Virus record (IMG/VR): IMGVR_UViG_3300001336_000005
Coordinates: 7,034-71,033 of that record
Source: a virus
Lineage: Duplodnaviria; Caudoviricetes
Strand: one strand, 5' to 3'
DNA: 64,000 bases
Part shown: positions 1 to 64,000 of the stretch, one piece after another
How the letters are laid out: every line of letters begins with the position of its first letter
Position numbering within the stretch: position 1 is the stretch's first letter
Position numbers and translations under genes: made by a program
Notes under the pieces: model-generated
The model's input: the letters and a program-made list of their open reading frames with translations, nothing else
Databases searched by the model: none
What the model was told of the DNA's origin: nothing

Positions 1-2
1 GT

Positions 3-788
3 TGTACTAGTTGTTGTTAAAGTTCCAGCACTAGCATTAAAAGTAGCCACAAATCTAGTTAATTCAAATTCATCTACTGTTGGCGCTACATTAATTTTTA
101 AATCAAATTCATTATTTGCATTTAAAACCCAATAAAAAGTACCATCAGTATAAGTTCCTGTATTTGTAACGAAAGTTTCTAGTTTAATATTTGCTATATT
201 AAAAGCCCCTAAATTATCCGATAATATCGCATTTAATAATTTTACTCCAGATTTATATCCATAAGCAGCATTCGTATCATCATTCCACTCAGATAAAGTA
301 TTACTATTTTTTGTATAATATGTATAAGAAGGGTTATTAATAACTCCTGTTTTTATTCTTGCTTTGAAAATATCTAATTCTGGAATATATTTTATTTCTA
401 CACTTTCTGCACCAAATGTAGTGTTTAAGTCTAAAGCTTTCTCTAACTGTCTTTGAGCCACTGCAACATTAGGATAATTTATGATTATTTTTCCATTAAC
501 ATCAGAACTATTTTTTAAAACTATTCCTGGTGTTAATCTAATATAACAAATATTATTTAAAATAAAAATATCGTCTGCTAATGTCATTTCAAAATTGGAA
601 TAAGAAGAATTTTGAAGAATAACATCATCACTATACAAATTTTTAGTAAAATTTTCAAAAATTTGTAACATCTCTTGATCATTATAAAATAAATTTTCAA
701 GAGGTCTGTTAAAATCTTCTATTGTTTTTTTATCTAGAGTATTATGTAATTCTACATTACCTATGGTTACATTTTCAGCACGAACCAT
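3..788 (-). CDS. Partial ORF running off the left edge; probable virion structural (tail/fibre-associated) protein
   Basis: ATG at 788 with GGAG upstream. I translated it by hand as open to the window edge (MVRAENVTIGNVELHNTLDKK...ATFNASAGTLTTTSTT). Thr/Asn-rich, with the GTAAAGATAA motif at 846-855. Confidence 0.65.
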   Translation of the reverse strand, partial: MVRAENVTIGNVELHNTLDKKTIEDFNRPLENLFYNDQEMLQIFENFTKNLYSDDVILQNSSYSNFEMTLADDIFILNNICYIRLTPGIVLKNSSDVNGKIIINYPNVAVAQRQLEKALDLNTTFGAESVEIKYIPELDIFKARIKTGVINNPSYTYYTKNSNTLSEWNDDTNAAYGYKSGVKLLNAILSDNLGAFNIANIKLETFVTNTGTYTDGTFYWVLNANNEFDLKINVAPTVDEFELTRFVATFNASAGTLTTTST

Positions 789-902
789 ATCTCCATATGA
801 AATTTTGTCAATCATTATAAATTATTCTCCAAAATGAATTTTATTTTATCTTTACTTAAATTTCAATTTAATAACAACATATATATACTCAAGGAGGAAT
901 AA

Positions 903-1436
903 ATGAAAAAATTTATTGTTAAAACTTTATTAAAATTTTATCTTAAATTTATAAGACCAAAATTATCTCAAATTGTTTATAGTATAGTAGATCAGGATTT
1001 TTTAGTAGAAAATAAAAAGTGGAAAGAAGAGTATAGACTTCTTGGAATGTCTGAATTTGAAAAATTAGTTAATTCATATGATTATAAGTATGATCCTTTT
1101 CAAGGGGCTATAGATTTTAGTTTTGATGAAAATGATCCTGGATACTTCTTTTCAGACAAAGCAATAAGCAGAGATTGTGATGATTTTGCAAGAATTTGGA
1201 GTTTATGGGGAGTCGTTAATGGCTTTAAAACTACAGAGGTTGTTGTATTAAATTATTTAAATCCTTTTAAGACAGCTCATGTAGTCACAGTTCTTGAAAA
1301 GGATAGTAATTTTTATCTTGCTAATTATAATATTTCTGGTCCTTTTAAAACTTTTGAAAATGCAGTTAAAGGTGTTACGGCTTGGAAATCTTATGATTTA
1401 GAAACTTTAATTTGGGCTAAATATATAAGTAGATAA
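903..1436 (+). CDS. Transglutaminase/papain-like cysteine protease-fold protein
   Basis: RDCDDFA (Cys), AHVVTV (His) and LANY (Asn) in the order of a Cys-His-Asn/Asp triad. Strong SD (AGGAGG). Confidence 0.55.
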   Translation: MKKFIVKTLLKFYLKFIRPKLSQIVYSIVDQDFLVENKKWKEEYRLLGMSEFEKLVNSYDYKYDPFQGAIDFSFDENDPGYFFSDKAISRDCDDFARIWSLWGVVNGFKTTEVVVLNYLNPFKTAHVVTVLEKDSNFYLANYNISGPFKTFENAVKGVTAWKSYDLETLIWAKYISR

Positions 1437-1446
1437 ATAAAGAGGC

Positions 1447-1863
1447 TTAAAAAGCCTCTTTATCTTTATCAACTAACTCTTTGAAAGTAGTATTTCTCCA
1501 AAGAATTCCTTTCTTTTGTTTTAATCCGTCAATATGTTCTTTATTATATCTTCTTAAAAATTTTGTAGCTTCTGGATAAAAAAAACTCAATCTTTTCCAT
1601 TTTTCTTTTTTGTCAGCATCTAATAATCTAGCAAAGGAATCTATTTCATCTATTGCTTTTTTAGCATACTTTTTATTTTTAAAATAATTTATATTAAATC
1701 CCAGAATATCTTTTCTTTGACCATATGTCTTTTGTCCTTCTTGACCTGGGTATTCCAAATCAAGAGCTTTAACATGTGGTTTTGGATCTTCTTTATAATT
1801 AGCATACTTAAACCTAATAAATTGAACGCTTTCTGCTAGGCTTTTAGCTGTTTCAAACTTCAT
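1447..1863 (-). CDS. T4 gp2-like DNA end-protector family protein (paralog 1)
   Basis: F-x-Y...DPKP...LGFNINY...RRY pattern resembles gp2 (Y-DPK...G-NLHYL...KRY). Confidence 0.5.
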   Translation of the reverse strand: MKFETAKSLAESVQFIRFKYANYKEDPKPHVKALDLEYPGQEGQKTYGQRKDILGFNINYFKNKKYAKKAIDEIDSFARLLDADKKEKWKRLSFFYPEATKFLRRYNKEHIDGLKQKKGILWRNTTFKELVDKDKEAF

Positions 1864-2005
1864 TATTTTTCTTCTTTTTGCACTTCTTTTTCTTTTTCTT
1901 TTTTTCTTTAAAATGTTTAAGTTTAGCTACTGCTATAGCTGGATTTTTAATTGGCTTTCCGTAAAATTGCTTAACTAAATCACCAGCATTTTTAGAATCA
2001 GTCAT
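1853..2005 (-). CDS. Small lysine-rich protein (50 aa), missed by the ORF track
   Basis: Hand translation MTDSKNAGDLVKQFYGKPIKNPAIAVAKLKHFKEKKKKKKKCKKKKNNEV. AAGGA SD, with the late motif at 2033-2042. Confidence 0.5.
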   Translation of the reverse strand: MTDSKNAGDLVKQFYGKPIKNPAIAVAKLKHFKEKKKKKKKCKKKKNNEV

Positions 2006-2031
2006 TATTGAATTCCTTTAATATAGTTGTT

Positions 2032-2058
2032 TTTATCTTTACGATTCGTAAAGATAAA
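2032..2058. promoter_or_regulatory. Perfect 27-bp palindrome made of two back-to-back putative late promoters
   Basis: TTTATCTTTACGA-T-TCGTAAAGATAAA between divergent genes. Confidence 0.75.
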
Positions 2059-2091
2059 TCTATAAATAGAAATATTAAAAGGAATATATTC

Positions 2092-2517
2092 ATGGTATCA
2101 AAAGCGAAAGAGTTCTATAAAAATATAGAAGCTTATCATTCAAGAGTTAGAGATATAATAGTCCTAATAGTAAATTTTTATAAAAATTATAATGTTGATA
2201 TAGATGGAAATAGAGCTATGCGTTTTAAAGAAGGGAAAATAGTGGAAACTAATTTTGAAAACTTAAACGAAATAGCAAAAGAAAAAATTGAAAAATGGTC
2301 TATATCTAACAATAAAATAGAATTAACTAATTCTATTTATAAGTTAGATATAGATAATAAAATTTTTTTATTTAAAATTTTTAGATTTTCCGAAAAAGAT
2401 GAAGAAATATTTGCTGGTTATATTTTAAATGAAAGTTACGAATTAAGATCTCATATTTTTAATTTTAGAGCAAATGAAATACAAAATAGAGTAGATAAAG
2501 TTTTAGCTGTTTTGTAA
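2092..2517 (+). CDS. Hypothetical protein (start more likely ATG 2092 than 2008)
   Basis: AAGGA SD before ATG 2092. The 2008 start would run through the promoter palindrome. Confidence 0.6.
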   Translation: MVSKAKEFYKNIEAYHSRVRDIIVLIVNFYKNYNVDIDGNRAMRFKEGKIVETNFENLNEIAKEKIEKWSISNNKIELTNSIYKLDIDNKIFLFKIFRFSEKDEEIFAGYILNESYELRSHIFNFRANEIQNRVDKVLAVL

Positions 2518-2541
2518 AAAATTTAAGCAACAGGATTTAAA

Positions 2542-3135
2542 ATGATCAAAACAGAAGAACAAAATCTTATAGATGCACTAGCAAAAGAAAAAGCAGAAGA
2601 AATTTTACTCAAAAAAGAAATTTCTGATATAAATAACTCTTTAAGAGATATAATTTCAATCTTGCCTACTACACTTGTTGAATTAAAAAAAACCATAGAT
2701 ATAATTTATAACAATTGTAGAGACAATTCAAACGAAAGAAAAGAAGAATCTAAAAAACTTTTAATTAGATTAGAAGAAATAACAAATAAATTTCAAGAAC
2801 TTGACAAAAAAATAAATAAAATAAGTTCTTATACAGAAATTTCAGAAGTTATAGTAAATAGTTTAGAAAAAATTATTATTGATAAAAACAATAAAGATTC
2901 TTTATTAGTAGTTATCAATAATTTATTTGAAGATTTAACAAAAATAATAAATGACGAAAAATGTCAAGACTCTATTGTGGTAAACTTTAATAAATTTAAA
3001 ACTGATTTAAATTTAAGATTAGAAGAAATAAGCAAAAAATTAGATTTTAAAGCTAATCTTAAAAAAAATATAGCTTGGTTAGTAGCTACAATTGCTACTA
3101 TAGTAACTGTATTATCTAAAATAGGGATTATTTAA
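2542..3135 (+). CDS. Coiled-coil protein with a C-terminal transmembrane helix
   Basis: Heptad-rich body, then the hydrophobic segment IAWLVATIATIVTVLSKIGII. Confidence 0.6.
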   Translation: MIKTEEQNLIDALAKEKAEEILLKKEISDINNSLRDIISILPTTLVELKKTIDIIYNNCRDNSNERKEESKKLLIRLEEITNKFQELDKKINKISSYTEISEVIVNSLEKIIIDKNNKDSLLVVINNLFEDLTKIINDEKCQDSIVVNFNKFKTDLNLRLEEISKKLDFKANLKKNIAWLVATIATIVTVLSKIGII

Positions 3136-3620
3136 ATAATCCCTGTACTTCCAAATCCTCCAGAACCTCTTTTAGTTTCATCTAATTCCTTTACTACTCT
3201 AAACTTCATTTGATATACTGGACAAAGAACCATTTGAGCAATTCTCTCTCCTTTTTTAACAAAAAAATCCCCACCAGAATTGTGAATAATTACTCCAATT
3301 TCTCCTCTGTAATCTGCATCTATTGTTCCTGGGGCATTTGCTATCATTAGTCCATGCTTTGCAGCTAAACCAGAACGACCTCTTATTTGAATTTCAAAAC
3401 CTTCTGGAATTGCCACCTTTATTCCAGTTGGAATAACTTTTGTTTGTCCTGAATTAATTTTTAAATCTACTTTGGCTCTAATATCTACACCAGATGAATT
3501 TTCAGTTGCGTAAGTTGGTAATTCAATATTTTCCTCTAATGTAATATTTATTGGGACTTTATTAGTAATATTTATTTTTCTTGTAACTGCATCTTTTTGT
3601 ACTATGTATTCTTCCCTCAT
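3132..3620 (-). CDS. dut: Trimeric dUTPase
   Basis: Motifs SSGVDI, GRSGLA, GTIDADYRGEI, GERIAQ, RGSGGFGSTG. Confidence 0.97.
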   Translation of the reverse strand: MREEYIVQKDAVTRKINITNKVPINITLEENIELPTYATENSSGVDIRAKVDLKINSGQTKVIPTGIKVAIPEGFEIQIRGRSGLAAKHGLMIANAPGTIDADYRGEIGVIIHNSGGDFFVKKGERIAQMVLCPVYQMKFRVVKELDETKRGSGGFGSTGII

Positions 3621-4963
3621 ACTTTCTCCTTAAAATCCATATAATCATAATTTATTTTTAAATCTATTTCTTTATTGTTTATTCCGTTTCTCCATTTATC
3701 TATATAAATCTTCATCTCTCCGTTTGTTTTTTGGACTGCCGTCTGGTTCAGAGTAGCAAAAAAATCTACTGTATCATAAATTCCTCTTGACTCTGACATG
3801 TCTTTTGATGTTGTTCTCGCTTTGCTGCCCCCATCGTCTCCTTGCCCATGTCTATTTATCTGAGTTGCTGTTAAGACTGGAATTTGAAAATCTTTTGCTA
3901 AATTTCTTGTTTCCTCTGTAACTGTTTTATAGTATTTATAAGAGTTTTCTGTAGACAATCTTCTATCATTTGTTGCCATAATTAACAAATAATCAAATAT
4001 AATTAAATGAGGCTCCCAGCCTGATTTTTGTTTTAATCTGCTCAAATATGCCCTTATGTCATTACAGTTAGTTGTATTCGCTCCATATTCTTTTACTATA
4101 ATATCTCCAGAAAAACTATTTACTTTTTTATTATATTCATTTTTTATTGTTTGTTCTTTAAGTTTATCATCTAATCCTAATAATATATCTTTTGGTGTTA
4201 TTTTTAATAAATTAGATAAATATCTTCCGAATAATCTTGTAGTTGAAGTCTCAAAAGTTACTACTAAAACTTTTTTATCTTTTCTAAAAGCATTTAAAGC
4301 TATAGCTCCCATAACGGCAGTTTTTCCTATTCCTGGAACTGCGCTAAGACAGTATATTTCACCACCTCTCATACCACCATCTAAGACTTCATCTAAAGTT
4401 TTAAATCCTGTTTCAATTTTTTTACTTTTGTCTAAATCTAACATGTCATTTTTAATTTTGTCAAAATTTAAAATTGAAGTTCCTAAATCTTCATCAAAAG
4501 TTATTTCTATAGATTTTTGAATTTTTTTAGTTATAGCGTCAAAATTTTGTTCTTCTAAATCTTTTTGGCTTTCAGTTAAAACTTCATAAAATTTTACTTT
4601 TCTTATAAATTTAATAGTTTCTTCTTCTAAAAAATCATAATCAATATTAGGCTGTTGTATTTTATTTAAATCAATTATTTTGTTTCTAACAGACAGTAAA
4701 AATTCAGAATCCATAGGAGAAAGCTTTCGTCGTACTATATGATATATTGTTTCCCAATCTGGAATTTTTCCATAAGTTTTATAGTGCCAAAATATTACAT
4801 TTAATATTATTTGATTATTTAATTGGCTAAAATAACTTTTATATATGTTTACTCCACCTGGAACATTTAAGTAATCCATTATCTTCAATAAAAATTGTTC
4901 ATTTATTCTAGAATAGTATATTATATTATCTTCTAAAACATTATCATTTATAGTGAGTTCCAA
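3617..4963 (-). CDS. DnaB/T4 gp41-like replicative helicase
   Basis: Walker A AVPGIGKT, IIFDYL, IPVLTATQINR, SESRGI, KWRNG. Confidence 0.92.
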   Translation of the reverse strand: MELTINDNVLEDNIIYYSRINEQFLLKIMDYLNVPGGVNIYKSYFSQLNNQIILNVIFWHYKTYGKIPDWETIYHIVRRKLSPMDSEFLLSVRNKIIDLNKIQQPNIDYDFLEEETIKFIRKVKFYEVLTESQKDLEEQNFDAITKKIQKSIEITFDEDLGTSILNFDKIKNDMLDLDKSKKIETGFKTLDEVLDGGMRGGEIYCLSAVPGIGKTAVMGAIALNAFRKDKKVLVVTFETSTTRLFGRYLSNLLKITPKDILLGLDDKLKEQTIKNEYNKKVNSFSGDIIVKEYGANTTNCNDIRAYLSRLKQKSGWEPHLIIFDYLLIMATNDRRLSTENSYKYYKTVTEETRNLAKDFQIPVLTATQINRHGQGDDGGSKARTTSKDMSESRGIYDTVDFFATLNQTAVQKTNGEMKIYIDKWRNGINNKEIDLKINYDYMDFKEKV

Positions 4964-4980
4964 TAGTTTCCCCCAAAACC

Positions 4981-5009
4981 ATTATATAAAATTTTTTTAT
5001 TTTTGTCAA
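4981..5009 (-). promoter_or_regulatory. Sigma70 promoter for helicase-dut
   Basis: TTGACA-17-TATAAT. Confidence 0.88.
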
Positions 5010-5581
5010 TTTAGACGAGCAGTCCAGAAGTCGCTTGATATATTTATTATACGTGAATTTTTTAAAGTTTTAACAAATTCTTCTTTACCTTCTGGAGAAA
5101 TTTTTGACCAATTAAATTTAGAATTCATTAAATAGCTTAAAATTTCATTTTTATTTAAATATTCTTTAGGTACTTTTTTATTTAATAATAAATCACCTAG
5201 CGTTTCTAATTTATATCTATTAGCTATATCCCATAACTTATTAGATAAATTTATTATTTCTTTAAATTTATTTCCAGAAAAAAATCCTTTATTCTTTTGC
5301 AAAATATGTATAAACTCATGAAGTAGTAGTGTTATTTTTTGAGTATATTCTAAATTGTGAAAAACTCTAGAATTAATAACGATTGTTTTGCCTGCCGTAT
5401 ATGCTGCTTCATTAAACGCTAAGTTTTTTTCTTTAATTTTTATAGCTTTTTTTAACGTGCTATCTATCTTTGCAACATATTCTTTTGTAAACACTTCTTT
5501 AAGTGCTATATTTAATAAATTTTCAATTTTTTCATCAGTTCCTTTTAAAGTTACTTCTTGTAGATATTGTTCTAAATTCAT
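5006..5581 (-). CDS. Zincin-like HEXXH metallopeptidase with an internal-protein-like N-terminus
   Basis: AYT..TIVIN strand then LLHEFIHILQ. Likely start MNLEQYLQE at 5581 (track start 5596). Confidence 0.65.
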   Translation of the reverse strand: MNLEQYLQEVTLKGTDEKIENLLNIALKEVFTKEYVAKIDSTLKKAIKIKEKNLAFNEAAYTAGKTIVINSRVFHNLEYTQKITLLLHEFIHILQKNKGFFSGNKFKEIINLSNKLWDIANRYKLETLGDLLLNKKVPKEYLNKNEILSYLMNSKFNWSKISPEGKEEFVKTLKNSRIINISSDFWTARLN

Positions 5582-5585
5582 TATT

Positions 5586-6065
5586 TTATCCTTCAAAGAA
5601 AAAATTATTTTTTTTATTTAATATATCTTCAAAATAGTAACAATACCATCCATCTGTTTCAAAAATATATCCTTTTAATTTTTTATTTATATAAACTATT
5701 CTTGGTTTTCTATTGTATTTTACAACAAGCATTGGAAGTTTATTGACAAATTCTGCATCTCCTTCTACTTGTTTAAACCATCTTTTTAAATCTGAAGAAG
5801 TATTAAATAAATCCCAAAAAGATGCTTCTGCATAAAATTTACTTTCTATAATAAATTTAAAATTTTTAGGAACTAAAATATCTGAAGCTAAAACTAATTT
5901 AGTTTCATAGTCAAGACCTTCAGATATTTCTCTATTACTACCACCTACATAAGCACCAGAACCAGGACTTCTTCTAAATTCATATTCTGGGAATCTATTT
6001 TTTAATATTTTAACTATTTCAAGTTCAGCTCTATTCCCTTTCTTTTTACTTTGAATTTGCGCCAT
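5586..6065 (-). CDS. Hjc-type Holliday junction resolvase (PD-(D/E)xK)
   Basis: KGNRAELEIV, RRSPGSGA, SDI, IESKFY. Confidence 0.88.
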   Translation of the reverse strand: MAQIQSKKKGNRAELEIVKILKNRFPEYEFRRSPGSGAYVGGSNREISEGLDYETKLVLASDILVPKNFKFIIESKFYAEASFWDLFNTSSDLKRWFKQVEGDAEFVNKLPMLVVKYNRKPRIVYINKKLKGYIFETDGWYCYYFEDILNKKNNFFFEG

Positions 6066-6511
6066 TAAATTTTTATTCCTTTAACATTAATAGTTATACC
6101 TTTTAGGTGGTCTGTTTCATGCTGAAAAATAAAAGAACGCTCAAAACTTAATTTTCTTGTTTTTCTTTTAAAATTTTGATCAAAGTAAACAGCAGATATA
6201 TTTTTCCATCTTTTTACGTAAAAATTTTGTTCAGGATAATTTAAACAGCCTTCTATAACATTAGTTTCCTTTCCATCTTTAAAATAAGAAGGATTAAAAA
6301 CTACTTCAAAATTATTTTGTTTATCCATCCAAATAAACATTTTTTTAAACACACCAATTTGAGGAGCAGCAAGACCCACTCCTCCTTTTTGTTGACATAT
6401 TTCTATCATGCTTGGAACTAATTCCATAAGATTTGCAATTTCTTCTTTAGTTACTTCTGAACATTCAGTATTTTCAATTTTTTCTGCTTCTACTAATTTA
6501 ATATTATTCAT
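6065..6511 (-). CDS. def: Peptide deformylase (short form)
   Basis: GVGLAAPQIG, EGCLN, QHETDHLKG. Confidence 0.96.
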   Translation of the reverse strand: MNNIKLVEAEKIENTECSEVTKEEIANLMELVPSMIEICQQKGGVGLAAPQIGVFKKMFIWMDKQNNFEVVFNPSYFKDGKETNVIEGCLNYPEQNFYVKRWKNISAVYFDQNFKRKTRKLSFERSFIFQHETDHLKGITINVKGIKI

Positions 6512-6547
6512 TGCTTTCCCTTATAGGTTTTGTTTTATCTTTACTAT

Positions 6548-8452
6548 CTAACTTATTAAATTAATAAACTCTTGCTCAGATAACACTTTAGTACCTAGTT
6601 CTTTTGCTTTTTCTGTTTTTGAACTTCCAGAATTAATATCATTTGTTATTAAATAATCTGTTGTTCCACTAACATTTGGTTGCATTTTGCCACCGTTTTC
6701 TTCTATTGCTTTTTTAATAGTAGTTCTAGTATAATTCTCAAAAGAACCCGTTGCTACTATTTTTAATCCTTCTAATAATCTATTTGTAGATTCTGTTATT
6801 TCGGTTTTTTCTTTAATAAAAATTTTATTAGTATTTAATACATCATCCATTTCATCTTTTAATTCTTTTAGTCCATTAATTAAAGAATTTGCTCTATCTA
6901 TTCCTATTCCTTCTATTTTAACAAGTTTTTCTTCTTTTGCTTCTCTAAGTTTTTCAAGAGAGTCAAATCCAGCATCTACCATTAGTTTGACTACTTTTTC
7001 TCCAACATTATCAATATCAAAAGCTCCAACAAATTTTTCTAGTTCTACTTCTTTAATTGCGTAAAGATTACTAAAAGATTTTTTTATTGCTGCTTTTAAA
7101 TTAGTATTTTTAAGAATGTTATCTAATAAATCATCCGCATATAAATCTGCTATATTTTGAACTTTTGCTTCTTTTAAAAGACTTATAGTGGCAGGACCAA
7201 AACCTTTAATGTTAAGTTTGTCTATCCATTTTTCTATTCTATGAGATTTTCTTCCACCACAAGAAACATTAGTACAAACTACTTCTGTATCTGAAATTTC
7301 TAAAGCTTCGCCACAAACCTCACAAATCTTTGGTGGCTCTGGAACTATACTATCATCGCCAACTCCTATCACTTTTTCTACTTTAGGAATAATCATTCCT
7401 CTTTTTGAAACAGAAACTTTTGCTGGAATTTTTAATTCTAGTCTTTTAATTTCTCCTATATTAGCCAAACTAGCTCTTGATACATCCGTTCCCTCTATTT
7501 CAATAGTTTCAAGAATTGCTACTGGAGTATAATTATGTCCAGATCTACTCCATTCAACGTTTGTTATGTTAGTAATATGTATTCCATCTTCCCATTTATA
7601 TGCTCTTTGAAATTCAGGTCTTGCTCTTTTCATATCCTCTAAATTAATTTTATTTTGTTTTAAAACTAAACCATCTATCGCAAAAGATAATTTATCTTTT
7701 ACTAATTTTGTTTTATTTTTTTCATTTTCTATTTCTTCTACTGAATTTACAATTTTATTAGCAACACAACAAAACATATTTGAAGAAAGCCAATGAATTT
7801 TATCACTTTCGTTTTTAAAAAAGTTTTCTTTATTTAAATATACAACATCATAAGATACAACCATTAAATCTTCAACTCCAGTTCCATCTTTCTTTTTTGC
7901 TAAACCAGAAGCCATATTTCTTGCGTTTTTAAATCCAGAAGATTTATATTTAGCATCAAATACTTTTTTACTTAACATTATTTCACCACGAATAGAGCCA
8001 GAAAAATTTTTTTCTTTTAATTTTTTAGGAACTCCTTTCATTTTAGACACATTAGAAGTAATAACATCTCCTATATCTCCATCTCCTCTAGTAATTCCTG
8101 CTTCAAGAGTTCCATTTTTATATTGTAGTTCAACAGATAAGCCATCCATTTTATGCTGTAAACAAATAGGAAATTCTATTTGTTTATTTTTTACCCATTT
8201 TTCTAACTCTTCTTTTGAATTAAATTTATCCTGACTTCCCATTTTCATAAGATGCTGTGCTTTTGGAAATCCTTCTTTTGTGTCTGAACCAACTTGATTC
8301 AATAACACACTTTCTGGAAACTTTTCTTTTAATTCATCCCATACTTTATCAAATTTTTCATCTGATATAGATGGTTTACCCAAAACATAATATTCATATT
8401 GATACCCTTTTATTTTATTTTCTAAAATAATTTTTTCAAAGTTTGATTCCAT
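6548..8452 (-). CDS. ligA: NAD-dependent DNA ligase
   Basis: N-terminal YY..GKPSISD..FD, KMDGLS, TRGDG.IG, RGEI, RNMASG, DGLVLK, AYK; Cys4 zinc finger and C-terminal BRCT. Confidence 0.96.
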   Translation of the reverse strand: MESNFEKIILENKIKGYQYEYYVLGKPSISDEKFDKVWDELKEKFPESVLLNQVGSDTKEGFPKAQHLMKMGSQDKFNSKEELEKWVKNKQIEFPICLQHKMDGLSVELQYKNGTLEAGITRGDGDIGDVITSNVSKMKGVPKKLKEKNFSGSIRGEIMLSKKVFDAKYKSSGFKNARNMASGLAKKKDGTGVEDLMVVSYDVVYLNKENFFKNESDKIHWLSSNMFCCVANKIVNSVEEIENEKNKTKLVKDKLSFAIDGLVLKQNKINLEDMKRARPEFQRAYKWEDGIHITNITNVEWSRSGHNYTPVAILETIEIEGTDVSRASLANIGEIKRLELKIPAKVSVSKRGMIIPKVEKVIGVGDDSIVPEPPKICEVCGEALEISDTEVVCTNVSCGGRKSHRIEKWIDKLNIKGFGPATISLLKEAKVQNIADLYADDLLDNILKNTNLKAAIKKSFSNLYAIKEVELEKFVGAFDIDNVGEKVVKLMVDAGFDSLEKLREAKEEKLVKIEGIGIDRANSLINGLKELKDEMDDVLNTNKIFIKEKTEITESTNRLLEGLKIVATGSFENYTRTTIKKAIEENGGKMQPNVSGTTDYLITNDINSGSSKTEKAKELGTKVLSEQEFINLIS

Positions 8453-9507
8453 ATTATATTACTCTCCGTTATTTTTTTTATTTTCTTTTTTTTATTTGAA
8501 ACAATATTTTCAGATATAAGTTTCATTTTCTGTATTTCTACTATTATTTTTCCACTATTAAAAGGCTCATACTCATCTGTATTTATTTTTGATTTATTAG
8601 TATCAACTTTCATTTCATTAAAATCTTTATATTTTTCTGGTATTTTATAAATATAAAAATTACAATTTACTGAGTTTGGTTTATATCTTTGAAACATAGT
8701 AAAAGTTTTTATAAGATTTTCAAGTATAGTTATTCTTGTTGTTATTTTTTTATCATTATCTGTTACAAAAATTATTTTACTTGGAGATTTCTCATATATT
8801 TTTTTTACTTGTTTTTCTTTTATAACACTTGAAAGCATTGCAGTACCTACTTGTTCTTCAAGAGATAATGCATCAAAAACACCTTCAAAAATAAATAATT
8901 CATCTTTTATTTTATCATAATTGTATAAAAAATCTCCTGCTTTCGCATTTGATGGATTTCTATATCTGAAAGGATTGTCATCAAAAGATCTAGCAATATA
9001 ATAAACTAATTTTTCATTTTCATAAAATGGAATAATTATTCTATTAGCAAATTTACCACTTAAAACATATCCAAGAGAATCTGTTTTTATTTTTCTATCT
9101 TGTAAATATTTTAATGCTTCTTTTTCTAACTCCTCTTCTTCACCAAAAGCAAATACTTTACCATCCGGAAGTTCTAAATCTTTTCTCTCTAAATCTTCTT
9201 CTGTTATCATTTCTCTTTTTGGAACTTCTTCGCCTAATCTTAAAAATGTTTTTTTTCTGTATTCTAAAAAAGCTTTTTCTTTTGAGGTTTCCAAATATTC
9301 AGCTAAAAAAGTAATAAAATTCTTTCCACCAACTTGTCTTTTTTGATCATACCAAGCGCTATTATTGAGATTTACATATAATCTTTTTTTATTATCATTG
9401 TCAAATGGAGTATTAAAGTGAATTTCGTTTTCATCGCTTGCTGAAAATTCAGCTTCTGGAAATTCTTCTATTATATATTTTTCTAATTCACTTTTATTAA
9501 ATTTCAT
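8422..9507 (-). CDS. DNA primase (Toprim, gp61/DnaG-like)
   Basis: RIIIPFY..YYIAR, FIFEGVFDALS, FVTDND, KDFNE. Confidence 0.9.
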   Translation of the reverse strand: MKFNKSELEKYIIEEFPEAEFSASDENEIHFNTPFDNDNKKRLYVNLNNSAWYDQKRQVGGKNFITFLAEYLETSKEKAFLEYRKKTFLRLGEEVPKREMITEEDLERKDLELPDGKVFAFGEEEELEKEALKYLQDRKIKTDSLGYVLSGKFANRIIIPFYENEKLVYYIARSFDDNPFRYRNPSNAKAGDFLYNYDKIKDELFIFEGVFDALSLEEQVGTAMLSSVIKEKQVKKIYEKSPSKIIFVTDNDKKITTRITILENLIKTFTMFQRYKPNSVNCNFYIYKIPEKYKDFNEMKVDTNKSKINTDEYEPFNSGKIIVEIQKMKLISENIVSNKKKKIKKITESNIIWNQTLKKLF

Positions 9508-9926
9508 GTTTTATATAAACCTTCTTTTTGCTTAAAAACAGAACAATTTTTTAATTTATTTTGTAAAGTTTTATTTTTTTTATAACAAAAAAAATTATCT
9601 TCGTCAAAATGCTTACAATATTCGCAGGATTTAGTAGTAGTAATAAATCCTGCTATAGTAAAAAAAGCAGATTTAGGTCTAACAAAATTTTCAAGTTTAG
9701 TATATTCAAATACGATTCTATCGTTTTCTTCTCTTTTCTCTAAAAACTCTACATTTTCTTGAATTGCTAATTCTCTTATCTTATTATTAAAATTATCATA
9801 TAAAATATAATTATTTTCTAGTATATATTTAGAAAGTTTTTCATTAGAAACTATAAAATATTGAAAAACTTTATCATTTCTAATGAAATAGCGAACCTGT
9901 ACTAAAATTTCTACATATTTTATCAT
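9504..9926 (-). CDS. Hypothetical protein with a C-terminal Cys cluster
   Basis: CEYCKHF..C..C in a tightly coupled operon. Confidence 0.6.
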   Translation of the reverse strand: MIKYVEILVQVRYFIRNDKVFQYFIVSNEKLSKYILENNYILYDNFNNKIRELAIQENVEFLEKREENDRIVFEYTKLENFVRPKSAFFTIAGFITTTKSCEYCKHFDEDNFFCYKKNKTLQNKLKNCSVFKQKEGLYKT

Positions 9927-10090
9927 TATATTTCACTAATGCCATCTTTTTTAATTTTTTCAAGATAATCACTATTTGTGCCATTTTCATCATTTTGAAT
10001 AGCATAAAAAAAATCAAGTGTTTCTATAAGAACTTTTTTTACTCCTTTAATTTCTAATAATATTTGTTTTAAAAGTTCTTCTTGTACCAT
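9926..10090 (-). CDS. Small hypothetical protein (54 aa), missed by the track
   Basis: MVQEELLKQILLEIKG... fills the gap exactly, with a TAATG overlap into the next gene. Confidence 0.6.
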   Translation of the reverse strand: MVQEELLKQILLEIKGVKKVLIETLDFFYAIQNDENGTNSDYLEKIKKDGISEI

Positions 10091-10093
10091 TTA

Positions 10094-10513
10094 TTATTCC
10101 TCTTTACTTTTTTCTTCAAAAACAAACAATTCCATAGTTTTATCTATTGATTTTTTTATATTTTTAATCCTTCTTAAACAATTTTGATAATACATAGCAT
10201 TATTTGATAATCTATTTTCCATTACTTCTTTACTTTCTTCTTCTCTAGGACTATAATAAATATCACTACCACCTGTATTTATAGTTTTTAGTAAATTAGT
10301 AGAAGCTCTTGATAACTCTCTTAAAGAATTAAGTAATTCCTCTGCAAAATCTACTGAAACCATAGAAGCAGAAAGGTTTACTGGGATTTTTGTTTTGTCA
10401 ATTTTATCAAATTCTACTTGCCTTTTTACCGTAATAGTTTCTCCTGAATCTTGTACTTCCGTTGCTATTCTTCCATCATACCATTCTTTTAATTCTGTAT
10501 TCTTCATTTTCAA
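10094..10513 (-). CDS. Hypothetical protein
   Basis: 139-aa ORF in operon context. Confidence 0.6.
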   Translation of the reverse strand: MKMKNTELKEWYDGRIATEVQDSGETITVKRQVEFDKIDKTKIPVNLSASMVSVDFAEELLNSLRELSRASTNLLKTINTGGSDIYYSPREEESKEVMENRLSNNAMYYQNCLRRIKNIKKSIDKTMELFVFEEKSKEE

Positions 10514-10779
10514 TCTTCTCCTTTTTTCAAGAAGAGTTCTTTTATAGCAGATGCTTTTTCTTCATCTTCTATTTCTCCATCCTCTTGTAATTTAATATAC
10601 ATATCTATAAATGTTTTCACATCCCCTTTCTTAACTTTTAAAACTTCAGCTGCTGAATTTTTTACGTTTTTAATCGTATCATTAACTGATTTACGTGCTT
10701 CAAGAGCAAGTTTATATTCATTTACTTTTTGTTCAAAAGCATCTTTATCTATATTACTAAAGTCAAAACCATTAGCCAT
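10510..10779 (-). CDS. T4 DsbA/GapR-like dsDNA-binding protein
   Basis: 89-aa helical protein (KQ.VNEY..ALE.RK.VND.IK.V...AAE.LKV.K.DV). It lies next to rnh, as dsbA does in T4-like phages. Confidence 0.55.
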   Translation of the reverse strand: MANGFDFSNIDKDAFEQKVNEYKLALEARKSVNDTIKNVKNSAAEVLKVKKGDVKTFIDMYIKLQEDGEIEDEEKASAIKELFLKKGED

Positions 10780-11003
10780 TATTTTACCTCCATGTTTTCG
10801 TGATATTGTTTAATTATTCTAAATAAATAATTAACATACTCTAAGTTCTTATATTCTTTTAGTAGCAGAAAATGTTTCATAGGATTAAGGTATATAACAT
10901 TTCCTCTCCTATCTATATATTCATGTAAACTACCATGTTCTCTAAGAATTTTAAAAGATTTTCCTCTATTAGGTAGTCTTTTTTTAATTGCTTTTTTTCT
11001 CAT
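10779..11003 (-). CDS. Hypothetical basic protein
   Basis: 74-aa ORF, SD GGAG, TAATG coupling. Confidence 0.55.
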   Translation of the reverse strand: MRKKAIKKRLPNRGKSFKILREHGSLHEYIDRRGNVIYLNPMKHFLLLKEYKNLEYVNYLFRIIKQYHENMEVK

Positions 11004-11014
11004 CTATTTCTCCA

Positions 11015-11995
11015 TTATAATATATTTTTTAAGAAGTCATCTATATCTTCCACGGCTTTATCAACATCTATTTGTTCGGTTGCTTCTTTATTGCTAGTTA
11101 TATTATTTATTTCATCTTTTTCTAAAATAATTTTTGTTTCTTCCAAAGCTTCTCTTATATTAGTACTAACACTACCCCATCTATTAAGATGATCGTTAAG
11201 CTTATTTTCAAACATAAAATATTCAACTTTACCAACATCAAGTTCGTTCCATTTTTGATTTTCATATTCTTCTATTGTTTTTTTATGAAACTCTTCTGGA
11301 TAAACAGATAAATCTACAATTTTTAAAATATTTTCATAAAGTTGTTTATTATCTCCTTTATTTATTTTTTCATTCCAAATAGTTTCATCGTTAATCATTT
11401 TTTCAAAAGTCTTATCGCCTATTCTATATAACCCAGCAATATTATCACTTCTATCCCCAACTATTGCTTTGTATTTTAATATTTCTTTTTTTGGCTTAAC
11501 TAGTTGTCTTTTAATTGGATTAAAAATGTTAATTTTTTTATTAAAATTATGTAATTGAGTTAAATCTCCATCACTTGAAACAACAAGAACATCTTCTCCA
11601 TTATCAGCAAAATACATTGATAGAGCATAAATAACATCATCTGCTTCCGCTCCATTAACTTTTATAGTTTTAGTTGGGTAGTTTTTCATTAATTCATCAA
11701 GAGCTGGTAATGATTTTTTCATTACATAATAACTATTATCTTTGTTTTGTACTCTATTTGCTTTATATTGTGGATATATTTGTTTTCTATAATCTAAAGA
11801 ATTATGACCTTCTTTACAAATAATTAATTTACCATATTCCTGAAATAGATCATTCATTTTATTTAAATATAGATGATAAAAAAATGGTAAATCTTCTTCA
11901 AAAAATTCATCAGTTCCATTCTTTTCAAAAACTTTTTTCTTTGCCATACTAAAGCTGATGAATATTAAATTCATTTCATCTAACAATACTTTCAT
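11015..11995 (-). CDS. rnh: T4 RNase H / 5'-3' flap exonuclease
   Basis: LLD, YR..IYPQYKANR, EADDVI, SSDGDLTQL, GDRSDNI.G. Confidence 0.92.
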   Translation of the reverse strand: MKVLLDEMNLIFISFSMAKKKVFEKNGTDEFFEEDLPFFYHLYLNKMNDLFQEYGKLIICKEGHNSLDYRKQIYPQYKANRVQNKDNSYYVMKKSLPALDELMKNYPTKTIKVNGAEADDVIYALSMYFADNGEDVLVVSSDGDLTQLHNFNKKINIFNPIKRQLVKPKKEILKYKAIVGDRSDNIAGLYRIGDKTFEKMINDETIWNEKINKGDNKQLYENILKIVDLSVYPEEFHKKTIEEYENQKWNELDVGKVEYFMFENKLNDHLNRWGSVSTNIREALEETKIILEKDEINNITSNKEATEQIDVDKAVEDIDDFLKNIL

Positions 11996-12012
11996 ACATT
12001 TCTCCTATTTTA

Positions 12013-12041
12013 ATTATAGAAAATAAAATATTTTTTGTCAA
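12013..12041 (-). promoter_or_regulatory. Sigma70 promoter for the rnh operon
   Basis: TTGACA-17-TATAAT. Confidence 0.88.
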
Positions 12042-12049
12042 TGTATTTT

Positions 12050-12640
12050 TTATGGAATATAATCTTCTTTAAGTAACGCTATTAATATTTTTTTTAGTTT
12101 TTCGTTTTTTCTCAAAGACAACTTTTTCAACTCTATTTCCTCAATTGTAAAATCGTACTTAATTTTACCTTGTTTAATTGCTTTTAGGAAAGTTTTACTA
12201 AATATTAATACATATTCTGAAAAATTTTCTTCTTCATAAAAAATAATATTTTTATTATTTTCAAAAAAATCTTCTATCTTATTTCCTTTCTGTAACCAAT
12301 CAAATATATATTTTATTGTATATTTGATACTTGCTAACCTCTGATCTAATTTATCTTCATTATTATTTATGATTTTAAAATCTTCAAAATGATCTTTTGT
12401 TTCTTTTCTTAAAAGCATAAATGGCATAAAATCTTTCTTAGCATTAAACATATACTCCATAAATAAATATGGCTGCCAATCTTCTTTATACATAAAGAAC
12501 TCGGCAGCCTTTACAAAATGATTCCACCATTTAGTAGTTTTAACATTTCTGATGGAAAATAATATTTTTCTATTATGTTTTTTTGCTTGAAAGAAGTAAG
12601 CACTCGCTAAATTTATAGCTTCTTCTTCAACTATTTTCAT
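12050..12640 (-). CDS. Hypothetical protein
   Basis: 196-aa ORF with no recognised motif. Confidence 0.6.
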   Translation of the reverse strand: MKIVEEEAINLASAYFFQAKKHNRKILFSIRNVKTTKWWNHFVKAAEFFMYKEDWQPYLFMEYMFNAKKDFMPFMLLRKETKDHFEDFKIINNNEDKLDQRLASIKYTIKYIFDWLQKGNKIEDFFENNKNIIFYEEENFSEYVLIFSKTFLKAIKQGKIKYDFTIEEIELKKLSLRKNEKLKKILIALLKEDYIP

Positions 12641-12954
12641 GACATAACTTTTGTTTTCCTATTAAGAGAATTTTTTACAACTTGTACTTTATTTAAAACT
12701 GGTTCTGTTACCTTTATTTTAGTGCCAACTGCTTGCTTTTGCTGTCTATTTTTTTGTAATTTATATTTTTCTACAGCGGCCCTTAAAGCGTTTAAATTAG
12801 TCTCTAAATCATCACTATCAAATTCTATAGAATTTGCAACATCTGGATTTTCTTTAGCAAACTTTTTAAAGTTGTTAAGCAAATAATTCATATTGTTAAC
12901 TGCTGTATCAGCAGTTCTAATATCAAGTTCCTCTAATATTTCAGAAAGTTTCAT
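12637..12954 (-). CDS. Hypothetical protein, putative internal head protein
   Basis: N-terminus MKLSEILEE; late motif at 12991-13000. Confidence 0.55.
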   Translation of the reverse strand: MKLSEILEELDIRTADTAVNNMNYLLNNFKKFAKENPDVANSIEFDSDDLETNLNALRAAVEKYKLQKNRQQKQAVGTKIKVTEPVLNKVQVVKNSLNRKTKVMS

Positions 12955-12965
12955 TTATAACTCCA

Positions 12966-13232
12966 TTACATAAACTCTTCGTCGTTATAAGTATCTTTAC
13001 TTTCTTTATTTGCTTTAAGTAGTTCCTTTTTATTTGTTAATATAGGTTCTTTTCTATTTTCTATAAATTCGGGAACTACAATCTCTTCTTCATACGGAAA
13101 AATATCCTCCTTTTTAAATTTTGAAGTAGTATTTTTATATCTACATATATAATATTCACCATCATATAAATAAGGAACTATTACAACTCCCTCTTTATCT
13201 CTGTATTTATTAAAAATTTTAATGTATTTCAT
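12966..13232 (-). CDS. Hypothetical protein
   Basis: 88-aa ORF coupled to the DnaE fragment 4 stop. Confidence 0.55.
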   Translation of the reverse strand: MKYIKIFNKYRDKEGVVIVPYLYDGEYYICRYKNTTSKFKKEDIFPYEEEIVVPEFIENRKEPILTNKKELLKANKESKDTYNDEEFM

Positions 13233-14476
13233 TATATTACCTTTTTTACAAAACTCTTCATTACTTTTTCACTTCTAGTCCACTCTTTTCTTCCAAACAT
13301 AACTTGACCTTCGTCATTTTTATATAAATTTAAAAGAAAAATAGAACCATTCTTAAAAGTATCTTTTAAAACTCCCCAAAAATTTTGAAATATTGGAATT
13401 TTTACCTCTACTCCAGTTGTGTCTTCTATTGTAATAAAAGCCATTTCATTTCCATTTCTATCGTTAAATATTCTCATTCCAGTTATATATACTGGAATTT
13501 TCATAGACGACTCAGTAATTTCATAAAAAGATTCTTTTAAAATTCCTTTAGAATAATAATCACTAAAAACTTTTAATAATTTTTCTGGAAAAGCTGAGGT
13601 AAAAAAATTAACTCCGAAATATTTTTTTTCATTTTCTCTTTTTTCTTCTATAGAAAATTTTAATCCAGGAATTTTTTCAATATCACTAATTGCTTCATTC
13701 CAAATTATTTCTAATTTTTCATCTACCTTAATACTTTTTTTGTTTTCATTGTATTTTTCAAAAGCAGATAATAATTGTTTTGTATTTAGATTTTTTTCTA
13801 TTTCTTCAAAAGCTCCAGCGTATATTAAAGCGCTTATAACTTTTTTATTTATAACTTTTCCATTTTCTTTGGCTACTCTTAAAAAATCAAAAAAACTATT
13901 ATATGGTCTATTTTCTATAATAGCATTAACTGCTTTTTCTCCAACTTGCTTAATATTACTTAATCCATAATATATTTTATTTCCTTTTGGAGATACATTT
14001 TCTTTTGAAGTATTAACTTCTGGGGGAACTATTTTAAATCCTTTCTTTGCCGTTGTTCTTAAAACGCCTAAAAGATTATTTTCTTTTTCTGTTTCATATT
14101 GTATTATAGAAGAGTAAAAATATTTTCTAAAATAGTGTGTCATGTATAAGGACATTGCAGCAATATAAGTATAAGCTACAGCATGTGATTTATTAAATGA
14201 ATAGGAACTCATTTGAAGCATATCATTGGCAATAGACTTTGCTTCTCTATGAGTTAAACCATGTTTAACTGCTTCCACCTCAAATCTTTCAATAATACTA
14301 TCCCAAGAGTCCAAATCTTCTTTTTTCTTATCTGCTTTGCCTAATTTTTTCATTAAGCCTCTAACCATATTACAATTATGAACCAATACATTATTTGCGA
14401 AAAAATTGTGATTATCTTCTATTTCTAAATCGTAAACAATGTCTGATTTAATTTTTTTTATTTTTTTGATCTTCAT
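13232..14476 (-). CDS. dnaE: DnaE fragment 4: C-half of a split intein (34 aa) plus distal fingers, HhH and OB-fold
   Basis: Start ATG 14476 with GGAG SD. IntC is MKIKKIKKIKSDIVYDLEIEDNHNFFANNVLVHN|C, followed by YSFNKSHAVAY, PPEVNTS, GLSNIKQVG, ALIYAGAF, MAFITIED. Confidence 0.95.
   Translation of the reverse strand: MKIKKIKKIKSDIVYDLEIEDNHNFFANNVLVHNCNMVRGLMKKLGKADKKKEDLDSWDSIIERFEVEAVKHGLTHREAKSIANDMLQMSSYSFNKSHAVAYTYIAAMSLYMTHYFRKYFYSSIIQYETEKENNLLGVLRTTAKKGFKIVPPEVNTSKENVSPKGNKIYYGLSNIKQVGEKAVNAIIENRPYNSFFDFLRVAKENGKVINKKVISALIYAGAFEEIEKNLNTKQLLSAFEKYNENKKSIKVDEKLEIIWNEAISDIEKIPGLKFSIEEKRENEKKYFGVNFFTSAFPEKLLKVFSDYYSKGILKESFYEITESSMKIPVYITGMRIFNDRNGNEMAFITIEDTTGVEVKIPIFQNFWGVLKDTFKNGSIFLLNLYKNDEGQVMFGRKEWTRSEKVMKSFVKKVI
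14375..14476 (-). mobile_element. Split intein C-fragment (IntC)
   Basis: Block F VYDLEIEDNHNF and block G LVHN, with Cys at +1 (14372-14374). Confidence 0.95.
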
Positions 14477-15343
14477 TTCTTCTCCAATGATAGCCACCGC
14501 AAGTTTTCAATTTACCATCGCAACATCTACCTATATCCCCAGAAACCTTGTAACCTATATCTCTCGCCGCTTCTGATTGAGAATCGTATATTTTTCCTGT
14601 TTCCACGCAGATTACTTTTTTATAATTGGTTGGTTTTTTTAATCTTTTTTTATTATAAAACTCATTTTTTTTATAATCAATCAACGGATTGAATTTTTCC
14701 CAATGATACCCATTTGCTGTTTTCGTTTTGCCCAGAACGGCATCGCAAATAGTAGACACTGATCTGTTGTTATCCATAGCAGCTTCTTTATATGAAAAAT
14801 AACCCTTGGCGTCCTCTATTCTTATTATTAAATAATTTATTTTATTATAATACTGATTCCTGGAATAATCGACACCTTCTTCAAAATCGTCCCAGTGATA
14901 ATTATTAGATAAAATATTTTTATCATTAATAGATTTTTTTATACACCAACCATCTTTCAAATTATTACCGATAGCCGCTTTTTTTTGAGAGTTGTAAACC
15001 TTTCCAGTTTCCAGACAAATAACTTTTTTTCTTGCTGTTCTATGAACCCATTTTTTAATTTTTCATACAACTTTGAGTTTATTTTAAACTCTATTTTGTT
15101 TTTAGTGTTATTCATTAACCAAAAAGCAAATAGCATTTCTTTATTATTATATATTTTCCATAATAAATAATGAGCAAGATAATGTTCTCTATAAGAGAGT
15201 AAAACTAAATTCTCCTCATCGTCTCCTCCACCCATACTTTTTGGTTTTATATGATGTAGTTCATAGATTTCTTCATTGTTTCTTTTTCTATTTAAAGATT
15301 TAACATACCCAATATATTTTCTATAATTCATTTCATAATCCAT
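14448..15343 (-). mobile_element. Free-standing HNH homing endonuclease with three NUMOD1-like repeats, read in two frames (15343-14957 and 14960-14448) offset by -1
   Basis: HHIKPKSMGG.D.EENLV.L..REHYLAH in the first frame. The -1 frame continues KKVICLETGKVYNSQKKAA...YHW, then two more KVIC.ETG..Y.S..EAA...GYHW-type repeats. Confidence 0.85.
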
Positions 15344-15364
15344 CGTATTCTCCTGTATTTATCT

Positions 15365-16042
15365 TTACGATGGATTATGAAAAAGCTCATCTTCATCTGT
15401 TAACTCTTCCGCTTTCACCCATCCTCTATTTTGTGTGAAGATTTTATGATCAGGCGTGCATTTTAAGGTTTCTCCATTTTCAAACTCTATTTCTATTAAA
15501 GTTCTTTCTCCATTATTTAAATATCTTTTTATTTCTTTCCATTCTTTTTCCTTACTTTCTTCGTTATAAGAAAGAACTTTTACATCAAGATTGTTTTCAA
15601 CTATTTCTTTTATTGAAACATTACCAATATTAGTCGTTATTTTTTCATCTCCTTGAATACACTCTTCCAAAGAAAATCCACCAATTTTATTAAAAATTGA
15701 CATTACGCTTTCTTGATATAATATTACTCCGTTTGTGTCTTTTGTGATTTTATAAATAGGTTCTGGTATGTTATGAGTTTCACTATCTCTATTTTTTACA
15801 TATTCTGGAGCAAAACTACTAGTACCAGGTCTTGCAAAGGCATTACATGCTACAATTTCATCAAAATTTTTTGGTTTAATCATATTTACCATAATCTTTG
15901 CAGTATATCCTGTAAGCTGAAAGATTCCAATAGAATCTGGATCATTTACTTCTTTATATAAATTTTCATCATTTAAATCTATATCATAAATAAAATCTAT
16001 TAATTCTTTTTTAGATATTTTTTTTATAATTTTAATTGCCAT
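15365..16042 (-). CDS. dnaE: DnaE fragment 3: proximal fingers (127 aa) plus N-half of a split intein (98 aa)
   Basis: GIFQL, NAFARPG, TNGVILYQESVM, GGFSLEE|CIQGDEKI...CTPDHKIFT..GWVKAEEL. Confidence 0.95.
   Translation of the reverse strand: MAIKIIKKISKKELIDFIYDIDLNDENLYKEVNDPDSIGIFQLTGYTAKIMVNMIKPKNFDEIVACNAFARPGTSSFAPEYVKNRDSETHNIPEPIYKITKDTNGVILYQESVMSIFNKIGGFSLEECIQGDEKITTNIGNVSIKEIVENNLDVKVLSYNEESKEKEWKEIKRYLNNGERTLIEIEFENGETLKCTPDHKIFTQNRGWVKAEELTDEDELFHNPS
15368..15661 (-). mobile_element. Split intein N-fragment (IntN)
   Basis: Cys1 at 15659-15661, block B TPDH, acidic C-terminal tail, then a stop codon. Confidence 0.95.
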
Positions 16043-16446
16043 TATATAAACTCTTTTCCTGTTTCTTCTTTATATAAAGTAAGTAATTCTGGATTATATA
16101 TATTTCCAAATGTTTTTTTAGCCCATTCGTTTTTTTCTTCATCCATACTAATAAATCTTGCTATTCTATTTCTTCTATTTTCTTTTCTAAATATTTCACC
16201 GATTTTAAAAGTTGAATTTTGCCAAATGAATGACATTAAATTAAACTCTGGATTTATTTTTTCCTGTATCACTTTTTTCCATAAATTTTCAAGACATTCT
16301 TGAATCATATCATTTCTTTTTTCTTCATCATAAACATTATACTTTCTTATTAATAAAAAATTAGTTATCTCTCTTGCTTCTTTAAAGAAAAAATCATAAT
16401 CTTTTTTTTTAAATTTTTCTGATAAAACTTGTTTGTCTATATTCAT
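16042..16446 (-). CDS. T4 gp55-like truncated sigma factor (candidate late sigma)
   Basis: Sigma region-2 pattern IT.FL...Y....DMIQECLE.LWK......NP..N..S.I.Q...F.I..I.RKE.RR resembles gp55. No region 4. Confidence 0.65.
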   Translation of the reverse strand: MNIDKQVLSEKFKKKDYDFFFKEAREITNFLLIRKYNVYDEEKRNDMIQECLENLWKKVIQEKINPEFNLMSFIWQNSTFKIGEIFRKENRRNRIARFISMDEEKNEWAKKTFGNIYNPELLTLYKEETGKEFI

Positions 16447-16661
16447 TATCTACCTTCATTTTTAGGTTTACCATCATGTATTCCTAAATAATAAACTACA
16501 TCTCCATAAATTTTTGATAGCTTGCCTATAGCATTTGAAATTCTAACTATGCTATGACCTTCCCCTTTAACTGATTCTTCTTCAATTTTATTAATATGAA
16601 CTTCCATTTCTTTTATTTTATTTGTAATTAAATCATCAATCTCTTCGTTTCGTAAACCCAT
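16446..16661 (-). CDS. Hypothetical protein
   Basis: 71-aa ORF coupled by a TAATG overlap. Confidence 0.55.
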   Translation of the reverse strand: MGLRNEEIDDLITNKIKEMEVHINKIEEESVKGEGHSIVRISNAIGKLSKIYGDVVYYLGIHDGKPKNEGR

Positions 16662-16681
16662 TTTTTTCTCCTAAATTTTAT

Positions 16682-17554
16682 CTAAACAACTTCTTTTATT
16701 TTTTCTAAATAAGATTCTGGAACAGCTTTTATAATTCCATCCTCTTCTATTAAATAAATTTCTTCATCAATCATTTCTACTGCGTTTTTAATAACATCTA
16801 AAGTTGATATTCCGAGTATATCAAATTTAATAACTCCTAATTCGTCTAAATCAGTTTTTTGTCCGCTTTCTTGATAACCTGTTACTAATATGCCTTGAAC
16901 TCTTTCTACAGGAACATAATTATAAACTGGCTCTGGTAAAATACAAATTCCACCTGCATGTTTTCCTGCCTGTCTAGGACGATCTATAAATTTAGGAACT
17001 AAATCAAATATTTCTTTCTTGCTTTCATAAAATTTATATAAATTATAATCAGAAATTTTTAAAGAATCTAAGTTTTCCTCCCAAGTTAATTCTCTATCCA
17101 ATGCCTTAGAAAATTCATTAGATTTTTCATAAGGTATTTTATAAAATCTAAGAATATCTCTTACAGCAGATTTCATACCTAATGTATTTTGAGTTCCTAC
17201 ATTAATAACACAATCTTCTCCATATTTTTCTTTTAAATATTCTAAAATAAATTCTCTACCACCACCTTGAAAATCAACATCTACATCAATTCCTCCAGAA
17301 GCTCCTTTGGAAACTTGAACCATATCTATCTTTTCATTTGTAATTTTTTCTGTAAATTCTAAAACATAAGGTAAAATGTATTGAGTTTGTATTTTTTCTT
17401 TATTATCAACAAATTCTTGATAAATATCTCTTCCATTATTGTAAAATCTTTCAGCAGTTTTTAGTTCAATTAAAAACTGCTGTTTCTGCTTTTCATTGAG
17501 TTCTTTTAATCTTTTTTTTGTTTTACATGTATTTATTAACTCTTGATATGTCAT
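16682..17554 (-). CDS. dnaE: DnaE fragment 2: catalytic palm and thumb
   Basis: IDVDVDF..GRE.ILEYL..KYG, GT..TLGMKSAVRD, KHAGG, KFDILG. All three catalytic Asp equivalents are present. Confidence 0.93.
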   Translation of the reverse strand: MTYQELINTCKTKKRLKELNEKQKQQFLIELKTAERFYNNGRDIYQEFVDNKEKIQTQYILPYVLEFTEKITNEKIDMVQVSKGASGGIDVDVDFQGGGREFILEYLKEKYGEDCVINVGTQNTLGMKSAVRDILRFYKIPYEKSNEFSKALDRELTWEENLDSLKISDYNLYKFYESKKEIFDLVPKFIDRPRQAGKHAGGICILPEPVYNYVPVERVQGILVTGYQESGQKTDLDELGVIKFDILGISTLDVIKNAVEMIDEEIYLIEEDGIIKAVPESYLEKIKEVV

Positions 17555-17560
17555 ATAATA

Positions 17561-17589
17561 ATTATATATTTAAAAATTATTTTTGTCAA
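17561..17589 (-). promoter_or_regulatory. Sigma70 promoter for DnaE fragment 2 (leaderless spacing)
   Basis: TTGACA-17-TATAAT, with the ATG 6 nt downstream and no SD. Confidence 0.85.
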
Positions 17590-17603
17590 CTTATTTTTAT
17601 GAT

Positions 17604-17630
17604 AAAAAAAAGCGGCTATAAAAGCCGCTT
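17604..17630 (-). terminator. Rho-independent terminator downstream of nrdJ
   Basis: AAGCGGCT/AGCCGCTT stem with a T-run on the minus strand. Confidence 0.85.
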
Positions 17631-17667
17631 AAAATTGATAAGGTTTGTAAGCAACGCTTACATTAAT

Positions 17668-17696
17668 ATTATACATTTTTTTATAATTTTTGTCAA
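17668..17696 (-). promoter_or_regulatory. Sigma70 promoter followed after ~60 nt by a terminator
   Basis: TTGACA-17-TATAAT. Confidence 0.8.
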
Positions 17697-17702
17697 ATTA
17701 TT

Positions 17703-20700
17703 TTATCCGCACTTAGAGTTTCCACAAGATAAGCAAGTTAAGCATCCTTCTCTAAATTCAAGATTATCGCTTCCACATTCAGGACAAGTTGCTCCTATTG
17801 CCTTTTCTCCATCTTTAATATATTTCTTCAATACTCTGCCCACAGCTTTCATAAAAGTCCCAAATTTAGGAGCCTTATTCCATTGTTTTACTATATCTTG
17901 CATTGGAACTCCGTTTTTTAATGCTAAAGATGTCATTCTACCAAGAGTTCCCCATTCATCATCAAACATAGAAGCTAAATCTTTTAATATAAATTCGCTT
18001 CTTTTACCTTCTATATGTAAATCATATAAATTAACTCCACTAACTTCTCTTCTAATTATTCTTCCTTTTTTTGCGTGTTTCACATTAATTATCTGATCTG
18101 GATCTTCTGTTATAAACAATTCATATGGTTCATCTGTTTCATCATCCAATCCAACAAGGGCAATAATTCTTTCTTTATCAACTTGCATTTCATGAATATC
18201 ACATTCTAAAATTTCTGGTCTTTTTTTATTTGTATTTTTTATTTTTTTCTTTCCAGTACTTAAAATTCCTTCCATTCCAGCACCTTCGTGAAAACTTGTT
18301 ACACCTTTTAGTCCTTTTTTCCAAGCATACATAAAAATATCTTTGTATTCTTCAAGTGTTGTCTCATAAGGAATATTTATTGTTTTACTAATACTATGAT
18401 CTATATATTTTTGAAAAGCAGCTTGAACGTCTATGCTTGCTTTTATTGGAATATCATGCGAAGTCACAACATAATCGTGAAGAGGTTTATCATTTCCAAA
18501 AAAATCACAATAATCTAAATAACCATTATCATATATAGTTTCATCTTTTTTTGTATCATTATCTTGAATTATTGTTCTGTCATATTGAAGACTAAAAATG
18601 GGTTCTATACCGGAACTACAATTTTGTCCTATTGAAAAAGAAACCGTTCCTGTAGGCGCTATTGTATTTAACCCTATATTTCTTAATCCATAATCTTGAA
18701 TTTCTTTTTGCGTTTGTTCTGATAATGTTGTTATAAAACCATACTTACCGATGTTTTCATCAAATGCAGGAAAAGAACCTTTTTCTTTTGCTAAATAGGC
18801 AGAAGTAATATAGCTATTTTCAGCTAAATTTTTACCAACCTTCTCTACAAAATCTATAGATTCTTTTGAGCCGTATTTAATACCAAGTTTTAATAAAGCA
18901 TCGCCAAGACCAGTAATTCCTAAACCAATTCTTCTCCAAGCTTTTGAAACAATCTCTATTTTTTCTAATGGATAACTTGCTCTATCTAAAACATTATCTA
19001 AAAATCTTACCCCAATACTTACCATTTCAGAGAATTTAGTATAATCAAAAAGTGCTTTATCTGTAAAAGCATTTTTAATTAAAGTTGACAAATTTATTGA
19101 CCCTAGACAACACAAAGAGTATGGGGGCATAACTATCTCCCCACAATTTGCATTATTTACCATAACTAATTTCGTATTGCCAGTTTTTGTTTCTGTATTA
19201 GATACAATTGTATTATAATTATGCACTTCATCAACTGTTCCATTATACACATCTTCTTTACCAATTATTCTAATAGATACTACTTTATGATTGTAAACCA
19301 ATCCATTTTTAATAAGTTCTTCTGCTTTATTAATTGAATATTCTTCATTCTTCAGTTTCTTTGTACTTATTTCAACTCCAAACCTATTTAATATTTCTCT
19401 ATTTAAGAACCTTTGATAACTTTTTTCTCTGACGGTTCTAAAATCTTTCATATGTGAAGTAATCAATAGATTATTTAAATCTTCCCCAATAGGTATTTTT
19501 TTATTTTCACTTACAAATTTAATGAAAGAGATAATAAAAGTTTCTTTTTTGCTATTCATTCTATCTTTTAGCGTTTTAGAAGATTTTTCCTTTCTTTCCT
19601 TTGAGGTAAATTCTACTCCACATTTTGAAGAACAATAAGATTGCTCTCTTTTATAATATTTAACTTTAAATGTCTTGCCGCAATTTTCACATATTTTTTC
19701 AGCATAAATACACCCATCAATAAAATATAAATCCAAATCACTTTCTTTTAATAGATTAAGATATCTATTATATTCTCTTGCTTCTTGTGGTTTATTATAA
19801 ATTTTATATCCATTCTCTATATTTATGGACTCTATGATGTTTTTTGCAGTTGTATTTCTATTTTTAAAATAAGGAGGTATATTGTTTTCAATACAAACAT
19901 TTTCATAATCTTTCCAAGTAATAATAGATTTATTTTCTTCAGCCCATGTTTTTAATTTAATTATTAAATCTGTTATAGAAAAATCAACATACCTTCCGTT
20001 ATCTGCTCCTTTGTGGGTAGCAAAATTTCTTTTCCATTCATCTGACATTTTATGATAAGGATTGTTTTCGCCAATCATCAGCCTACTATGAAGACTATCA
20101 TGTTCTTCTTTGGAAAGAGATGATAAATTACTTATAGAATTATCCAAGGAATCAAAATTTTTATGATGTATTACGTTTCTTTTTGTTATTTCTCCATTAA
20201 GTTCCTCAAATATAATTCGGTGCTCTGCCCTATTTTTATGTCCATCATTATAAAACCAATATTCAGTTTTTTCTTTTTCTCCTCCAAACATTTCCTTATA
20301 AGAGGTTTTCCATTTCGTATCTATCCATAAAGAATCTCCAATCTTTAACTCATCTGCTCTTACAAAAGATTTATCTTTTGTAAAAATTTTATGATTAGAA
20401 GTGCATTTTATAATAGAGCCATCATCTAGGGTTATTTCATAGATTTCTTTATTATATCCTGTAATTCTTGGATTTCTCATTACTCTTACAATAGTTTTTC
20501 CATTTTTATCTTTAGCAAAAACAGGAACGTCTTTTCCTTCTTCTACTAATTGCTTAAATGGAACACTTACCCTTCCATCAGCTACTGCTACTAATGTTCC
20601 TCCTACAACACATGGGTTGCATCTATCCACTCTAAATGCATGATGTCCATTATTATATTTTTCTATAGTATCAAGAAATAAAGCTCCTGGTTCATTATAC

Positions 20701-21413
20701 CACCAAGCATTCTTAGACAAAATATTATACATTTCTCTTGCTTTTATTATTCGCTCTGTTTTTTTTCCATTAAATTCAAATTCCCAGTCTTCATCGTTTT
20801 CCACAGCTTTCATAAACTTATCAGTAATACCAACACTAATATTAAACTGAGTTAATGTATTATTTTCATTTCCTTTTTTTGCTGTTATAAAATCAATTAC
20901 GTCTGGATGTGTGTCATTTAAAATTGCTATACTTGCAGCTCTTCTTTGCCCTCCCACTCTAATTTGTTTAGAAGCAGCATCAAAGACTTCCAAAAAAGAT
21001 AAGGGACCACTAGATTCTCCACCTTTACTAATTGGCGAACCAGATGGTCTTAATTTACTAACATTAAAACCAACACCTCCACCAACTGATTGGATTGTCA
21101 TATATTCTTTTATTGAATTAGTAATACCATTCATACTATCTTCAATATCAATAGTAAAACAGTTATTGTAATTCTTCATTGGTGAATTTGGCCTAGCATT
21201 TGCTAAAATTCTACCACCTGGAATAAAATATCCATTAACAATAGCATCGTAAAACTTTTCTTCCCATTTTTTTTGCTTTTCCGGTGTTTTTTCTGCAAGT
21301 GATATTTCTTTAGCCACGCCTTTAAATACTTCTTCAGGCGTAGTTTCTCCGTGTAAACAGTATTTTCTGTTAAAAATCTCTTCGCTAATTTTCTGTTTAA
21401 ATTTAAAACTCAC
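17703..21413 (-). CDS. nrdJ: Class II (B12-dependent) ribonucleotide reductase with an intein
   Basis: PGGRIL, NCF, GGGVGFN.S.LRP, GGQRRAA, NP|C|GEI, RRIGLG.TGL, TIAPTGT, SSGIEP; C-terminal TSCPD-like domain and Cys4 ribbon typical of NrdJ. Confidence 0.9.
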   Translation of the reverse strand: MSFKFKQKISEEIFNRKYCLHGETTPEEVFKGVAKEISLAEKTPEKQKKWEEKFYDAIVNGYFIPGGRILANARPNSPMKNYNNCFTIDIEDSMNGITNSIKEYMTIQSVGGGVGFNVSKLRPSGSPISKGGESSGPLSFLEVFDAASKQIRVGGQRRAASIAILNDTHPDVIDFITAKKGNENNTLTQFNISVGITDKFMKAVENDEDWEFEFNGKKTERIIKAREMYNILSKNAWWYNEPGALFLDTIEKYNNGHHAFRVDRCNPCVVGGTLVAVADGRVSVPFKQLVEEGKDVPVFAKDKNGKTIVRVMRNPRITGYNKEIYEITLDDGSIIKCTSNHKIFTKDKSFVRADELKIGDSLWIDTKWKTSYKEMFGGEKEKTEYWFYNDGHKNRAEHRIIFEELNGEITKRNVIHHKNFDSLDNSISNLSSLSKEEHDSLHSRLMIGENNPYHKMSDEWKRNFATHKGADNGRYVDFSITDLIIKLKTWAEENKSIITWKDYENVCIENNIPPYFKNRNTTAKNIIESINIENGYKIYNKPQEAREYNRYLNLLKESDLDLYFIDGCIYAEKICENCGKTFKVKYYKREQSYCSSKCGVEFTSKERKEKSSKTLKDRMNSKKETFIISFIKFVSENKKIPIGEDLNNLLITSHMKDFRTVREKSYQRFLNREILNRFGVEISTKKLKNEEYSINKAEELIKNGLVYNHKVVSIRIIGKEDVYNGTVDEVHNYNTIVSNTETKTGNTKLVMVNNANCGEIVMPPYSLCCLGSINLSTLIKNAFTDKALFDYTKFSEMVSIGVRFLDNVLDRASYPLEKIEIVSKAWRRIGLGITGLGDALLKLGIKYGSKESIDFVEKVGKNLAENSYITSAYLAKEKGSFPAFDENIGKYGFITTLSEQTQKEIQDYGLRNIGLNTIAPTGTVSFSIGQNCSSGIEPIFSLQYDRTIIQDNDTKKDETIYDNGYLDYCDFFGNDKPLHDYVVTSHDIPIKASIDVQAAFQKYIDHSISKTINIPYETTLEEYKDIFMYAWKKGLKGVTSFHEGAGMEGILSTGKKKIKNTNKKRPEILECDIHEMQVDKERIIALVGLDDETDEPYELFITEDPDQIINVKHAKKGRIIRREVSGVNLYDLHIEGKRSEFILKDLASMFDDEWGTLGRMTSLALKNGVPMQDIVKQWNKAPKFGTFMKAVGRVLKKYIKDGEKAIGATCPECGSDNLEFREGCLTCLSCGNSKCG
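19146..20612 (-). mobile_element. Contiguous 489-aa intein with an HNH endonuclease, inserted just before the RNR radical Cys
   Basis: CVVGGTLVAVADG start, CTSNHKIF block B, EHR...IHHKNFD.LDN...NL HNH, VYNGTVDEVHNY block F, ends NAN|CGE. Confidence 0.92.
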
Positions 21414-21422
21414 TTCTTCTCC

Positions 21423-21653
21423 TTATAAGTTCTTTTTAGCTAATTTTTGCTCCTCTAAAGCTATTTTTACTATTTTTTTTAGCTCTTTAGATAAAACAGA
21501 GCTTATTTCTCTTGACATTTTTTCTGTTTCAGCTTTTAGAGTTTCATAGTCTTCTATTTCTTTTTCTATTTCAAAAGAAGCATTTATATCAACTGCTTCA
21601 TATTGCCTTGGAAATAATTTAAATCCCAAAGTATTTCCTAATTTTATTTTCAT
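21423..21653 (-). CDS. Hypothetical protein
   Basis: 76-aa ORF with GGAG SD. Confidence 0.6.
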   Translation of the reverse strand: MKIKLGNTLGFKLFPRQYEAVDINASFEIEKEIEDYETLKAETEKMSREISSVLSKELKKIVKIALEEQKLAKKNL

Positions 21654-21701
21654 ATTCTCTCCTTAATTTTATAAATATTTTTTTCCAAGCAAGTAATAAT
21701 T

Positions 21702-22982
21702 TTACAAAAAATATTGAAATACATAATCTGGACTTCTTGAATCAGATAAAAATCTTTCAAAAAGTAATCCAAATCTTAATGGATCTATTGTAGTTATTCC
21801 TAGAGCATATAACACTAAACTACCAGCTCCAGAACCTCTTCCAGCTCCAGCCATTAGTCCTTCTTTTTTAGTAGCTCTAAAAATATCTTCAAGTATTAAT
21901 ACATAACTTGCCATTCCTTTTCTTAGCAACACTTCAAGTTCTTTTTCCAATCTATCTCTATATTCTTTATCTACTTCTTCTAAAGTTTTCTTATTTAATT
22001 TTTTTATTAAACCTTCTCTTGCTAATTTTATTAAATTTTTACTATCATTTTCTGTTACTGTTGGAAGAATCATTTTTGTTCTTTCTGGAATTCTAACATT
22101 GCATCTTTTAGAAATTTCATAAGCATTATTACAAAGATCTTCTATATATTCATCAGAATATCCATAATTCCACTTCTTATTAAAAATTTTGTAATCATCA
22201 ATTGTATGATAAAAAAGATGTTTTCCTTCAAGTTCAAATTTAATATTATCATAAGTAGAGCCGTCTTGTATACCTAATGAAACTGTTTGTAACCAATCAT
22301 CACCATCATTTAAATAATGAACATCACCAGTTAAAACTTTTGTAATTCCATATTTATCTGCTAAACTTTCCATAAAACTATTTATAGTTTTTTGTCCTTC
22401 GATTGCTCCTTGAACTTTTTCTTCGCTAATAATTTCATTTAACTGCAATTCTGTATAAAAATTATTTTTTCCAAACTTTTCTATGAACTTATTATATAAG
22501 ACTTCTGCCTCTTCTTCTTTCCCCTCTCTAAATAATCTAGAAAAAGGAGAAGCCATACATGCTGTTCCAACAATCAGTCCTTCAGAATGAGCAAATAATT
22601 CTTCAAAAGTTATGTGATTTCTATAATAAAAATGATCTGTATCATTCATAGATATATAATTTAATTTTAATAAATTTTTATACCCTATTTGATTTTCTGC
22701 TAATAATATGATATGATTATTAGGAATTCTTTGTCTTTTTCCTTTTTCATCTAATATCATTAGTTTATCATTAATATACATTTCAACACCAAATACAGGA
22801 ATTAAATCAAATTTATCACAAGCTTTTTGATGGTCATAAAATCCACTTAATTTACCGTGGTCTGTTAGTGCTAAATGAGTATGTCCTAGTTCTTTTGCTT
22901 TTTTTGCGTAATCCTCAGAAGATGCTACCGCATCTAAACGACTTCCAGCATTAGCGTGAATATGTAATTGTGTAAAATTCAT
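21702..22982 (-). CDS. dnaE: DnaE fragment 1: PHP domain plus N-part of the palm
   Basis: LHIH..GSRLD, ALTDHG, GVEMY, HIILLAEN.IGYKNL, TGDVHY, GRGSGAGSLV.YALGIT.IDP...LLFERFL..RSPD, then a stop. Confidence 0.95.
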   Translation of the reverse strand: MNFTQLHIHANAGSRLDAVASSEDYAKKAKELGHTHLALTDHGKLSGFYDHQKACDKFDLIPVFGVEMYINDKLMILDEKGKRQRIPNNHIILLAENQIGYKNLLKLNYISMNDTDHFYYRNHITFEELFAHSEGLIVGTACMASPFSRLFREGKEEEAEVLYNKFIEKFGKNNFYTELQLNEIISEEKVQGAIEGQKTINSFMESLADKYGITKVLTGDVHYLNDGDDWLQTVSLGIQDGSTYDNIKFELEGKHLFYHTIDDYKIFNKKWNYGYSDEYIEDLCNNAYEISKRCNVRIPERTKMILPTVTENDSKNLIKLAREGLIKKLNKKTLEEVDKEYRDRLEKELEVLLRKGMASYVLILEDIFRATKKEGLMAGAGRGSGAGSLVLYALGITTIDPLRFGLLFERFLSDSRSPDYVFQYFL

Positions 22983-23078
22983 GTAACTTCTCCTGTATAT
23001 AAAATAACAAATAATTTATTTTTTGTCAAATTTATTTAGTAAAGATAAATAATAAGTACTTAAAAAATCGGAGTTAAT

Positions 23079-24731
23079 ATGATTGATTTTAAAGAATATA
23101 TAATGCTTAATGAAAGCATAATTTATCCAAATTGGAATTATGGAGTTAGTACTAAAAACTTCTTAGAAAATAAAGGAAATAGAGCAAAAGCTTTAGCATA
23201 CTTAGAAAGCTTAGCAAGAGATAAAAAAGAAGGAAAAGAAATACTTGATAAATTTCAAAATGATTATTATAAAATTTATAAAGGAAATCTTGATGCCACT
23301 AAAAAACTTATTAATGAAAAAAGCAAGGAAATTTTAGACATAGCATTATCTTTAAAAATTTTAGGAATAGCTCTGATTTTAGCTAAAAAAGGCGAAGAAC
23401 ATGTTAAAACAGTAGGGCAAATAGAAGGTGGTCCCTCTACAACATTAACAAAAGAAAGAATAGAAAAGGTTATTTTTGAGGTATTTGAAACCAACAAAGG
23501 AACAATAACAAAAAGAAAAAACATGGGGAATATATGGTTTACTCCTTATGAACCATCAAAAAAAGATGACAAATCCCCAACCACTAGGGTATTCAATCAA
23601 ATAAGAAAATCTAGAATGAATATGAATGTTTCTGAAAAAGAGGGAAATATTAATGTTGTTTTTACTAAAGATGGCAAAGTAATAAAAACTCAAGAAACTA
23701 AATTTTTTAATAATGATGGAAAACCTATTAATATTTTTGAAAATCCAAACGCCTTTGAAGAAAATAAAAACAAAGACTTAATGTTTAAAGATAAAGATGG
23801 AAATAATATAAAGGTTTTTAAAGAAAATCCTTTAATAAACAAATCACAAAACAAAGAGCAAGAAAAAGAAAAAGAAGAAACTCCTAAAGAGCAAGGGCAA
23901 GAGCAAGAAAAAGAAAAAGAAAAAGAAGAAACTCCTAAAGAGCAAGAAAAAGAAAAAGAAGAAACTCCTAAAGAGCAAGAAAAAACTTCAGATGATATGA
24001 AATTAGCAAGGGAGTCAAGACCAAAAGACATAAACATACCTGTTAGAAAAAATGAATTTGGCAATATTAATGAATTATCAGAAAATGTTAAAGAAGGTAT
24101 AAATAAAGCAACAAATATTAAAAAACAATTTTATGAAATGGCTAATGAATATTTAAAAATAGCTTTTGATAAGTTATTTATATCAAAATTTAATACCTAT
24201 GAAAAAGCTGAAGGAGCACTACCTGAAGTAAAAGCTTATTCAATAAAAGAAATAAATCCTATAAAATTAAAAGTTATAAATATCATAGATAAATTTGAAA
24301 GAATATTTACAGATAGAGTTAATAAAATTATAAAACAAGAAAAAAACTTTACTAAATATGCTCAACCTACTGAAAAAGCAAAAGGCAATGCAAATATAAA
24401 TATAGAAATAAATAATTTAAATAGTGATTTAGCTGTTATGAAAAATGAATTATATAAAGCAACTAAATTAAGTATAGCAGAAACTAAGGGATTTAAGAAA
24501 ATAAGAACAGAAAGAAAAAAAGAAGCTAAAGAAACAGCTAAAAAAGCAAAAATGTCTTCTAGCAGAAGAGCTGCTTATGAAAAAAGAATAGCAAAAAGAG
24601 AAGATAGAAAAGATATTTCTGGAGCTAAAGCTGAACAAACTAAAGAAAAAATAGAAACCTACGCTGCGGAAAAAATAAGTCCCAAATTAAATATTATTCA
24701 ACAAAGATTGCAAAAACTAAAAAGAAATTAA
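23079..24731 (+). CDS. Large K/E-rich protein, putative internal head protein
   Basis: Starts MIDFKEYIMLNES; late motif at 23039-23048; internal KEQEKEKEETP repeats. Confidence 0.6.
   Translation: MIDFKEYIMLNESIIYPNWNYGVSTKNFLENKGNRAKALAYLESLARDKKEGKEILDKFQNDYYKIYKGNLDATKKLINEKSKEILDIALSLKILGIALILAKKGEEHVKTVGQIEGGPSTTLTKERIEKVIFEVFETNKGTITKRKNMGNIWFTPYEPSKKDDKSPTTRVFNQIRKSRMNMNVSEKEGNINVVFTKDGKVIKTQETKFFNNDGKPINIFENPNAFEENKNKDLMFKDKDGNNIKVFKENPLINKSQNKEQEKEKEETPKEQGQEQEKEKEKEETPKEQEKEKEETPKEQEKTSDDMKLARESRPKDINIPVRKNEFGNINELSENVKEGINKATNIKKQFYEMANEYLKIAFDKLFISKFNTYEKAEGALPEVKAYSIKEINPIKLKVINIIDKFERIFTDRVNKIIKQEKNFTKYAQPTEKAKGNANINIEINNLNSDLAVMKNELYKATKLSIAETKGFKKIRTERKKEAKETAKKAKMSSSRRAAYEKRIAKREDRKDISGAKAEQTKEKIETYAAEKISPKLNIIQQRLQKLKRN
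23853..23985 (+). repeat. In-frame low-complexity tandem repeat (KEQEKEKEETP, about 3 copies)
   Basis: Recurring aaagagcaagaaaaagaaaaagaagaaactcct units. Confidence 0.85.
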
Positions 24732-24754
24732 AAAAGCCCATATGGGCTTTTTTT
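24730..24754. terminator. Bidirectional terminator
   Basis: A6-GCCC-ATAT-GGGC-T7 between convergent genes. Confidence 0.8.
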
Positions 24755-26921
24755 ATGCTACTTTACTGAAACCATTTTCATCTTTTATTATTTTCATAAC
24801 ATTTTCAAATTTTTCTTTATATTCTTCTTTATGAGAAACTATAAATATAGTAGAATCTTTACTTATATCTTCCAGTAAATCAACAACAGCATTTACACCC
24901 TTTATATCTAAATTATTATCTAGAATTTCATCAAAAACTAATAAATTAGTTCCATTGTTAAACATAGTTCTTACCAACAAATATAATGAAAATATTATAG
25001 CAATTTCACATCTTGTTTTTTGACCAGAAGAAAATTCATTAAAATCTGCTTCTTTATTTCTAAATACTATAGTTTCTTTAAGATTTTTATCAAAAGTTAT
25101 TTTTACTTGTTCGTCAAAGAAGAATGGAAGATATAAATTAACTTTTTCGTTAAAAAGATCTATTGTTCTATTAATAAAATATTTTTTAAATCCAGAATCT
25201 TTATTGGAAAATATTTCAGCCATTTTTTCTTGATATAATAGTTTTTCAATTATTTTATTTCTTTTATCTTCAACTTGCTTTTTTTCTTTAAGAATCTTTG
25301 AAATATTATTTTTCATTTCTTCTACATAATCAATATCAATTGAAACTTTAACTCTTTCATTTGCCAGTTTAATTTCATCTTCTTTTTCTTTTATTTTTTC
25401 GTTTATGTTAGATGTTAAATTTTTTAAGTTTTCAAGATATTCTTTTGAATATTTTTCTTCTTTTAATAATCTTCTGCTCTCAAATAATTTAAACTCTAAA
25501 TCTTTTATTTCTTTATTTATTTCCTTGTTGTTTTCTTCTTTCGCATGTATATCATTATACAATAATTTATATTCTGATTCAGCTTTTTGCTTATTAAATT
25601 TAAAATTATTAATAAACTCAATATAAGAATCTTTTATTTCAACTGTTTCTTCAAAAATTATTTTTTCCAACTCTTGTTTCTTTTTTTCTAGTTCTTGTAA
25701 CAATTCTTTATATTTATTATTATTTTCTTTTAATTCAGAAATTATATTTTTATATTTAATTGTTATTTCGTTTAATATTTCTTTATGCTTATCTTTCTCT
25801 ATCCTCTGACCACAAGTAGGGCATGTTTCTATATTTTTTTGAATGTTTTTTATTTTAGCCTGTATATCTAGAGCTTCTTCTTTATTTTTCTTTAGAACTT
25901 CTTTCACATTATTAATAGAATAAGTTATTGAAGAAATGTTATTATTAATGTCCTTTTGTTTATATATTTTGTCTTTATTAATTTTTAATTTTTTTTCATT
26001 TTCTTCTATTTTCTTTTTTTCGGCTTCTACATCTATATTTTTAAAATTATCTAATTTTTCTTTTAATTCTGAAAGCTTATCTAAATCAAGATATTTCTTT
26101 TTATTAGTTAAAATTTCTATTTCATTTTCTATTTCTGATATTTTTTCTTTTATTTTTACATTTTTATCTAAATCATTCATTAATAGATTTATATCTATAG
26201 AATTAGATTCTGTAAGTTTTCTTTTAAGTTCTTCTAATTCTTTTTCAGCAATAGATATTTGTTCTTTAAAAAAATTTATGTTCTTTTTTATTTTTTCTTT
26301 ATAATTAATTAAGTTTAATTTAGATGTATCAATAGATGCCTTACTCTCTAAAAATTTTTCATTTATTAAATCGTATTCCTCTTTTGTTTTTTTATTGAGA
26401 ACTTTCAATACTTTATTATAAGTATTTATTTCTCCTAGTAAAAAGATAGATTCAAAAATTTTTAACCTATTTGATTCAGTTGCTCTTAAAAAAGGTTTGT
26501 ATATTTCTGAAGATAATATAATTGAAGAAGACATAGCGTTATAATCTATTCCTATAATTTCTTCAATTTTTTCTTGAGTTTTATTCATTCCTTTTAAAGT
26601 TAAATCTTCATTTCCTTTAAAAAGAAATAAGTTATTTCCGTGTTTATCGCTATTTCTATATCTTAATATTGTATACTCTTGATTATTAATTACAAAAGTA
26701 AGCATTACTTTACAATTTTTACCAGTAGTTTTATTTATAACTTTTTCTACTGCTACTTTTGATTTTCCATATATACACCAGTATATAGCATCAAAAATAG
26801 TAGTTTTTCCGGAACCATTTTCTCCTGATAATAATTTTATTCCTTTAAAATTAAGATCTATAGTTATTTCGTTATCAGGAAATGATTTAAAGTTTTTTAT
26901 CTTTATGTTTTTAAATTGCAT
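24753..26921 (-). CDS. gp46/SbcC/Rad50 ATPase subunit
   Basis: GENGSGKTT, CPTCGQ zinc hook, FSSGQ signature, LVFDE, VSH. Confidence 0.96.
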   Translation of the reverse strand: MQFKNIKIKNFKSFPDNEITIDLNFKGIKLLSGENGSGKTTIFDAIYWCIYGKSKVAVEKVINKTTGKNCKVMLTFVINNQEYTILRYRNSDKHGNNLFLFKGNEDLTLKGMNKTQEKIEEIIGIDYNAMSSSIILSSEIYKPFLRATESNRLKIFESIFLLGEINTYNKVLKVLNKKTKEEYDLINEKFLESKASIDTSKLNLINYKEKIKKNINFFKEQISIAEKELEELKRKLTESNSIDINLLMNDLDKNVKIKEKISEIENEIEILTNKKKYLDLDKLSELKEKLDNFKNIDVEAEKKKIEENEKKLKINKDKIYKQKDINNNISSITYSINNVKEVLKKNKEEALDIQAKIKNIQKNIETCPTCGQRIEKDKHKEILNEITIKYKNIISELKENNNKYKELLQELEKKKQELEKIIFEETVEIKDSYIEFINNFKFNKQKAESEYKLLYNDIHAKEENNKEINKEIKDLEFKLFESRRLLKEEKYSKEYLENLKNLTSNINEKIKEKEDEIKLANERVKVSIDIDYVEEMKNNISKILKEKKQVEDKRNKIIEKLLYQEKMAEIFSNKDSGFKKYFINRTIDLFNEKVNLYLPFFFDEQVKITFDKNLKETIVFRNKEADFNEFSSGQKTRCEIAIIFSLYLLVRTMFNNGTNLLVFDEILDNNLDIKGVNAVVDLLEDISKDSTIFIVSHKEEYKEKFENVMKIIKDENGFSKVA

Positions 26922-27917
26922 TTAAACCTCTTTATCTACCTTATGAAATAACTTTAAAAGTTTTTCCTTGTCTAAAACTTTGTTTTCTATTTTAAACTCT
27001 TGTTCTGTTATATACTCTTCTAGCATCTCTTTTAATGAATTATTTATATCTATTTTTATTTCTTTTGTGTTCTTTTCTTCTTCATTAGATATAAATTGTT
27101 GCTTTACTTCTAAAGCACCGTTTTCATATAATAAATGTTTTATTTTTATAAAATCTTCAACTTTTTTATCAATATTTACTTTAATAAAGCAATTTTGTAT
27201 TTCGGATTTATTTATTCCTTTTTCAAGCTCTTTTATATCAATTATTTTATATTTTGGAGCTTCATCATATTCTACAAATTCATAAGAATTTTCATCTAAA
27301 TCAAAAACAACAAATCCTTTTTTTGTGTTTCTTTCTCCATAACTTAATTGGTAAGGAGACCCGTGATAACAAATATTTTTTTTATTTTGAAATCTATGAA
27401 AATGTCCAGAGAAAACTCTTTTATAGTTTTCAAAAAGATCTATTTTAAACGCTTTTTTTTCACTTGCCTTAACTTCATTATCAAAAGTAAAATTTGCTAT
27501 AGGTAAATGAGTAATTAAATATTCACCTTGAGTTGGAATGTCAAATTCTGATTGAGTATAAGGAAGCATTGTAATTTCATGTCCTCCAATATTAAAAACT
27601 TCAGATTTTTTTACTACAGTTCCAAATTTAATAAAAACCTCTATCATTGAATCATTTTTATTATTAAATATATCGTGATTTCCTAATATAAAATACATAT
27701 CAAAGCCGTTTTCCTCAAGATCTATGAATTTAAAGAAAAGAGGTAAAAAAGCTTCATTTTTAATTCTTGAAGATTTTTCTAATATATCTCCAGTAAATAC
27801 TATAATATTTATATCATTTTTTTTACAATACTCTTCTAGATTATTAAGATAATCTATACAAATATTTGTATATACTCCTTCTTCAGAGTGTAAATCTCCT
27901 GTAACTATTATTTTCAT
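26922..27917 (-). CDS. gp47/SbcD/Mre11 nuclease subunit
   Basis: GDLH, GDI, GNHD, THLP, SGHFH, GSPYQ. Confidence 0.94.
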   Translation of the reverse strand: MKIIVTGDLHSEEGVYTNICIDYLNNLEEYCKKNDINIIVFTGDILEKSSRIKNEAFLPLFFKFIDLEENGFDMYFILGNHDIFNNKNDSMIEVFIKFGTVVKKSEVFNIGGHEITMLPYTQSEFDIPTQGEYLITHLPIANFTFDNEVKASEKKAFKIDLFENYKRVFSGHFHRFQNKKNICYHGSPYQLSYGERNTKKGFVVFDLDENSYEFVEYDEAPKYKIIDIKELEKGINKSEIQNCFIKVNIDKKVEDFIKIKHLLYENGALEVKQQFISNEEEKNTKEIKIDINNSLKEMLEEYITEQEFKIENKVLDKEKLLKLFHKVDKEV

Positions 27918-27920
27918 TAA

Positions 27921-28151
27921 TTACCAATCCTTCTTTTCTTCTATTGAAATAACTGGAACTCTTGGGTAGTCTCCATTATTTTCATAATATATAGAACCTT
28001 GATATTCATCAAGTGGTTCTATACAAGCTTCTTTTACTTCTAATATTTCATTATACATAACTCCATCGCTAAAAACAATTGGTTTATAAACATCATCACC
28101 TTTTATTTCTGACAATTGTTCTATAAGTTGCTTCACATTCATATAATTCAC
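27921..28151 (-). CDS. Hypothetical protein
   Basis: 76-aa ORF with its own sigma70 promoter at 28163-28191. Confidence 0.6.
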   Translation of the reverse strand: MNYMNVKQLIEQLSEIKGDDVYKPIVFSDGVMYNEILEVKEACIEPLDEYQGSIYYENNGDYPRVPVISIEEKKDW

Positions 28152-28162
28152 CTTTTATTTTA

Positions 28163-28191
28163 ATAATACTAAAAATCTTATTTTTTGTCAA
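28163..28191 (-). promoter_or_regulatory. Sigma70 promoter for the gp47/gp46 operon
   Basis: TTGACA-17-TATTAT. Confidence 0.75.
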
Positions 28192-28717
28192 TATTTATCT
28201 CTACTAAGTTATTTAGATTGCCTATAGGTAAAATACTATATAAATTATTTTTTTTAATTTCTTCGTTAATATTTATTTTTTCTTTACCTATCAGTACTGG
28301 TTTAAAATTTTTATAGTTCCATGATTTTACTAATTCATTATTATAAGAATTATTATAAGAATTAGTATAAGAATTACTATATCTATAGAAAGAGGATGGG
28401 ATTATTTTTTTTAATTTCCATACTTTACAATAGTTTTTCCAATTCATACCAGAATGAAATTTTTTTTCTATTTCATTCTTTAATATATTTAAGTCATAGC
28501 CTACTATTTTTTCACAATATAAAATTTTGTTGTTTTTTAAGCTTCTTCTAATTGAGGAAGATAAATTTCTATCTATTTTCCTATTAGGGAAAACAGCTCT
28601 TTTATTTTTTTTTAAACAGTTTTTGCATATATTTTTGACTCCAAATTTTTTTTGTAAGTCTTTGTGAAAATTATTTATCTCAAGATTTTTCTTGCAAACT
28701 TTACATACTTTAGTCAT
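28178..28717 (-). CDS. HNH-endonuclease-derived protein, apparently catalytically dead
   Basis: CxxC...CxxC N-terminus and GMNWKNY..W....IIP.S.F...NF.P scaffold, but WKLKKIIP where active members have WHIDHIIP. Confidence 0.6.
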   Translation of the reverse strand: MTKVCKVCKKNLEINNFHKDLQKKFGVKNICKNCLKKNKRAVFPNRKIDRNLSSSIRRSLKNNKILYCEKIVGYDLNILKNEIEKKFHSGMNWKNYCKVWKLKKIIPSSFYRYSNSYTNSYNNSYNNELVKSWNYKNFKPVLIGKEKININEEIKKNNLYSILPIGNLNNLVEINIDKK

Positions 28718-28722
28718 ATATT

Positions 28723-28802
28723 TTAACTTTACTAAAATCGGATAAAAAATCGGTTAAATCAAAATTACTTTAAAAATAGTATATAAATGTTAGTAAAGTT
28801 AC
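28723..28802. promoter_or_regulatory. Divergent pair of putative late promoters
   Basis: GTAAAGTTAA (-, 28723-28732) and GTAAAGTTAC (+, 28793-28802). Confidence 0.65.
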
Positions 28803-28835
28803 AATAAATAAAGAAACTATTAAGGAGAAAATATA

Positions 28836-29447
28836 ATGGCAATAGATACATTTAGTATAGATTTAACAAACACTAAGGCAGCTACACTTGAGCCAGTTAA
28901 GAAAAATAGATGGATTGTTAAATTTACTTGGGATAATGGTACTATTAACGTAGGTGAAAATTTTAAAGTCAATGTTACTGATACTCACATTAAATCTCTT
29001 GCTTTCGCAGCTCACACAGTAACCGTTCCTTCAATAACATTTAATGCAAATGAATTAAACAGATTAAATGATAGAGTTTGGGTACCTGGAAAATCAACTT
29101 ATAATGATATTAATATAATTTTTTATGATTACATTAAAACCCCTAATGAAACTTACGATTCAGCAACAGAAATTTTACATAACTGGTCTAGACTATTTTA
29201 CGATCCAGCTACAGGACAAGCTCAGTTAAAACAAGATGCTATAGCAAGTGTGCAAATTATTCAACTAAGCGGTTCTGGTAAGTCAGTAAGACAGTGGAAT
29301 TTACACAATGTGTTTCCTCTTTCAATTGATTTTGGGGGAAGCTTATCTTACGCAGATGATACGCCTTCTGAAGTAAATTTAACTATTAAATATGATTGGT
29401 ATGACTTAAGTGGTGGTAAAACAATAGAATCATCAGCAACCAGTTAA
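28836..29447 (+). CDS. T4 gp19-like tail tube protein
   Basis: NRW.V.F, VTVPSI, PGKSTYNDINI.FYD, W.L.NVFP.SIDFG..LSY, LTIKYDW. Confidence 0.85.
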   Translation: MAIDTFSIDLTNTKAATLEPVKKNRWIVKFTWDNGTINVGENFKVNVTDTHIKSLAFAAHTVTVPSITFNANELNRLNDRVWVPGKSTYNDINIIFYDYIKTPNETYDSATEILHNWSRLFYDPATGQAQLKQDAIASVQIIQLSGSGKSVRQWNLHNVFPLSIDFGGSLSYADDTPSEVNLTIKYDWYDLSGGKTIESSATS

Positions 29448-29487
29448 AAAAACGCCTGTTCGTAGAACAGACGATTATCATATTTCC

Positions 29488-29519
29488 AAACCCTTTCTTT
29501 TTTTGAGAAAGGGTTTTTT
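29488..29519. terminator. Terminator between convergent genes after the tail tube gene
   Basis: AAACCCTTTCT/AGAAAGGGTTT stem plus T-run. Confidence 0.85.
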
Positions 29520-30234
29520 ATTTTTTCTTAACTGTGTAGATATTTGATTTAAGTTTTTTATTAGATATATTAAGTTTTTCCTTTGAAGTTTCTGTATTAA
29601 AATATAATAATATTAACATATATTCATCTTTAACACTTGCTATAAAAAAATTCTCTTTATGATCATAATTTATTGTTATTAAATTCATTATTCCATTATA
29701 TTTTAACATCATTTGTTTTGGCACTAAGATATTAAATATTTTATTTCTATTATTATTCTTTGAAATATATTTATAAAATTCTTTAGATATATTTTCAGCA
29801 AACCTATCATCCATAGCTATTTTAACCATAATTGGCATTTCTTCTTTACATTTTAATACTTTCTTTTTTAAAGAATGATTTATTTTAAGTTCAACTCCAT
29901 AAGTTGCTTTTCTAAACCATTTTTCATAATCAAATTCAAAAGTTACTTTTTCTAATTTTACTTCTTTTACTTTAATATATTCTTTATCTTTTATCGGTAT
30001 ACTTTTTTTAGCAGCATCTTCAAGGGATTTTTTGTCTATTTTATCGCCAAAATATATATCCTTAGGATCTATATTTAATCCTACATAATTTATTGACAAA
30101 ATAATATACATTGCCATAGTTGTTATTTTATAATGAGAAAAAGCAAAGACTAAATTTTCTTTACTTATTTTTATTTGTTCTGGTTTTATTCGTGGCTCTA
30201 TAGTTGTTAATTTACCATCATATATAAAAGACAT
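29518..30234 (-). CDS. Hypothetical protein
   Basis: 238-aa ORF with GAGG SD. Confidence 0.6.
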   Translation of the reverse strand: MSFIYDGKLTTIEPRIKPEQIKISKENLVFAFSHYKITTMAMYIILSINYVGLNIDPKDIYFGDKIDKKSLEDAAKKSIPIKDKEYIKVKEVKLEKVTFEFDYEKWFRKATYGVELKINHSLKKKVLKCKEEMPIMVKIAMDDRFAENISKEFYKYISKNNNRNKIFNILVPKQMMLKYNGIMNLITINYDHKENFFIASVKDEYMLILLYFNTETSKEKLNISNKKLKSNIYTVKKK

Positions 30235-30245
30235 TTTTTCCTCAA

Positions 30246-31697
30246 TTATTCTTCTTGCTCTTGCTCTTGCTCTTGCTCTTGCTCTTGCTCAATTGATTTT
30301 TGTTCTTTCCATTCTTCTGAGGAAATATTTTTAAACATATTATTTGGAGAAGACAATTCTTTTATAGTTACTAAATTATTTATAAGTCTTAGTTGTTTTA
30401 GTTTTTTATAATCTTCTTCTGAAACTATTTTTTTTATTCTTCTTTCAAATTCTTTCATTAAAGCGTCTATTTCTTTTTCTGCGTTTATAATTTTTTCTGA
30501 TTTTTTAGAATACATTACTCCAAAAAAATCATCATCGTTTAACATTTTATTAAAGCTTTTTGAAGTCGCTTCTTTTTCATTAACTCCTGATTTTATTCTA
30601 TAAATTTTCTTTTCTTGATCGTTAAGCATAGTCCCGCTTTTTAATTTAGATATTTTTTCAAAAGATTCTTTTATTCTTTCTCCAATACTTGAAATACTTT
30701 CGTTTAAAATTTCTACATATAATTTAGTATATTTATTACTTTTACCTGGTTTCAGAAGATTCATAGCTTCGTTTCTTAAAAAATACATTCTAAGTTCTTC
30801 TTCAAATTTTCCTGGTTTTTTTATTTTATCTATATTAATAATTCCTTTCGTGCTTGCTCTTAATTCTTCCTTTTCTTCTTTTGTTAATGGAATATTGTTA
30901 TTTATTTTTCTTTTATAAACAGGATTTCTTCTTAATTCTTCATTTCTGTTTATTAAATCAAGAATTTCTCTTCTATCTTCAGGGGTTAAATTATCGCTAT
31001 TAACAATTCTATTCATTCTTTGTTGATTTTGAGTTAATTCTCTAAAAGCTTTGCCTAATCTTTCATTTGAATATTCAACTCCAGAAAGATTATAATATTT
31101 TAAAACTTTATCAATAATGCTTTGTTTAGGCTCTCCTTTTCCGATTTTAAAGTCTTCTACTAATTTTTCAAGATTATTTCTAACATCTTTTAATCTATCT
31201 ATTCTTTTATTTTCATTTGCTATATTTTCATCAACATTATCTAACATCTCAATTTTTTTAGCGCCAGAATTTTCATATTTTTTAAATTCTTCGTGAGTCA
31301 TTCCAAAGACTTCTTTTGATGTTATTTTTTTTGTTGATTTTATTTGTCTTTTTAAAACTTGATAAGGAGCTAAGATTTCTACTCTAAAGTCTTTTATTTC
31401 ACTTATAAGATCTTTTCCGTATTTTTTCTTTAGCTCTCTTATAAATTTTTTTTGTTCTGGAGTAAACTTATAAGTTACATCTACTGATTTTTTTTCTTTT
31501 CTAGCTAATTCTTTTTCTTTTTTTACGGCTCTTTTAGCTTTTCTTGGAATGCCTTTCTTTTTTAGTTTATCTAATATATTTTCTTTCATAGATAAATAAG
31601 CAAATAAAGGAGTTACATACATTCCATACTCAGCCCCTTCTTCTATTATTACATCGCCTATATCTAATTCTTCTGTTAAAAGTTCTTTAAAGTTCAT
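30246..31697 (-). CDS. Large basic coiled-coil protein, putative internal head protein (start ATG 31697)
   Basis: MNFKELLTEE after GAGG SD. The late motif at 31715-31724 lies inside the longer track call. EQ-repeat tail. Confidence 0.65.
   Translation of the reverse strand: MNFKELLTEELDIGDVIIEEGAEYGMYVTPLFAYLSMKENILDKLKKKGIPRKAKRAVKKEKELARKEKKSVDVTYKFTPEQKKFIRELKKKYGKDLISEIKDFRVEILAPYQVLKRQIKSTKKITSKEVFGMTHEEFKKYENSGAKKIEMLDNVDENIANENKRIDRLKDVRNNLEKLVEDFKIGKGEPKQSIIDKVLKYYNLSGVEYSNERLGKAFRELTQNQQRMNRIVNSDNLTPEDRREILDLINRNEELRRNPVYKRKINNNIPLTKEEKEELRASTKGIINIDKIKKPGKFEEELRMYFLRNEAMNLLKPGKSNKYTKLYVEILNESISSIGERIKESFEKISKLKSGTMLNDQEKKIYRIKSGVNEKEATSKSFNKMLNDDDFFGVMYSKKSEKIINAEKEIDALMKEFERRIKKIVSEEDYKKLKQLRLINNLVTIKELSSPNNMFKNISSEEWKEQKSIEQEQEQEQEQEQEE
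30253..30290 (-). repeat. (GAGCAA)n hexamer repeat encoding an EQ tail
   Basis: About six copies of tcttgc on the plus strand. Confidence 0.9.
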
Positions 31698-31731
31698 ATA
31701 GTTTCCTCTTTGTTTTATCTTTACAGTTTTA

Positions 31732-33090
31732 TTAATCAAAAATAAGAGGATTTGCTATTTCGAAACCATTTTTTAAATAAGTTTTTGCTCGCTGCCTTGA
31801 ATGCCTTTCTGTAAATTTGTTATTTTCGTCAAAAAAATCAAAAACTTTTGCTTCAAACTTTCCTTTATCTTTTCTTAAGGCACGACCAAGTTTTTGAACT
31901 GTTTCTATTTTTGATTTTCCTCCAGACGCTATTATTAATACTCTTATAGCATTAATACTAATACCTTCATTAAAAATATTTGATGCTATTATATTTTTAA
32001 TTTTTCCATTTTCAAAATCTTCTATAATTTTTTCTCTCTCACTTACTTCTACACTTCCGTGAACAAATACAGAATCTGGAATAATATCTTCTAAATATTT
32101 TCCGTGTTCTATATTTTTTATTAATATCATAGTAGGTTCTTTATATTCTTGAACTATTTTTAATATTTTTTTATTTCTTTCTGTATTTTGTACTATTGCT
32201 AATAAATTAGCAGAAGACCAATCTAACGTTCTAGGACACCAAATTTGTATGAATTCTATTTTAGGTTTTACTATAACATCATTATCTAATAATTCTTTAG
32301 CCTCTATTGTTTCTCTTATGGGTCCCATAAATTGCTTTATCTTCATAAAATTAAGATCGCTATTACCTTCTGGAGTTGCTGAAAACCCATATCTTAATTT
32401 TATTTTAGTTTTTATTAAAAAATCTTGAAATCTTTTTGCTGAAGCTCTATGTACTTCATCTATAATCAATACATTAAATTTATTTAAATCAGGAACTTTA
32501 TAAACAGAGCCTATTGTTACAACCATATTTTTTTCTATTTTATTTTTTCCAGTCGTAATTATTCCGCATTTTATACCAGCATCTTCTATTCTTTTAGCTG
32601 TTTGTATTCCTAAATTAGAATTATTAACTAAAATTAATGTTTTTAAGTTAGTAATTTTCATTAATCCTATAATTATCTCTGTTTTCCCACTGCTTGTAGT
32701 AGCTTTTATTATACCATTATTTGATTCTTTTAATTTTTTTAGTGCTCTTATTTGATGCTCTACATAATCAAATTTTGGGTTGAAAAAATCTCTATAATTA
32801 TATTCTTTTGTTTGATGTTTAAATTTTTCTCTTTTATCTTCAAAAGAACTAACACTCATGTTGTTTTCTTTTATAAATTCAATAACTTCCTTTGCTATTC
32901 CAGAAAAAAATACTAAGCTGTCTTTAATTTTATGAAAAAATTTTACTTTTTTTATTTTTTTTGGATCAAACCTACCAGATCTATAAGCATCGGATTCATC
33001 ATTAAGAGTGAAATTTTTTTTTAAAATATCTTCTTCTTTTTTTGTTGTTTTTTTTAAAATTAGATAAATATCATTTAATATTATTTCCAT
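31732..33090 (-). CDS. UvsW-like SF2 helicase
   Basis: EHQ, TTSSGKT, IIDEVH, GFSAT, SNIFNEGISI, QKLGRALR. Confidence 0.9.
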   Translation of the reverse strand: MEIILNDIYLILKKTTKKEEDILKKNFTLNDESDAYRSGRFDPKKIKKVKFFHKIKDSLVFFSGIAKEVIEFIKENNMSVSSFEDKREKFKHQTKEYNYRDFFNPKFDYVEHQIRALKKLKESNNGIIKATTSSGKTEIIIGLMKITNLKTLILVNNSNLGIQTAKRIEDAGIKCGIITTGKNKIEKNMVVTIGSVYKVPDLNKFNVLIIDEVHRASAKRFQDFLIKTKIKLRYGFSATPEGNSDLNFMKIKQFMGPIRETIEAKELLDNDVIVKPKIEFIQIWCPRTLDWSSANLLAIVQNTERNKKILKIVQEYKEPTMILIKNIEHGKYLEDIIPDSVFVHGSVEVSEREKIIEDFENGKIKNIIASNIFNEGISINAIRVLIIASGGKSKIETVQKLGRALRKDKGKFEAKVFDFFDENNKFTERHSRQRAKTYLKNGFEIANPLIFD

Positions 33091-33115
33091 AAAAAAATAG
33101 CCCCATATTGGGGCT
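33091..33115 (-). terminator. Terminator after groES
   Basis: AGCCCCA/TGGGGCT stem with a T-run on the minus strand. Confidence 0.75.
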
Positions 33116-33119
33116 TTCC

Positions 33120-33449
33120 TTAGAGTTCGTATTTTCCCCAGACGTCTTCTGGTTTAACTAAAAGATAGGTTTTAATTTCACTACCAATATTATCCGAAAA
33201 CTTCATTGCGTTATATTGATTATAATAAATATAATCTCCTATCGCAAACTCTCTTTCTTTAGCGGCTTCTTCTGCTTTTTTACCAATCTTTAAAACCTTT
33301 GCATGATATTCTATTTTTGAAGGGTTTTTTACTGGATCTTTTTGTTGATTTGGCACAAAAATTCCGCTTTTTGTTTGATTAAAAGCAGATTCTTTTAATT
33401 CTTCAAGCTCCAATAATACCATATCTGCTAATGGTTGAATATTTTTCAT
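33120..33449 (-). CDS. groES: GroES/gp31-like co-chaperonin
   Basis: IQPLADMVLL, TKSGIF, KVLKIG, IGD.IYY, LVKPEDVWG. Confidence 0.85.
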   Translation of the reverse strand: MKNIQPLADMVLLELEELKESAFNQTKSGIFVPNQQKDPVKNPSKIEYHAKVLKIGKKAEEAAKEREFAIGDYIYYNQYNAMKFSDNIGSEIKTYLLVKPEDVWGKYEL

Positions 33450-33459
33450 TAATATCTCC

Positions 33460-34737
33460 TTATTCTTCTAAATCGCGTACTACATTATTTGTAATTTCAT
33501 CTGAATCAAAATCGTCTAACATGTCTTCTATCTCAATTTCTTCAATTTCTTCGTCTTCACTAATTATATCTTCACTTACTTCCATATTTTTAAGTCTTTC
33601 TTCTCTAATTCTAATTTCTGCTTCTTCTAATTTTTTTTGAAATTCATCAATATTTTTTTCTTCATTTTCAACTACTTTTTTCATAAAATCTTTTTTATAA
33701 AAAGTCTTATCTTCCCACATACCTTTAATTATATATCTAGTTTTACCTGTCTTTTCTATAACATCAAAATCTCTAAGAAGTTTAAATAAACCAGAAATTC
33801 TTGAAGGACCAAACATCATATCAAGAGTAAAATAGCACATTCGTTTTTCTGTTCCAAACCTTGATTTTTTTATTAAAGCTTTTACTGTTTTAACAGAACT
33901 TCCGAGAGAACTTTTTCTTCTTTCTTTTTCCTTCTTTTTTTCAGCGTCATTCATTTCTTCTGATTCAGCAGATTCTGATAATGTTATTGTTACCGATGGG
34001 TTGTATACTACATTAACACCACCAGATGAAACAAAAGGAACAAATTCATTACCAATATTTGTATAAACTTTATTAGTAAAAACAAAAGCAGTACTTGTTT
34101 TTTCAAAAGCGTTATCAAAAGCCCTAAAAAATCTTGAAATTTCTTGACTTCTAGAACCCATGTCGTAAACACCTTGCATTTCTCTAAAAGATTGAATATT
34201 AGCAATAGAGTCTAATACTATAAACATATTTACATTTTGCATTTTTTTATTGATGGTTAAATTATCAATTATTTTTTTTACTAACCTCGTAGCACCTTCA
34301 ACATAAATATACTTTTCAGTTTCAAGTTTAGCAGGCATATCTTTATCTGCAACTTCTTCTTTTTTTCCTGTTTTTCTATCTATTCTATAATTACAAAAAG
34401 TATGTGCTTTTAATAACCTAACCTTTCTTAAATCTACTTTAGCAAATTCATATAATTCAGCCGAAGCTCCTCCACCTTCTGTATCTATAATTACACATAA
34501 ATCTATTTTTGGATCTTTCATAGCTGAAGCTACTAATAAAGATTTTCCAGTGCCACTAAGTCCTTCTATAGCAGTAATTCTACCAGCTGGAATACAATAA
34601 CGTAAATTTTTAGAAACAGCATAATTTAAAGCATATACACCAATGTCGTACCAATTTTTAACTTTTGTATCTGTTTTGTGTAAGTCTATAGTTCCATCTG
34701 GCATAATTTTATCTATATCACTTAATTTAACTTCCAT
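33460..34737 (-). CDS. RecA/UvsX-like recombinase
   Basis: IPAGRIT.IEGLSGTGKS, IDTEGG, VLDSIA, FTNKVY, SSGG..V.Y; acidic C-terminal tail. Confidence 0.92.
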   Translation of the reverse strand: MEVKLSDIDKIMPDGTIDLHKTDTKVKNWYDIGVYALNYAVSKNLRYCIPAGRITAIEGLSGTGKSLLVASAMKDPKIDLCVIIDTEGGGASAELYEFAKVDLRKVRLLKAHTFCNYRIDRKTGKKEEVADKDMPAKLETEKYIYVEGATRLVKKIIDNLTINKKMQNVNMFIVLDSIANIQSFREMQGVYDMGSRSQEISRFFRAFDNAFEKTSTAFVFTNKVYTNIGNEFVPFVSSGGVNVVYNPSVTITLSESAESEEMNDAEKKKEKERRKSSLGSSVKTVKALIKKSRFGTEKRMCYFTLDMMFGPSRISGLFKLLRDFDVIEKTGKTRYIIKGMWEDKTFYKKDFMKKVVENEEKNIDEFQKKLEEAEIRIREERLKNMEVSEDIISEDEEIEEIEIEDMLDDFDSDEITNNVVRDLEE

Positions 34738-34754
34738 TTTTTCTCCTAATAAAC

Positions 34755-34778
34755 AGAAAGCAGGCTAGCCTGCTTTCT
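34755..34778 (-). terminator. Hairpin, probable terminator or attenuator between gp32 and recA
   Basis: AGAAAGCAGGC-TA-GCCTGCTTTCT. Confidence 0.6.
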
Positions 34779-34790
34779 TAATTTTAGCTT

Positions 34791-35666
34791 TTAAATACTT
34801 GATAAGTCAAGACCTTCCAGAACATTATTTAAATCATCTTCTAAATTTAATTCTTCAGGAACATCTCCTGATCTTTTAATTCCGAGAGATTCTAATGAAG
34901 AATTAGGGTCTCCTATTGTAGTTGTAGTTTGATTATATTCTGATTTACCAGAGCTAGATTCTCCTTCTAAGAAAATCCTAATATCTTGTTCCATTTCTTC
35001 TGCTGAGACAAAATTTATAGTTTGAGTATAGCTCATTTCGTAAGCATTTTTCAAAACTTCAATAAGTTTATTTTTATCATTAAAAATTGGAGAAATATTA
35101 GGAGAAATATAAGATTCATCATAATTAGTTGTAAGACCTGAGCCTTTCTTTATAATTATAATATCTCTTCCTTCTACTGGGTGAACAATAGAACCGAATT
35201 CACCACTAGTTATTGCTGAAGAAATTTTAGTGAAGATCTTTGGACCTACTTCATAAAATATAGGCTGAGATTCGCCTCCACTTCCATCCTTAGAAACTAT
35301 CCTCAAAACATACCTATCTCTAGCCGATAATTGAGATGCTAATTTACCCTCTGGGCTATCTTTTGATGTGGAAATTTTTCTAAGTTTTTTTGCTTTGATA
35401 CAAGCTGGGCAAGGTTCTGCTTCATGAAAATTTCCTTCATTATCAGTAAATGTCTGGTTAAGGCATTCTCTTGGCTTTCCATCAATCCAATGTGTTCTGT
35501 GTTTATAATAAAAAAGTTTTTCACCAAATTTTTTGGTTAATGGTGGTAGAACCCTTATTGTATTTTTAACTTCTGGTTTTGGCTGCCAATAGTTAGTTCT
35601 TTTAAGGTCCTTTTGGATTTCATCTGCTAAATTGTCAAGATTAAAATCGTCTAATAAATTGCTCAT
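34791..35666 (-). CDS. gp32-like single-stranded DNA-binding protein
   Basis: IRVLPP, HW, C...PCPAC, YEVGPKIF.KI, HPVEGRD..I.K.G...NYDES; acidic tail. Confidence 0.85.
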   Translation of the reverse strand: MSNLLDDFNLDNLADEIQKDLKRTNYWQPKPEVKNTIRVLPPLTKKFGEKLFYYKHRTHWIDGKPRECLNQTFTDNEGNFHEAEPCPACIKAKKLRKISTSKDSPEGKLASQLSARDRYVLRIVSKDGSGGESQPIFYEVGPKIFTKISSAITSGEFGSIVHPVEGRDIIIIKKGSGLTTNYDESYISPNISPIFNDKNKLIEVLKNAYEMSYTQTINFVSAEEMEQDIRIFLEGESSSGKSEYNQTTTTIGDPNSSLESLGIKRSGDVPEELNLEDDLNNVLEGLDLSSI

Positions 35667-35750
35667 TTGTTTCTCCTTTTAAATCCTTTTTGCTATAAAT
35701 GCTTTGTGGATTTTTAAATATTTTTTTATGCAATAGACAATTGCTTATTA

Positions 35751-35779
35751 ATAATACTGTTATTTTATGTTTTTGTCAA
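35751..35779 (-). promoter_or_regulatory. Sigma70 promoter for gp32-recA-groES
   Basis: TTGACA-17-TATTAT. Confidence 0.75.
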
Positions 35780-35787
35780 TTAAGTTT

Positions 35788-35928
35788 CTATATCTCTGCT
35801 AAATTCTCCTCATACTCTTGTAATATTAAATTTAAATAAGCTTTATACTCTGTTATTTCTAGATTCATAACTTCAGTAAGTGAAAAGCCTTTTCTAACTA
35901 AAGCATATCTAGACTTATATAAATCCAT
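35788..35928 (-). CDS. gp51-like baseplate hub assembly catalyst (start ATG 35928)
   Basis: 46 aa, FSLTEVMNL...EY.AYL.L, directly downstream of the gp26-like gene. Confidence 0.65.
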   Translation of the reverse strand: MDLYKSRYALVRKGFSLTEVMNLEITEYKAYLNLILQEYEENLAEI

Positions 35929-35941
35929 AAAATTTACATTA

Positions 35942-36799
35942 TTAAATACGAAAAAAGTCCTCGTTAAAAGGAATGCCCCCTTTGTATTCCGTTCCACACT
36001 CAGGACAGGATACGCCATTAACAATTTCTTCAACTCCATCATCCAAGTCTGTAAGTTTTTTAATTTCTTGTTTATCTAAAGATGGTAGTGCTTCATAAAA
36101 TTCGCTCCAATCACTTTTAGGAACCAACTTTCCTTTATCGTCGGTTACTTTGTATGTTCTTGCTACATAATTTAAAGATATAAAATTACTACTAATTCCT
36201 TTTGATTCTCTATATACTTTTTCTGAGTGATAAACTCTAGGCAAAATTACTTCAACAGTATATTTTGATAAAGGAAGTTTTACAACTATTGGTTCTTTTA
36301 TATCTTTTGGAATAGCTTTAAATTTAATATCTGATATTTTTATTGTATGCTTGTAAATATTTTCACACATTTCATTTGAACATTTAATTTCAAAATCATA
36401 TTCGTTACCATAACTTAATCCACGAAGATAAAATAAAAGATAATTTGAATCAAAAGAAAGTAAGTCTTGAGCATCAATATCTGATTCTATACAGTTATCT
36501 AAAACAATTCTTGTAGCAATTCCTTCTTTTATTAATTTTTTATCTGAAAGAATTCCTTCTTCTTTTACTGTCATAGGTCTTATTAAAATATAGCCTTCAT
36601 TAATATCTGGGTCTTCCGTATTATAAAATCTTCCTTCTGATGGAAGTCTTACTTTAGAAGCTGTTGTAAAAGAGAATTTTGATTTTTTCTTTTTTACTGG
36701 TACTGTATTTTTTTGTTCTTCTAAAACTTTTTTCATCTCTGGATCTTTTTCAAATACTTCAGCATTAGCAAGTTTAGTTAAATCTACTTCGTTATTCAT
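35942..36799 (-). CDS. gp26-like baseplate hub assembly protein
   Basis: V.LPS.G.FY, IRPMTVKEE.IL, D..YLLF.LR..SYG, CxxxxC and CPEC. Confidence 0.8.
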   Translation of the reverse strand: MNNEVDLTKLANAEVFEKDPEMKKVLEEQKNTVPVKKKKSKFSFTTASKVRLPSEGRFYNTEDPDINEGYILIRPMTVKEEGILSDKKLIKEGIATRIVLDNCIESDIDAQDLLSFDSNYLLFYLRGLSYGNEYDFEIKCSNEMCENIYKHTIKISDIKFKAIPKDIKEPIVVKLPLSKYTVEVILPRVYHSEKVYRESKGISSNFISLNYVARTYKVTDDKGKLVPKSDWSEFYEALPSLDKQEIKKLTDLDDGVEEIVNGVSCPECGTEYKGGIPFNEDFFRI

Positions 36800-37212
36800 A
36801 TTTCCTTTCCCTTTTTTTATAAATACTAATTTATATATGCTTTAACTTTACTTTTTAATAAACTAAAAATAAATTTAAAATCGAAGCGTAGCGAAGATTT
36901 TAAATTTAGGAATTCGAAGAATTCCTCTAAATTTCTTTTCTCCTTTTTTGTAAAAACAATAGACCTCCGTGATTGAATTCCTTTTCATCCAGTTCGGTTT
37001 GCTGCTACGCTTTTCTTCTTCGCAGCTTTCTGTTCTTCTTGTTTCTTTTTCTTTACTACTTTTGTTGTTCTCTTATTTTTCTTTTAAGTTCTTTTTTAGA
37101 ATTTTTCTTTTTCTCAATCTTTTCTTTTTTGGTGATTAACAATCATTTTTATGTATGACGTCTAAGCAACTTTTTTTTGGGTTCAAAGTGATTTTTTTTA
37201 TTTTTTTTTAAT

Positions 37213-37240
37213 AAAAAAAGCCCTGCTGAGAAAACAGGGC
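37213..37240 (-). terminator. Terminator after the 37264-37758 gene
   Basis: GCCCTG/CAGGGC stem with T7 on the minus strand. Confidence 0.7.
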
Positions 37241-37263
37241 AGGAGAGTAGCATGAAGGTGAAA

Positions 37264-37758
37264 TTATAGAACAATTTCACCTAATTCTTCAATTTTTTCT
37301 TTTACTGTTTCAGAAAAAGTTTCATTCTTAAAAGAAAAATCTCTTACAGTAAAATTATGCTTTTTAGCAACTTGATTACATTCAAAAATTAAGTAACTTA
37401 TAGCATCGCTTAATTTTTCTTTATTTGCATTTTTAAAAGTTTTAATATTTTCTTCTAATTTATATATGGCATTACCAATTTTTCTAGTTGTTTCTCTTAT
37501 TATTAATTCAGCTGATTTATCTTCAATAGAATAACCTTCAGATAACTTTTCTTCATATCTTTTAATATAATTAGCAGCTGATATTAAAAGTATAGAGAAT
37601 TCTTCTTTTTCTTCACATAATATGGATTCAACTAAACTTGAAAAATTATAAAAATTATAATCATCATCAAAACTTTCTTTGATTTCGTTTATTTTTCGTG
37701 ATATTTTAATATGATCTTCACCAAACTTGGCTATATCTAAAAGTTCTCTTAATTTCAT
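37264..37758 (-). CDS. Hypothetical protein, putative internal head protein
   Basis: MKLRELLD; late motif at 37789-37798; its own terminator. Confidence 0.55.
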   Translation of the reverse strand: MKLRELLDIAKFGEDHIKISRKINEIKESFDDDYNFYNFSSLVESILCEEKEEFSILLISAANYIKRYEEKLSEGYSIEDKSAELIIRETTRKIGNAIYKLEENIKTFKNANKEKLSDAISYLIFECNQVAKKHNFTVRDFSFKNETFSETVKEKIEELGEIVL

Positions 37759-37788
37759 TAAAAGTCTCCCGTATATAATTGTATATTA

Positions 37789-37823
37789 ATACCTTTACAA
37801 CAAGAAAACAAAAGTAAAGTTAA
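37789..37823. promoter_or_regulatory. Divergent pair of putative late promoters
   Basis: GTAAAGGTAT (-, 37789-37798) and GTAAAGTTAA (+, 37814-37823). Confidence 0.65.
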
Positions 37824-37827
37824 TAAT

Positions 37828-38394
37828 ATGGGTATAGTAGATTGGGTAGTAAGTAAAATAAGAAGAATTAGATATTCTGCTAATATAGTTAGAAATCCTT
37901 GGAAATATTTAGTATTTGGCACTATTTGTGAGATGGGTTATTTAAGATGGCAACACGACCCCAATCCTCAAATATTTGTTATGTATAGTGATGCTAAATA
38001 TACTCATGGGATAAATCTACACTATTTATCATATGATGAAAAAATGTGGATAGCTAGAACTATATATATGATAAAAAAATCAAATCAAATAGTTAATGGA
38101 TATGATTTTTATAAAATGATGAAAATTCAAAAATATTCTATAGTAAGAAAAGCTTATAGAAAATACTTCACAAGTCAAATTTTAAGACCTAAAATGGTTT
38201 CTGCTGGATTCACAAATTTAGTTAAACTTCAATATACTACAAAAGATCAATTTATTCAGGCTTTGAATAAAAACTTAGAACCAAGAGAAATTGATTATAC
38301 TAAAATTAAAGTAGCTTATAGCAATACAGAATTAGCAGAAAGAATTAATGAAGCAAGGTATGGAATTAATATCGCTCAAAACAAAGTAGAATAA
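37828..38394 (+). CDS. T4 gp2-like DNA end-protector protein (paralog 2)
   Basis: HDPNP.IFV...GINLHYL...Y.M.K....RKAYRKY. Confidence 0.7.
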   Translation: MGIVDWVVSKIRRIRYSANIVRNPWKYLVFGTICEMGYLRWQHDPNPQIFVMYSDAKYTHGINLHYLSYDEKMWIARTIYMIKKSNQIVNGYDFYKMMKIQKYSIVRKAYRKYFTSQILRPKMVSAGFTNLVKLQYTTKDQFIQALNKNLEPREIDYTKIKVAYSNTELAERINEARYGINIAQNKVE

Positions 38395-38617
38395 AAATTT
38401 TTTAATTTTTTACTTTATTTTTGATAATATTCAATATCACATTTTTTTCGCCTTTTTCAATTCTTTTTTTGACGTCATCTGGTTTTATGTCATTAATAAT
38501 TTCTTTTAGTTTTTTAATTGGTATGTCTTTTTTTATTAATTTTTTTATATTTAAAAATTTCATATATTTATCTTTTCAAATAAAAATTGAAAAGATAAGA
38601 GAAAGGAAAATAGAAAA

Positions 38618-40504
38618 ATGGCAAGTTATGAAGACTATGATAGCTGGTATATAAAAGATGTATTAGCTAATGAGATACAGCAAAAATTAAAATATAAATT
38701 TTATGATTATGAAGATTTTTTTGCTGTAACTAATGGTACTAAAAAAATTATTCCAAACTCACCATTTATATCTGTTCAGTTTAAGGTTTTTGATACTAAT
38801 GAAGTAGCAAGAGGAAATACTGAAGGATATTGGATAGATATAGCTACTAGAAAAATGAATAATTTTAATAATAGTGGTGAATATGTTAAAACATTTGGTA
38901 GTACTAATTTAGTTGAAGATAATTATTTTATAAGCTTAACGGTTGAAGATAACGGAGGTTTTAGACAATGTTCGCTAACACTACAAGACTCAACCGAAAA
39001 AAATCTTGAAAATATTATTTTAAACTCAATAATTTCTTCAAATATAATATCAAAACCAGTAAATCAAGATATAATAATGAATTTTCCTCCAGAAGAAAAT
39101 TTTAGAATAAGATTTGGTTATGGTAATGAGTCAGAGGGAGATGATGTTATAAATGAACCAAATTTACAAGGAGAAGATTTTGTAAAAAGAACAGAAACCC
39201 TTCAAAAACCCGTTTGTGTTTCTCCTTGGTTATATTTTAAAATACAAAATTTTAATACAGATTTAACTGAAAATGGAATTGTTTTTAATATACAAGCTTA
39301 TGAATTATCTCATCTTATTCTTGATAATTTAAAAATTTTACAAAATAATAATAAAATAGAAGAAAAGCCAATTGATACTTTTCATTTATTAGCTAAAAAA
39401 TTAAGCAAAGCATCTGATGGGTATATAAGGCTTATAACTAATAAAGGACAATTTTATACTCCAGAAGGAAACTTAATAACTTCTAAAAATTTTAATAAAA
39501 AAAGTAATTTTCCAGATGAAATTACTTTCTCATATGATAATAATGAATATAATCATAAAATTAATCTTTTTACCATGTCAGAAGAAGATGAGGCAGATAA
39601 TGGAGAAGACATTGCTAAATATTTAAGTGTTAGTAATTTATTAGATGAATATTGTAAACAAGTACTTCCAAGATTTTATTATGAAGAAAACTATCAAAAA
39701 GTAGAAAATCAAGATGTTGTTTATATTTTAAATCCATTTGATATAAATCCTAATTCCTGGAAAAATAAAATTAATCCTCTTTATAATCATGAAGAAGATT
39801 TTGAGTTTATTAGTAAAGTAAATGAATTTAAAGAAAAAAATTTAGTGTCAAATGATTATATCTGGAGATATAAAGAAATTCCTGGCGAAGGAATTTATAT
39901 ATATTTTGAATATAAAGATGAATTTAAAGAAAATAAAAGTAAAGAAATAAAAATAAGAAGATATGAATATAGAAATAGTTTAAATAATATAATAAAAAGC
40001 GCAAATCTAACTTTTAACAATCAATTTGGATTTTTAAATTTTAATGTGGCTATAGATACTAATGGAAAAAATAGAGTTTTTAAGTTTAATAAAAGTGGTA
40101 ATGAAATTTCTTTAAATACAAATCCAAAAGAAATTTTTATAAATGAAGAAGATGAAGGTTTTGGTTTTATTTCTACAGCAAGAACAAATCTTTTACCAAC
40201 GCCAAGTGGTAATTTAGAAGGAAATATTTTTTCAAAAGCATTGGCTAGAAAAGTAGCAGAACAGGTAAATAAATTTATTTATCAAGGAACTATAGAATTA
40301 ATGGGAGATCCTTTTTATTTATTTGATGAAAGTTTATCTCCTGTACAATATATGATATATTTAAATGTTTATAAAAAATCTACAGATGGAGAAAAAAACA
40401 CTTTAAGTAATATATCTGGATTTTATTTTATAAAAAAGATAACACATAACATAACAGGTAGTGGATATACTACTAATTTAGAAGTACAGAGGATTTTTGA
40501 ATAA
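38618..40504 (+). CDS. Baseplate hub protein (gp27/Mu gp44/gpD-like)
   Basis: C-terminal G.IEL.GDP...SGFYFIKKITHNITGSGYTTNLEV; immediately precedes the tape measure gene. Confidence 0.65.
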   Translation: MASYEDYDSWYIKDVLANEIQQKLKYKFYDYEDFFAVTNGTKKIIPNSPFISVQFKVFDTNEVARGNTEGYWIDIATRKMNNFNNSGEYVKTFGSTNLVEDNYFISLTVEDNGGFRQCSLTLQDSTEKNLENIILNSIISSNIISKPVNQDIIMNFPPEENFRIRFGYGNESEGDDVINEPNLQGEDFVKRTETLQKPVCVSPWLYFKIQNFNTDLTENGIVFNIQAYELSHLILDNLKILQNNNKIEEKPIDTFHLLAKKLSKASDGYIRLITNKGQFYTPEGNLITSKNFNKKSNFPDEITFSYDNNEYNHKINLFTMSEEDEADNGEDIAKYLSVSNLLDEYCKQVLPRFYYEENYQKVENQDVVYILNPFDINPNSWKNKINPLYNHEEDFEFISKVNEFKEKNLVSNDYIWRYKEIPGEGIYIYFEYKDEFKENKSKEIKIRRYEYRNSLNNIIKSANLTFNNQFGFLNFNVAIDTNGKNRVFKFNKSGNEISLNTNPKEIFINEEDEGFGFISTARTNLLPTPSGNLEGNIFSKALARKVAEQVNKFIYQGTIELMGDPFYLFDESLSPVQYMIYLNVYKKSTDGEKNTLSNISGFYFIKKITHNITGSGYTTNLEVQRIFE

Positions 40505-43500
40505 TGAATTCACTAGATATGTCTTTTGGGATTAACAAAGGTTTAGAATCTCACTTAAACACAACAGCAAAAAAATTATATTCAATAGATGACTCTACGC
40601 AAAAAATAAATAAAAATTTTGAAAAAACTAATAATCAAACTAAAAATTTAAGAAGTATAATTGGTGGTTTATCTAAACCTTTAGTTGATGCCGCTAAAAG
40701 ACTTTTCTCTTTAAATGTTTCAGCACAAATATTTACTTTAGGAAAATCTTTTTTTGAACTTAATAAAGAAATAAAAAGTTTAGCAGATGAAACTGGTTAT
40801 GGCACTAAAAATACAGTGGAATTTATAGATAAAATATTTAAAATACAGACTGTCTCTGGTGTGAGCACATCAGCTATAAAAGAACTAAACAAAGAATTAT
40901 TATTAAATAGAATAAATTTAAAAGAAGGAGCTTTGACTAGCTTAGCAATATTTATGGATTATACAGGAGCTTCAGCTGAGGCTACTGGTAAATTTACAGC
41001 AAGTTTAATTCAATTAGGAGCAACAGAAAAAGAAATAAATGGAGTCTTTAGATCAATAGCTAGTGTAAGAACAGAACTTGGATTAACAACAGAGGAAATA
41101 ACATCTTTATATTCAGCATTACCAAAAATGATAGGAGCGTTAGGTAAAACAGATATTAACATGCAAAAGGTTTCTAAAAACATGAGTATCATGATTTCAT
41201 CTTTTAAATCCGTTGGGATAGCAGCAGAAGAAACTATTGGAATTTTTGAAAAATTATTTAATCCAGATACTATTCTTGAAAATAGTTTATTACTTAATAA
41301 ACTTGGAATTAGTTTAAATGATGCTATGTCTGGTAAAGGCTTAGAAAATATAAATATATATCAAGATAAATTTATAGAATTAGCTAAAACTATAAATAAT
41401 ATACCTAATAAGTTTGCCGCTAATGAAATGGCAAAACAATATGGTATTACTTTAGAGCAAGCAAATAAATTAGCTAATATGACAACAAAGCAAATAAATA
41501 ATGAAAAAGAAATATTAGATATTAGAATGAAAGTTAACACTATGTTTCAAAAAGTTCAAGAATTAGCAAATAAAACTTTAGGAAATATTGCTTCTAAAAT
41601 TATAAATTTATTTAAAAATAGTGGTATTGGAAAATTTTTTGAAGAAAATACTAAAAAATTAAGTGACTCATTAACTAAAATAAATTTAGAAGGAATAGGG
41701 GATGGTATAAAAAAACAATTAAAAGCAAGCATTCTTGCTTTTTCCGTTATGGCTATTCCAATTATAATTTTTTTAGGTAAAAGAATAAAAAAAGTTTTTT
41801 CTAAGTCCTTTTCTTTATTAACAAATACTTTTGCTGAAAGCTTAAATAATGTATTTGAAAAATCTCATAAAAGAGAAATGATTTTAAAAGAGAAAAGATT
41901 AAAAACAGAATTAAAACACAGAAAAGAAATTTTAAAAAACAATCCTTCTGTTTCTTCTTTACCAACAAAAGACTTTTCTGAAGATTTAAATAATGTATTT
42001 GAAAAATCTCATAAAAGAGAAATGACTTTAAAAGAGAAAAGATTAGAAACAGAATTAAAACACAGAAAAGAAATATTTAAAAACAATCCTTCTTTTTCTT
42101 TATTGACAAATACTTTTGATGAAGGTTTGAGCGATGTATTTGAAAAATCTCACAGAAAAGAGATGACTTTAAAGGAAAAAAGATTAGAAACAGAAATAAA
42201 ACACAGAAAAGAAATATTAAAAAATAATCCTCTTTATTTAGCAGAAAAGGAAAGAGCAGAAAGTATAGCTAAAAAATATGAAGATGCTAGAGGTCCTATA
42301 GGTAGATTTGTTAAATCTTTAGCTAAAGTAAACTCTGAAATGCTTGATTTAAAAAGATATATGGAAGATCCTATTGATTTAAGAAAACATGAAAAAATAC
42401 TTAAAGTTATGCAAGATATAACCTTAAATAATAAACATAGAATTGAACAAAATATTGAAATAAAAAAACAACTAGAAAATCAAAGAAGCGAAGTTGTAGA
42501 TAGAATACAAGAACTTGAAAAAATAGCTCACGAAGAAGGACTTTCTTATTTTAGAACAATTGAATTAAATAAATTACAAAAAGTTCAGGCAAAACTAAAG
42601 ATTTCTATTGGAAGAGAACAAAATAAAATTGAAAAAATAGAAATAAACCAAAAAAGCGAAATGGAAAAATTATCTAATAGGATGAGCAAGCAACAATTAT
42701 TTGATTTAACCAAACGTCTTGAAAAAACAAAAGAAATTCAAGAAGCAGAAAAAGCGGGATTTATAGCTAGAGCTAAAGAATATAAAGATGAAAGAAAAGC
42801 TATGGAGAGTGTTTTTTCTTTTAATGAGCAAGAATTAGATTCTCAAAGAGAAATGATTAAAATTTTAGAAGAAAAAGGTAAATATTTAACACCAGAAGAT
42901 AGTTTAAAAATAGTAAACGCTAAAAGAAGAGAGAATGAAATATTAAAACAAAATTCAGAGCTAGAAAAACAAATAGAATTAAATAAAGTAAGTCAATTAG
43001 ATATTCAAGATAGAATACGTGAAAAAAGTTTAGAAACCAAAAAAATAAATGAACAAATAATTGACTATACTAAAAAAATAAATAATTATTATGAGAAACA
43101 AATTAAAGCTGGTTCTAAATTTAATGGAATATTAGAAAGAGGAAAAAATATGTTCGTTAATATTGGAACTGCAATAAAAGATAGCGTTGTTTCAAGATGG
43201 AGTAAATTTACAACTAATGTAAAAGAAACTTTTAAAGACGTTGGAAGTTTAAGTAGATCAATTGCTAAAGCAGGATTAACTTTTTTAAGACAACAAGATG
43301 ATAAAAAAAGAAGCGCACTAAGAGGAGCTGGAACAGTTGCAGTTAAAATAGGTTCTGGCTTAACTAAAGCTATAGGAAAAGTTGCTGGTATAACTGGTAT
43401 TTTAATGGCAGTATTTGGTAAGAGTGCAGCTATGCAAAGATTATTTGCTACAGTACAAGCTAAGTTAGAATCAGTTTTTGTAAAATTAGAACCAGCTATG

Positions 43501-44109
43501 GAAGCTTTAAGTAAAGTTTTTATGAATTTATTTGATATGATGATGAATAGCGGAATTATTGACGCAGTAATACAAATTATAGAAAAGTTAACTCCTGTTA
43601 TTATACAATTAGTTGAAATCTTATTACCTCCTTTATTAAAAATTTTAGGTTTCTTAGTTCAAGCAGTAGGTGTTTTAATTAAAGGGATAGGTGGATTAAT
43701 AAAAGTTTTTGGTGGTAAAACTTTAGGAGAATCTATACAATCAATGGGAGATTCTCTTTTAGATGCTGGTAAAGTACTTAAAGATGCTGGAGAGTCAATA
43801 AAAAAAGCAAATGAAGAAAATAGACCTAAGACTACTCAAACAGACAATGGAATTATAGCTGGAGATAGTTATTTTCAAGCATCAACTAAAACTCAAATAC
43901 AATCAATATCAAATGAAGATAAAAAATTTAGAGAAAAGCAATTAGAACTTGCCAAGATGAGCAATGCAAGTTTAGAAAAAATACTTAATTATAGTAAAGA
44001 AAATAATGATTTGGTTGATACTGGCAACAGCATAGCGATAGAAAGAACAAAAGAAGAACTTACGAAAAGATATGGAATAAGAGCTGTAAATATTCCAGGT
44101 ATAAGTTAA
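40504..44109 (+). CDS. Tail tape measure protein
   Basis: 1201-aa helical protein with Ala/Gly-rich amphipathic segments and hydrophobic stretches, located between hub and baseplate genes. Confidence 0.8.
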   Translation: MNSLDMSFGINKGLESHLNTTAKKLYSIDDSTQKINKNFEKTNNQTKNLRSIIGGLSKPLVDAAKRLFSLNVSAQIFTLGKSFFELNKEIKSLADETGYGTKNTVEFIDKIFKIQTVSGVSTSAIKELNKELLLNRINLKEGALTSLAIFMDYTGASAEATGKFTASLIQLGATEKEINGVFRSIASVRTELGLTTEEITSLYSALPKMIGALGKTDINMQKVSKNMSIMISSFKSVGIAAEETIGIFEKLFNPDTILENSLLLNKLGISLNDAMSGKGLENINIYQDKFIELAKTINNIPNKFAANEMAKQYGITLEQANKLANMTTKQINNEKEILDIRMKVNTMFQKVQELANKTLGNIASKIINLFKNSGIGKFFEENTKKLSDSLTKINLEGIGDGIKKQLKASILAFSVMAIPIIIFLGKRIKKVFSKSFSLLTNTFAESLNNVFEKSHKREMILKEKRLKTELKHRKEILKNNPSVSSLPTKDFSEDLNNVFEKSHKREMTLKEKRLETELKHRKEIFKNNPSFSLLTNTFDEGLSDVFEKSHRKEMTLKEKRLETEIKHRKEILKNNPLYLAEKERAESIAKKYEDARGPIGRFVKSLAKVNSEMLDLKRYMEDPIDLRKHEKILKVMQDITLNNKHRIEQNIEIKKQLENQRSEVVDRIQELEKIAHEEGLSYFRTIELNKLQKVQAKLKISIGREQNKIEKIEINQKSEMEKLSNRMSKQQLFDLTKRLEKTKEIQEAEKAGFIARAKEYKDERKAMESVFSFNEQELDSQREMIKILEEKGKYLTPEDSLKIVNAKRRENEILKQNSELEKQIELNKVSQLDIQDRIREKSLETKKINEQIIDYTKKINNYYEKQIKAGSKFNGILERGKNMFVNIGTAIKDSVVSRWSKFTTNVKETFKDVGSLSRSIAKAGLTFLRQQDDKKRSALRGAGTVAVKIGSGLTKAIGKVAGITGILMAVFGKSAAMQRLFATVQAKLESVFVKLEPAMEALSKVFMNLFDMMMNSGIIDAVIQIIEKLTPVIIQLVEILLPPLLKILGFLVQAVGVLIKGIGGLIKVFGGKTLGESIQSMGDSLLDAGKVLKDAGESIKKANEENRPKTTQTDNGIIAGDSYFQASTKTQIQSISNEDKKFREKQLELAKMSNASLEKILNYSKENNDLVDTGNSIAIERTKEELTKRYGIRAVNIPGIS
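41806..42231 (+). repeat. Three tandem in-frame repeats (141, 144 and 141 bp) in the tape measure gene
   Basis: VFEKSH(K/R)(R/K)EM.LKEKRL.TE.KHRKEI.KNNP occurs three times. Confidence 0.95.
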
Positions 44110-44119
44110 GAGGTAAGAT

Positions 44120-45421
44120 ATGAGTAAAATGTCAGTTTTTATAGATGAGAGTAATAGCAGATTTATAAAGCAAGAATCTAAAACAATAGAAATACAAAAC
44201 GATACTTTAGATAAAGTTACTAAATTAAGTAAAAAAGAAACAGAGCAAATTATTTCTGGAGAAACTGTTTTGAAGCCAACAGGAGTTGAAGATTTTACTG
44301 TTACTCCTCTAAAAGAAACAGAAGTTAAAGTTGAAAATTTTACTGTCACTCCTCTAAAAGAAACAGAAGTTAAAACAATAGAAATACAAAACGATACTTT
44401 AGATGAAGTTGCTAAATTAAGTAAAGAAGAAACAGAACAAATTATTTCTGGAGAAACTATTTTAAAACCATTAGGAGAAATAAAATACGATACTTTAGAT
44501 GAAGTTGCTAAATTAAGTAAAGAAGAAACAGAACAAATTATTTCTGGAGAAATTGTTTTGAAACCATTAGGAACAGAAGATTTTACTGTAGTTCCTACAG
44601 AAGATTTAATAGAAAGAAAAGAAAAAGCGGAAATAAAGATACAAGCAGAAATAATTTCAAGAACAAATGATTTTATAGATATAAATGAAATGTTTACAGA
44701 ATCTTCACCTAACAATATAGAAATAGGAAATATTAATGTTTATCCTATTTTAAGTAGTTCTTTTGATGATAGAATAAAAGTAAATAATTTTAAAATACCT
44801 TTTCAGTTTACTCCAGAAATTAGTGAAGTTTCAAGGACGGCAAGATATGAAACAATAACATTACTTGGCAGAGTTGGGTCTATACAGTCTTACTTAGGAA
44901 CAGACAGTCAGCAATTTTCTTTAACCACAAAGTATTATCCAATGTCAAGAAGAGAAAGAGAGTCTGGTGAGTTTTTTACTATGAATAGAATTCAAGCAAT
45001 AGAAAGAGCATATGAATCTTTAGTTTTTCCTAGATTTAAATCAATATCAAGAAATGCTGATTTAAATCCTTCTACTTTTTATTTTAGACCACCTATGATA
45101 AAAATTGTAATGGGTAAACTGGAGAATGGTTCTACATCTTATTTATCTGAAGATAGTTCTATAATATATAATAATTTATTAACTTTTCCATTTAAAGGCA
45201 AAGTATACCACAAAAGCTTTATAGTTACTAGTGTTTCTATAAATAAAGACGGAAATACAAATAGTTACTTTATAGAAAACGGATTAGTAAAGGATATAAT
45301 AGGATTTACAGTTACTTTAAATCTAGTAGAAGTAGATCCTAATTATATAAATATTATGCCTACTTTTGATGATTATTTTGAATCTTTTAGTAATAAAGTT
45401 GCTAAAGTTGGAGAATTATAA
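44120..45421 (+). CDS. Tail tube initiator / CIS-tube-like baseplate protein with an N-terminal repeat extension
   Basis: C-terminal IPFQFTPEISE.SR.A.YE.I..LGR....Y.GT...FSL pattern; sits between the TMP and gp53-like genes. Confidence 0.6.
   Translation: MSKMSVFIDESNSRFIKQESKTIEIQNDTLDKVTKLSKKETEQIISGETVLKPTGVEDFTVTPLKETEVKVENFTVTPLKETEVKTIEIQNDTLDEVAKLSKEETEQIISGETILKPLGEIKYDTLDEVAKLSKEETEQIISGEIVLKPLGTEDFTVVPTEDLIERKEKAEIKIQAEIISRTNDFIDINEMFTESSPNNIEIGNINVYPILSSSFDDRIKVNNFKIPFQFTPEISEVSRTARYETITLLGRVGSIQSYLGTDSQQFSLTTKYYPMSRRERESGEFFTMNRIQAIERAYESLVFPRFKSISRNADLNPSTFYFRPPMIKIVMGKLENGSTSYLSEDSSIIYNNLLTFPFKGKVYHKSFIVTSVSINKDGNTNSYFIENGLVKDIIGFTVTLNLVEVDPNYINIMPTFDDYFESFSNKVAKVGEL
44180..44596 (+). 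repeat. Mosaic A-B-B-A-A-B repeat
   Basis: A = DTLD.V.KLSK.ETEQIISGE..LKP.G (3 copies); B = EDFTV.P(LKETEVK) (3 copies). Confidence 0.9.
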
Positions 45422-45723
45422 TGGCTAAAGATAGATATAAATTTTTTGAAAGCATTTATAATCCAAGCCTAGATAGCGAACAAAAATACAGAATAAACTT
45501 AAAAGAATTTACTGATAAGTTTAAAGAAGGAAGTTTAGTTAATTATCAAATTCCATTAAAGTTTTCTTATAGACCAGATCTAATTTCTAATTATTTATAT
45601 GGAAGCTGGAAATATCATTGGGTTTTAACGTATATAAATTATAATGAAAACTCTTTAGAAGATTTTGCACCCAATAAAATTATAAAAATACCAAAATTAT
45701 CAGATTTAATATCTTTATTATAA
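45421..45723 (+). CDS. gp53-like (LysM-type) baseplate wedge protein
   Basis: YRPDLIS..LYGS..YHWVL..IN...IIKIP. Confidence 0.85.
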   Translation: MAKDRYKFFESIYNPSLDSEQKYRINLKEFTDKFKEGSLVNYQIPLKFSYRPDLISNYLYGSWKYHWVLTYINYNENSLEDFAPNKIIKIPKLSDLISLL

Positions 45724-45732
45724 GGAAATATA

Positions 45733-46794
45733 ATGAAAAAAATTTTAGGAATTTACAAAGGAATAGTTACAGATACTTCTGAATTTTATCAATCAGGTAA
45801 AATACGAGTAAGAACTTCTTTAATAAATAGTCAATATTTTGAAGAAGATTTATCTGTAACTTATAAAGCTGATAATTTTAACGCTAAAATAGAAAAAGAT
45901 TTATATTGTTTTATTCAAATTCCTTTTGGTGGAGGAATGAATAATGGAATGTTTAGACTTCCTCCTGTTAATTCTGTTGGAGTAATACAGTTTTTAGATG
46001 GCAATATTAATACTCCAGTTTGGCTTGGTGGAATTATATTACCAGAAACTAGTGGTTCTCTAAAATTAGTTGATATAAATGGTATTAATTTAGATGAAAA
46101 TTCAGAAGAATCCCCAATATCGCTTAATGAAGATGGATTTTTACAAAAAAATTTTGAAACAGATGATGAAAATTCTTTTGTTTTTAGATTAAAAAATACT
46201 TCTTTAGATAACGCCCCAGCCTCTTTATCTTGGAAAAATAATAATACTGAAAATATTCTTATTTTTAATAAAAATAAAATACTAATAAAACATTATGGTG
46301 ATCAAAATTCGTTTCAAGAAATAACTATGATTTCAGATGAAAAAAATAATTTAGAGCCAACTATAAACATTTCTACATATACTAAGAATGAGGATGGTAA
46401 AGATATACAAAGATCTTCCTTTGAACAAACTCCTGATAGTTTTGTTTTATCTAATTATGATATAGCTTCAAATACTGTTACAGAAATAAGAAATGAAATT
46501 AGAACTATAGGAAATAAAAATATAAGTGTTTTAAGAACTATGGTTGGAGAAATGAATGATACAAAGCGTTCAGAAGTTACACAAGATAAGGATTCTATTA
46601 TTGCAAGTGTTGGCAAATCAGTAACTCTTATAGAAGATGGAGAAATTACATTAAGCGCTCCTACTGTTAGGTTTTCTTCAGATAATATTTTGCTTGGAAC
46701 AAGTAATCAAAGAATAGTAGTGTCAAACACAGAAGTTAATTCAAGGTTAGAAGATGGAACAATCTTAACTACAGCCAATGGAGTATCTATATAA
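45733..46794 (+). CDS. gp5/gpV/VgrG-like central spike (OB-fold plus beta-helix)
   Basis: GIYKGIV.D...GKIRVR, P.V.S.G.IQF.DGNIN.PVWLG, then repetitive beta-strands. No lysozyme domain seen. Confidence 0.8.
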   Translation: MKKILGIYKGIVTDTSEFYQSGKIRVRTSLINSQYFEEDLSVTYKADNFNAKIEKDLYCFIQIPFGGGMNNGMFRLPPVNSVGVIQFLDGNINTPVWLGGIILPETSGSLKLVDINGINLDENSEESPISLNEDGFLQKNFETDDENSFVFRLKNTSLDNAPASLSWKNNNTENILIFNKNKILIKHYGDQNSFQEITMISDEKNNLEPTINISTYTKNEDGKDIQRSSFEQTPDSFVLSNYDIASNTVTEIRNEIRTIGNKNISVLRTMVGEMNDTKRSEVTQDKDSIIASVGKSVTLIEDGEITLSAPTVRFSSDNILLGTSNQRIVVSNTEVNSRLEDGTILTTANGVSI

Positions 46795-48803
46795 TGGGTG
46801 TAATTGAAAATACTATAAAAAATTTTTTTAATGGCTTAGTTAATGGAGCAAAAGTAGGCATTGAAAATAATGCCAAAAAACAAGCGGCTTCTAAAGTTGG
46901 CAGCATCTCTGTTCCTGATATTTCATCTACAATTACTACAAAAACAGCAAATGTAATAACAGTTGGTGATATTTTAGGTATAGGCGAAAAAGCATTAGCT
47001 TTATCACCAGCAGATTTTAATAATGCTTTATCTAAAGCAAAAAACAATGCGTTAATTATGGCAACTCAAGCTGCTTTTTTGATAGGGCCTTTAAATACAG
47101 TTTTTGCTGTTTATAAAACTGTTACAAATTTAATTAATACTTATCAAAAAATAAAACCAACTATAGATATGGTTTCTGATATAGTTAGTGTAATATTATT
47201 TAATTATGCAAGGTTGCCAGTAATAATTCAAAATATAGTTTCTGATATAATGAAAGGAATAGCAGGGGAGATTCCAGGAGCTATGGAAGCTATTAAAAAA
47301 GCTTTTCTTGAAATGCCTGTATTTACTTTATATTTAACTCCCTATCAAATGAGATTATTAAACTCATTAGTAGAAAATGAAAAAATAAATTTAGAACAAA
47401 TAGTAACTGATACTATGGCAGAATATAATCCTATTTCTGCTATAACTGGATATAATACAAATGAAATGAGAAAATTATTAAACTCAGGAATAACCCCAGA
47501 TTATACAGATGAAAATTTTTATTATTCTATTTATGATAATGTAACTTATGGTATAGGATATAAAGCAGAGAATGTAATAATAAATGCTTGTGCTGATTTA
47601 ACAGAGTTTGCTACGGCAATGTCTGACATAGAAGATGATTTTTCAACCGTAGTAAATGATGATTTTTTTATGTATTTAGGAAAAGATATAGTAAAATTAG
47701 GCACAGAAATGATAGTTCCTGGAATAAATGCTATTGATTTAAGAGATCCTTTAACTGATAATTTAGGTGAATTAAATCAAGTTGTAAAATCTTTTAATGA
47801 CGCACTTAAAACAACAAAAACAGCAGATTTATATGCCATAGTTATAAATTTATTTAAAGAAACTAATGATTTACGAGGTGATATTTGGGATTTAATGTAT
47901 GCAAAAGCAGAAAACGTATTTACAAGAGGAAATAATGTAAATTTAGATTATATTTTTTCCAATGCTTTTATAAAAATAATAAAAGAAAAATTAAAAGAAG
48001 GAATGGAAAAGTTTATAAATTATAATTTGTATAATTTAGCTGCTGCCTATATAACAAGACATAAAGAAGAATGGCTAGATTCTGTTAAATCTAAAATAAG
48101 TAATTCTGTAGTAGAACACACTTATTATAACAATCTTAGTGATAATTATGATGATGATATAAATACTAAATTTGATAATCTTTATAGTGCTATAGATACA
48201 GATGTTAATGATTATTTAGATACAAACGAAGGAACTATAGAAGGAATCCAAAGTACAGTATCAAGTACTATATCTGGCACAACAATAGCATTAAATGCTA
48301 CATTAAAAGAAGATTTTGATGCATCTGTAAAATATTCTTTAGATTTATTTAGAAATTATTATTATTATGATACTAAGTTTATAATTCAAGACGAATTAAT
48401 GCCAATTTACTCAGTAGAAATACCAACATATGTAGATAAACAACAGTTTATTAATGTGGTTAGATTTTTAATGTCTGATGTTAAAGAATATTTTGTTAAT
48501 AAATTAGATAAATTACTTTTAAGTGATGAATTTTATCCTTGTAAACAATGCAAAAATTATTCTTTGATAATTACAGATCTTGAAAATTATTACACTTCTG
48601 AAATAACAAGAAGAAAGTCTATTATAAATTATAACATGTTAAACTTAACTGGAGAAACAGAAGAAGAAATGTTAATAAGCTTTGACGCTTTGTTAGAGTT
48701 AAGCAAAAGAAATTTTATAACAGATTATAAATTTATTTCTATTTTATCAAAACAAAAAGAATTATTAAAAAAACATATTTATGAAGTATTGGTGATTGAA
48801 TAA
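46794..48803 (+). CDS. Hypothetical 669-aa protein in the baseplate operon
   Basis: Long ORF translationally coupled to the spike gene. Confidence 0.6.
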   Translation: MGVIENTIKNFFNGLVNGAKVGIENNAKKQAASKVGSISVPDISSTITTKTANVITVGDILGIGEKALALSPADFNNALSKAKNNALIMATQAAFLIGPLNTVFAVYKTVTNLINTYQKIKPTIDMVSDIVSVILFNYARLPVIIQNIVSDIMKGIAGEIPGAMEAIKKAFLEMPVFTLYLTPYQMRLLNSLVENEKINLEQIVTDTMAEYNPISAITGYNTNEMRKLLNSGITPDYTDENFYYSIYDNVTYGIGYKAENVIINACADLTEFATAMSDIEDDFSTVVNDDFFMYLGKDIVKLGTEMIVPGINAIDLRDPLTDNLGELNQVVKSFNDALKTTKTADLYAIVINLFKETNDLRGDIWDLMYAKAENVFTRGNNVNLDYIFSNAFIKIIKEKLKEGMEKFINYNLYNLAAAYITRHKEEWLDSVKSKISNSVVEHTYYNNLSDNYDDDINTKFDNLYSAIDTDVNDYLDTNEGTIEGIQSTVSSTISGTTIALNATLKEDFDASVKYSLDLFRNYYYYDTKFIIQDELMPIYSVEIPTYVDKQQFINVVRFLMSDVKEYFVNKLDKLLLSDEFYPCKQCKNYSLIITDLENYYTSEITRRKSIINYNMLNLTGETEEEMLISFDALLELSKRNFITDYKFISILSKQKELLKKHIYEVLVIE

Positions 48804-50332
48804 TGGGAACATTTACTACGGATCAAAGAAGAACTTTAACTGCCTCTGTGTTAGAAACTGAAAGTTTTACTACAGATTTATATTATGTTAATCAACAATT
48901 TTATTTAGCAGAAGAAGATAAAATTAAAAAAGACAAAACAAACAGAGAAATGTTTAGATATTTAAATTCTTCATTAACTGGTTTAGCTTATGAGTATGCT
49001 TATATACATGGAAAATATCATGCTCGTTTAGATGAAAGCTTATATATATCATCTAATCCAGATTCATCTTCTGCTATTAATTACTATGATTCAGAAAAAT
49101 TAAGAAATGCTGCTAAATTAACAGAAACTACAGAATTTTTCTCAGATATAACTAAAAGTGCTACAAACTATAATCCTTTAGAGCCAGATAGATATGCTGA
49201 ATGGCATGACGACACAACTGATTTTGATACTTATGTTTTTGATTTTTTTAGGACAGAAGTAGAACAATTTAACGCAATAAATACATTGCTTACTTATTAT
49301 TCTTCAGGTCATACAGGGAGTAGTACTGCAACTACAGAAGCGTTGGTTTTTTATGATGAAACAATAGCAACTACATCTCAAGGAAATATGACTTATGCTA
49401 CAGGGTTTGTAACAGAAGGCGATTATATATTAATCAAAGAAGATACTGATAATTTTATTTTTGGAAAAATTGTAGAGCCTGTTAACTCTTCTGGTAATTT
49501 TATAATAGATAAATATGTTCAAATAGGAAATCCTTCTGCAACTTTTTCAATAACTGGCGACTACACGGCAAGCGATGAATTTATTCTTACTATAATAGAA
49601 GAATTAGTAGAAATATATAAAAATCATTTAATTACTTTAGAAAGATATTTAAATTATAATGTGAATAGAGGAACTTCTGGTGATGACGCTTTAAGTGATA
49701 TACAATCTATGCTAGTTAAAATAGTAGATTGGGAAGCAGATAAAGAAGTAGATTTTACTACAGCTACTTCTACTTTAGTTTCAGATTTTGGAATAGAAAG
49801 AAATGCAGCAGGTATATTTTCCACAAGAGCATCGGCTATAGATACCTATATGAAATTAGCGGCAAGAGATACTGATTATTCCAATAGATTTACTTTAATT
49901 AAAAATAGAATTAATAAGAAATCAGGAACGTTAAAAGACTTAATGGAAATAATATTAGGAATTGAAGAGACATCTAATATATTATCAGATAAAGCAGGAC
50001 ATCTTTCTGTAATAAATGATTATTTTGTGGTAAAAAAAATACAAGCAGACGGGGATGGAAAAAGAAGAATTTTTGTTTCAGATATTACTAATTTAAGTTT
50101 AAATGATACAGTTTATGTATTATCAGATGATGAAAATGTTCCAGAATTAGAATGTGAAATAGACTTAATTACAGATGGTATTTTAGATGATTACTCTCAA
50201 GTTTACTATGATGACTTAGGTAATATCAAAAGAGAATTTATTGATATTAAAAAAATATTTTTCAAAAATAATGTTATTGTAACTAGTGATTATTTAATGT
50301 CTGATAATTTAAGATTAATAAAAGAGATTTAA
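48803..50332 (+). CDS. Hypothetical 509-aa protein in the baseplate operon
   Basis: Acidic, Thr/Ser-rich long ORF coupled to the previous gene. Confidence 0.6.
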   Translation: MGTFTTDQRRTLTASVLETESFTTDLYYVNQQFYLAEEDKIKKDKTNREMFRYLNSSLTGLAYEYAYIHGKYHARLDESLYISSNPDSSSAINYYDSEKLRNAAKLTETTEFFSDITKSATNYNPLEPDRYAEWHDDTTDFDTYVFDFFRTEVEQFNAINTLLTYYSSGHTGSSTATTEALVFYDETIATTSQGNMTYATGFVTEGDYILIKEDTDNFIFGKIVEPVNSSGNFIIDKYVQIGNPSATFSITGDYTASDEFILTIIEELVEIYKNHLITLERYLNYNVNRGTSGDDALSDIQSMLVKIVDWEADKEVDFTTATSTLVSDFGIERNAAGIFSTRASAIDTYMKLAARDTDYSNRFTLIKNRINKKSGTLKDLMEIILGIEETSNILSDKAGHLSVINDYFVVKKIQADGDGKRRIFVSDITNLSLNDTVYVLSDDENVPELECEIDLITDGILDDYSQVYYDDLGNIKREFIDIKKIFFKNNVIVTSDYLMSDNLRLIKEI

Positions 50333-50472
50333 ATCTTTATTTTAAATTCTTTTGGAGCTACACATTCAAAAATTGTTTTTTCTTTATCACATACAAAATA
50401 AAATTTATTTCCAACCTCAACATTTTTAATATCTTTTTTTATTAATTCTTTATTTATAATAATTACTTTCAT
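50329..50472 (-). CDS. Possible 47-aa protein
   Basis: MKVIIINKEL... fills the gap between the structural genes. No clear SD. Confidence 0.3.
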   Translation of the reverse strand: MKVIIINKELIKKDIKNVEVGNKFYFVCDKEKTIFECVAPKEFKIKI

Positions 50473-50533
50473 ATAACTATATAAGTTACGAAAGTATTTT
50501 TTTGTAAAGATAAAACAAAAAGAAAGGTTTTTT

Positions 50534-50884
50534 ATGAAAGGAATTGCTATATATAATAACGATGAGTTTGTAAGAATTAAAGAAAATGAAGAACTCTTTG
50601 CTGAAAATATATCAAGAATATTAAAAACATATCCAGGCCAAAGAGTAGGGAATCCTCTATTTGGAAGTTATCTTGAAGATTTTTTATTTGAAAGAGAAGC
50701 TGTTTTGCTTGAGGATATAGAGTTTGAAATAATTTCAAAAATTAATAAATTTGAACCTAGAGTTAATGTCACCAGTGTTGATGTAGAAATTGATAAAGAA
50801 AATAGAATGGCAAACATATATATAATAGTTGTAGTAAAAGAAAATTTAGAGACTTTAAATTTAAATTTAAATTTAGTATTTTAA
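50534..50884 (+). CDS. gp25-like baseplate wedge protein
   Basis: ILKTYPGQR.GNP.FGS.L..FLFE...I.KFEPRV.V..V. Confidence 0.92.
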   Translation: MKGIAIYNNDEFVRIKENEELFAENISRILKTYPGQRVGNPLFGSYLEDFLFEREAVLLEDIEFEIISKINKFEPRVNVTSVDVEIDKENRMANIYIIVVVKENLETLNLNLNLVF

Positions 50885-50893
50885 GAGGAATGA

Positions 50894-53800
50894 TTGATGG
50901 CTAATTTACCAATAACTTCAGCAAGTGGGTTATCTTATGAAAATATTCTAACTGATATTTATAATATGGTTAATGATAATCCTGATTATCAAGACAATTG
51001 GGATGATTTTTTAGCTAGTAACGCTGGTCGTATGCTTTTAGAGTTATTTAGTTATATTGCAGAACAGCTTGCATTAAGAATAGATATAACAGAAAATGAA
51101 AACTTTTTAGATACAGCAAGAAAAATAGAATCAGTAATTAGAATTATAAAAGAAATAGGTTATGATGTAAGTCTACCAACCTGTGCTAGAGTAGACGTTA
51201 CTTTAACTATTAACGATAACATTGGATTATATTATTTATCTAGAGGATATGATGAAATAACTACTGATTTTGATTATAAAAAAATAACAGCTACGGATAG
51301 AAATGGAAATCAAAGATATTTTGAGGCTATAAATTATGATGATGTAGCAGAAGAATTTAATTATAAAAATTCTATTACTATAGATACGACTGATACATAT
51401 GATGAAGATGGAAGTATAGATCCTGTAGATAGTTCTTCTTATTATACTCAAGAATCTATTCCTTTTTATGAAGGTGTTACTAGAAATATAGCTTTAACAG
51501 CAGAAACTAATTCAGGACAAATTTTTACAATTGAAGAAGTTGGCATTATTAAAAATTCTATTACTATTTATTTAAAAACAGAAGATGGATATACTAGAAA
51601 ATTATTGAAAGTTGGAAGCTTTTTAGAAAGAGATGCTCAGAATGAAGATACAGAAATCCCATTTACAGTTAAAAATATAAATAATGAAAAAGTAGAAATA
51701 ACCTTTCCTACTTTAAATGTGATTCCAAAAGAAAGTAAGATATTACCACAAAATTCAGAACTTCTATTGTTTTATAGAATAGGTGGAGGAACAATAGGAA
51801 ACATTCCTAAAAAATCTATAAATTTAACTGAAAATAACATTTCAAATACTGGAAATAAATATACGATAACTTATATTAATTATTTAAGTGGATATGGAGG
51901 AAAAAACATAGAAACAATAGATGAAATAAAATATAATGCTCCTAATAGTATTAAATCTAATAAAACAACAGTGACTAGAGAAGATTATGAATATCATTTA
52001 AATCAAAATCAATATATAAACACATCTATTACATATGGACAAGGAAATTTACCTTCAAACTATAAAAATAAAATAGGACAATATATGAGTCCTCTTGATG
52101 CTGTTAATTTTATTGTAGCACTTAGAAAAACTAATTTAGAAAATATCTCTACAGATATTATTAATGATATAAATTTATGCACTTTTAATGAGGAAAATAG
52201 ATTTAATGAAGAAATATCTTTTAGAGAAGGTAAATTAGGACACTCTTACACTTTAACTGGAATGACATATATTGAAGAAGACATTACAAACCCTCTCAAT
52301 TTAGTATATACTACTCTTCCATCTCAAACTACATATTATAACGTCTATGAATTAGAAGCGCCAGAAGAATTATTAGATGCTATAATAGCAGACACAACTG
52401 CTGATGGGTATCCAAGATTTACTTTTACTCAAGCAGCACCTACGGAATCAAAATTAGAAAATTTTTCTGTAGATGCTCCTTCTGTTTTATCGTCTTCTTA
52501 TTATACATCAGGAACTACTAAAACATACACTCCTATTTTTGAAGAAGATTATGGAGAATTTAGGTTATCTGAGGATATAAATCCTGTTTTGGTAGGAACT
52601 ATTGATTTGTCAGAAGGAATTAATGTAGACACTAATAAACAATTTAATATAGATATAGACGGAGATGTACATACTATAGATTTAACTGGACTATCTGGGA
52701 CTATAGATTTAACTACATTAGTAGGAGAGATAAATAATATTTTTGATTCAATCGGAGAATCTTTTGCTTCTCAAAGATTTGGTTTAACTATTTATAATAC
52801 AAGTGATTTTATAATTTCAGAAATAATGAACCAAGATGAAGATAATTATTATCTAAATTTAAGTGATGCAGAATATACAATTTTTGCTGGAACTACACAA
52901 ACTTATGCTCAATTACTTTCAAATATAAATACTGCACTAAGTGGTTCTAAATATAGTGCTAGATTTGTTTCCGTTTATGATTCTGCTTTAGAAACAACAA
53001 CTTGTGCTGATATAGAAATATATAATAATGGAACAATATCTGGTCAAAAAGAAGATGATGTAATAATAGAAATGGCAACCATTCCTGCGTATGACTTGCT
53101 AGCAGCTTTAGGAACAGAAAGCAATACTTCTTTAGAAGGCGAAAATTCTTTAAGAACTACTTATCAGGAAAACTATAACATAGCAAGCGTTGTAGATGAT
53201 AAATATTTAAAATTAGAAATAGATGGAACTGTTAATGAATTTATAAGTTTAGTTGGACCTATAAATAATGATTTAACTGAAGATATTTTTGGTGTTAATT
53301 TTTCTACAGAAGCAGAGTATAGAGCTACAAATTATAAAAGAATAACAACGTTTATAGACGATACTTCAGGAAGTGAATCTATTAAATTTTTATATGAAAC
53401 AGGTTCTCCTCTTCCAAGAGAAACAATAAATACAAATATTTTTTTAAATTATATAACAGCAGCCGAAAGCGGTAATTTTTATGAAATTGGAAGTTTTTAT
53501 GCAAACAAAGACTCAGGTGATGTTTTAAAAAGAAATCCAGTAAGAGCTATTTATAATACTGTTTATGATACAGACGATCATATAGACACTACTTTAAGCG
53601 ATTTTCAAGTAAAATTCACTAAAGACAAAGTAATTTCAAGTTCTTTCTATGGAATAGATGAATTAGATAATATAACATTAGCACAAAAACCAAAATTAAC
53701 AGTTGATGAAAATTTTACAGCTTTTTATATAGATGGCTCAACAACTACAACTCAAACTATGATTATAAAAGTTTATTACGATGATGGCTCTGGATCTCAA

Positions 53801-54700
53801 ACTAATACCTCATATAATTTTGAAATAACAGATGGAGAGACTTTAAATGATTTTAAAATAGCAATAGATGAATCTAATTTAAAAGATCATGCTACGATTA
53901 CTGTGGTTCAAGGAGATGTATTTATAATAGAAGCAAAAGATAATAATTATTTAATAGATAAAATTGAAATAACAAATGCTGAGGCTTCGTCAATTGAATC
54001 ACAAGTTTTTATTGAGGTACCAAGTGAAACTCAAAGAACAATTGTAAGAATTTATACTTCTTACGTGACTGGTGATTACTATATAAAGTATACAGAAGGT
54101 TCATCTAGTTCTGAAGTTGAGGATGGAAGATTTAATATAGAAGCTATTCCAGACAATGAAATTTTTAATAATAATTTTCCTGATGGTACTTTTTATATTC
54201 ATTTTGTTGAAGACAAAAGACATATAGACTCTGATGGTAATAAATTTTCTTGGGATGAAACTGATGAAGATATTTTTTCTGATTATTTAGATGATAAAAA
54301 AATAGTTGGTGTTGAAAATTATTTTAAGCAGCCTGTATTTAAAGTTTTTGATTTAAAAATTACTATAAGATTTTCACAAGCTTTGTACAGACAAAAAAAT
54401 ACCATAGAACAAAATTTAATTACAAAAATAACAAACTTATTTTCTATATCAAATGGAAAAATTGGAGAAAATATTTATAAATCAGATATTTATACTGCTT
54501 GTTTAACAATAAACGGAGTAGAAAGAGTCAGCATAAATTTCTTAGGAACAGATTTTCAAAATTCATCTACTGCCGTTAATGAAACTTTAGAAATAGATTT
54601 TGATGAAGTTGGTATCTTATCTGAAAATAAATATATTTATATTGATAATAGTAAAATTCAAACTCACGGATTGATAATTGAAGAATCAAGGATATTTTAA
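50894..54700 (+). CDS. gp6/baseplate J-like wedge protein with a large insertion
   Basis: DF..SN.G..LLELFSY...LA.RID...E.FL.TA...SV, YRIGGG..GN, GG...ETIDEIK.NAP...VTREDY; C-terminal GKIGE.IY.S.I...C..I.GV. Confidence 0.88.
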   Translation: MMANLPITSASGLSYENILTDIYNMVNDNPDYQDNWDDFLASNAGRMLLELFSYIAEQLALRIDITENENFLDTARKIESVIRIIKEIGYDVSLPTCARVDVTLTINDNIGLYYLSRGYDEITTDFDYKKITATDRNGNQRYFEAINYDDVAEEFNYKNSITIDTTDTYDEDGSIDPVDSSSYYTQESIPFYEGVTRNIALTAETNSGQIFTIEEVGIIKNSITIYLKTEDGYTRKLLKVGSFLERDAQNEDTEIPFTVKNINNEKVEITFPTLNVIPKESKILPQNSELLLFYRIGGGTIGNIPKKSINLTENNISNTGNKYTITYINYLSGYGGKNIETIDEIKYNAPNSIKSNKTTVTREDYEYHLNQNQYINTSITYGQGNLPSNYKNKIGQYMSPLDAVNFIVALRKTNLENISTDIINDINLCTFNEENRFNEEISFREGKLGHSYTLTGMTYIEEDITNPLNLVYTTLPSQTTYYNVYELEAPEELLDAIIADTTADGYPRFTFTQAAPTESKLENFSVDAPSVLSSSYYTSGTTKTYTPIFEEDYGEFRLSEDINPVLVGTIDLSEGINVDTNKQFNIDIDGDVHTIDLTGLSGTIDLTTLVGEINNIFDSIGESFASQRFGLTIYNTSDFIISEIMNQDEDNYYLNLSDAEYTIFAGTTQTYAQLLSNINTALSGSKYSARFVSVYDSALETTTCADIEIYNNGTISGQKEDDVIIEMATIPAYDLLAALGTESNTSLEGENSLRTTYQENYNIASVVDDKYLKLEIDGTVNEFISLVGPINNDLTEDIFGVNFSTEAEYRATNYKRITTFIDDTSGSESIKFLYETGSPLPRETINTNIFLNYITAAESGNFYEIGSFYANKDSGDVLKRNPVRAIYNTVYDTDDHIDTTLSDFQVKFTKDKVISSSFYGIDELDNITLAQKPKLTVDENFTAFYIDGSTTTTQTMIIKVYYDDGSGSQTNTSYNFEITDGETLNDFKIAIDESNLKDHATITVVQGDVFIIEAKDNNYLIDKIEITNAEASSIESQVFIEVPSETQRTIVRIYTSYVTGDYYIKYTEGSSSSEVEDGRFNIEAIPDNEIFNNNFPDGTFYIHFVEDKRHIDSDGNKFSWDETDEDIFSDYLDDKKIVGVENYFKQPVFKVFDLKITIRFSQALYRQKNTIEQNLITKITNLFSISNGKIGENIYKSDIYTACLTINGVERVSINFLGTDFQNSSTAVNETLEIDFDEVGILSENKYIYIDNSKIQTHGLIIEESRIF

Positions 54701-54702
54701 TA

Positions 54703-56421
54703 ATGATTAGTGTTTATAAAACTAGTAAATTAAAAAATTACGCTAATATTTTTTTAAAGGACTTAATATTAAAACAAGAATTAGTAGATTTTGGTTATTT
54801 CTATCCTACTGACTCCTTAAATATAGAATTCTATATTAATTTATTAGGTTTAGATAATTCTCTTTATGAAAGAAAAGATTATATTTTATCTAAAAGCTCA
54901 AAAGATTTATATAATGAATGTTTAATACTTGAAGAAATAGAAGAAATAAATATAAAATATTTACTTGAAATAAAAGTATTTGATGGAAATACAATGCCAG
55001 AAAGTTTGTTTCTGGCACTGATGAACGCTTTTAAATACGGAACTATAAAAACATTTTTTTATGATAATAGAAATTTATTTTTGCCTCCTTATGATGTTGA
55101 AAACATTGAAAATTCTAAAAAAAATACTATATTTATAAAATCTATAATGAAAGAATTTGATAAATTTTCAGATATTATAGAAGAAATGAAAATTGCAAAA
55201 GATATAGATAAAACAAACCCAAATAATTTAAATTATTTAGGTGAACTTCTTGGTTTTCAAATGTTAGAAGAAAACGTTTTAAATGAAGATAAATTTAGAA
55301 TAATTTTAAAAAATATGGTAGAAATATATCAAACAAAAGGAAGCATATATTCTTATGAATTATTTTTTAATTTTTTAGGATTTGATATTGAAATAACTGA
55401 ATTTTGGTTTGATAGAAGATTTTATTATTCTTCTAACAATCCTTTCACAAACATATCTACACAAACATCTTTTTTACATTATTTAACACCATATAAACCA
55501 ACAGATACTGTTTATAACAGTGCTGTTTATAATTTTGATAGAACTATTACAGTTAACGCTAATGAGATAACATCTATAAAATCAAGATTTATTTTTGAAG
55601 ATGATAATAATGAATATAGTACAGAAGAAATTCTTGGTTTAAAATCTGGTTATGACGAACCTTTTACATATTTTAAAACAAATATTGTTGAATATAGAAT
55701 ACAAAAAATATTTAATGAAGTAATTATAGAAATAGATGAAGAACAGATTATTATTGAAGGCGAATCTTCACTAACAGAATTAGAAAATGAAATTGTAAAT
55801 TATTATTTAGATTATATAACCCCTATATTTATTTTGAGAATATTAGCAGCAGAAATAAAAGAATTAGAACCAGAGAGATACAGAGCTATTTTTAAAGAAA
55901 TAAGACAAAACTTAATAGATATTAATTATGAAGTAACAGAAGAAGATTTTTCACCTACTATTTCTAATTTATTAAATCCAGAAGTTTTAGTAAATTTAGT
56001 TCCTATGTCTGGAACTGAGGAAAGTAAATTTACCCCAACGAATAATGAAGAAACTATAAAAACTCAAACACTATTAGAATATTTAGAAAATTATTTAGCA
56101 ACACTAAATGGGTTAATAAAAACAGATGTAAATTATGAAATCCCTACTGCTGATGTATGTGATTTTGTTTTTAATAATTTAAATAATTTATATTATAATA
56201 TTAAGTATGAAGGTGAAAATTTAATATTACATACGCCAGATATTGATGTATTATCATTTACTGAAATGGATGCTACTTTTCCGTTGGCAGAAGGAGCTTT
56301 CACTGATGAAAGTGAGTTTTCTACTATATCAAGAGAACAATTTGTTGGAGAAGGATGGGAGTTAGAAAATACTCCAGATAATTTATTTGATTATATACTT
56401 TTAGAAGCACAAAAGATATAA
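54703..56421 (+). CDS. gp7 / P2 gpI-like baseplate wedge protein
   Basis: D.D....LNYLGELLGF...IY.TKGS..SY..FF.FLG; follows the gp6-like gene. Confidence 0.65.
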   Translation: MISVYKTSKLKNYANIFLKDLILKQELVDFGYFYPTDSLNIEFYINLLGLDNSLYERKDYILSKSSKDLYNECLILEEIEEINIKYLLEIKVFDGNTMPESLFLALMNAFKYGTIKTFFYDNRNLFLPPYDVENIENSKKNTIFIKSIMKEFDKFSDIIEEMKIAKDIDKTNPNNLNYLGELLGFQMLEENVLNEDKFRIILKNMVEIYQTKGSIYSYELFFNFLGFDIEITEFWFDRRFYYSSNNPFTNISTQTSFLHYLTPYKPTDTVYNSAVYNFDRTITVNANEITSIKSRFIFEDDNNEYSTEEILGLKSGYDEPFTYFKTNIVEYRIQKIFNEVIIEIDEEQIIIEGESSLTELENEIVNYYLDYITPIFILRILAAEIKELEPERYRAIFKEIRQNLIDINYEVTEEDFSPTISNLLNPEVLVNLVPMSGTEESKFTPTNNEETIKTQTLLEYLENYLATLNGLIKTDVNYEIPTADVCDFVFNNLNNLYYNIKYEGENLILHTPDIDVLSFTEMDATFPLAEGAFTDESEFSTISREQFVGEGWELENTPDNLFDYILLEAQKI

Positions 56422-56456
56422 GTAAAGATAATATTAAATAAAATTAAGGAAAAAAA

Positions 56457-58559
56457 ATGAAAGTAAAAGATATACTTTTGTTAGAATCAGGAATTAGAAT
56501 TCCAAAAGGAACAAAAGCAGCTAAAATAATATTTCATAGAGATTTAGACGGAGTTTTTTCGGCTATTATAACATATAATCAATTAATTAAACAAGGGATA
56601 GATAGAAAAAATATAATTCTTCACGGAATTCAATATGGTGGAGAATCTACATCTGCCAATATGAAAAAATATATGATTCCAAAAAAAGGTCAGATGATAG
56701 CTCTTGTTGATTTTGCTCGTTTAGATCCTGATACAAGAAGACCTGATTTTTGGACAGATCATCATCATAAAGAAGGTGAACCTAAAGAGTTGGCACAAAA
56801 AGGTTCAAGAATAGGTAAAAGTGAGTTTAAGGCAGACACAGCACATTTAGCTCAGTCACATGCTCAAGGAGTTATGGATTCAGCTACAATAAAAGCAATA
56901 GAAATCGTAGATAGTGCTGGGTATACAAATCTTAAAGATACTTTTTTATTAAGAAAAGATTTTAAAGAAAAAAATAGAATGGAACGTCTTGCTATTTTAA
57001 TTAATGCTTTAATGTCTGATTTTAGAATTTGGAATAAAGATGATATTATGGAAGCATTTATTAAGGAAACAAAGCCGTCTTTAGTTAGTGCTTATAATAC
57101 ATTATTAAAATATATTGATTTAAGTAAGATTCAAGAAGAAGCTATAAAAGAAATAGTAAAGCCAAATCCAGACTGGAAAAAAGTAGAAGAATCACGAAAA
57201 TTAATGCCTACTATGAAGATGAAAAAGAAAATAGTAAAAGAGAATACAAATTTAAAAGAAGATGCTTTATCAGATTATAAAGAAAAACAAGAATTAAAAG
57301 TAAAGGGAAATAAGAGAACAGAAGAAGAAAATAAAAGATATAAAGAATTATTAAATAAAGATTTAAATTTAATAAAACATAAAAGAGAAGGCTCTTTAAA
57401 AGCAAGTGTAAAAAAAGGTGGAAGATTTGAACCAAAAGAAAAAATAGTAATTCAATCAGAACCTAAAGCTCAAAGATATTTATGGACTCAGCTTCATAAA
57501 AATGGAGTTAAATTTCCTTTTGTTATAAAAAGATATGCTTCATTAATTCAGGTAGCAGTAAATCCAGATGTTTCTAAAGAGTTGAAAGACAAAATAGACT
57601 TAAACGCTATAGTTAAAAATATTTTTAAAGAAATAAGAGAAGAATTAAAAGGGCAATATCAAGATTGGGCTTTAGATATAATAGAAGGTAGATCTGGAGG
57701 TCATAAAACAATTACTAATATAGCGGATTTATATTTAATGTTTATGGCTCCAAAAAAAATAAGAACTGAATTAAAAGAACTAGAGACTTTAAAACAAAGA
57801 TTTTTAAATTTAAAAACATTAGGCTCAGGTAAATTATCTGACGAATTAAAAGAAAAACTAAAACAAGCTAGAAAAGAAATAAAAACATTTGAAACAAAAA
57901 AGCGTGGTCTTACCGATAATGAAAAGAAAAGATTAGAAGCTGCTAAGGATAAAATAAAAGAGTTAGAAGGCAAAGAGGGAAAATCCGCGAAGCCTCTTGA
58001 AAAAGCAAAAGAAACTATTAAATCTTTAGAAAATAAATATAAAATAACAAATATAGATGAGAAACAATATGCTGAGGCATTAAAAAAAGAAAAAACTCTT
58101 ATGCCTTATTTTGAAAAATATATGCCAGATAAAGCAAAAAGGCTTGAAGAACTTTTAAAAATAAAAGAAGAATATGCTGAAAAAAGAAGAAAACTAATAG
58201 ATGAAATAATAAATAAATTTGAAAAAAAAATAAATGATTTAGCAAATAAATATAATATAAAAGTTGATGATAAAGATTTAGATCCAAGATTTAAAATGGA
58301 AGAAAGTATATTAAAATTAAAAAATGAAATTTTAGAGGAAGAAATAAAGAAACCTACTGAAAAAGATAAAAAAACATGGAAAGGATCTGGAAAACTTTAT
58401 TATGTTATAAAAAGTGAAGAAGGAAAAGTTTTAGGTTATATAGATGATGAGTATGTAAATAAATTATCAAATAAAATGAATAAAAATATTTCTCCTAGAG
58501 CAGCAGCTCATATCAGATTAGGTCAAGTAGAATATTTTAAAAAAAAGGCAAATAAATGA
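56457..58559 (+). CDS. DHH-family phosphoesterase with coiled-coil and C-terminal extensions, putative virion-packaged protein
   Basis: HRDLDG (motif I), LVDF (II), TDHH (III), IVDSAGY (IV). N-terminus MKVKDILLLES; late motif at 56422. Confidence 0.8.
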   Translation: MKVKDILLLESGIRIPKGTKAAKIIFHRDLDGVFSAIITYNQLIKQGIDRKNIILHGIQYGGESTSANMKKYMIPKKGQMIALVDFARLDPDTRRPDFWTDHHHKEGEPKELAQKGSRIGKSEFKADTAHLAQSHAQGVMDSATIKAIEIVDSAGYTNLKDTFLLRKDFKEKNRMERLAILINALMSDFRIWNKDDIMEAFIKETKPSLVSAYNTLLKYIDLSKIQEEAIKEIVKPNPDWKKVEESRKLMPTMKMKKKIVKENTNLKEDALSDYKEKQELKVKGNKRTEEENKRYKELLNKDLNLIKHKREGSLKASVKKGGRFEPKEKIVIQSEPKAQRYLWTQLHKNGVKFPFVIKRYASLIQVAVNPDVSKELKDKIDLNAIVKNIFKEIREELKGQYQDWALDIIEGRSGGHKTITNIADLYLMFMAPKKIRTELKELETLKQRFLNLKTLGSGKLSDELKEKLKQARKEIKTFETKKRGLTDNEKKRLEAAKDKIKELEGKEGKSAKPLEKAKETIKSLENKYKITNIDEKQYAEALKKEKTLMPYFEKYMPDKAKRLEELLKIKEEYAEKRRKLIDEIINKFEKKINDLANKYNIKVDDKDLDPRFKMEESILKLKNEILEEEIKKPTEKDKKTWKGSGKLYYVIKSEEGKVLGYIDDEYVNKLSNKMNKNISPRAAAHIRLGQVEYFKKKANK

Positions 58560-59395
58560 AATTCTACGAATTATTAAACGAATCTTTAAGTAAAGAAGTT
58601 TATCATTATACAAATAGAATAATTGACATATTAGAAACTAATAAATTTAAACTAACATCAAGCTTAGGCACATCTGCTGATGATAATTTAAATCCAAAAA
58701 AGAAATTTTATTTTATGTCAGTGAGTAGAGTAAAATTTGGCGGATATACAAGAAGTAATACATCTAAATATAATAGTTCTGTAGTTTTAGTTTTAAATGG
58801 TGATAAGCTAAATCAAAAATATCACGCTAAACCTGTAGATTATTGGGGAAGAGAATTTAGAAAAGATAAAAGAGCTCCAAAAGACTCAAGATTGTCTGCT
58901 GATGAGAATGAAGAAAGATTATTTTCAGATAAACCAGAAATTCCAAATGCTTCTTCTTATATAAAAGAAATTCATGTGTGGAACTATAGTGAGTTTAAAA
59001 AATTATCAGCTTTAACAAATCTTGCTGATGCCAAAGGAATACCATTATATTTTCACAAAGATATAAATACATTTAAAACTTTAAATAAAACAAAATCACA
59101 ACTTGTTGATAGAAGTTTAAAATCTGATATAGGTGAAATAATAAATTTTATCAAAACCGGTAAATTAGTTCATAATAGTACATTTGAAAAGGCAAAGTAT
59201 TCTATTGATTATCACAAAGGAGATAAAGAAAAAATAAAAAAAGATTTTTATTTTAAAGAAGCAGTAACCATATTAAAAAATGATATACACAATAATAAAA
59301 CAACAAATAGAGAAAAAATAAATAAACTAGTAGAAGAAATGAAAAAACTAAAAACTAGAACAGTAGAGGATTTCTTGATTAAAGTTTTTAAATAA
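58556..59395 (+). CDS. ADP-ribosyltransferase-like protein, putative virion-packaged protein
   Basis: VYHYT (strand 1 His), FMSVSR (S-x-S), ENEER (E-x-E). N-terminus MKFYELLNES. Confidence 0.6.
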   Translation: MKFYELLNESLSKEVYHYTNRIIDILETNKFKLTSSLGTSADDNLNPKKKFYFMSVSRVKFGGYTRSNTSKYNSSVVLVLNGDKLNQKYHAKPVDYWGREFRKDKRAPKDSRLSADENEERLFSDKPEIPNASSYIKEIHVWNYSEFKKLSALTNLADAKGIPLYFHKDINTFKTLNKTKSQLVDRSLKSDIGEIINFIKTGKLVHNSTFEKAKYSIDYHKGDKEKIKKDFYFKEAVTILKNDIHNNKTTNREKINKLVEEMKKLKTRTVEDFLIKVFK

Positions 59396-59439
59396 ATCAT
59401 ACATAAGTAAAGGTAAATTAAAAATAGCAGGAGAAAATA

Positions 59440-60477
59440 ATGCTAAGAGATAATATATATAAAAATTTATATTCAATAACAGAAGAAGATATTAAAGGAA
59501 TAATTGAAAAATTTCCTATGAGTTTTAGAGGTGAAGTAGAAATTATAGGAGAACGTAATGGAGAAATAGTTCATTATGATAGAAACCATAATACTGTAAC
59601 AGATTGGATGAAATTTGCTACTATGCAAATGATAGCTGGAAACTCTTTTTCTCAATATGGAGAGACTAGATCAGAAGGAGATCATAGCAGTACAAAAAAT
59701 TCTGATGGGACTGTAGTTTCGGGTGACACATCTTATTTTGCAAGTACTGCTATAACAGAATTTCAAACAGCAATCGGTTCTTATATATATCCATTTTATG
59801 CCACTAAAATGCTATTTGGAACAGGAAAAGAAGCTTCTAGTTGGAGTGCTTTAACTAGCGAAGAACAAACATTTTTACAAGCAGAAGACGGATATACCTC
59901 TACTGCTAACTTTGATGCTAATATTTCTGACTCAAGTAATGTTTATTCTTATGATTCACAATCTAAAAAAAGAACTTACAATGACTCTTCTTCGGCAATT
60001 TTAACTGGAACGATTAGTACAAGTTCTCATGGAATAACTGGTGCAATAAAAAATGGAACTTATACTGATTCTACTGCTAGTGGAACTTATGAAACTACAG
60101 ACAGTAGTAATAATAAAGTTTTAAAATATGAATATAGAGGAATCGGAAAACCTAGTTTTATTTATTTAAATAGAAACAATACAAATAGAACAAAAGTATC
60201 TACATCAGAAATTTATTTAAGTACAAAAAATACATATGAAGATCAAATAGTTTTTACAGTTACTTTACCGGCACAGCCTTCTGGTGATTTTTATCCTTAT
60301 AATGGGTATACATTAAAAGAGATTGGGCTGTTTGCTGACGCTAAATTAAGTTCATTAGATGCTAGTCCTAGTAACTATATGCCTTATGGAATTATGTTAG
60401 CAAAAAGATATATTGCGCCTATTTATAAAACACACGATTTATCGATTACTGCTAAATGGACTATTTATATTAGTTAA
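59440..60477 (+). CDS. Tail collar / fibre-attachment baseplate protein
   Basis: HNTVT, MLFGTG, VFTVTLP, TLKEIGLF, MLAKR.I.PI.KT....I..KWTI. Confidence 0.65.
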   Translation: MLRDNIYKNLYSITEEDIKGIIEKFPMSFRGEVEIIGERNGEIVHYDRNHNTVTDWMKFATMQMIAGNSFSQYGETRSEGDHSSTKNSDGTVVSGDTSYFASTAITEFQTAIGSYIYPFYATKMLFGTGKEASSWSALTSEEQTFLQAEDGYTSTANFDANISDSSNVYSYDSQSKKRTYNDSSSAILTGTISTSSHGITGAIKNGTYTDSTASGTYETTDSSNNKVLKYEYRGIGKPSFIYLNRNNTNRTKVSTSEIYLSTKNTYEDQIVFTVTLPAQPSGDFYPYNGYTLKEIGLFADAKLSSLDASPSNYMPYGIMLAKRYIAPIYKTHDLSITAKWTIYIS

Positions 60478-60492
60478 TCTTATGAAAATAAC

Positions 60493-60527
60493 AAAAAAAG
60501 AGCATCAAACTTGATGCTCTTTTTTTT
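60493..60527. terminator. Terminator ending the tail operon
   Basis: A7-GAGCATCAA/TTGATGCTC-T-run. Confidence 0.88.
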
Positions 60528-60528
60528 A

Positions 60529-60557
60529 TTGACAAAATTAAAAATTTTTTGTAAACT
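60529..60557 (+). promoter_or_regulatory. Sigma70 promoter
   Basis: TTGACA-17-TAAACT, immediately after the terminator. Confidence 0.7.
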
Positions 60558-60689
60558 TAATACAGATTGTTTTTAAAAAAGATACCTATGAAAATTTAAA
60601 AGATTTAGATTTAGATTTTAAAGATAAGATATATTATCTTTTAATAGAAGGAGATTATAAAGAAATCGTAAAAACTATAGGAGAACGTT

Positions 60690-60938
60690 ATGGCAGTAAA
60701 AGCTAATGTTTACAGTTGTAAAACAGATATAAATGAAAATAGTATCAGTAAAACTGTAAGTACGCCATTTGGCTATGAAGAAGCGGCTTTGGATTTTTTA
60801 GATTCAAGTTTAAATCCAGATAATTTAAAAGGGAAAAAAATAATAGTAGAGGTAGAAGATTCAAAGGGAAACATTAGAGAAGTAGTTATAATAACTAAAA
60901 AAGTTTATACTTTTGAATTGTTAAAAAATGAAAATTAA
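60690..60938 (+). CDS. Hypothetical early protein
   Basis: GGAG SD, downstream of the promoter at 60529. Confidence 0.6.
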   Translation: MAVKANVYSCKTDINENSISKTVSTPFGYEEAALDFLDSSLNPDNLKGKKIIVEVEDSKGNIREVVIITKKVYTFELLKNEN

Positions 60939-61098
60939 TTTAGAAATAAAAACAGAAAAAGAATTTAAAGATTTAGATTTTGTTTTGTTTGCAATATCTA
61001 ATTATATTAGAATAAATAACGTAACTATTAACAAAGAAGAATTAGTAGATTGCAAAAATTGTGGAGAAATAAAGTTTAAAATCCTAGAAACTTCTTAG
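60928..61098 (+). CDS. Small hypothetical protein (56 aa)
   Basis: MKINLEIKTEK...CKNC, overlapping the previous stop. Confidence 0.45.
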   Translation: MKINLEIKTEKEFKDLDFVLFAISNYIRINNVTINKEELVDCKNCGEIKFKILETS

Positions 61099-61148
61099 GA
61101 AAAAAAATCAAAAAAAGAGTTCCAGACAGCAAGCGAGGTGAGATAGCA

Positions 61149-61715
61149 ATGATAAAAGCAAATAACGAAAATGTATTTGTTGGGGCAAAAGTAAAATATA
61201 AAAATAAAGAATATTATGTAGCAAAGGTAAATCAAAAATCTTGCTATATTTGTGATTTAAATAAAAAAGAACTAGAAAAAGAAAATGTAATTCTTGGAGA
61301 AACTGACAGAAAAATATATAATAAATTTACAGATTTAATGAAAAGTCCGAGAGTTAATGGGAAAAAAGTAACTTATGAAGAACTGTTTATTTTTGAAAAA
61401 GAAATAGGCAAAAAAGAAGAAATGGATAAAATAGAAGAACACAAGAAAAAAACTAAAATTAAAATACCATTAGTTGCAGAACGAAAAATATTAGAGTTAC
61501 TTAATAACAAAAGAAAGGGAAAGCCTTGGATGTACAGAAATACTATAAATAAATCTGATCTAATTATGCTTGGTGCTAATGAAGAAGGAATTTGTTTAAT
61601 TAGATATGGCGAGGATAAAATTTTCTTTGATACAAACAAAAGAATTTCTTCTTACTTTAATGAAGAAATTCATAAAAATGGAAAAGAAATTATTTTTCCA
61701 AAAATTTTAAATTAG
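61149..61715 (+). CDS. Hypothetical early protein
   Basis: GAGG SD, followed by a terminator. Confidence 0.65.
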   Translation: MIKANNENVFVGAKVKYKNKEYYVAKVNQKSCYICDLNKKELEKENVILGETDRKIYNKFTDLMKSPRVNGKKVTYEELFIFEKEIGKKEEMDKIEEHKKKTKIKIPLVAERKILELLNNKRKGKPWMYRNTINKSDLIMLGANEEGICLIRYGEDKIFFDTNKRISSYFNEEIHKNGKEIIFPKILN

Positions 61716-61724
61716 AAAAATTAT

Positions 61725-61771
61725 AAAAACCGCAAGAAAAACCGCAAGAAATATTTTTTTGCGGTTTTTCT
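61725..61771 (+). terminator. Terminator with a duplicated left arm
   Basis: AAAAACCGCAAG occurs twice and pairs with TTGCGGTTTTT. Confidence 0.7.
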
Positions 61772-61875
61772 ATCATAAAATCCCAGTAACTACCAGTATA
61801 CAAACTCTTAGTACCCCCGCTTATTAAGGGGGTTTTGAGCATTTTTATGCCTTTTGCTATTCTAGAAGTTAGGTC

Positions 61876-62300
61876 TTGACAAAAAAATTTTTTTATGATA
61901 TTTACGAGCGCCTATGTGCGATTCTATTTTTTTTAAAACGCAAGAGGGTATTGACAAAAAAATTTTTTAGTGTTATGATTAAAGGGCGTTCAGCGATGAG
62001 CTAAACGCTGACGGGATTAATAACCTGTTAGGTATTGACAAGAAAATTTTTTCTTGCTATACTAAAAGGGCGTTCAGCGATAAACTGAGCAAGGGTATTG
62101 ACAAGAAAATTTTTTCTTGCTATACTAAAAGGGCGTTCAACGTTCAGCGATAAACTGAGCAAGGGTATTGACAAGAAAATTTTTTCTTGCTATACTAAAA
62201 GGGCGTTCACTATACTAAAAGGGCGTTCAGCGGTTGTTTGGTAATTCAAACAGGGTATTGACAAGAAAATTTTTTCTTGCTATACTAAAAGGGCACTCAG
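61876..62300 (+). repeat. Tandem array of six sigma70 promoters, four of them identical 41-bp units
   Basis: TTGACA at 61876, 61951, 62035, 62098, 62168 and 62258, each 17 bp from a -10 box (TATTTA, TATGAT, TATACT x4). Confidence 0.93.
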
Positions 62301-62352
62301 CAATGAGCTGAGTACAAAATACATAGTACTAACTATAATGGAGGTACGCACT

Positions 62353-62832
62353 ATGAAAACCATCGTGGTTAAACTGAAGGACTTAAAACTTAGTCCTGAA
62401 GAAAAGAAAGAAGTGGAAGTCTTCAAGATGGCTGAGGAATCTGCTAAAAACAGAATAGAAATAGCAGGTGTTCATGGAACCCCATATTCTACTGGTAATA
62501 AGAACAGAGTCCCTAAAGGTAACAAAAACTGGAGTGACAAAAATAAACATCTTTATGATAAGGAAAAAGTCAAAGTTATGTGGAAAAGGGGGTGTTCTCC
62601 GAAAGAGAAAGTAATCAAAGCTGTAAATATCGGAGATATAATATTTGTCAAAGACAAAACTACGGGTGAAGTGTTCCCTGCTATGGCAGAAAAATTCAAC
62701 GAAAATAGGCTTTCTGTTCTAGTGAAAAGTGGGCTAAATGGAGTCAAAACGCGCTCTTTTGGTTATGATAAAATTTTGACAAAAGAGCAGGCTACTAGTG
62801 GACAGTATAAGGTACGTCTTGACCTTGCCTAG
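62353..62832 (+). CDS. Hypothetical early protein (start ATG 62353)
   Basis: GGAGG SD at good spacing. First gene after the promoter array. Confidence 0.7.
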   Translation: MKTIVVKLKDLKLSPEEKKEVEVFKMAEESAKNRIEIAGVHGTPYSTGNKNRVPKGNKNWSDKNKHLYDKEKVKVMWKRGCSPKEKVIKAVNIGDIIFVKDKTTGEVFPAMAEKFNENRLSVLVKSGLNGVKTRSFGYDKILTKEQATSGQYKVRLDLA

Positions 62833-62887
62833 GGTATTGACAAAGAAATTTTTTCCGGCTATGATATAAGTGTGAGTCGGAGGTACG

Positions 62888-63166
62888 ATGACAAAAAAAT
62901 ATACTTCTGTCGTGTTTATACATGACTATGATGACAAGGAAGTGGAAAATCTCCTTCAAAAACTTAGGGAGATTGGAGACACCGAGCAAAAAGAGCGTAA
63001 GCTCTTAGAGCATCTAAAGCAATGGGACTATGGCGATATAGGAGAACTATATACAGAGCCATCAGCAGGGCAAGAAGATACTTCTGTCAAGATTGAAGAA
63101 TATATTCTATCTTACAATACAAGATTAGGTTATGTGGGTCTTGACAAAGAAATTTTTTCCGAGTAA
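62888..63166 (+). CDS. Hypothetical early protein
   Basis: GGAGG SD and its own promoter at 62837. Confidence 0.7.
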   Translation: MTKKYTSVVFIHDYDDKEVENLLQKLREIGDTEQKERKLLEHLKQWDYGDIGELYTEPSAGQEDTSVKIEEYILSYNTRLGYVGLDKEIFSE

Positions 63167-63181
63167 AATAAAGGAAAGAAA

Positions 63182-63316
63182 ATGGATGAATTTTTAGTAG
63201 GTACTTGTGATAAGTGTAGGGAAGATATATATTCTACAGATGCTTTCGTAGAAATTATTGATGGAACGGGATTGGTATGCCAAAATTGTTTCTTGTATGA
63301 TGGTGTTGACGAATAA
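63182..63316 (+). CDS. Small Cys4 zinc-finger-like protein (44 aa)
   Basis: MDEFLVGTCDKC...CQNC...VDE; AAGGA SD; its own promoter at 63141. Confidence 0.6.
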   Translation: MDEFLVGTCDKCREDIYSTDAFVEIIDGTGLVCQNCFLYDGVDE

Positions 63317-63354
63317 ATTTTTTCCTGCTATAATAATGCCAACGGAGGGCAAAA

Positions 63355-63723
63355 ATGATTAAAGACAAAGAAGATTTTATTGCAGATTTTGAAAAGGCGA
63401 CAAAGTGGCTTAAAAAGAAGTACGGTGTCGAGTTGTCTGTGAATGACATCTCTGAAGGTACTATGGAGATAGCTCTCAACGAAGTTGAAGGATTTGTACC
63501 AAAGGTGTCAAAATCAAGAGCGGCTTTTGAGGAAGTGTGTGAAAAATTCGGATTCAAGAAATCGGATTATTTCAGCAATATTAAAATTGCTGGGGTGGGG
63601 GTGTGCCGTTTCTTCAAGTTTGAGGAAATTGAAGGTAAAACTATGGCGGTAGCTATCAACAGAAAAACCAAACAATACTATGCTGTAAGTCTGGAAGATA
63701 TGAAAAGCGAAATGTATGCCTGA
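63355..63723 (+). CDS. Hypothetical early protein
   Basis: GGAGG SD and its own promoter at 63306. Confidence 0.7.
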   Translation: MIKDKEDFIADFEKATKWLKKKYGVELSVNDISEGTMEIALNEVEGFVPKVSKSRAAFEEVCEKFGFKKSDYFSNIKIAGVGVCRFFKFEEIEGKTMAVAINRKTKQYYAVSLEDMKSEMYA

Positions 63724-63863
63724 GATAGGTCTTGACAAAAAGAATTTTTTCTGGTAGAATAATAGTGGGTAGTGTGGTCGGGCAGAATGGACGGGAAATT
63801 TAGGCAAAGGTTATGATTTTTCCTTTAAAAATCTTCTACCAATTTTTATAGAAAGGAGGTATA

Positions 63864-64000
63864 ATGTTTAGAAGCATACTGTATATATATAATATATACA
63901 ATGATTACTTTGTAAACATTTTTGACTTTCTAAAGTCAATCTTAAATACCATTCTTTCTAATAAAAGGTTTGGCAGTTTAACCAGAGAAAAAACTGTGAA
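63864..64000 (+). CDS. Possible partial ORF at the right edge
   Basis: AAGGAGGT SD, then ATG, open to the window end. Confidence 0.35.
   Translation, partial: MFRSILYIYNIYNDYFVNIFDFLKSILNTILSNKRFGSLTREKTV

Follow-up and report, generated by a model that had tools for sequence, protein, structure and literature searches.

The genes at the polymerase locus

The window, a stretch of 64,000 nucleotides from a large uncultured phage (Caudoviricetes; IMG/VR record IMGVR_UViG_3300001336_000005, positions 7,034 to 71,033), contains four ORFs, F1 to F4, that tile one family C polymerase in the correct order. Pfam, alignments to PDB structures and PHROG 405 agree on this tiling, which had been proposed in a first, sequence-only reading of the window. 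All features of the locus lie on the minus strand. F1 (21702..22982, 426 aa) comprises a PHP domain (PF02811, E 9.5e-33) and the N-terminal half of the palm with the GS (dNTP-binding) motif; after the PHP domain it matches positions 3-99 of the Pfam profile DNA_pol3_alpha, and it corresponds to Taq residues 6-458, GS motif included. The nine metal ligands of the PHP domain (H7, H9, D17, H42, E67, H90, C142, D220 and H222) and the GS motif are invariant among 13 F1 homologues of the clade, and the protein ends in a clade-specific tail of 10 aa (aa 417-426; 21705-21734). F2 (16682-17554) matches positions 103-260 of the same profile, from residue 90 onwards. Its core (aa 90-248; 16811..17287), with the catalytic aspartates, the thumb and the remaining palm, is preceded by an N-terminal add-on (aa 1-89; 17288..17554) made of a predicted helical bundle (aa 1-64) and a linker, and is followed by a conserved C-terminal add-on of an acidic beta-hairpin and a helix (aa 249-290; 16682..16810 with the stop codon). 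D90 and D92 in DVDVDF and D245 in KFDILG align with the catalytic residues of the Taq and E. coli enzymes, as an alignment suggested in the earlier reading has now established, and D90, D92, K243 and D245 are invariant across 37 F2 homologues.

The remaining two ORFs each combine polymerase sequence with half of an intein. F3 (15365-16042) starts with an N-extein (aa 1-128; 15659..16042) that consists of a conserved basic head of ~10 aa and the proximal fingers (finger-domain positions 8-137; PF17657, E 1.9e-27). In F4 (13232-14476/14497) the C-extein (13232..14374; 380 aa, beginning at Cys+1) carries the distal fingers with FNKSH, HhH (HHH_6; PF14579, E 4.8e-21) and an OB-like C-terminus. The previous assignment of F4 therefore stands for FNKSH and HhH; the OB-fold match is weak (E 0.0097, below the cut-off), although the alignment to PHROG 405 reaches position 1082 of 1190. 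On this family, which represents full-length phage DnaE with 1190 positions, F1 to F4 cover positions 42-440, 444-618, 612-736 and 738-1082 in order. The exteins sum to 426 + 290 + 128 + 380 = 1224 aa, against about 1223 in the first count, in which the F3 extein had 127 residues. PHP, a palm with GS motif and three aspartates, fingers and HhH are all present, with the palm motifs split over two chains; since F2 has the metal ligands but neither GS motif nor fingers, the active site is complete in none of the pieces. In the matched solved structures every Pol III alpha or PolC chain unites the entire catalytic core in a single protein, whereas neither here nor in 16 relatives does the catalytic subunit form one polypeptide, natively or by splicing.

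The split intein between F3 and F4

The N-intein half, with Cys1 and TPDH, occupies aa 129-225 of F3 (97 aa; 15365..15658 with the stop codon). The C-intein half (34 aa, aa 1-34 of F4; 14375..14476) ends in VHN followed by Cys+1, and has its own Shine-Dalgarno sequence and an ATG at 14476. Between the two lies a gene for a free-standing homing endonuclease in two frames (14448..15343; HNH part 14957-15343, NUMOD-like part 14448-14960). In the close relative L021 it is a single 294-aa ORF, and the window is one base short in an A-run. The intein motifs are intact, an endonuclease gene separates the halves, and the predicted spliced seam equals the uninterrupted F3F4 sequence of eight relatives, so that F3/F4 has the features of a fractured gene whose host protein would be restored by splicing; the earlier proposal that a split intein joins the two pieces thus gains support. 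What the intein would restore can be seen from the uninterrupted F3F4 gene of most relatives. It is one among several natural split inteins in the polymerase of this clade.

Intervening genes and expression signals

F1 is adjoined downstream by a 76-aa ORF (21423..21653; dN/dS 0.04) that is found in some relatives at a different place. The gene for the large subunit of RNR (nrdJ; 17703..21413), recognized by a barrel domain match, follows between F1 and F2; it is interrupted by a contiguous intein that contains an HNH endonuclease domain, and a class II RNR insertion-domain family is also present in its L021 counterpart. Between F2 and F3 lie a 71-aa ORF (16446..16661) and a 134-aa ORF (16042..16446), the stop of which overlaps the F3 start. 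The former lies upstream of the latter in 9 of the related contigs examined, and the 134-aa ORF immediately precedes the F3F4 gene in all cases in which the retrieved stretch includes both. Both nrdJ and a 'gp55-like sigma' had been named as intervening genes. The position of nrdJ was confirmed, but the sigma label was not, as Pfam and PHROG gave no match for the 134-aa ORF; a language-model neighbour cluster with Sigma70_r2 is the sole pointer in that direction, and the ORF may encode a minimal sigma factor.

Every piece has its own start codon together with a ribosome-binding or promoter signal, which in F1 is a strong Shine-Dalgarno sequence. The nrdJ-F2 spacer (17561..17696) contains two promoters with a perfect 12/12 sigma-70 consensus (TTGACA-17-TATAAT, at 17696-17668 and 17589-17561) and, between them, an intrinsic terminator (17630-17610); an F2 promoter with a terminator upstream had been described before, and both can be located here by sequence. 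Since 6 nt separate the second -10 box from the F2 ATG and F2 is without a Shine-Dalgarno sequence, F2 is probably translated from a leaderless mRNA.

Conservation of the break points

The split arrangement is clade-wide and not confined to one contig. A survey of related phages, as the first reading had recommended, revealed 16 contigs in which the polymerase is broken at the same two points; the pieces are 45-55% identical, and the intervening genes vary. The gap between F1 and F2 is 2 nt in L006, ~2.8 kb in L005 and 4.1 kb here; in G001 (208 kb, 88% complete) the order is F1-orf71-orf134-F3F4, and F2 is found ~85 kb away on the opposite strand. Metagenomes contain 93 stand-alone F2-like protein clusters, 86 of them full length with the N-domain (45-55% identity) and 7 core-only, of ~200 aa. 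There are relatives with four intein-less chains and relatives with extra inteins at other sites; in G002 a split intein divides even the second palm region in two.

The fact that the pieces can be distant and on different strands, as well as the consensus promoters that F2 has of its own, could indicate that they serve separate functions, F1 for instance as a stand-alone PHP nuclease and F2 and F3F4 with other partners. We regard this as improbable, given that the active site is incomplete in each piece and that F1, F2 and F3F4 are all present in every relative with enough sequence. In addition, fused F1-F2 proteins of 708-714 aa form a clade nested among the three-piece forms in the tree, and one such natural fusion is predicted by AlphaFold2 (pLDDT 90, pTM 0.86) to fold as one Pol III alpha-like body that matches Pol III alpha structures (TM 0.70, E 8e-42), the add-on inside it being modelled with pLDDT 71-96 (ten-residue block means).

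The joints without an intein

When searched with Pfam, the C-terminus of F1, both termini of F2 and the head of F3 had no HINT, Intein or PT-HINT match, in agreement with the initial observation that F1/F2 and F2/F3 are without intein motifs. On either side of both breaks there are conserved extras specific to the clade, namely the 10-aa tail of F1 and the 89-aa domain of F2 at the first, and the hairpin of F2 and the head of F3 at the second. Exactly these four terminal add-ons are missing from the single-chain relative P0102, which shows 40-50% identity to every piece. The F2 N-domain is absent from canonical DnaE too, is kept across the clade (dN/dS 0.07) and exists as a small gene of its own in L016, L017 and L019; the F1 tail, with 4 changed in 10 codons, is too short for a selection estimate.

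Conserved extra sequence on both sides of both joints, and a basic F3 head that resembles the beginning of the true C-intein, could also be taken to mean that these joints are still made covalent, either through RNA trans-splicing introns or through a protein ligation module that has escaped recognition, for example a degenerate intein within the add-ons. This seems highly improbable. The window contains no Rfam intron, and the short distance between F1 and F2 in L006 as well as the remote, opposite-strand F2 of G001 speak against RNA trans-splicing or ligation. No signature of Cys, Ser or Thr plus HN is present at the intein-less joints, the N-terminal 64 residues of F2 are modelled as a helical bundle and not as a beta-rich HINT fold, and the add-ons of the second joint total ~36 aa and are thus too short for such a fold; neither sequence nor predicted fold reveals a dead intein or half-HINT 'clasp'. 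Furthermore, the fused subclade keeps the add-on inside the protein, where it is not removed.

Selection and the search for another polymerase

All exteins are under purifying selection, with dN/dS of about 0.04-0.12. In comparison with the close relative L021, the values are 0.08 for F1, 0.05 for F2, 0.035 for the F3 extein and 0.12 for the F4 extein, equal to or below those of the primase, FEN and SbcCD. The contig of the window is ~30% complete, and in this particular phage a second polymerase might lie in the unseen part; more complete relatives were searched for one. The search covered G000-G003, and L005 and L006 (203 kb and 255 kb) in part. PF00136 and PF00476 had no match in G000-G003, and no PolA or PolB was found in the relatives that are 80-88% complete; G001-G003 contain one copy of each DnaE region per genome and no intact or second DnaE. 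A weak PF07733 match in a 1201-aa ORF of the window (40504-44109) did not recur when Pfam and PHROG were used. A phage sliding clamp was searched for and none was detected, nor did F4 show a clear clamp-binding motif.

That the pieces are decaying remnants of an intact dnaE, replication being carried out by a host polymerase or by one encoded in the unseen part of a contig this incomplete, is the least probable explanation and is largely refuted: while the homing endonuclease beside the pieces is indeed frameshifted, the low dN/dS of all exteins, the invariance of the catalytic residues across the clade, the retention of the same pieces in 16 contigs and the lack of PolA, PolB and a second DnaE in near-complete relatives all oppose it.

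A probable three-protein replicase

This phage and a whole clade of its relatives encode their only detectable DNA polymerase, of the DnaE type, split over separate genes, and the products most likely act together as a complex of three proteins. The reading that the comparative data support best is that F1, F2 and trans-spliced F3-F4 are separately translated and form a non-covalent three-protein family C replicase, to which we assign a probability of roughly 80%. A three-chain enzyme of this composition had been suggested from the window, and the recurrence of the break points, the selection on the pieces and the fused subclade now argue for it. F1 would contribute the PHP domain, a putative proofreading nuclease that is probably active, and the dNTP-binding GS half of the palm, while the thumb and what remains of the palm, together with the three catalytic aspartates, would come from F2. 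Protein trans-splicing would turn F3 and F4 into one fingers-HhH-OB chain, like the product of the single gene of most relatives. F1, F2 and F3-F4 would then associate non-covalently, and the active site would in consequence be composed from three chains. The first joint is probably held by the F1 tail together with the 89-aa helical N-domain of F2, and the second probably by the acidic F2 hairpin together with the basic F3 head.

A more tentative proposal, which we find possible but rather doubtful, is that the add-ons are docking modules that evolved for a multi-chain replicase and do not derive from inteins, and that the separation of the genes is also used for control via F2. The F1 tail with the N-domain of F2, the counterpart of which is a free-standing protein in some relatives, and the F2 hairpin with the F3 head would then hold together a replicase of three or four chains. 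As to control, F2, the bearer of all catalytic aspartates, would be expressed from a consensus promoter of its own, its mRNA being probably leaderless, and as the limiting subunit it would turn on the replicase.

The clade is widespread and made up of large uncultured phages. They appear to replicate with a Pol III alpha that is divided into three or four chains and in which different proteins carry the dNTP-binding motif, the metal ligands of catalysis and the fingers. Such phages look as if they were without an intact polymerase because the pieces are annotated as 'hypothetical' or 'partial DnaE'. If confirmed, the three-protein replicase would open several questions. It would provide a natural system for building a Pol-beta-like polymerase active site from parts, it would show how gene fission is stabilised by terminal docking modules versus inteins, both in one enzyme, and it would allow the alternation of fission and re-fusion in evolution to be studied.

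Comparison with known systems

Our literature search found no paper describing this arrangement, the nearest being Iyer et al. 2021 and Dassa et al. 2009. The first reading named no described example, but a two-piece 'minimal' Pol III has already been proposed: in group 2.2 jumbo phages a minimal Pol III alpha is encoded in two proteins, cut between the NTP-binding (GS) and Mg-binding subdomains, with distantly located genes and with reconstitution of one enzyme predicted from sequence (Iyer, Anantharaman, Krishnan, Burroughs, Aravind 2021, Viruses 13:63, PMC7824862). Both cases have a phage family C catalytic module on separate proteins with a cut between GS motif and metal-binding part. However, the minimal enzyme is without PHP, HhH and OB and accompanies a family B polymerase taken as the main replicase (PMC7824862), whereas here a full-length DnaE (PHP to OB) is divided into three or four chains with clade-specific add-ons at the breaks, and neither PolB nor PolA was found in near-complete relatives.

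Fractured genes, in which a split intein is combined with a free-standing homing endonuclease, include three metagenomic DnaE loci (Dassa et al. 2009, NAR 37:2560, PMC2677866). F3/F4 has the same succession of N-intein end, endonuclease gene and C-intein start, and the genes found at those loci (gp41 helicase, IMPDH, NrdJ, ligase, 5'-3' exonuclease) are similar to the repertoire of our clade. The endonuclease is of HNH/NUMOD type here and GIY-YIG or Vsr-like in the fractured genes (PMC2677866). Unlike the latter, which are repaired by splicing, F1/F2 and F2/F3 have no intein. The cyanobacterial DnaE, as summarized in that paper, is likewise a replicative DnaE from separate genes, its two pieces being covalently joined by a split intein just before FNKSH (Wu, Hu, Liu 1998, via PMC2677866); according to this summary its intein is at another site and it has no non-covalent joint.

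Genes in pieces are also found in T4-like phages, e.g. the NrdA of Aeh1, split by a homing endonuclease (PMC2677866). Other split phage polymerases belong to families A and B. These are essential replication enzymes whose separate chains reassemble without splicing, often with mobile endonuclease genes nearby, as is proposed for the enzyme here. In contrast to these systems, which represent other families and usually two pieces, the phage polymerase has add-ons flanking its breaks and is cut through the Pol-beta-like nucleotidyltransferase fold itself, between the dNTP-binding and the metal-binding halves.

Four genes tile one family C polymerase

The four minus-strand ORFs in which a sequence-only reading had recognized the pieces of a DnaE polymerase, namely F1 (21702-22982), F2 (16682-17554), F3 (15365-16042) and F4 (13232-14476), are present at these places, and Pfam, alignment to solved structures and phrog_405 all indicate that they tile a single DnaE in order. 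According to Pfam, F1 carries the PHP domain and positions 3-99 of DNA_pol3_alpha, residues 90-248 of F2 correspond to positions 103-260 of the same family, F3 covers finger-domain positions 8-137 before running into the N-intein, and F4 comprises the C-intein and HHH_6 together with a weak OB-fold match. When the pieces are aligned with the structure of Taq Pol III alpha, F1 accounts for residues 6-458 and F2 picks up at Taq residue 463, in the strand carrying the catalytic aspartates. Similarly, phrog_405, a family of full-length phage DnaE proteins, is covered in order by F1 to F4, with overlaps of a few positions at most. The exteins, i.e. the parts outside the intein, sum to 1224 aa, as against the approximately 1223 aa claimed. 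Across the clade there is no variation in the catalytic residues, the nine PHP ligands or the GS motif, and since PHP-proofreading DnaE1 enzymes are known, the intact PHP ligand set suggests by analogy that F1 could also supply proofreading.

We infer, with a probability of about 0.8, that the pieces act as one polymerase. F3 and F4 would be trans-spliced into one chain, and F1, F2 and F3-F4 would then dock via terminal add-ons to form a Pol III alpha-like body, in which the dNTP-binding motif would come from F1, the metal ligands from F2 and the fingers from F3-F4. The observation of four pieces is confirmed and the proposed three-chain enzyme is supported. This reading and the three alternatives weighed below take up all but about one-twentieth of the probability, which we leave to readings not yet thought of.

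The IMG/VR viral contig from which the 64 kb of the window are taken is 71 kb long and ~30% complete (CheckV estimate); the window has a G+C content of ~25%. The minus strand carries, at ~3.6-36 kb, a T4-like module for replication and recombination, with genes for a DnaB-type helicase, a Toprim primase, an NAD-dependent ligase, a 5'-3' exonuclease, SbcC/SbcD, a RecA/UvsX-like protein, an SF2 helicase and a T4 baseplate protein, while tail and baseplate proteins are encoded in the plus-strand half. An alternative genetic code is unnecessary, as all three stop codons are in use and ORFs are dense under table 11; a tRNA scan found no tRNAs. Between F1 and SbcC lies a plus-strand ORF of 550 aa (23079-24731) with a low-complexity acidic/lysine repeat region, no family match and 82% identity to its counterpart in the close relative L021. 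Megablast gave no DNA-level match of the region to GenBank phages and tblastn no isolate phage covering at least 80% of F2, so that in the collections searched the clade is known only from metagenomes.

Conserved add-ons and natural fusions

Both intein-less joints, F1/F2 (joint 1) and F2/F3 (joint 2), are flanked by conserved, clade-specific extra sequence. On the F1 side of joint 1 there is a 10-aa aromatic tail and on the F2 side an 89-aa domain, residues 1-64 of which are modelled by AlphaFold2 as a helical bundle (pLDDT ~85-94); at joint 2, an acidic beta-hairpin and helix close F2 and a short basic strand opens F3. P0102, a related single-chain DnaE of 1090 aa with 40-50% identity to every piece, is devoid of exactly these four add-ons. 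In its nearest relative, P0103 (607 aa, 67% identity), the F2 core follows F1 directly with no insert, and the protein stops at joint 2 with a hairpin-like tail. This two-piece form is encoded at L023:8001-10713 (NCBI assembly GCA_043956575.1), where the gene for the 607-aa protein overlaps an unrelated ORF of at least 303 aa downstream, in the place of F3F4, the uninterrupted gene that matches F3 plus F4 in relatives.

In one subclade F1 and F2 form a single ORF of 708-714 aa (contigs L013/L018; proteins P0098-P0101), in which the F1 tail and the F2 N-domain are kept as an internal insert of ~105 aa. A tree of the F1 and F2 regions, built in quick maximum-likelihood mode with the insert columns included, sets P0102 and P0103 apart as the sister group of every form with the insert (SH-aLRT 99-100). 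In the same tree the fused proteins are a clade within the three-piece forms, the node holding them being supported at 88, and this nested position favours a secondary origin of the fusion from adjacent genes, as far as a quick tree retaining the insert columns can indicate. The model of one natural fusion, P0099, has a pLDDT of 90 and a pTM of 0.86 (71-96 in the insert, as ten-residue block means of pLDDT) and superposes on Pol III alpha structures with a TM of 0.70 and an E of 8e-42, a match that is expected for halves of known fold and is by itself no proof that separate chains would bind. As 'Rosetta stone' evidence, the natural fusion indicates that F1 and F2 are parts of one body. Separate functions for the pieces are improbable next to such fusions.

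The origin of the add-ons was also considered. No support was found for the F2 N-domain being a degenerate copy of the C-terminal segment of F1 (hhalign gave a probability of 1.8% over 21 columns). The F1 tail (21705-21734; consensus ...RSPDxVYDYF) resembles, when judged by eye, the canonical ...PDIDxDF strand that bears the catalytic aspartates and comes after FERFL in P0102 and other single-chain relatives, and over these 10 residues it looks as if it might be a degenerate copy of the catalytic strand left when the gene broke.

Arrangement across the clade

A search of F2 against 5.8 billion proteins returned 93 F2-like clusters, of which 86 are stand-alone proteins (283-374 aa) matching F2 over 89-100% of its length, the 89-aa N-terminal extension included, and seven are core-only (~200 aa). 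Gene contexts were taken from two assemblies (203 and 255 kb), 14 IMG/VR contigs and L021. The survey of break points showed that the same ones recur while the intervening genes vary. The common layout is an F1 of 412-434 aa, an F2 of ~290 aa and mostly one uninterrupted F3F4 of 496-533 aa. The intervening gene is a ribonucleotide reductase in the window; in L005 there are a guanylate kinase, an ATP-dependent ligase and small ORFs of 191 and 80 aa; in L006 F1 and F2 lie 2 nt apart with no gene between, and IMPDH separates F2 from F3F4. In the related genome G001 (208 kb, 88% complete) the order is F1, a 71-aa ORF, a 134-aa ORF and F3F4, with F2 ~85 kb off on the opposite strand. In three contigs (L016, L017 and L019) the F2 N-domain is its own ORF of ~99 aa and the F2 core begins at the catalytic strand, giving four intein-less chains, and L007, L013/L018, L019 and L020 have further inteins, split or contiguous, at other sites. 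Judged from these gene contexts, misassembly, frameshift error or cis-splicing cannot be the source of the clade-wide pattern.

Homologues of the 134-aa ORF lie directly upstream of F3F4 wherever both are within the fetched stretch (window 16042-16661; L005-L022), even in G001 with its relocated F2, and the 71-aa ORF was detected upstream of it in nine of these contigs. The label of gp55-like sigma factor given to the 134-aa ORF is not confirmed: Pfam and PHROG give no match, and what speaks for it is Sigma70_r2 in a language-model neighbour cluster. The protein may be a minimal late sigma factor or an accessory protein of the polymerase.

The proposal that F2 has its own promoter with a terminator upstream holds, the spacer between nrdJ and F2 containing two perfect sigma-70 consensus promoters, the only ones across the 10-kb region, on either side of a terminator. 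Within this spacer (17561-17696) a strong terminator comes ~40 nt after the first promoter and precedes the second, an array that may define a very short transcript or serve for insulation. F2 has no Shine-Dalgarno sequence and starts 6 nt past the -10 box; AGGAG-type ribosome-binding sites precede F1, F4 and most neighbouring genes.

Inteins and endonucleases at the joints

The F3/F4 split intein is complete, as had been claimed, with Cys1, TPDH and a terminal HN followed by Cys, and splicing at this seam would restore the sequence of the uninterrupted relatives, except that the +1 residue is Cys instead of Thr. At the F1/F2 and F2/F3 ends, in agreement with the claimed absence of inteins, Pfam gave no HINT-type match, and an Rfam scan of the window detected no intron or any other Rfam family. 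That these two joints are made covalent by some hidden means, as the F3/F4 joint would be by its intein, is very unlikely.

The two intein halves are separated by HNH and NUMOD-like endonuclease ORFs. In L021 the homing endonuclease there is a single 294-aa ORF (L021:12211-13095); in the window it is in two frames (14957-15060) with one base missing within an A-rich run, which a simple indel or a homopolymer assembly error would explain at least as well as programmed -1 frameshifting. The split inteins of the window (junctions within 15650-15665 and 14365-14380) and L021 (11504-12187 and 13085-14323) are inserted two codons apart, after ...SLEE and ...SLEETN, respectively, and their N-halves are only 54% identical (dN/dS 0.63), which suggests that an intein was replaced or that neighbouring sites were invaded independently. 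The ribonucleotide reductase gene of the window (17703-21413) has an intein with an HNH domain, and that of L021 (6769-9861) has LAGLIDADG-type homing-endonuclease domains instead.

Selection and search for another polymerase

Between the window and L021, in which F1 and F2 are 93-95% identical, dN/dS is 0.08 for F1, 0.05 for F2 as a whole (N-domain 0.07, core 0.02, tail 0.14), 0.035 for the F3 extein and 0.12 for the F4 extein, next to 0.05-0.12 for adjoining replication genes and 0.63 for the N-intein. The idea that the pieces are fragments in decay is hardly credible beside these values. The three related genomes G001-G003 have each DnaE region once and no intact dnaE gene, the second palm region of G002 being split in two by a split intein. 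Family A or B polymerase domains were found neither in the ~30% complete contig nor in the three relatives (54-88% complete). A weak six-frame PF07733 match at 40504-44109, a candidate second DnaE, was unrepeated in later scans, and the 1201-aa ORF sits within the tail and baseplate module. PF02768 and PF02916 had no match in the contig or in G001-G003 that would indicate a phage sliding clamp, and F4 has no convincing clamp-binding motif.

Comparison with known systems

The earlier remark that no described example was known to its author agrees with our search of open-access papers and preprints, in which no full-length DnaE in three or four intein-less chains was found, and a phage DnaE made from several genes is absent from two surveys of DNA polymerases, one covering dsDNA viruses and the other bacterial genomes. 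A partial precedent is provided by Iyer et al. 2021 (PMC7824862), who predicted in group 2.2 jumbo phages a 'minimal' Pol III alpha encoded in two distant genes and split between the NTP-binding and the Mg-binding subdomain. That form differs in having neither PHP nor C-terminal domains and in being accompanied by a family B polymerase. Split phage polymerases of families A and B are already known. The F3/F4 joint is laid out as a 'fractured gene' in the sense of Dassa et al. 2009 (PMC2677866), whose fractured genes already include three metagenomic DnaE loci, and other genes on their list (IMPDH, NrdJ, ligase and helicase) are found in this clade too. As a class, the phage DnaE pieces belong with the split replicases and the fractured genes.
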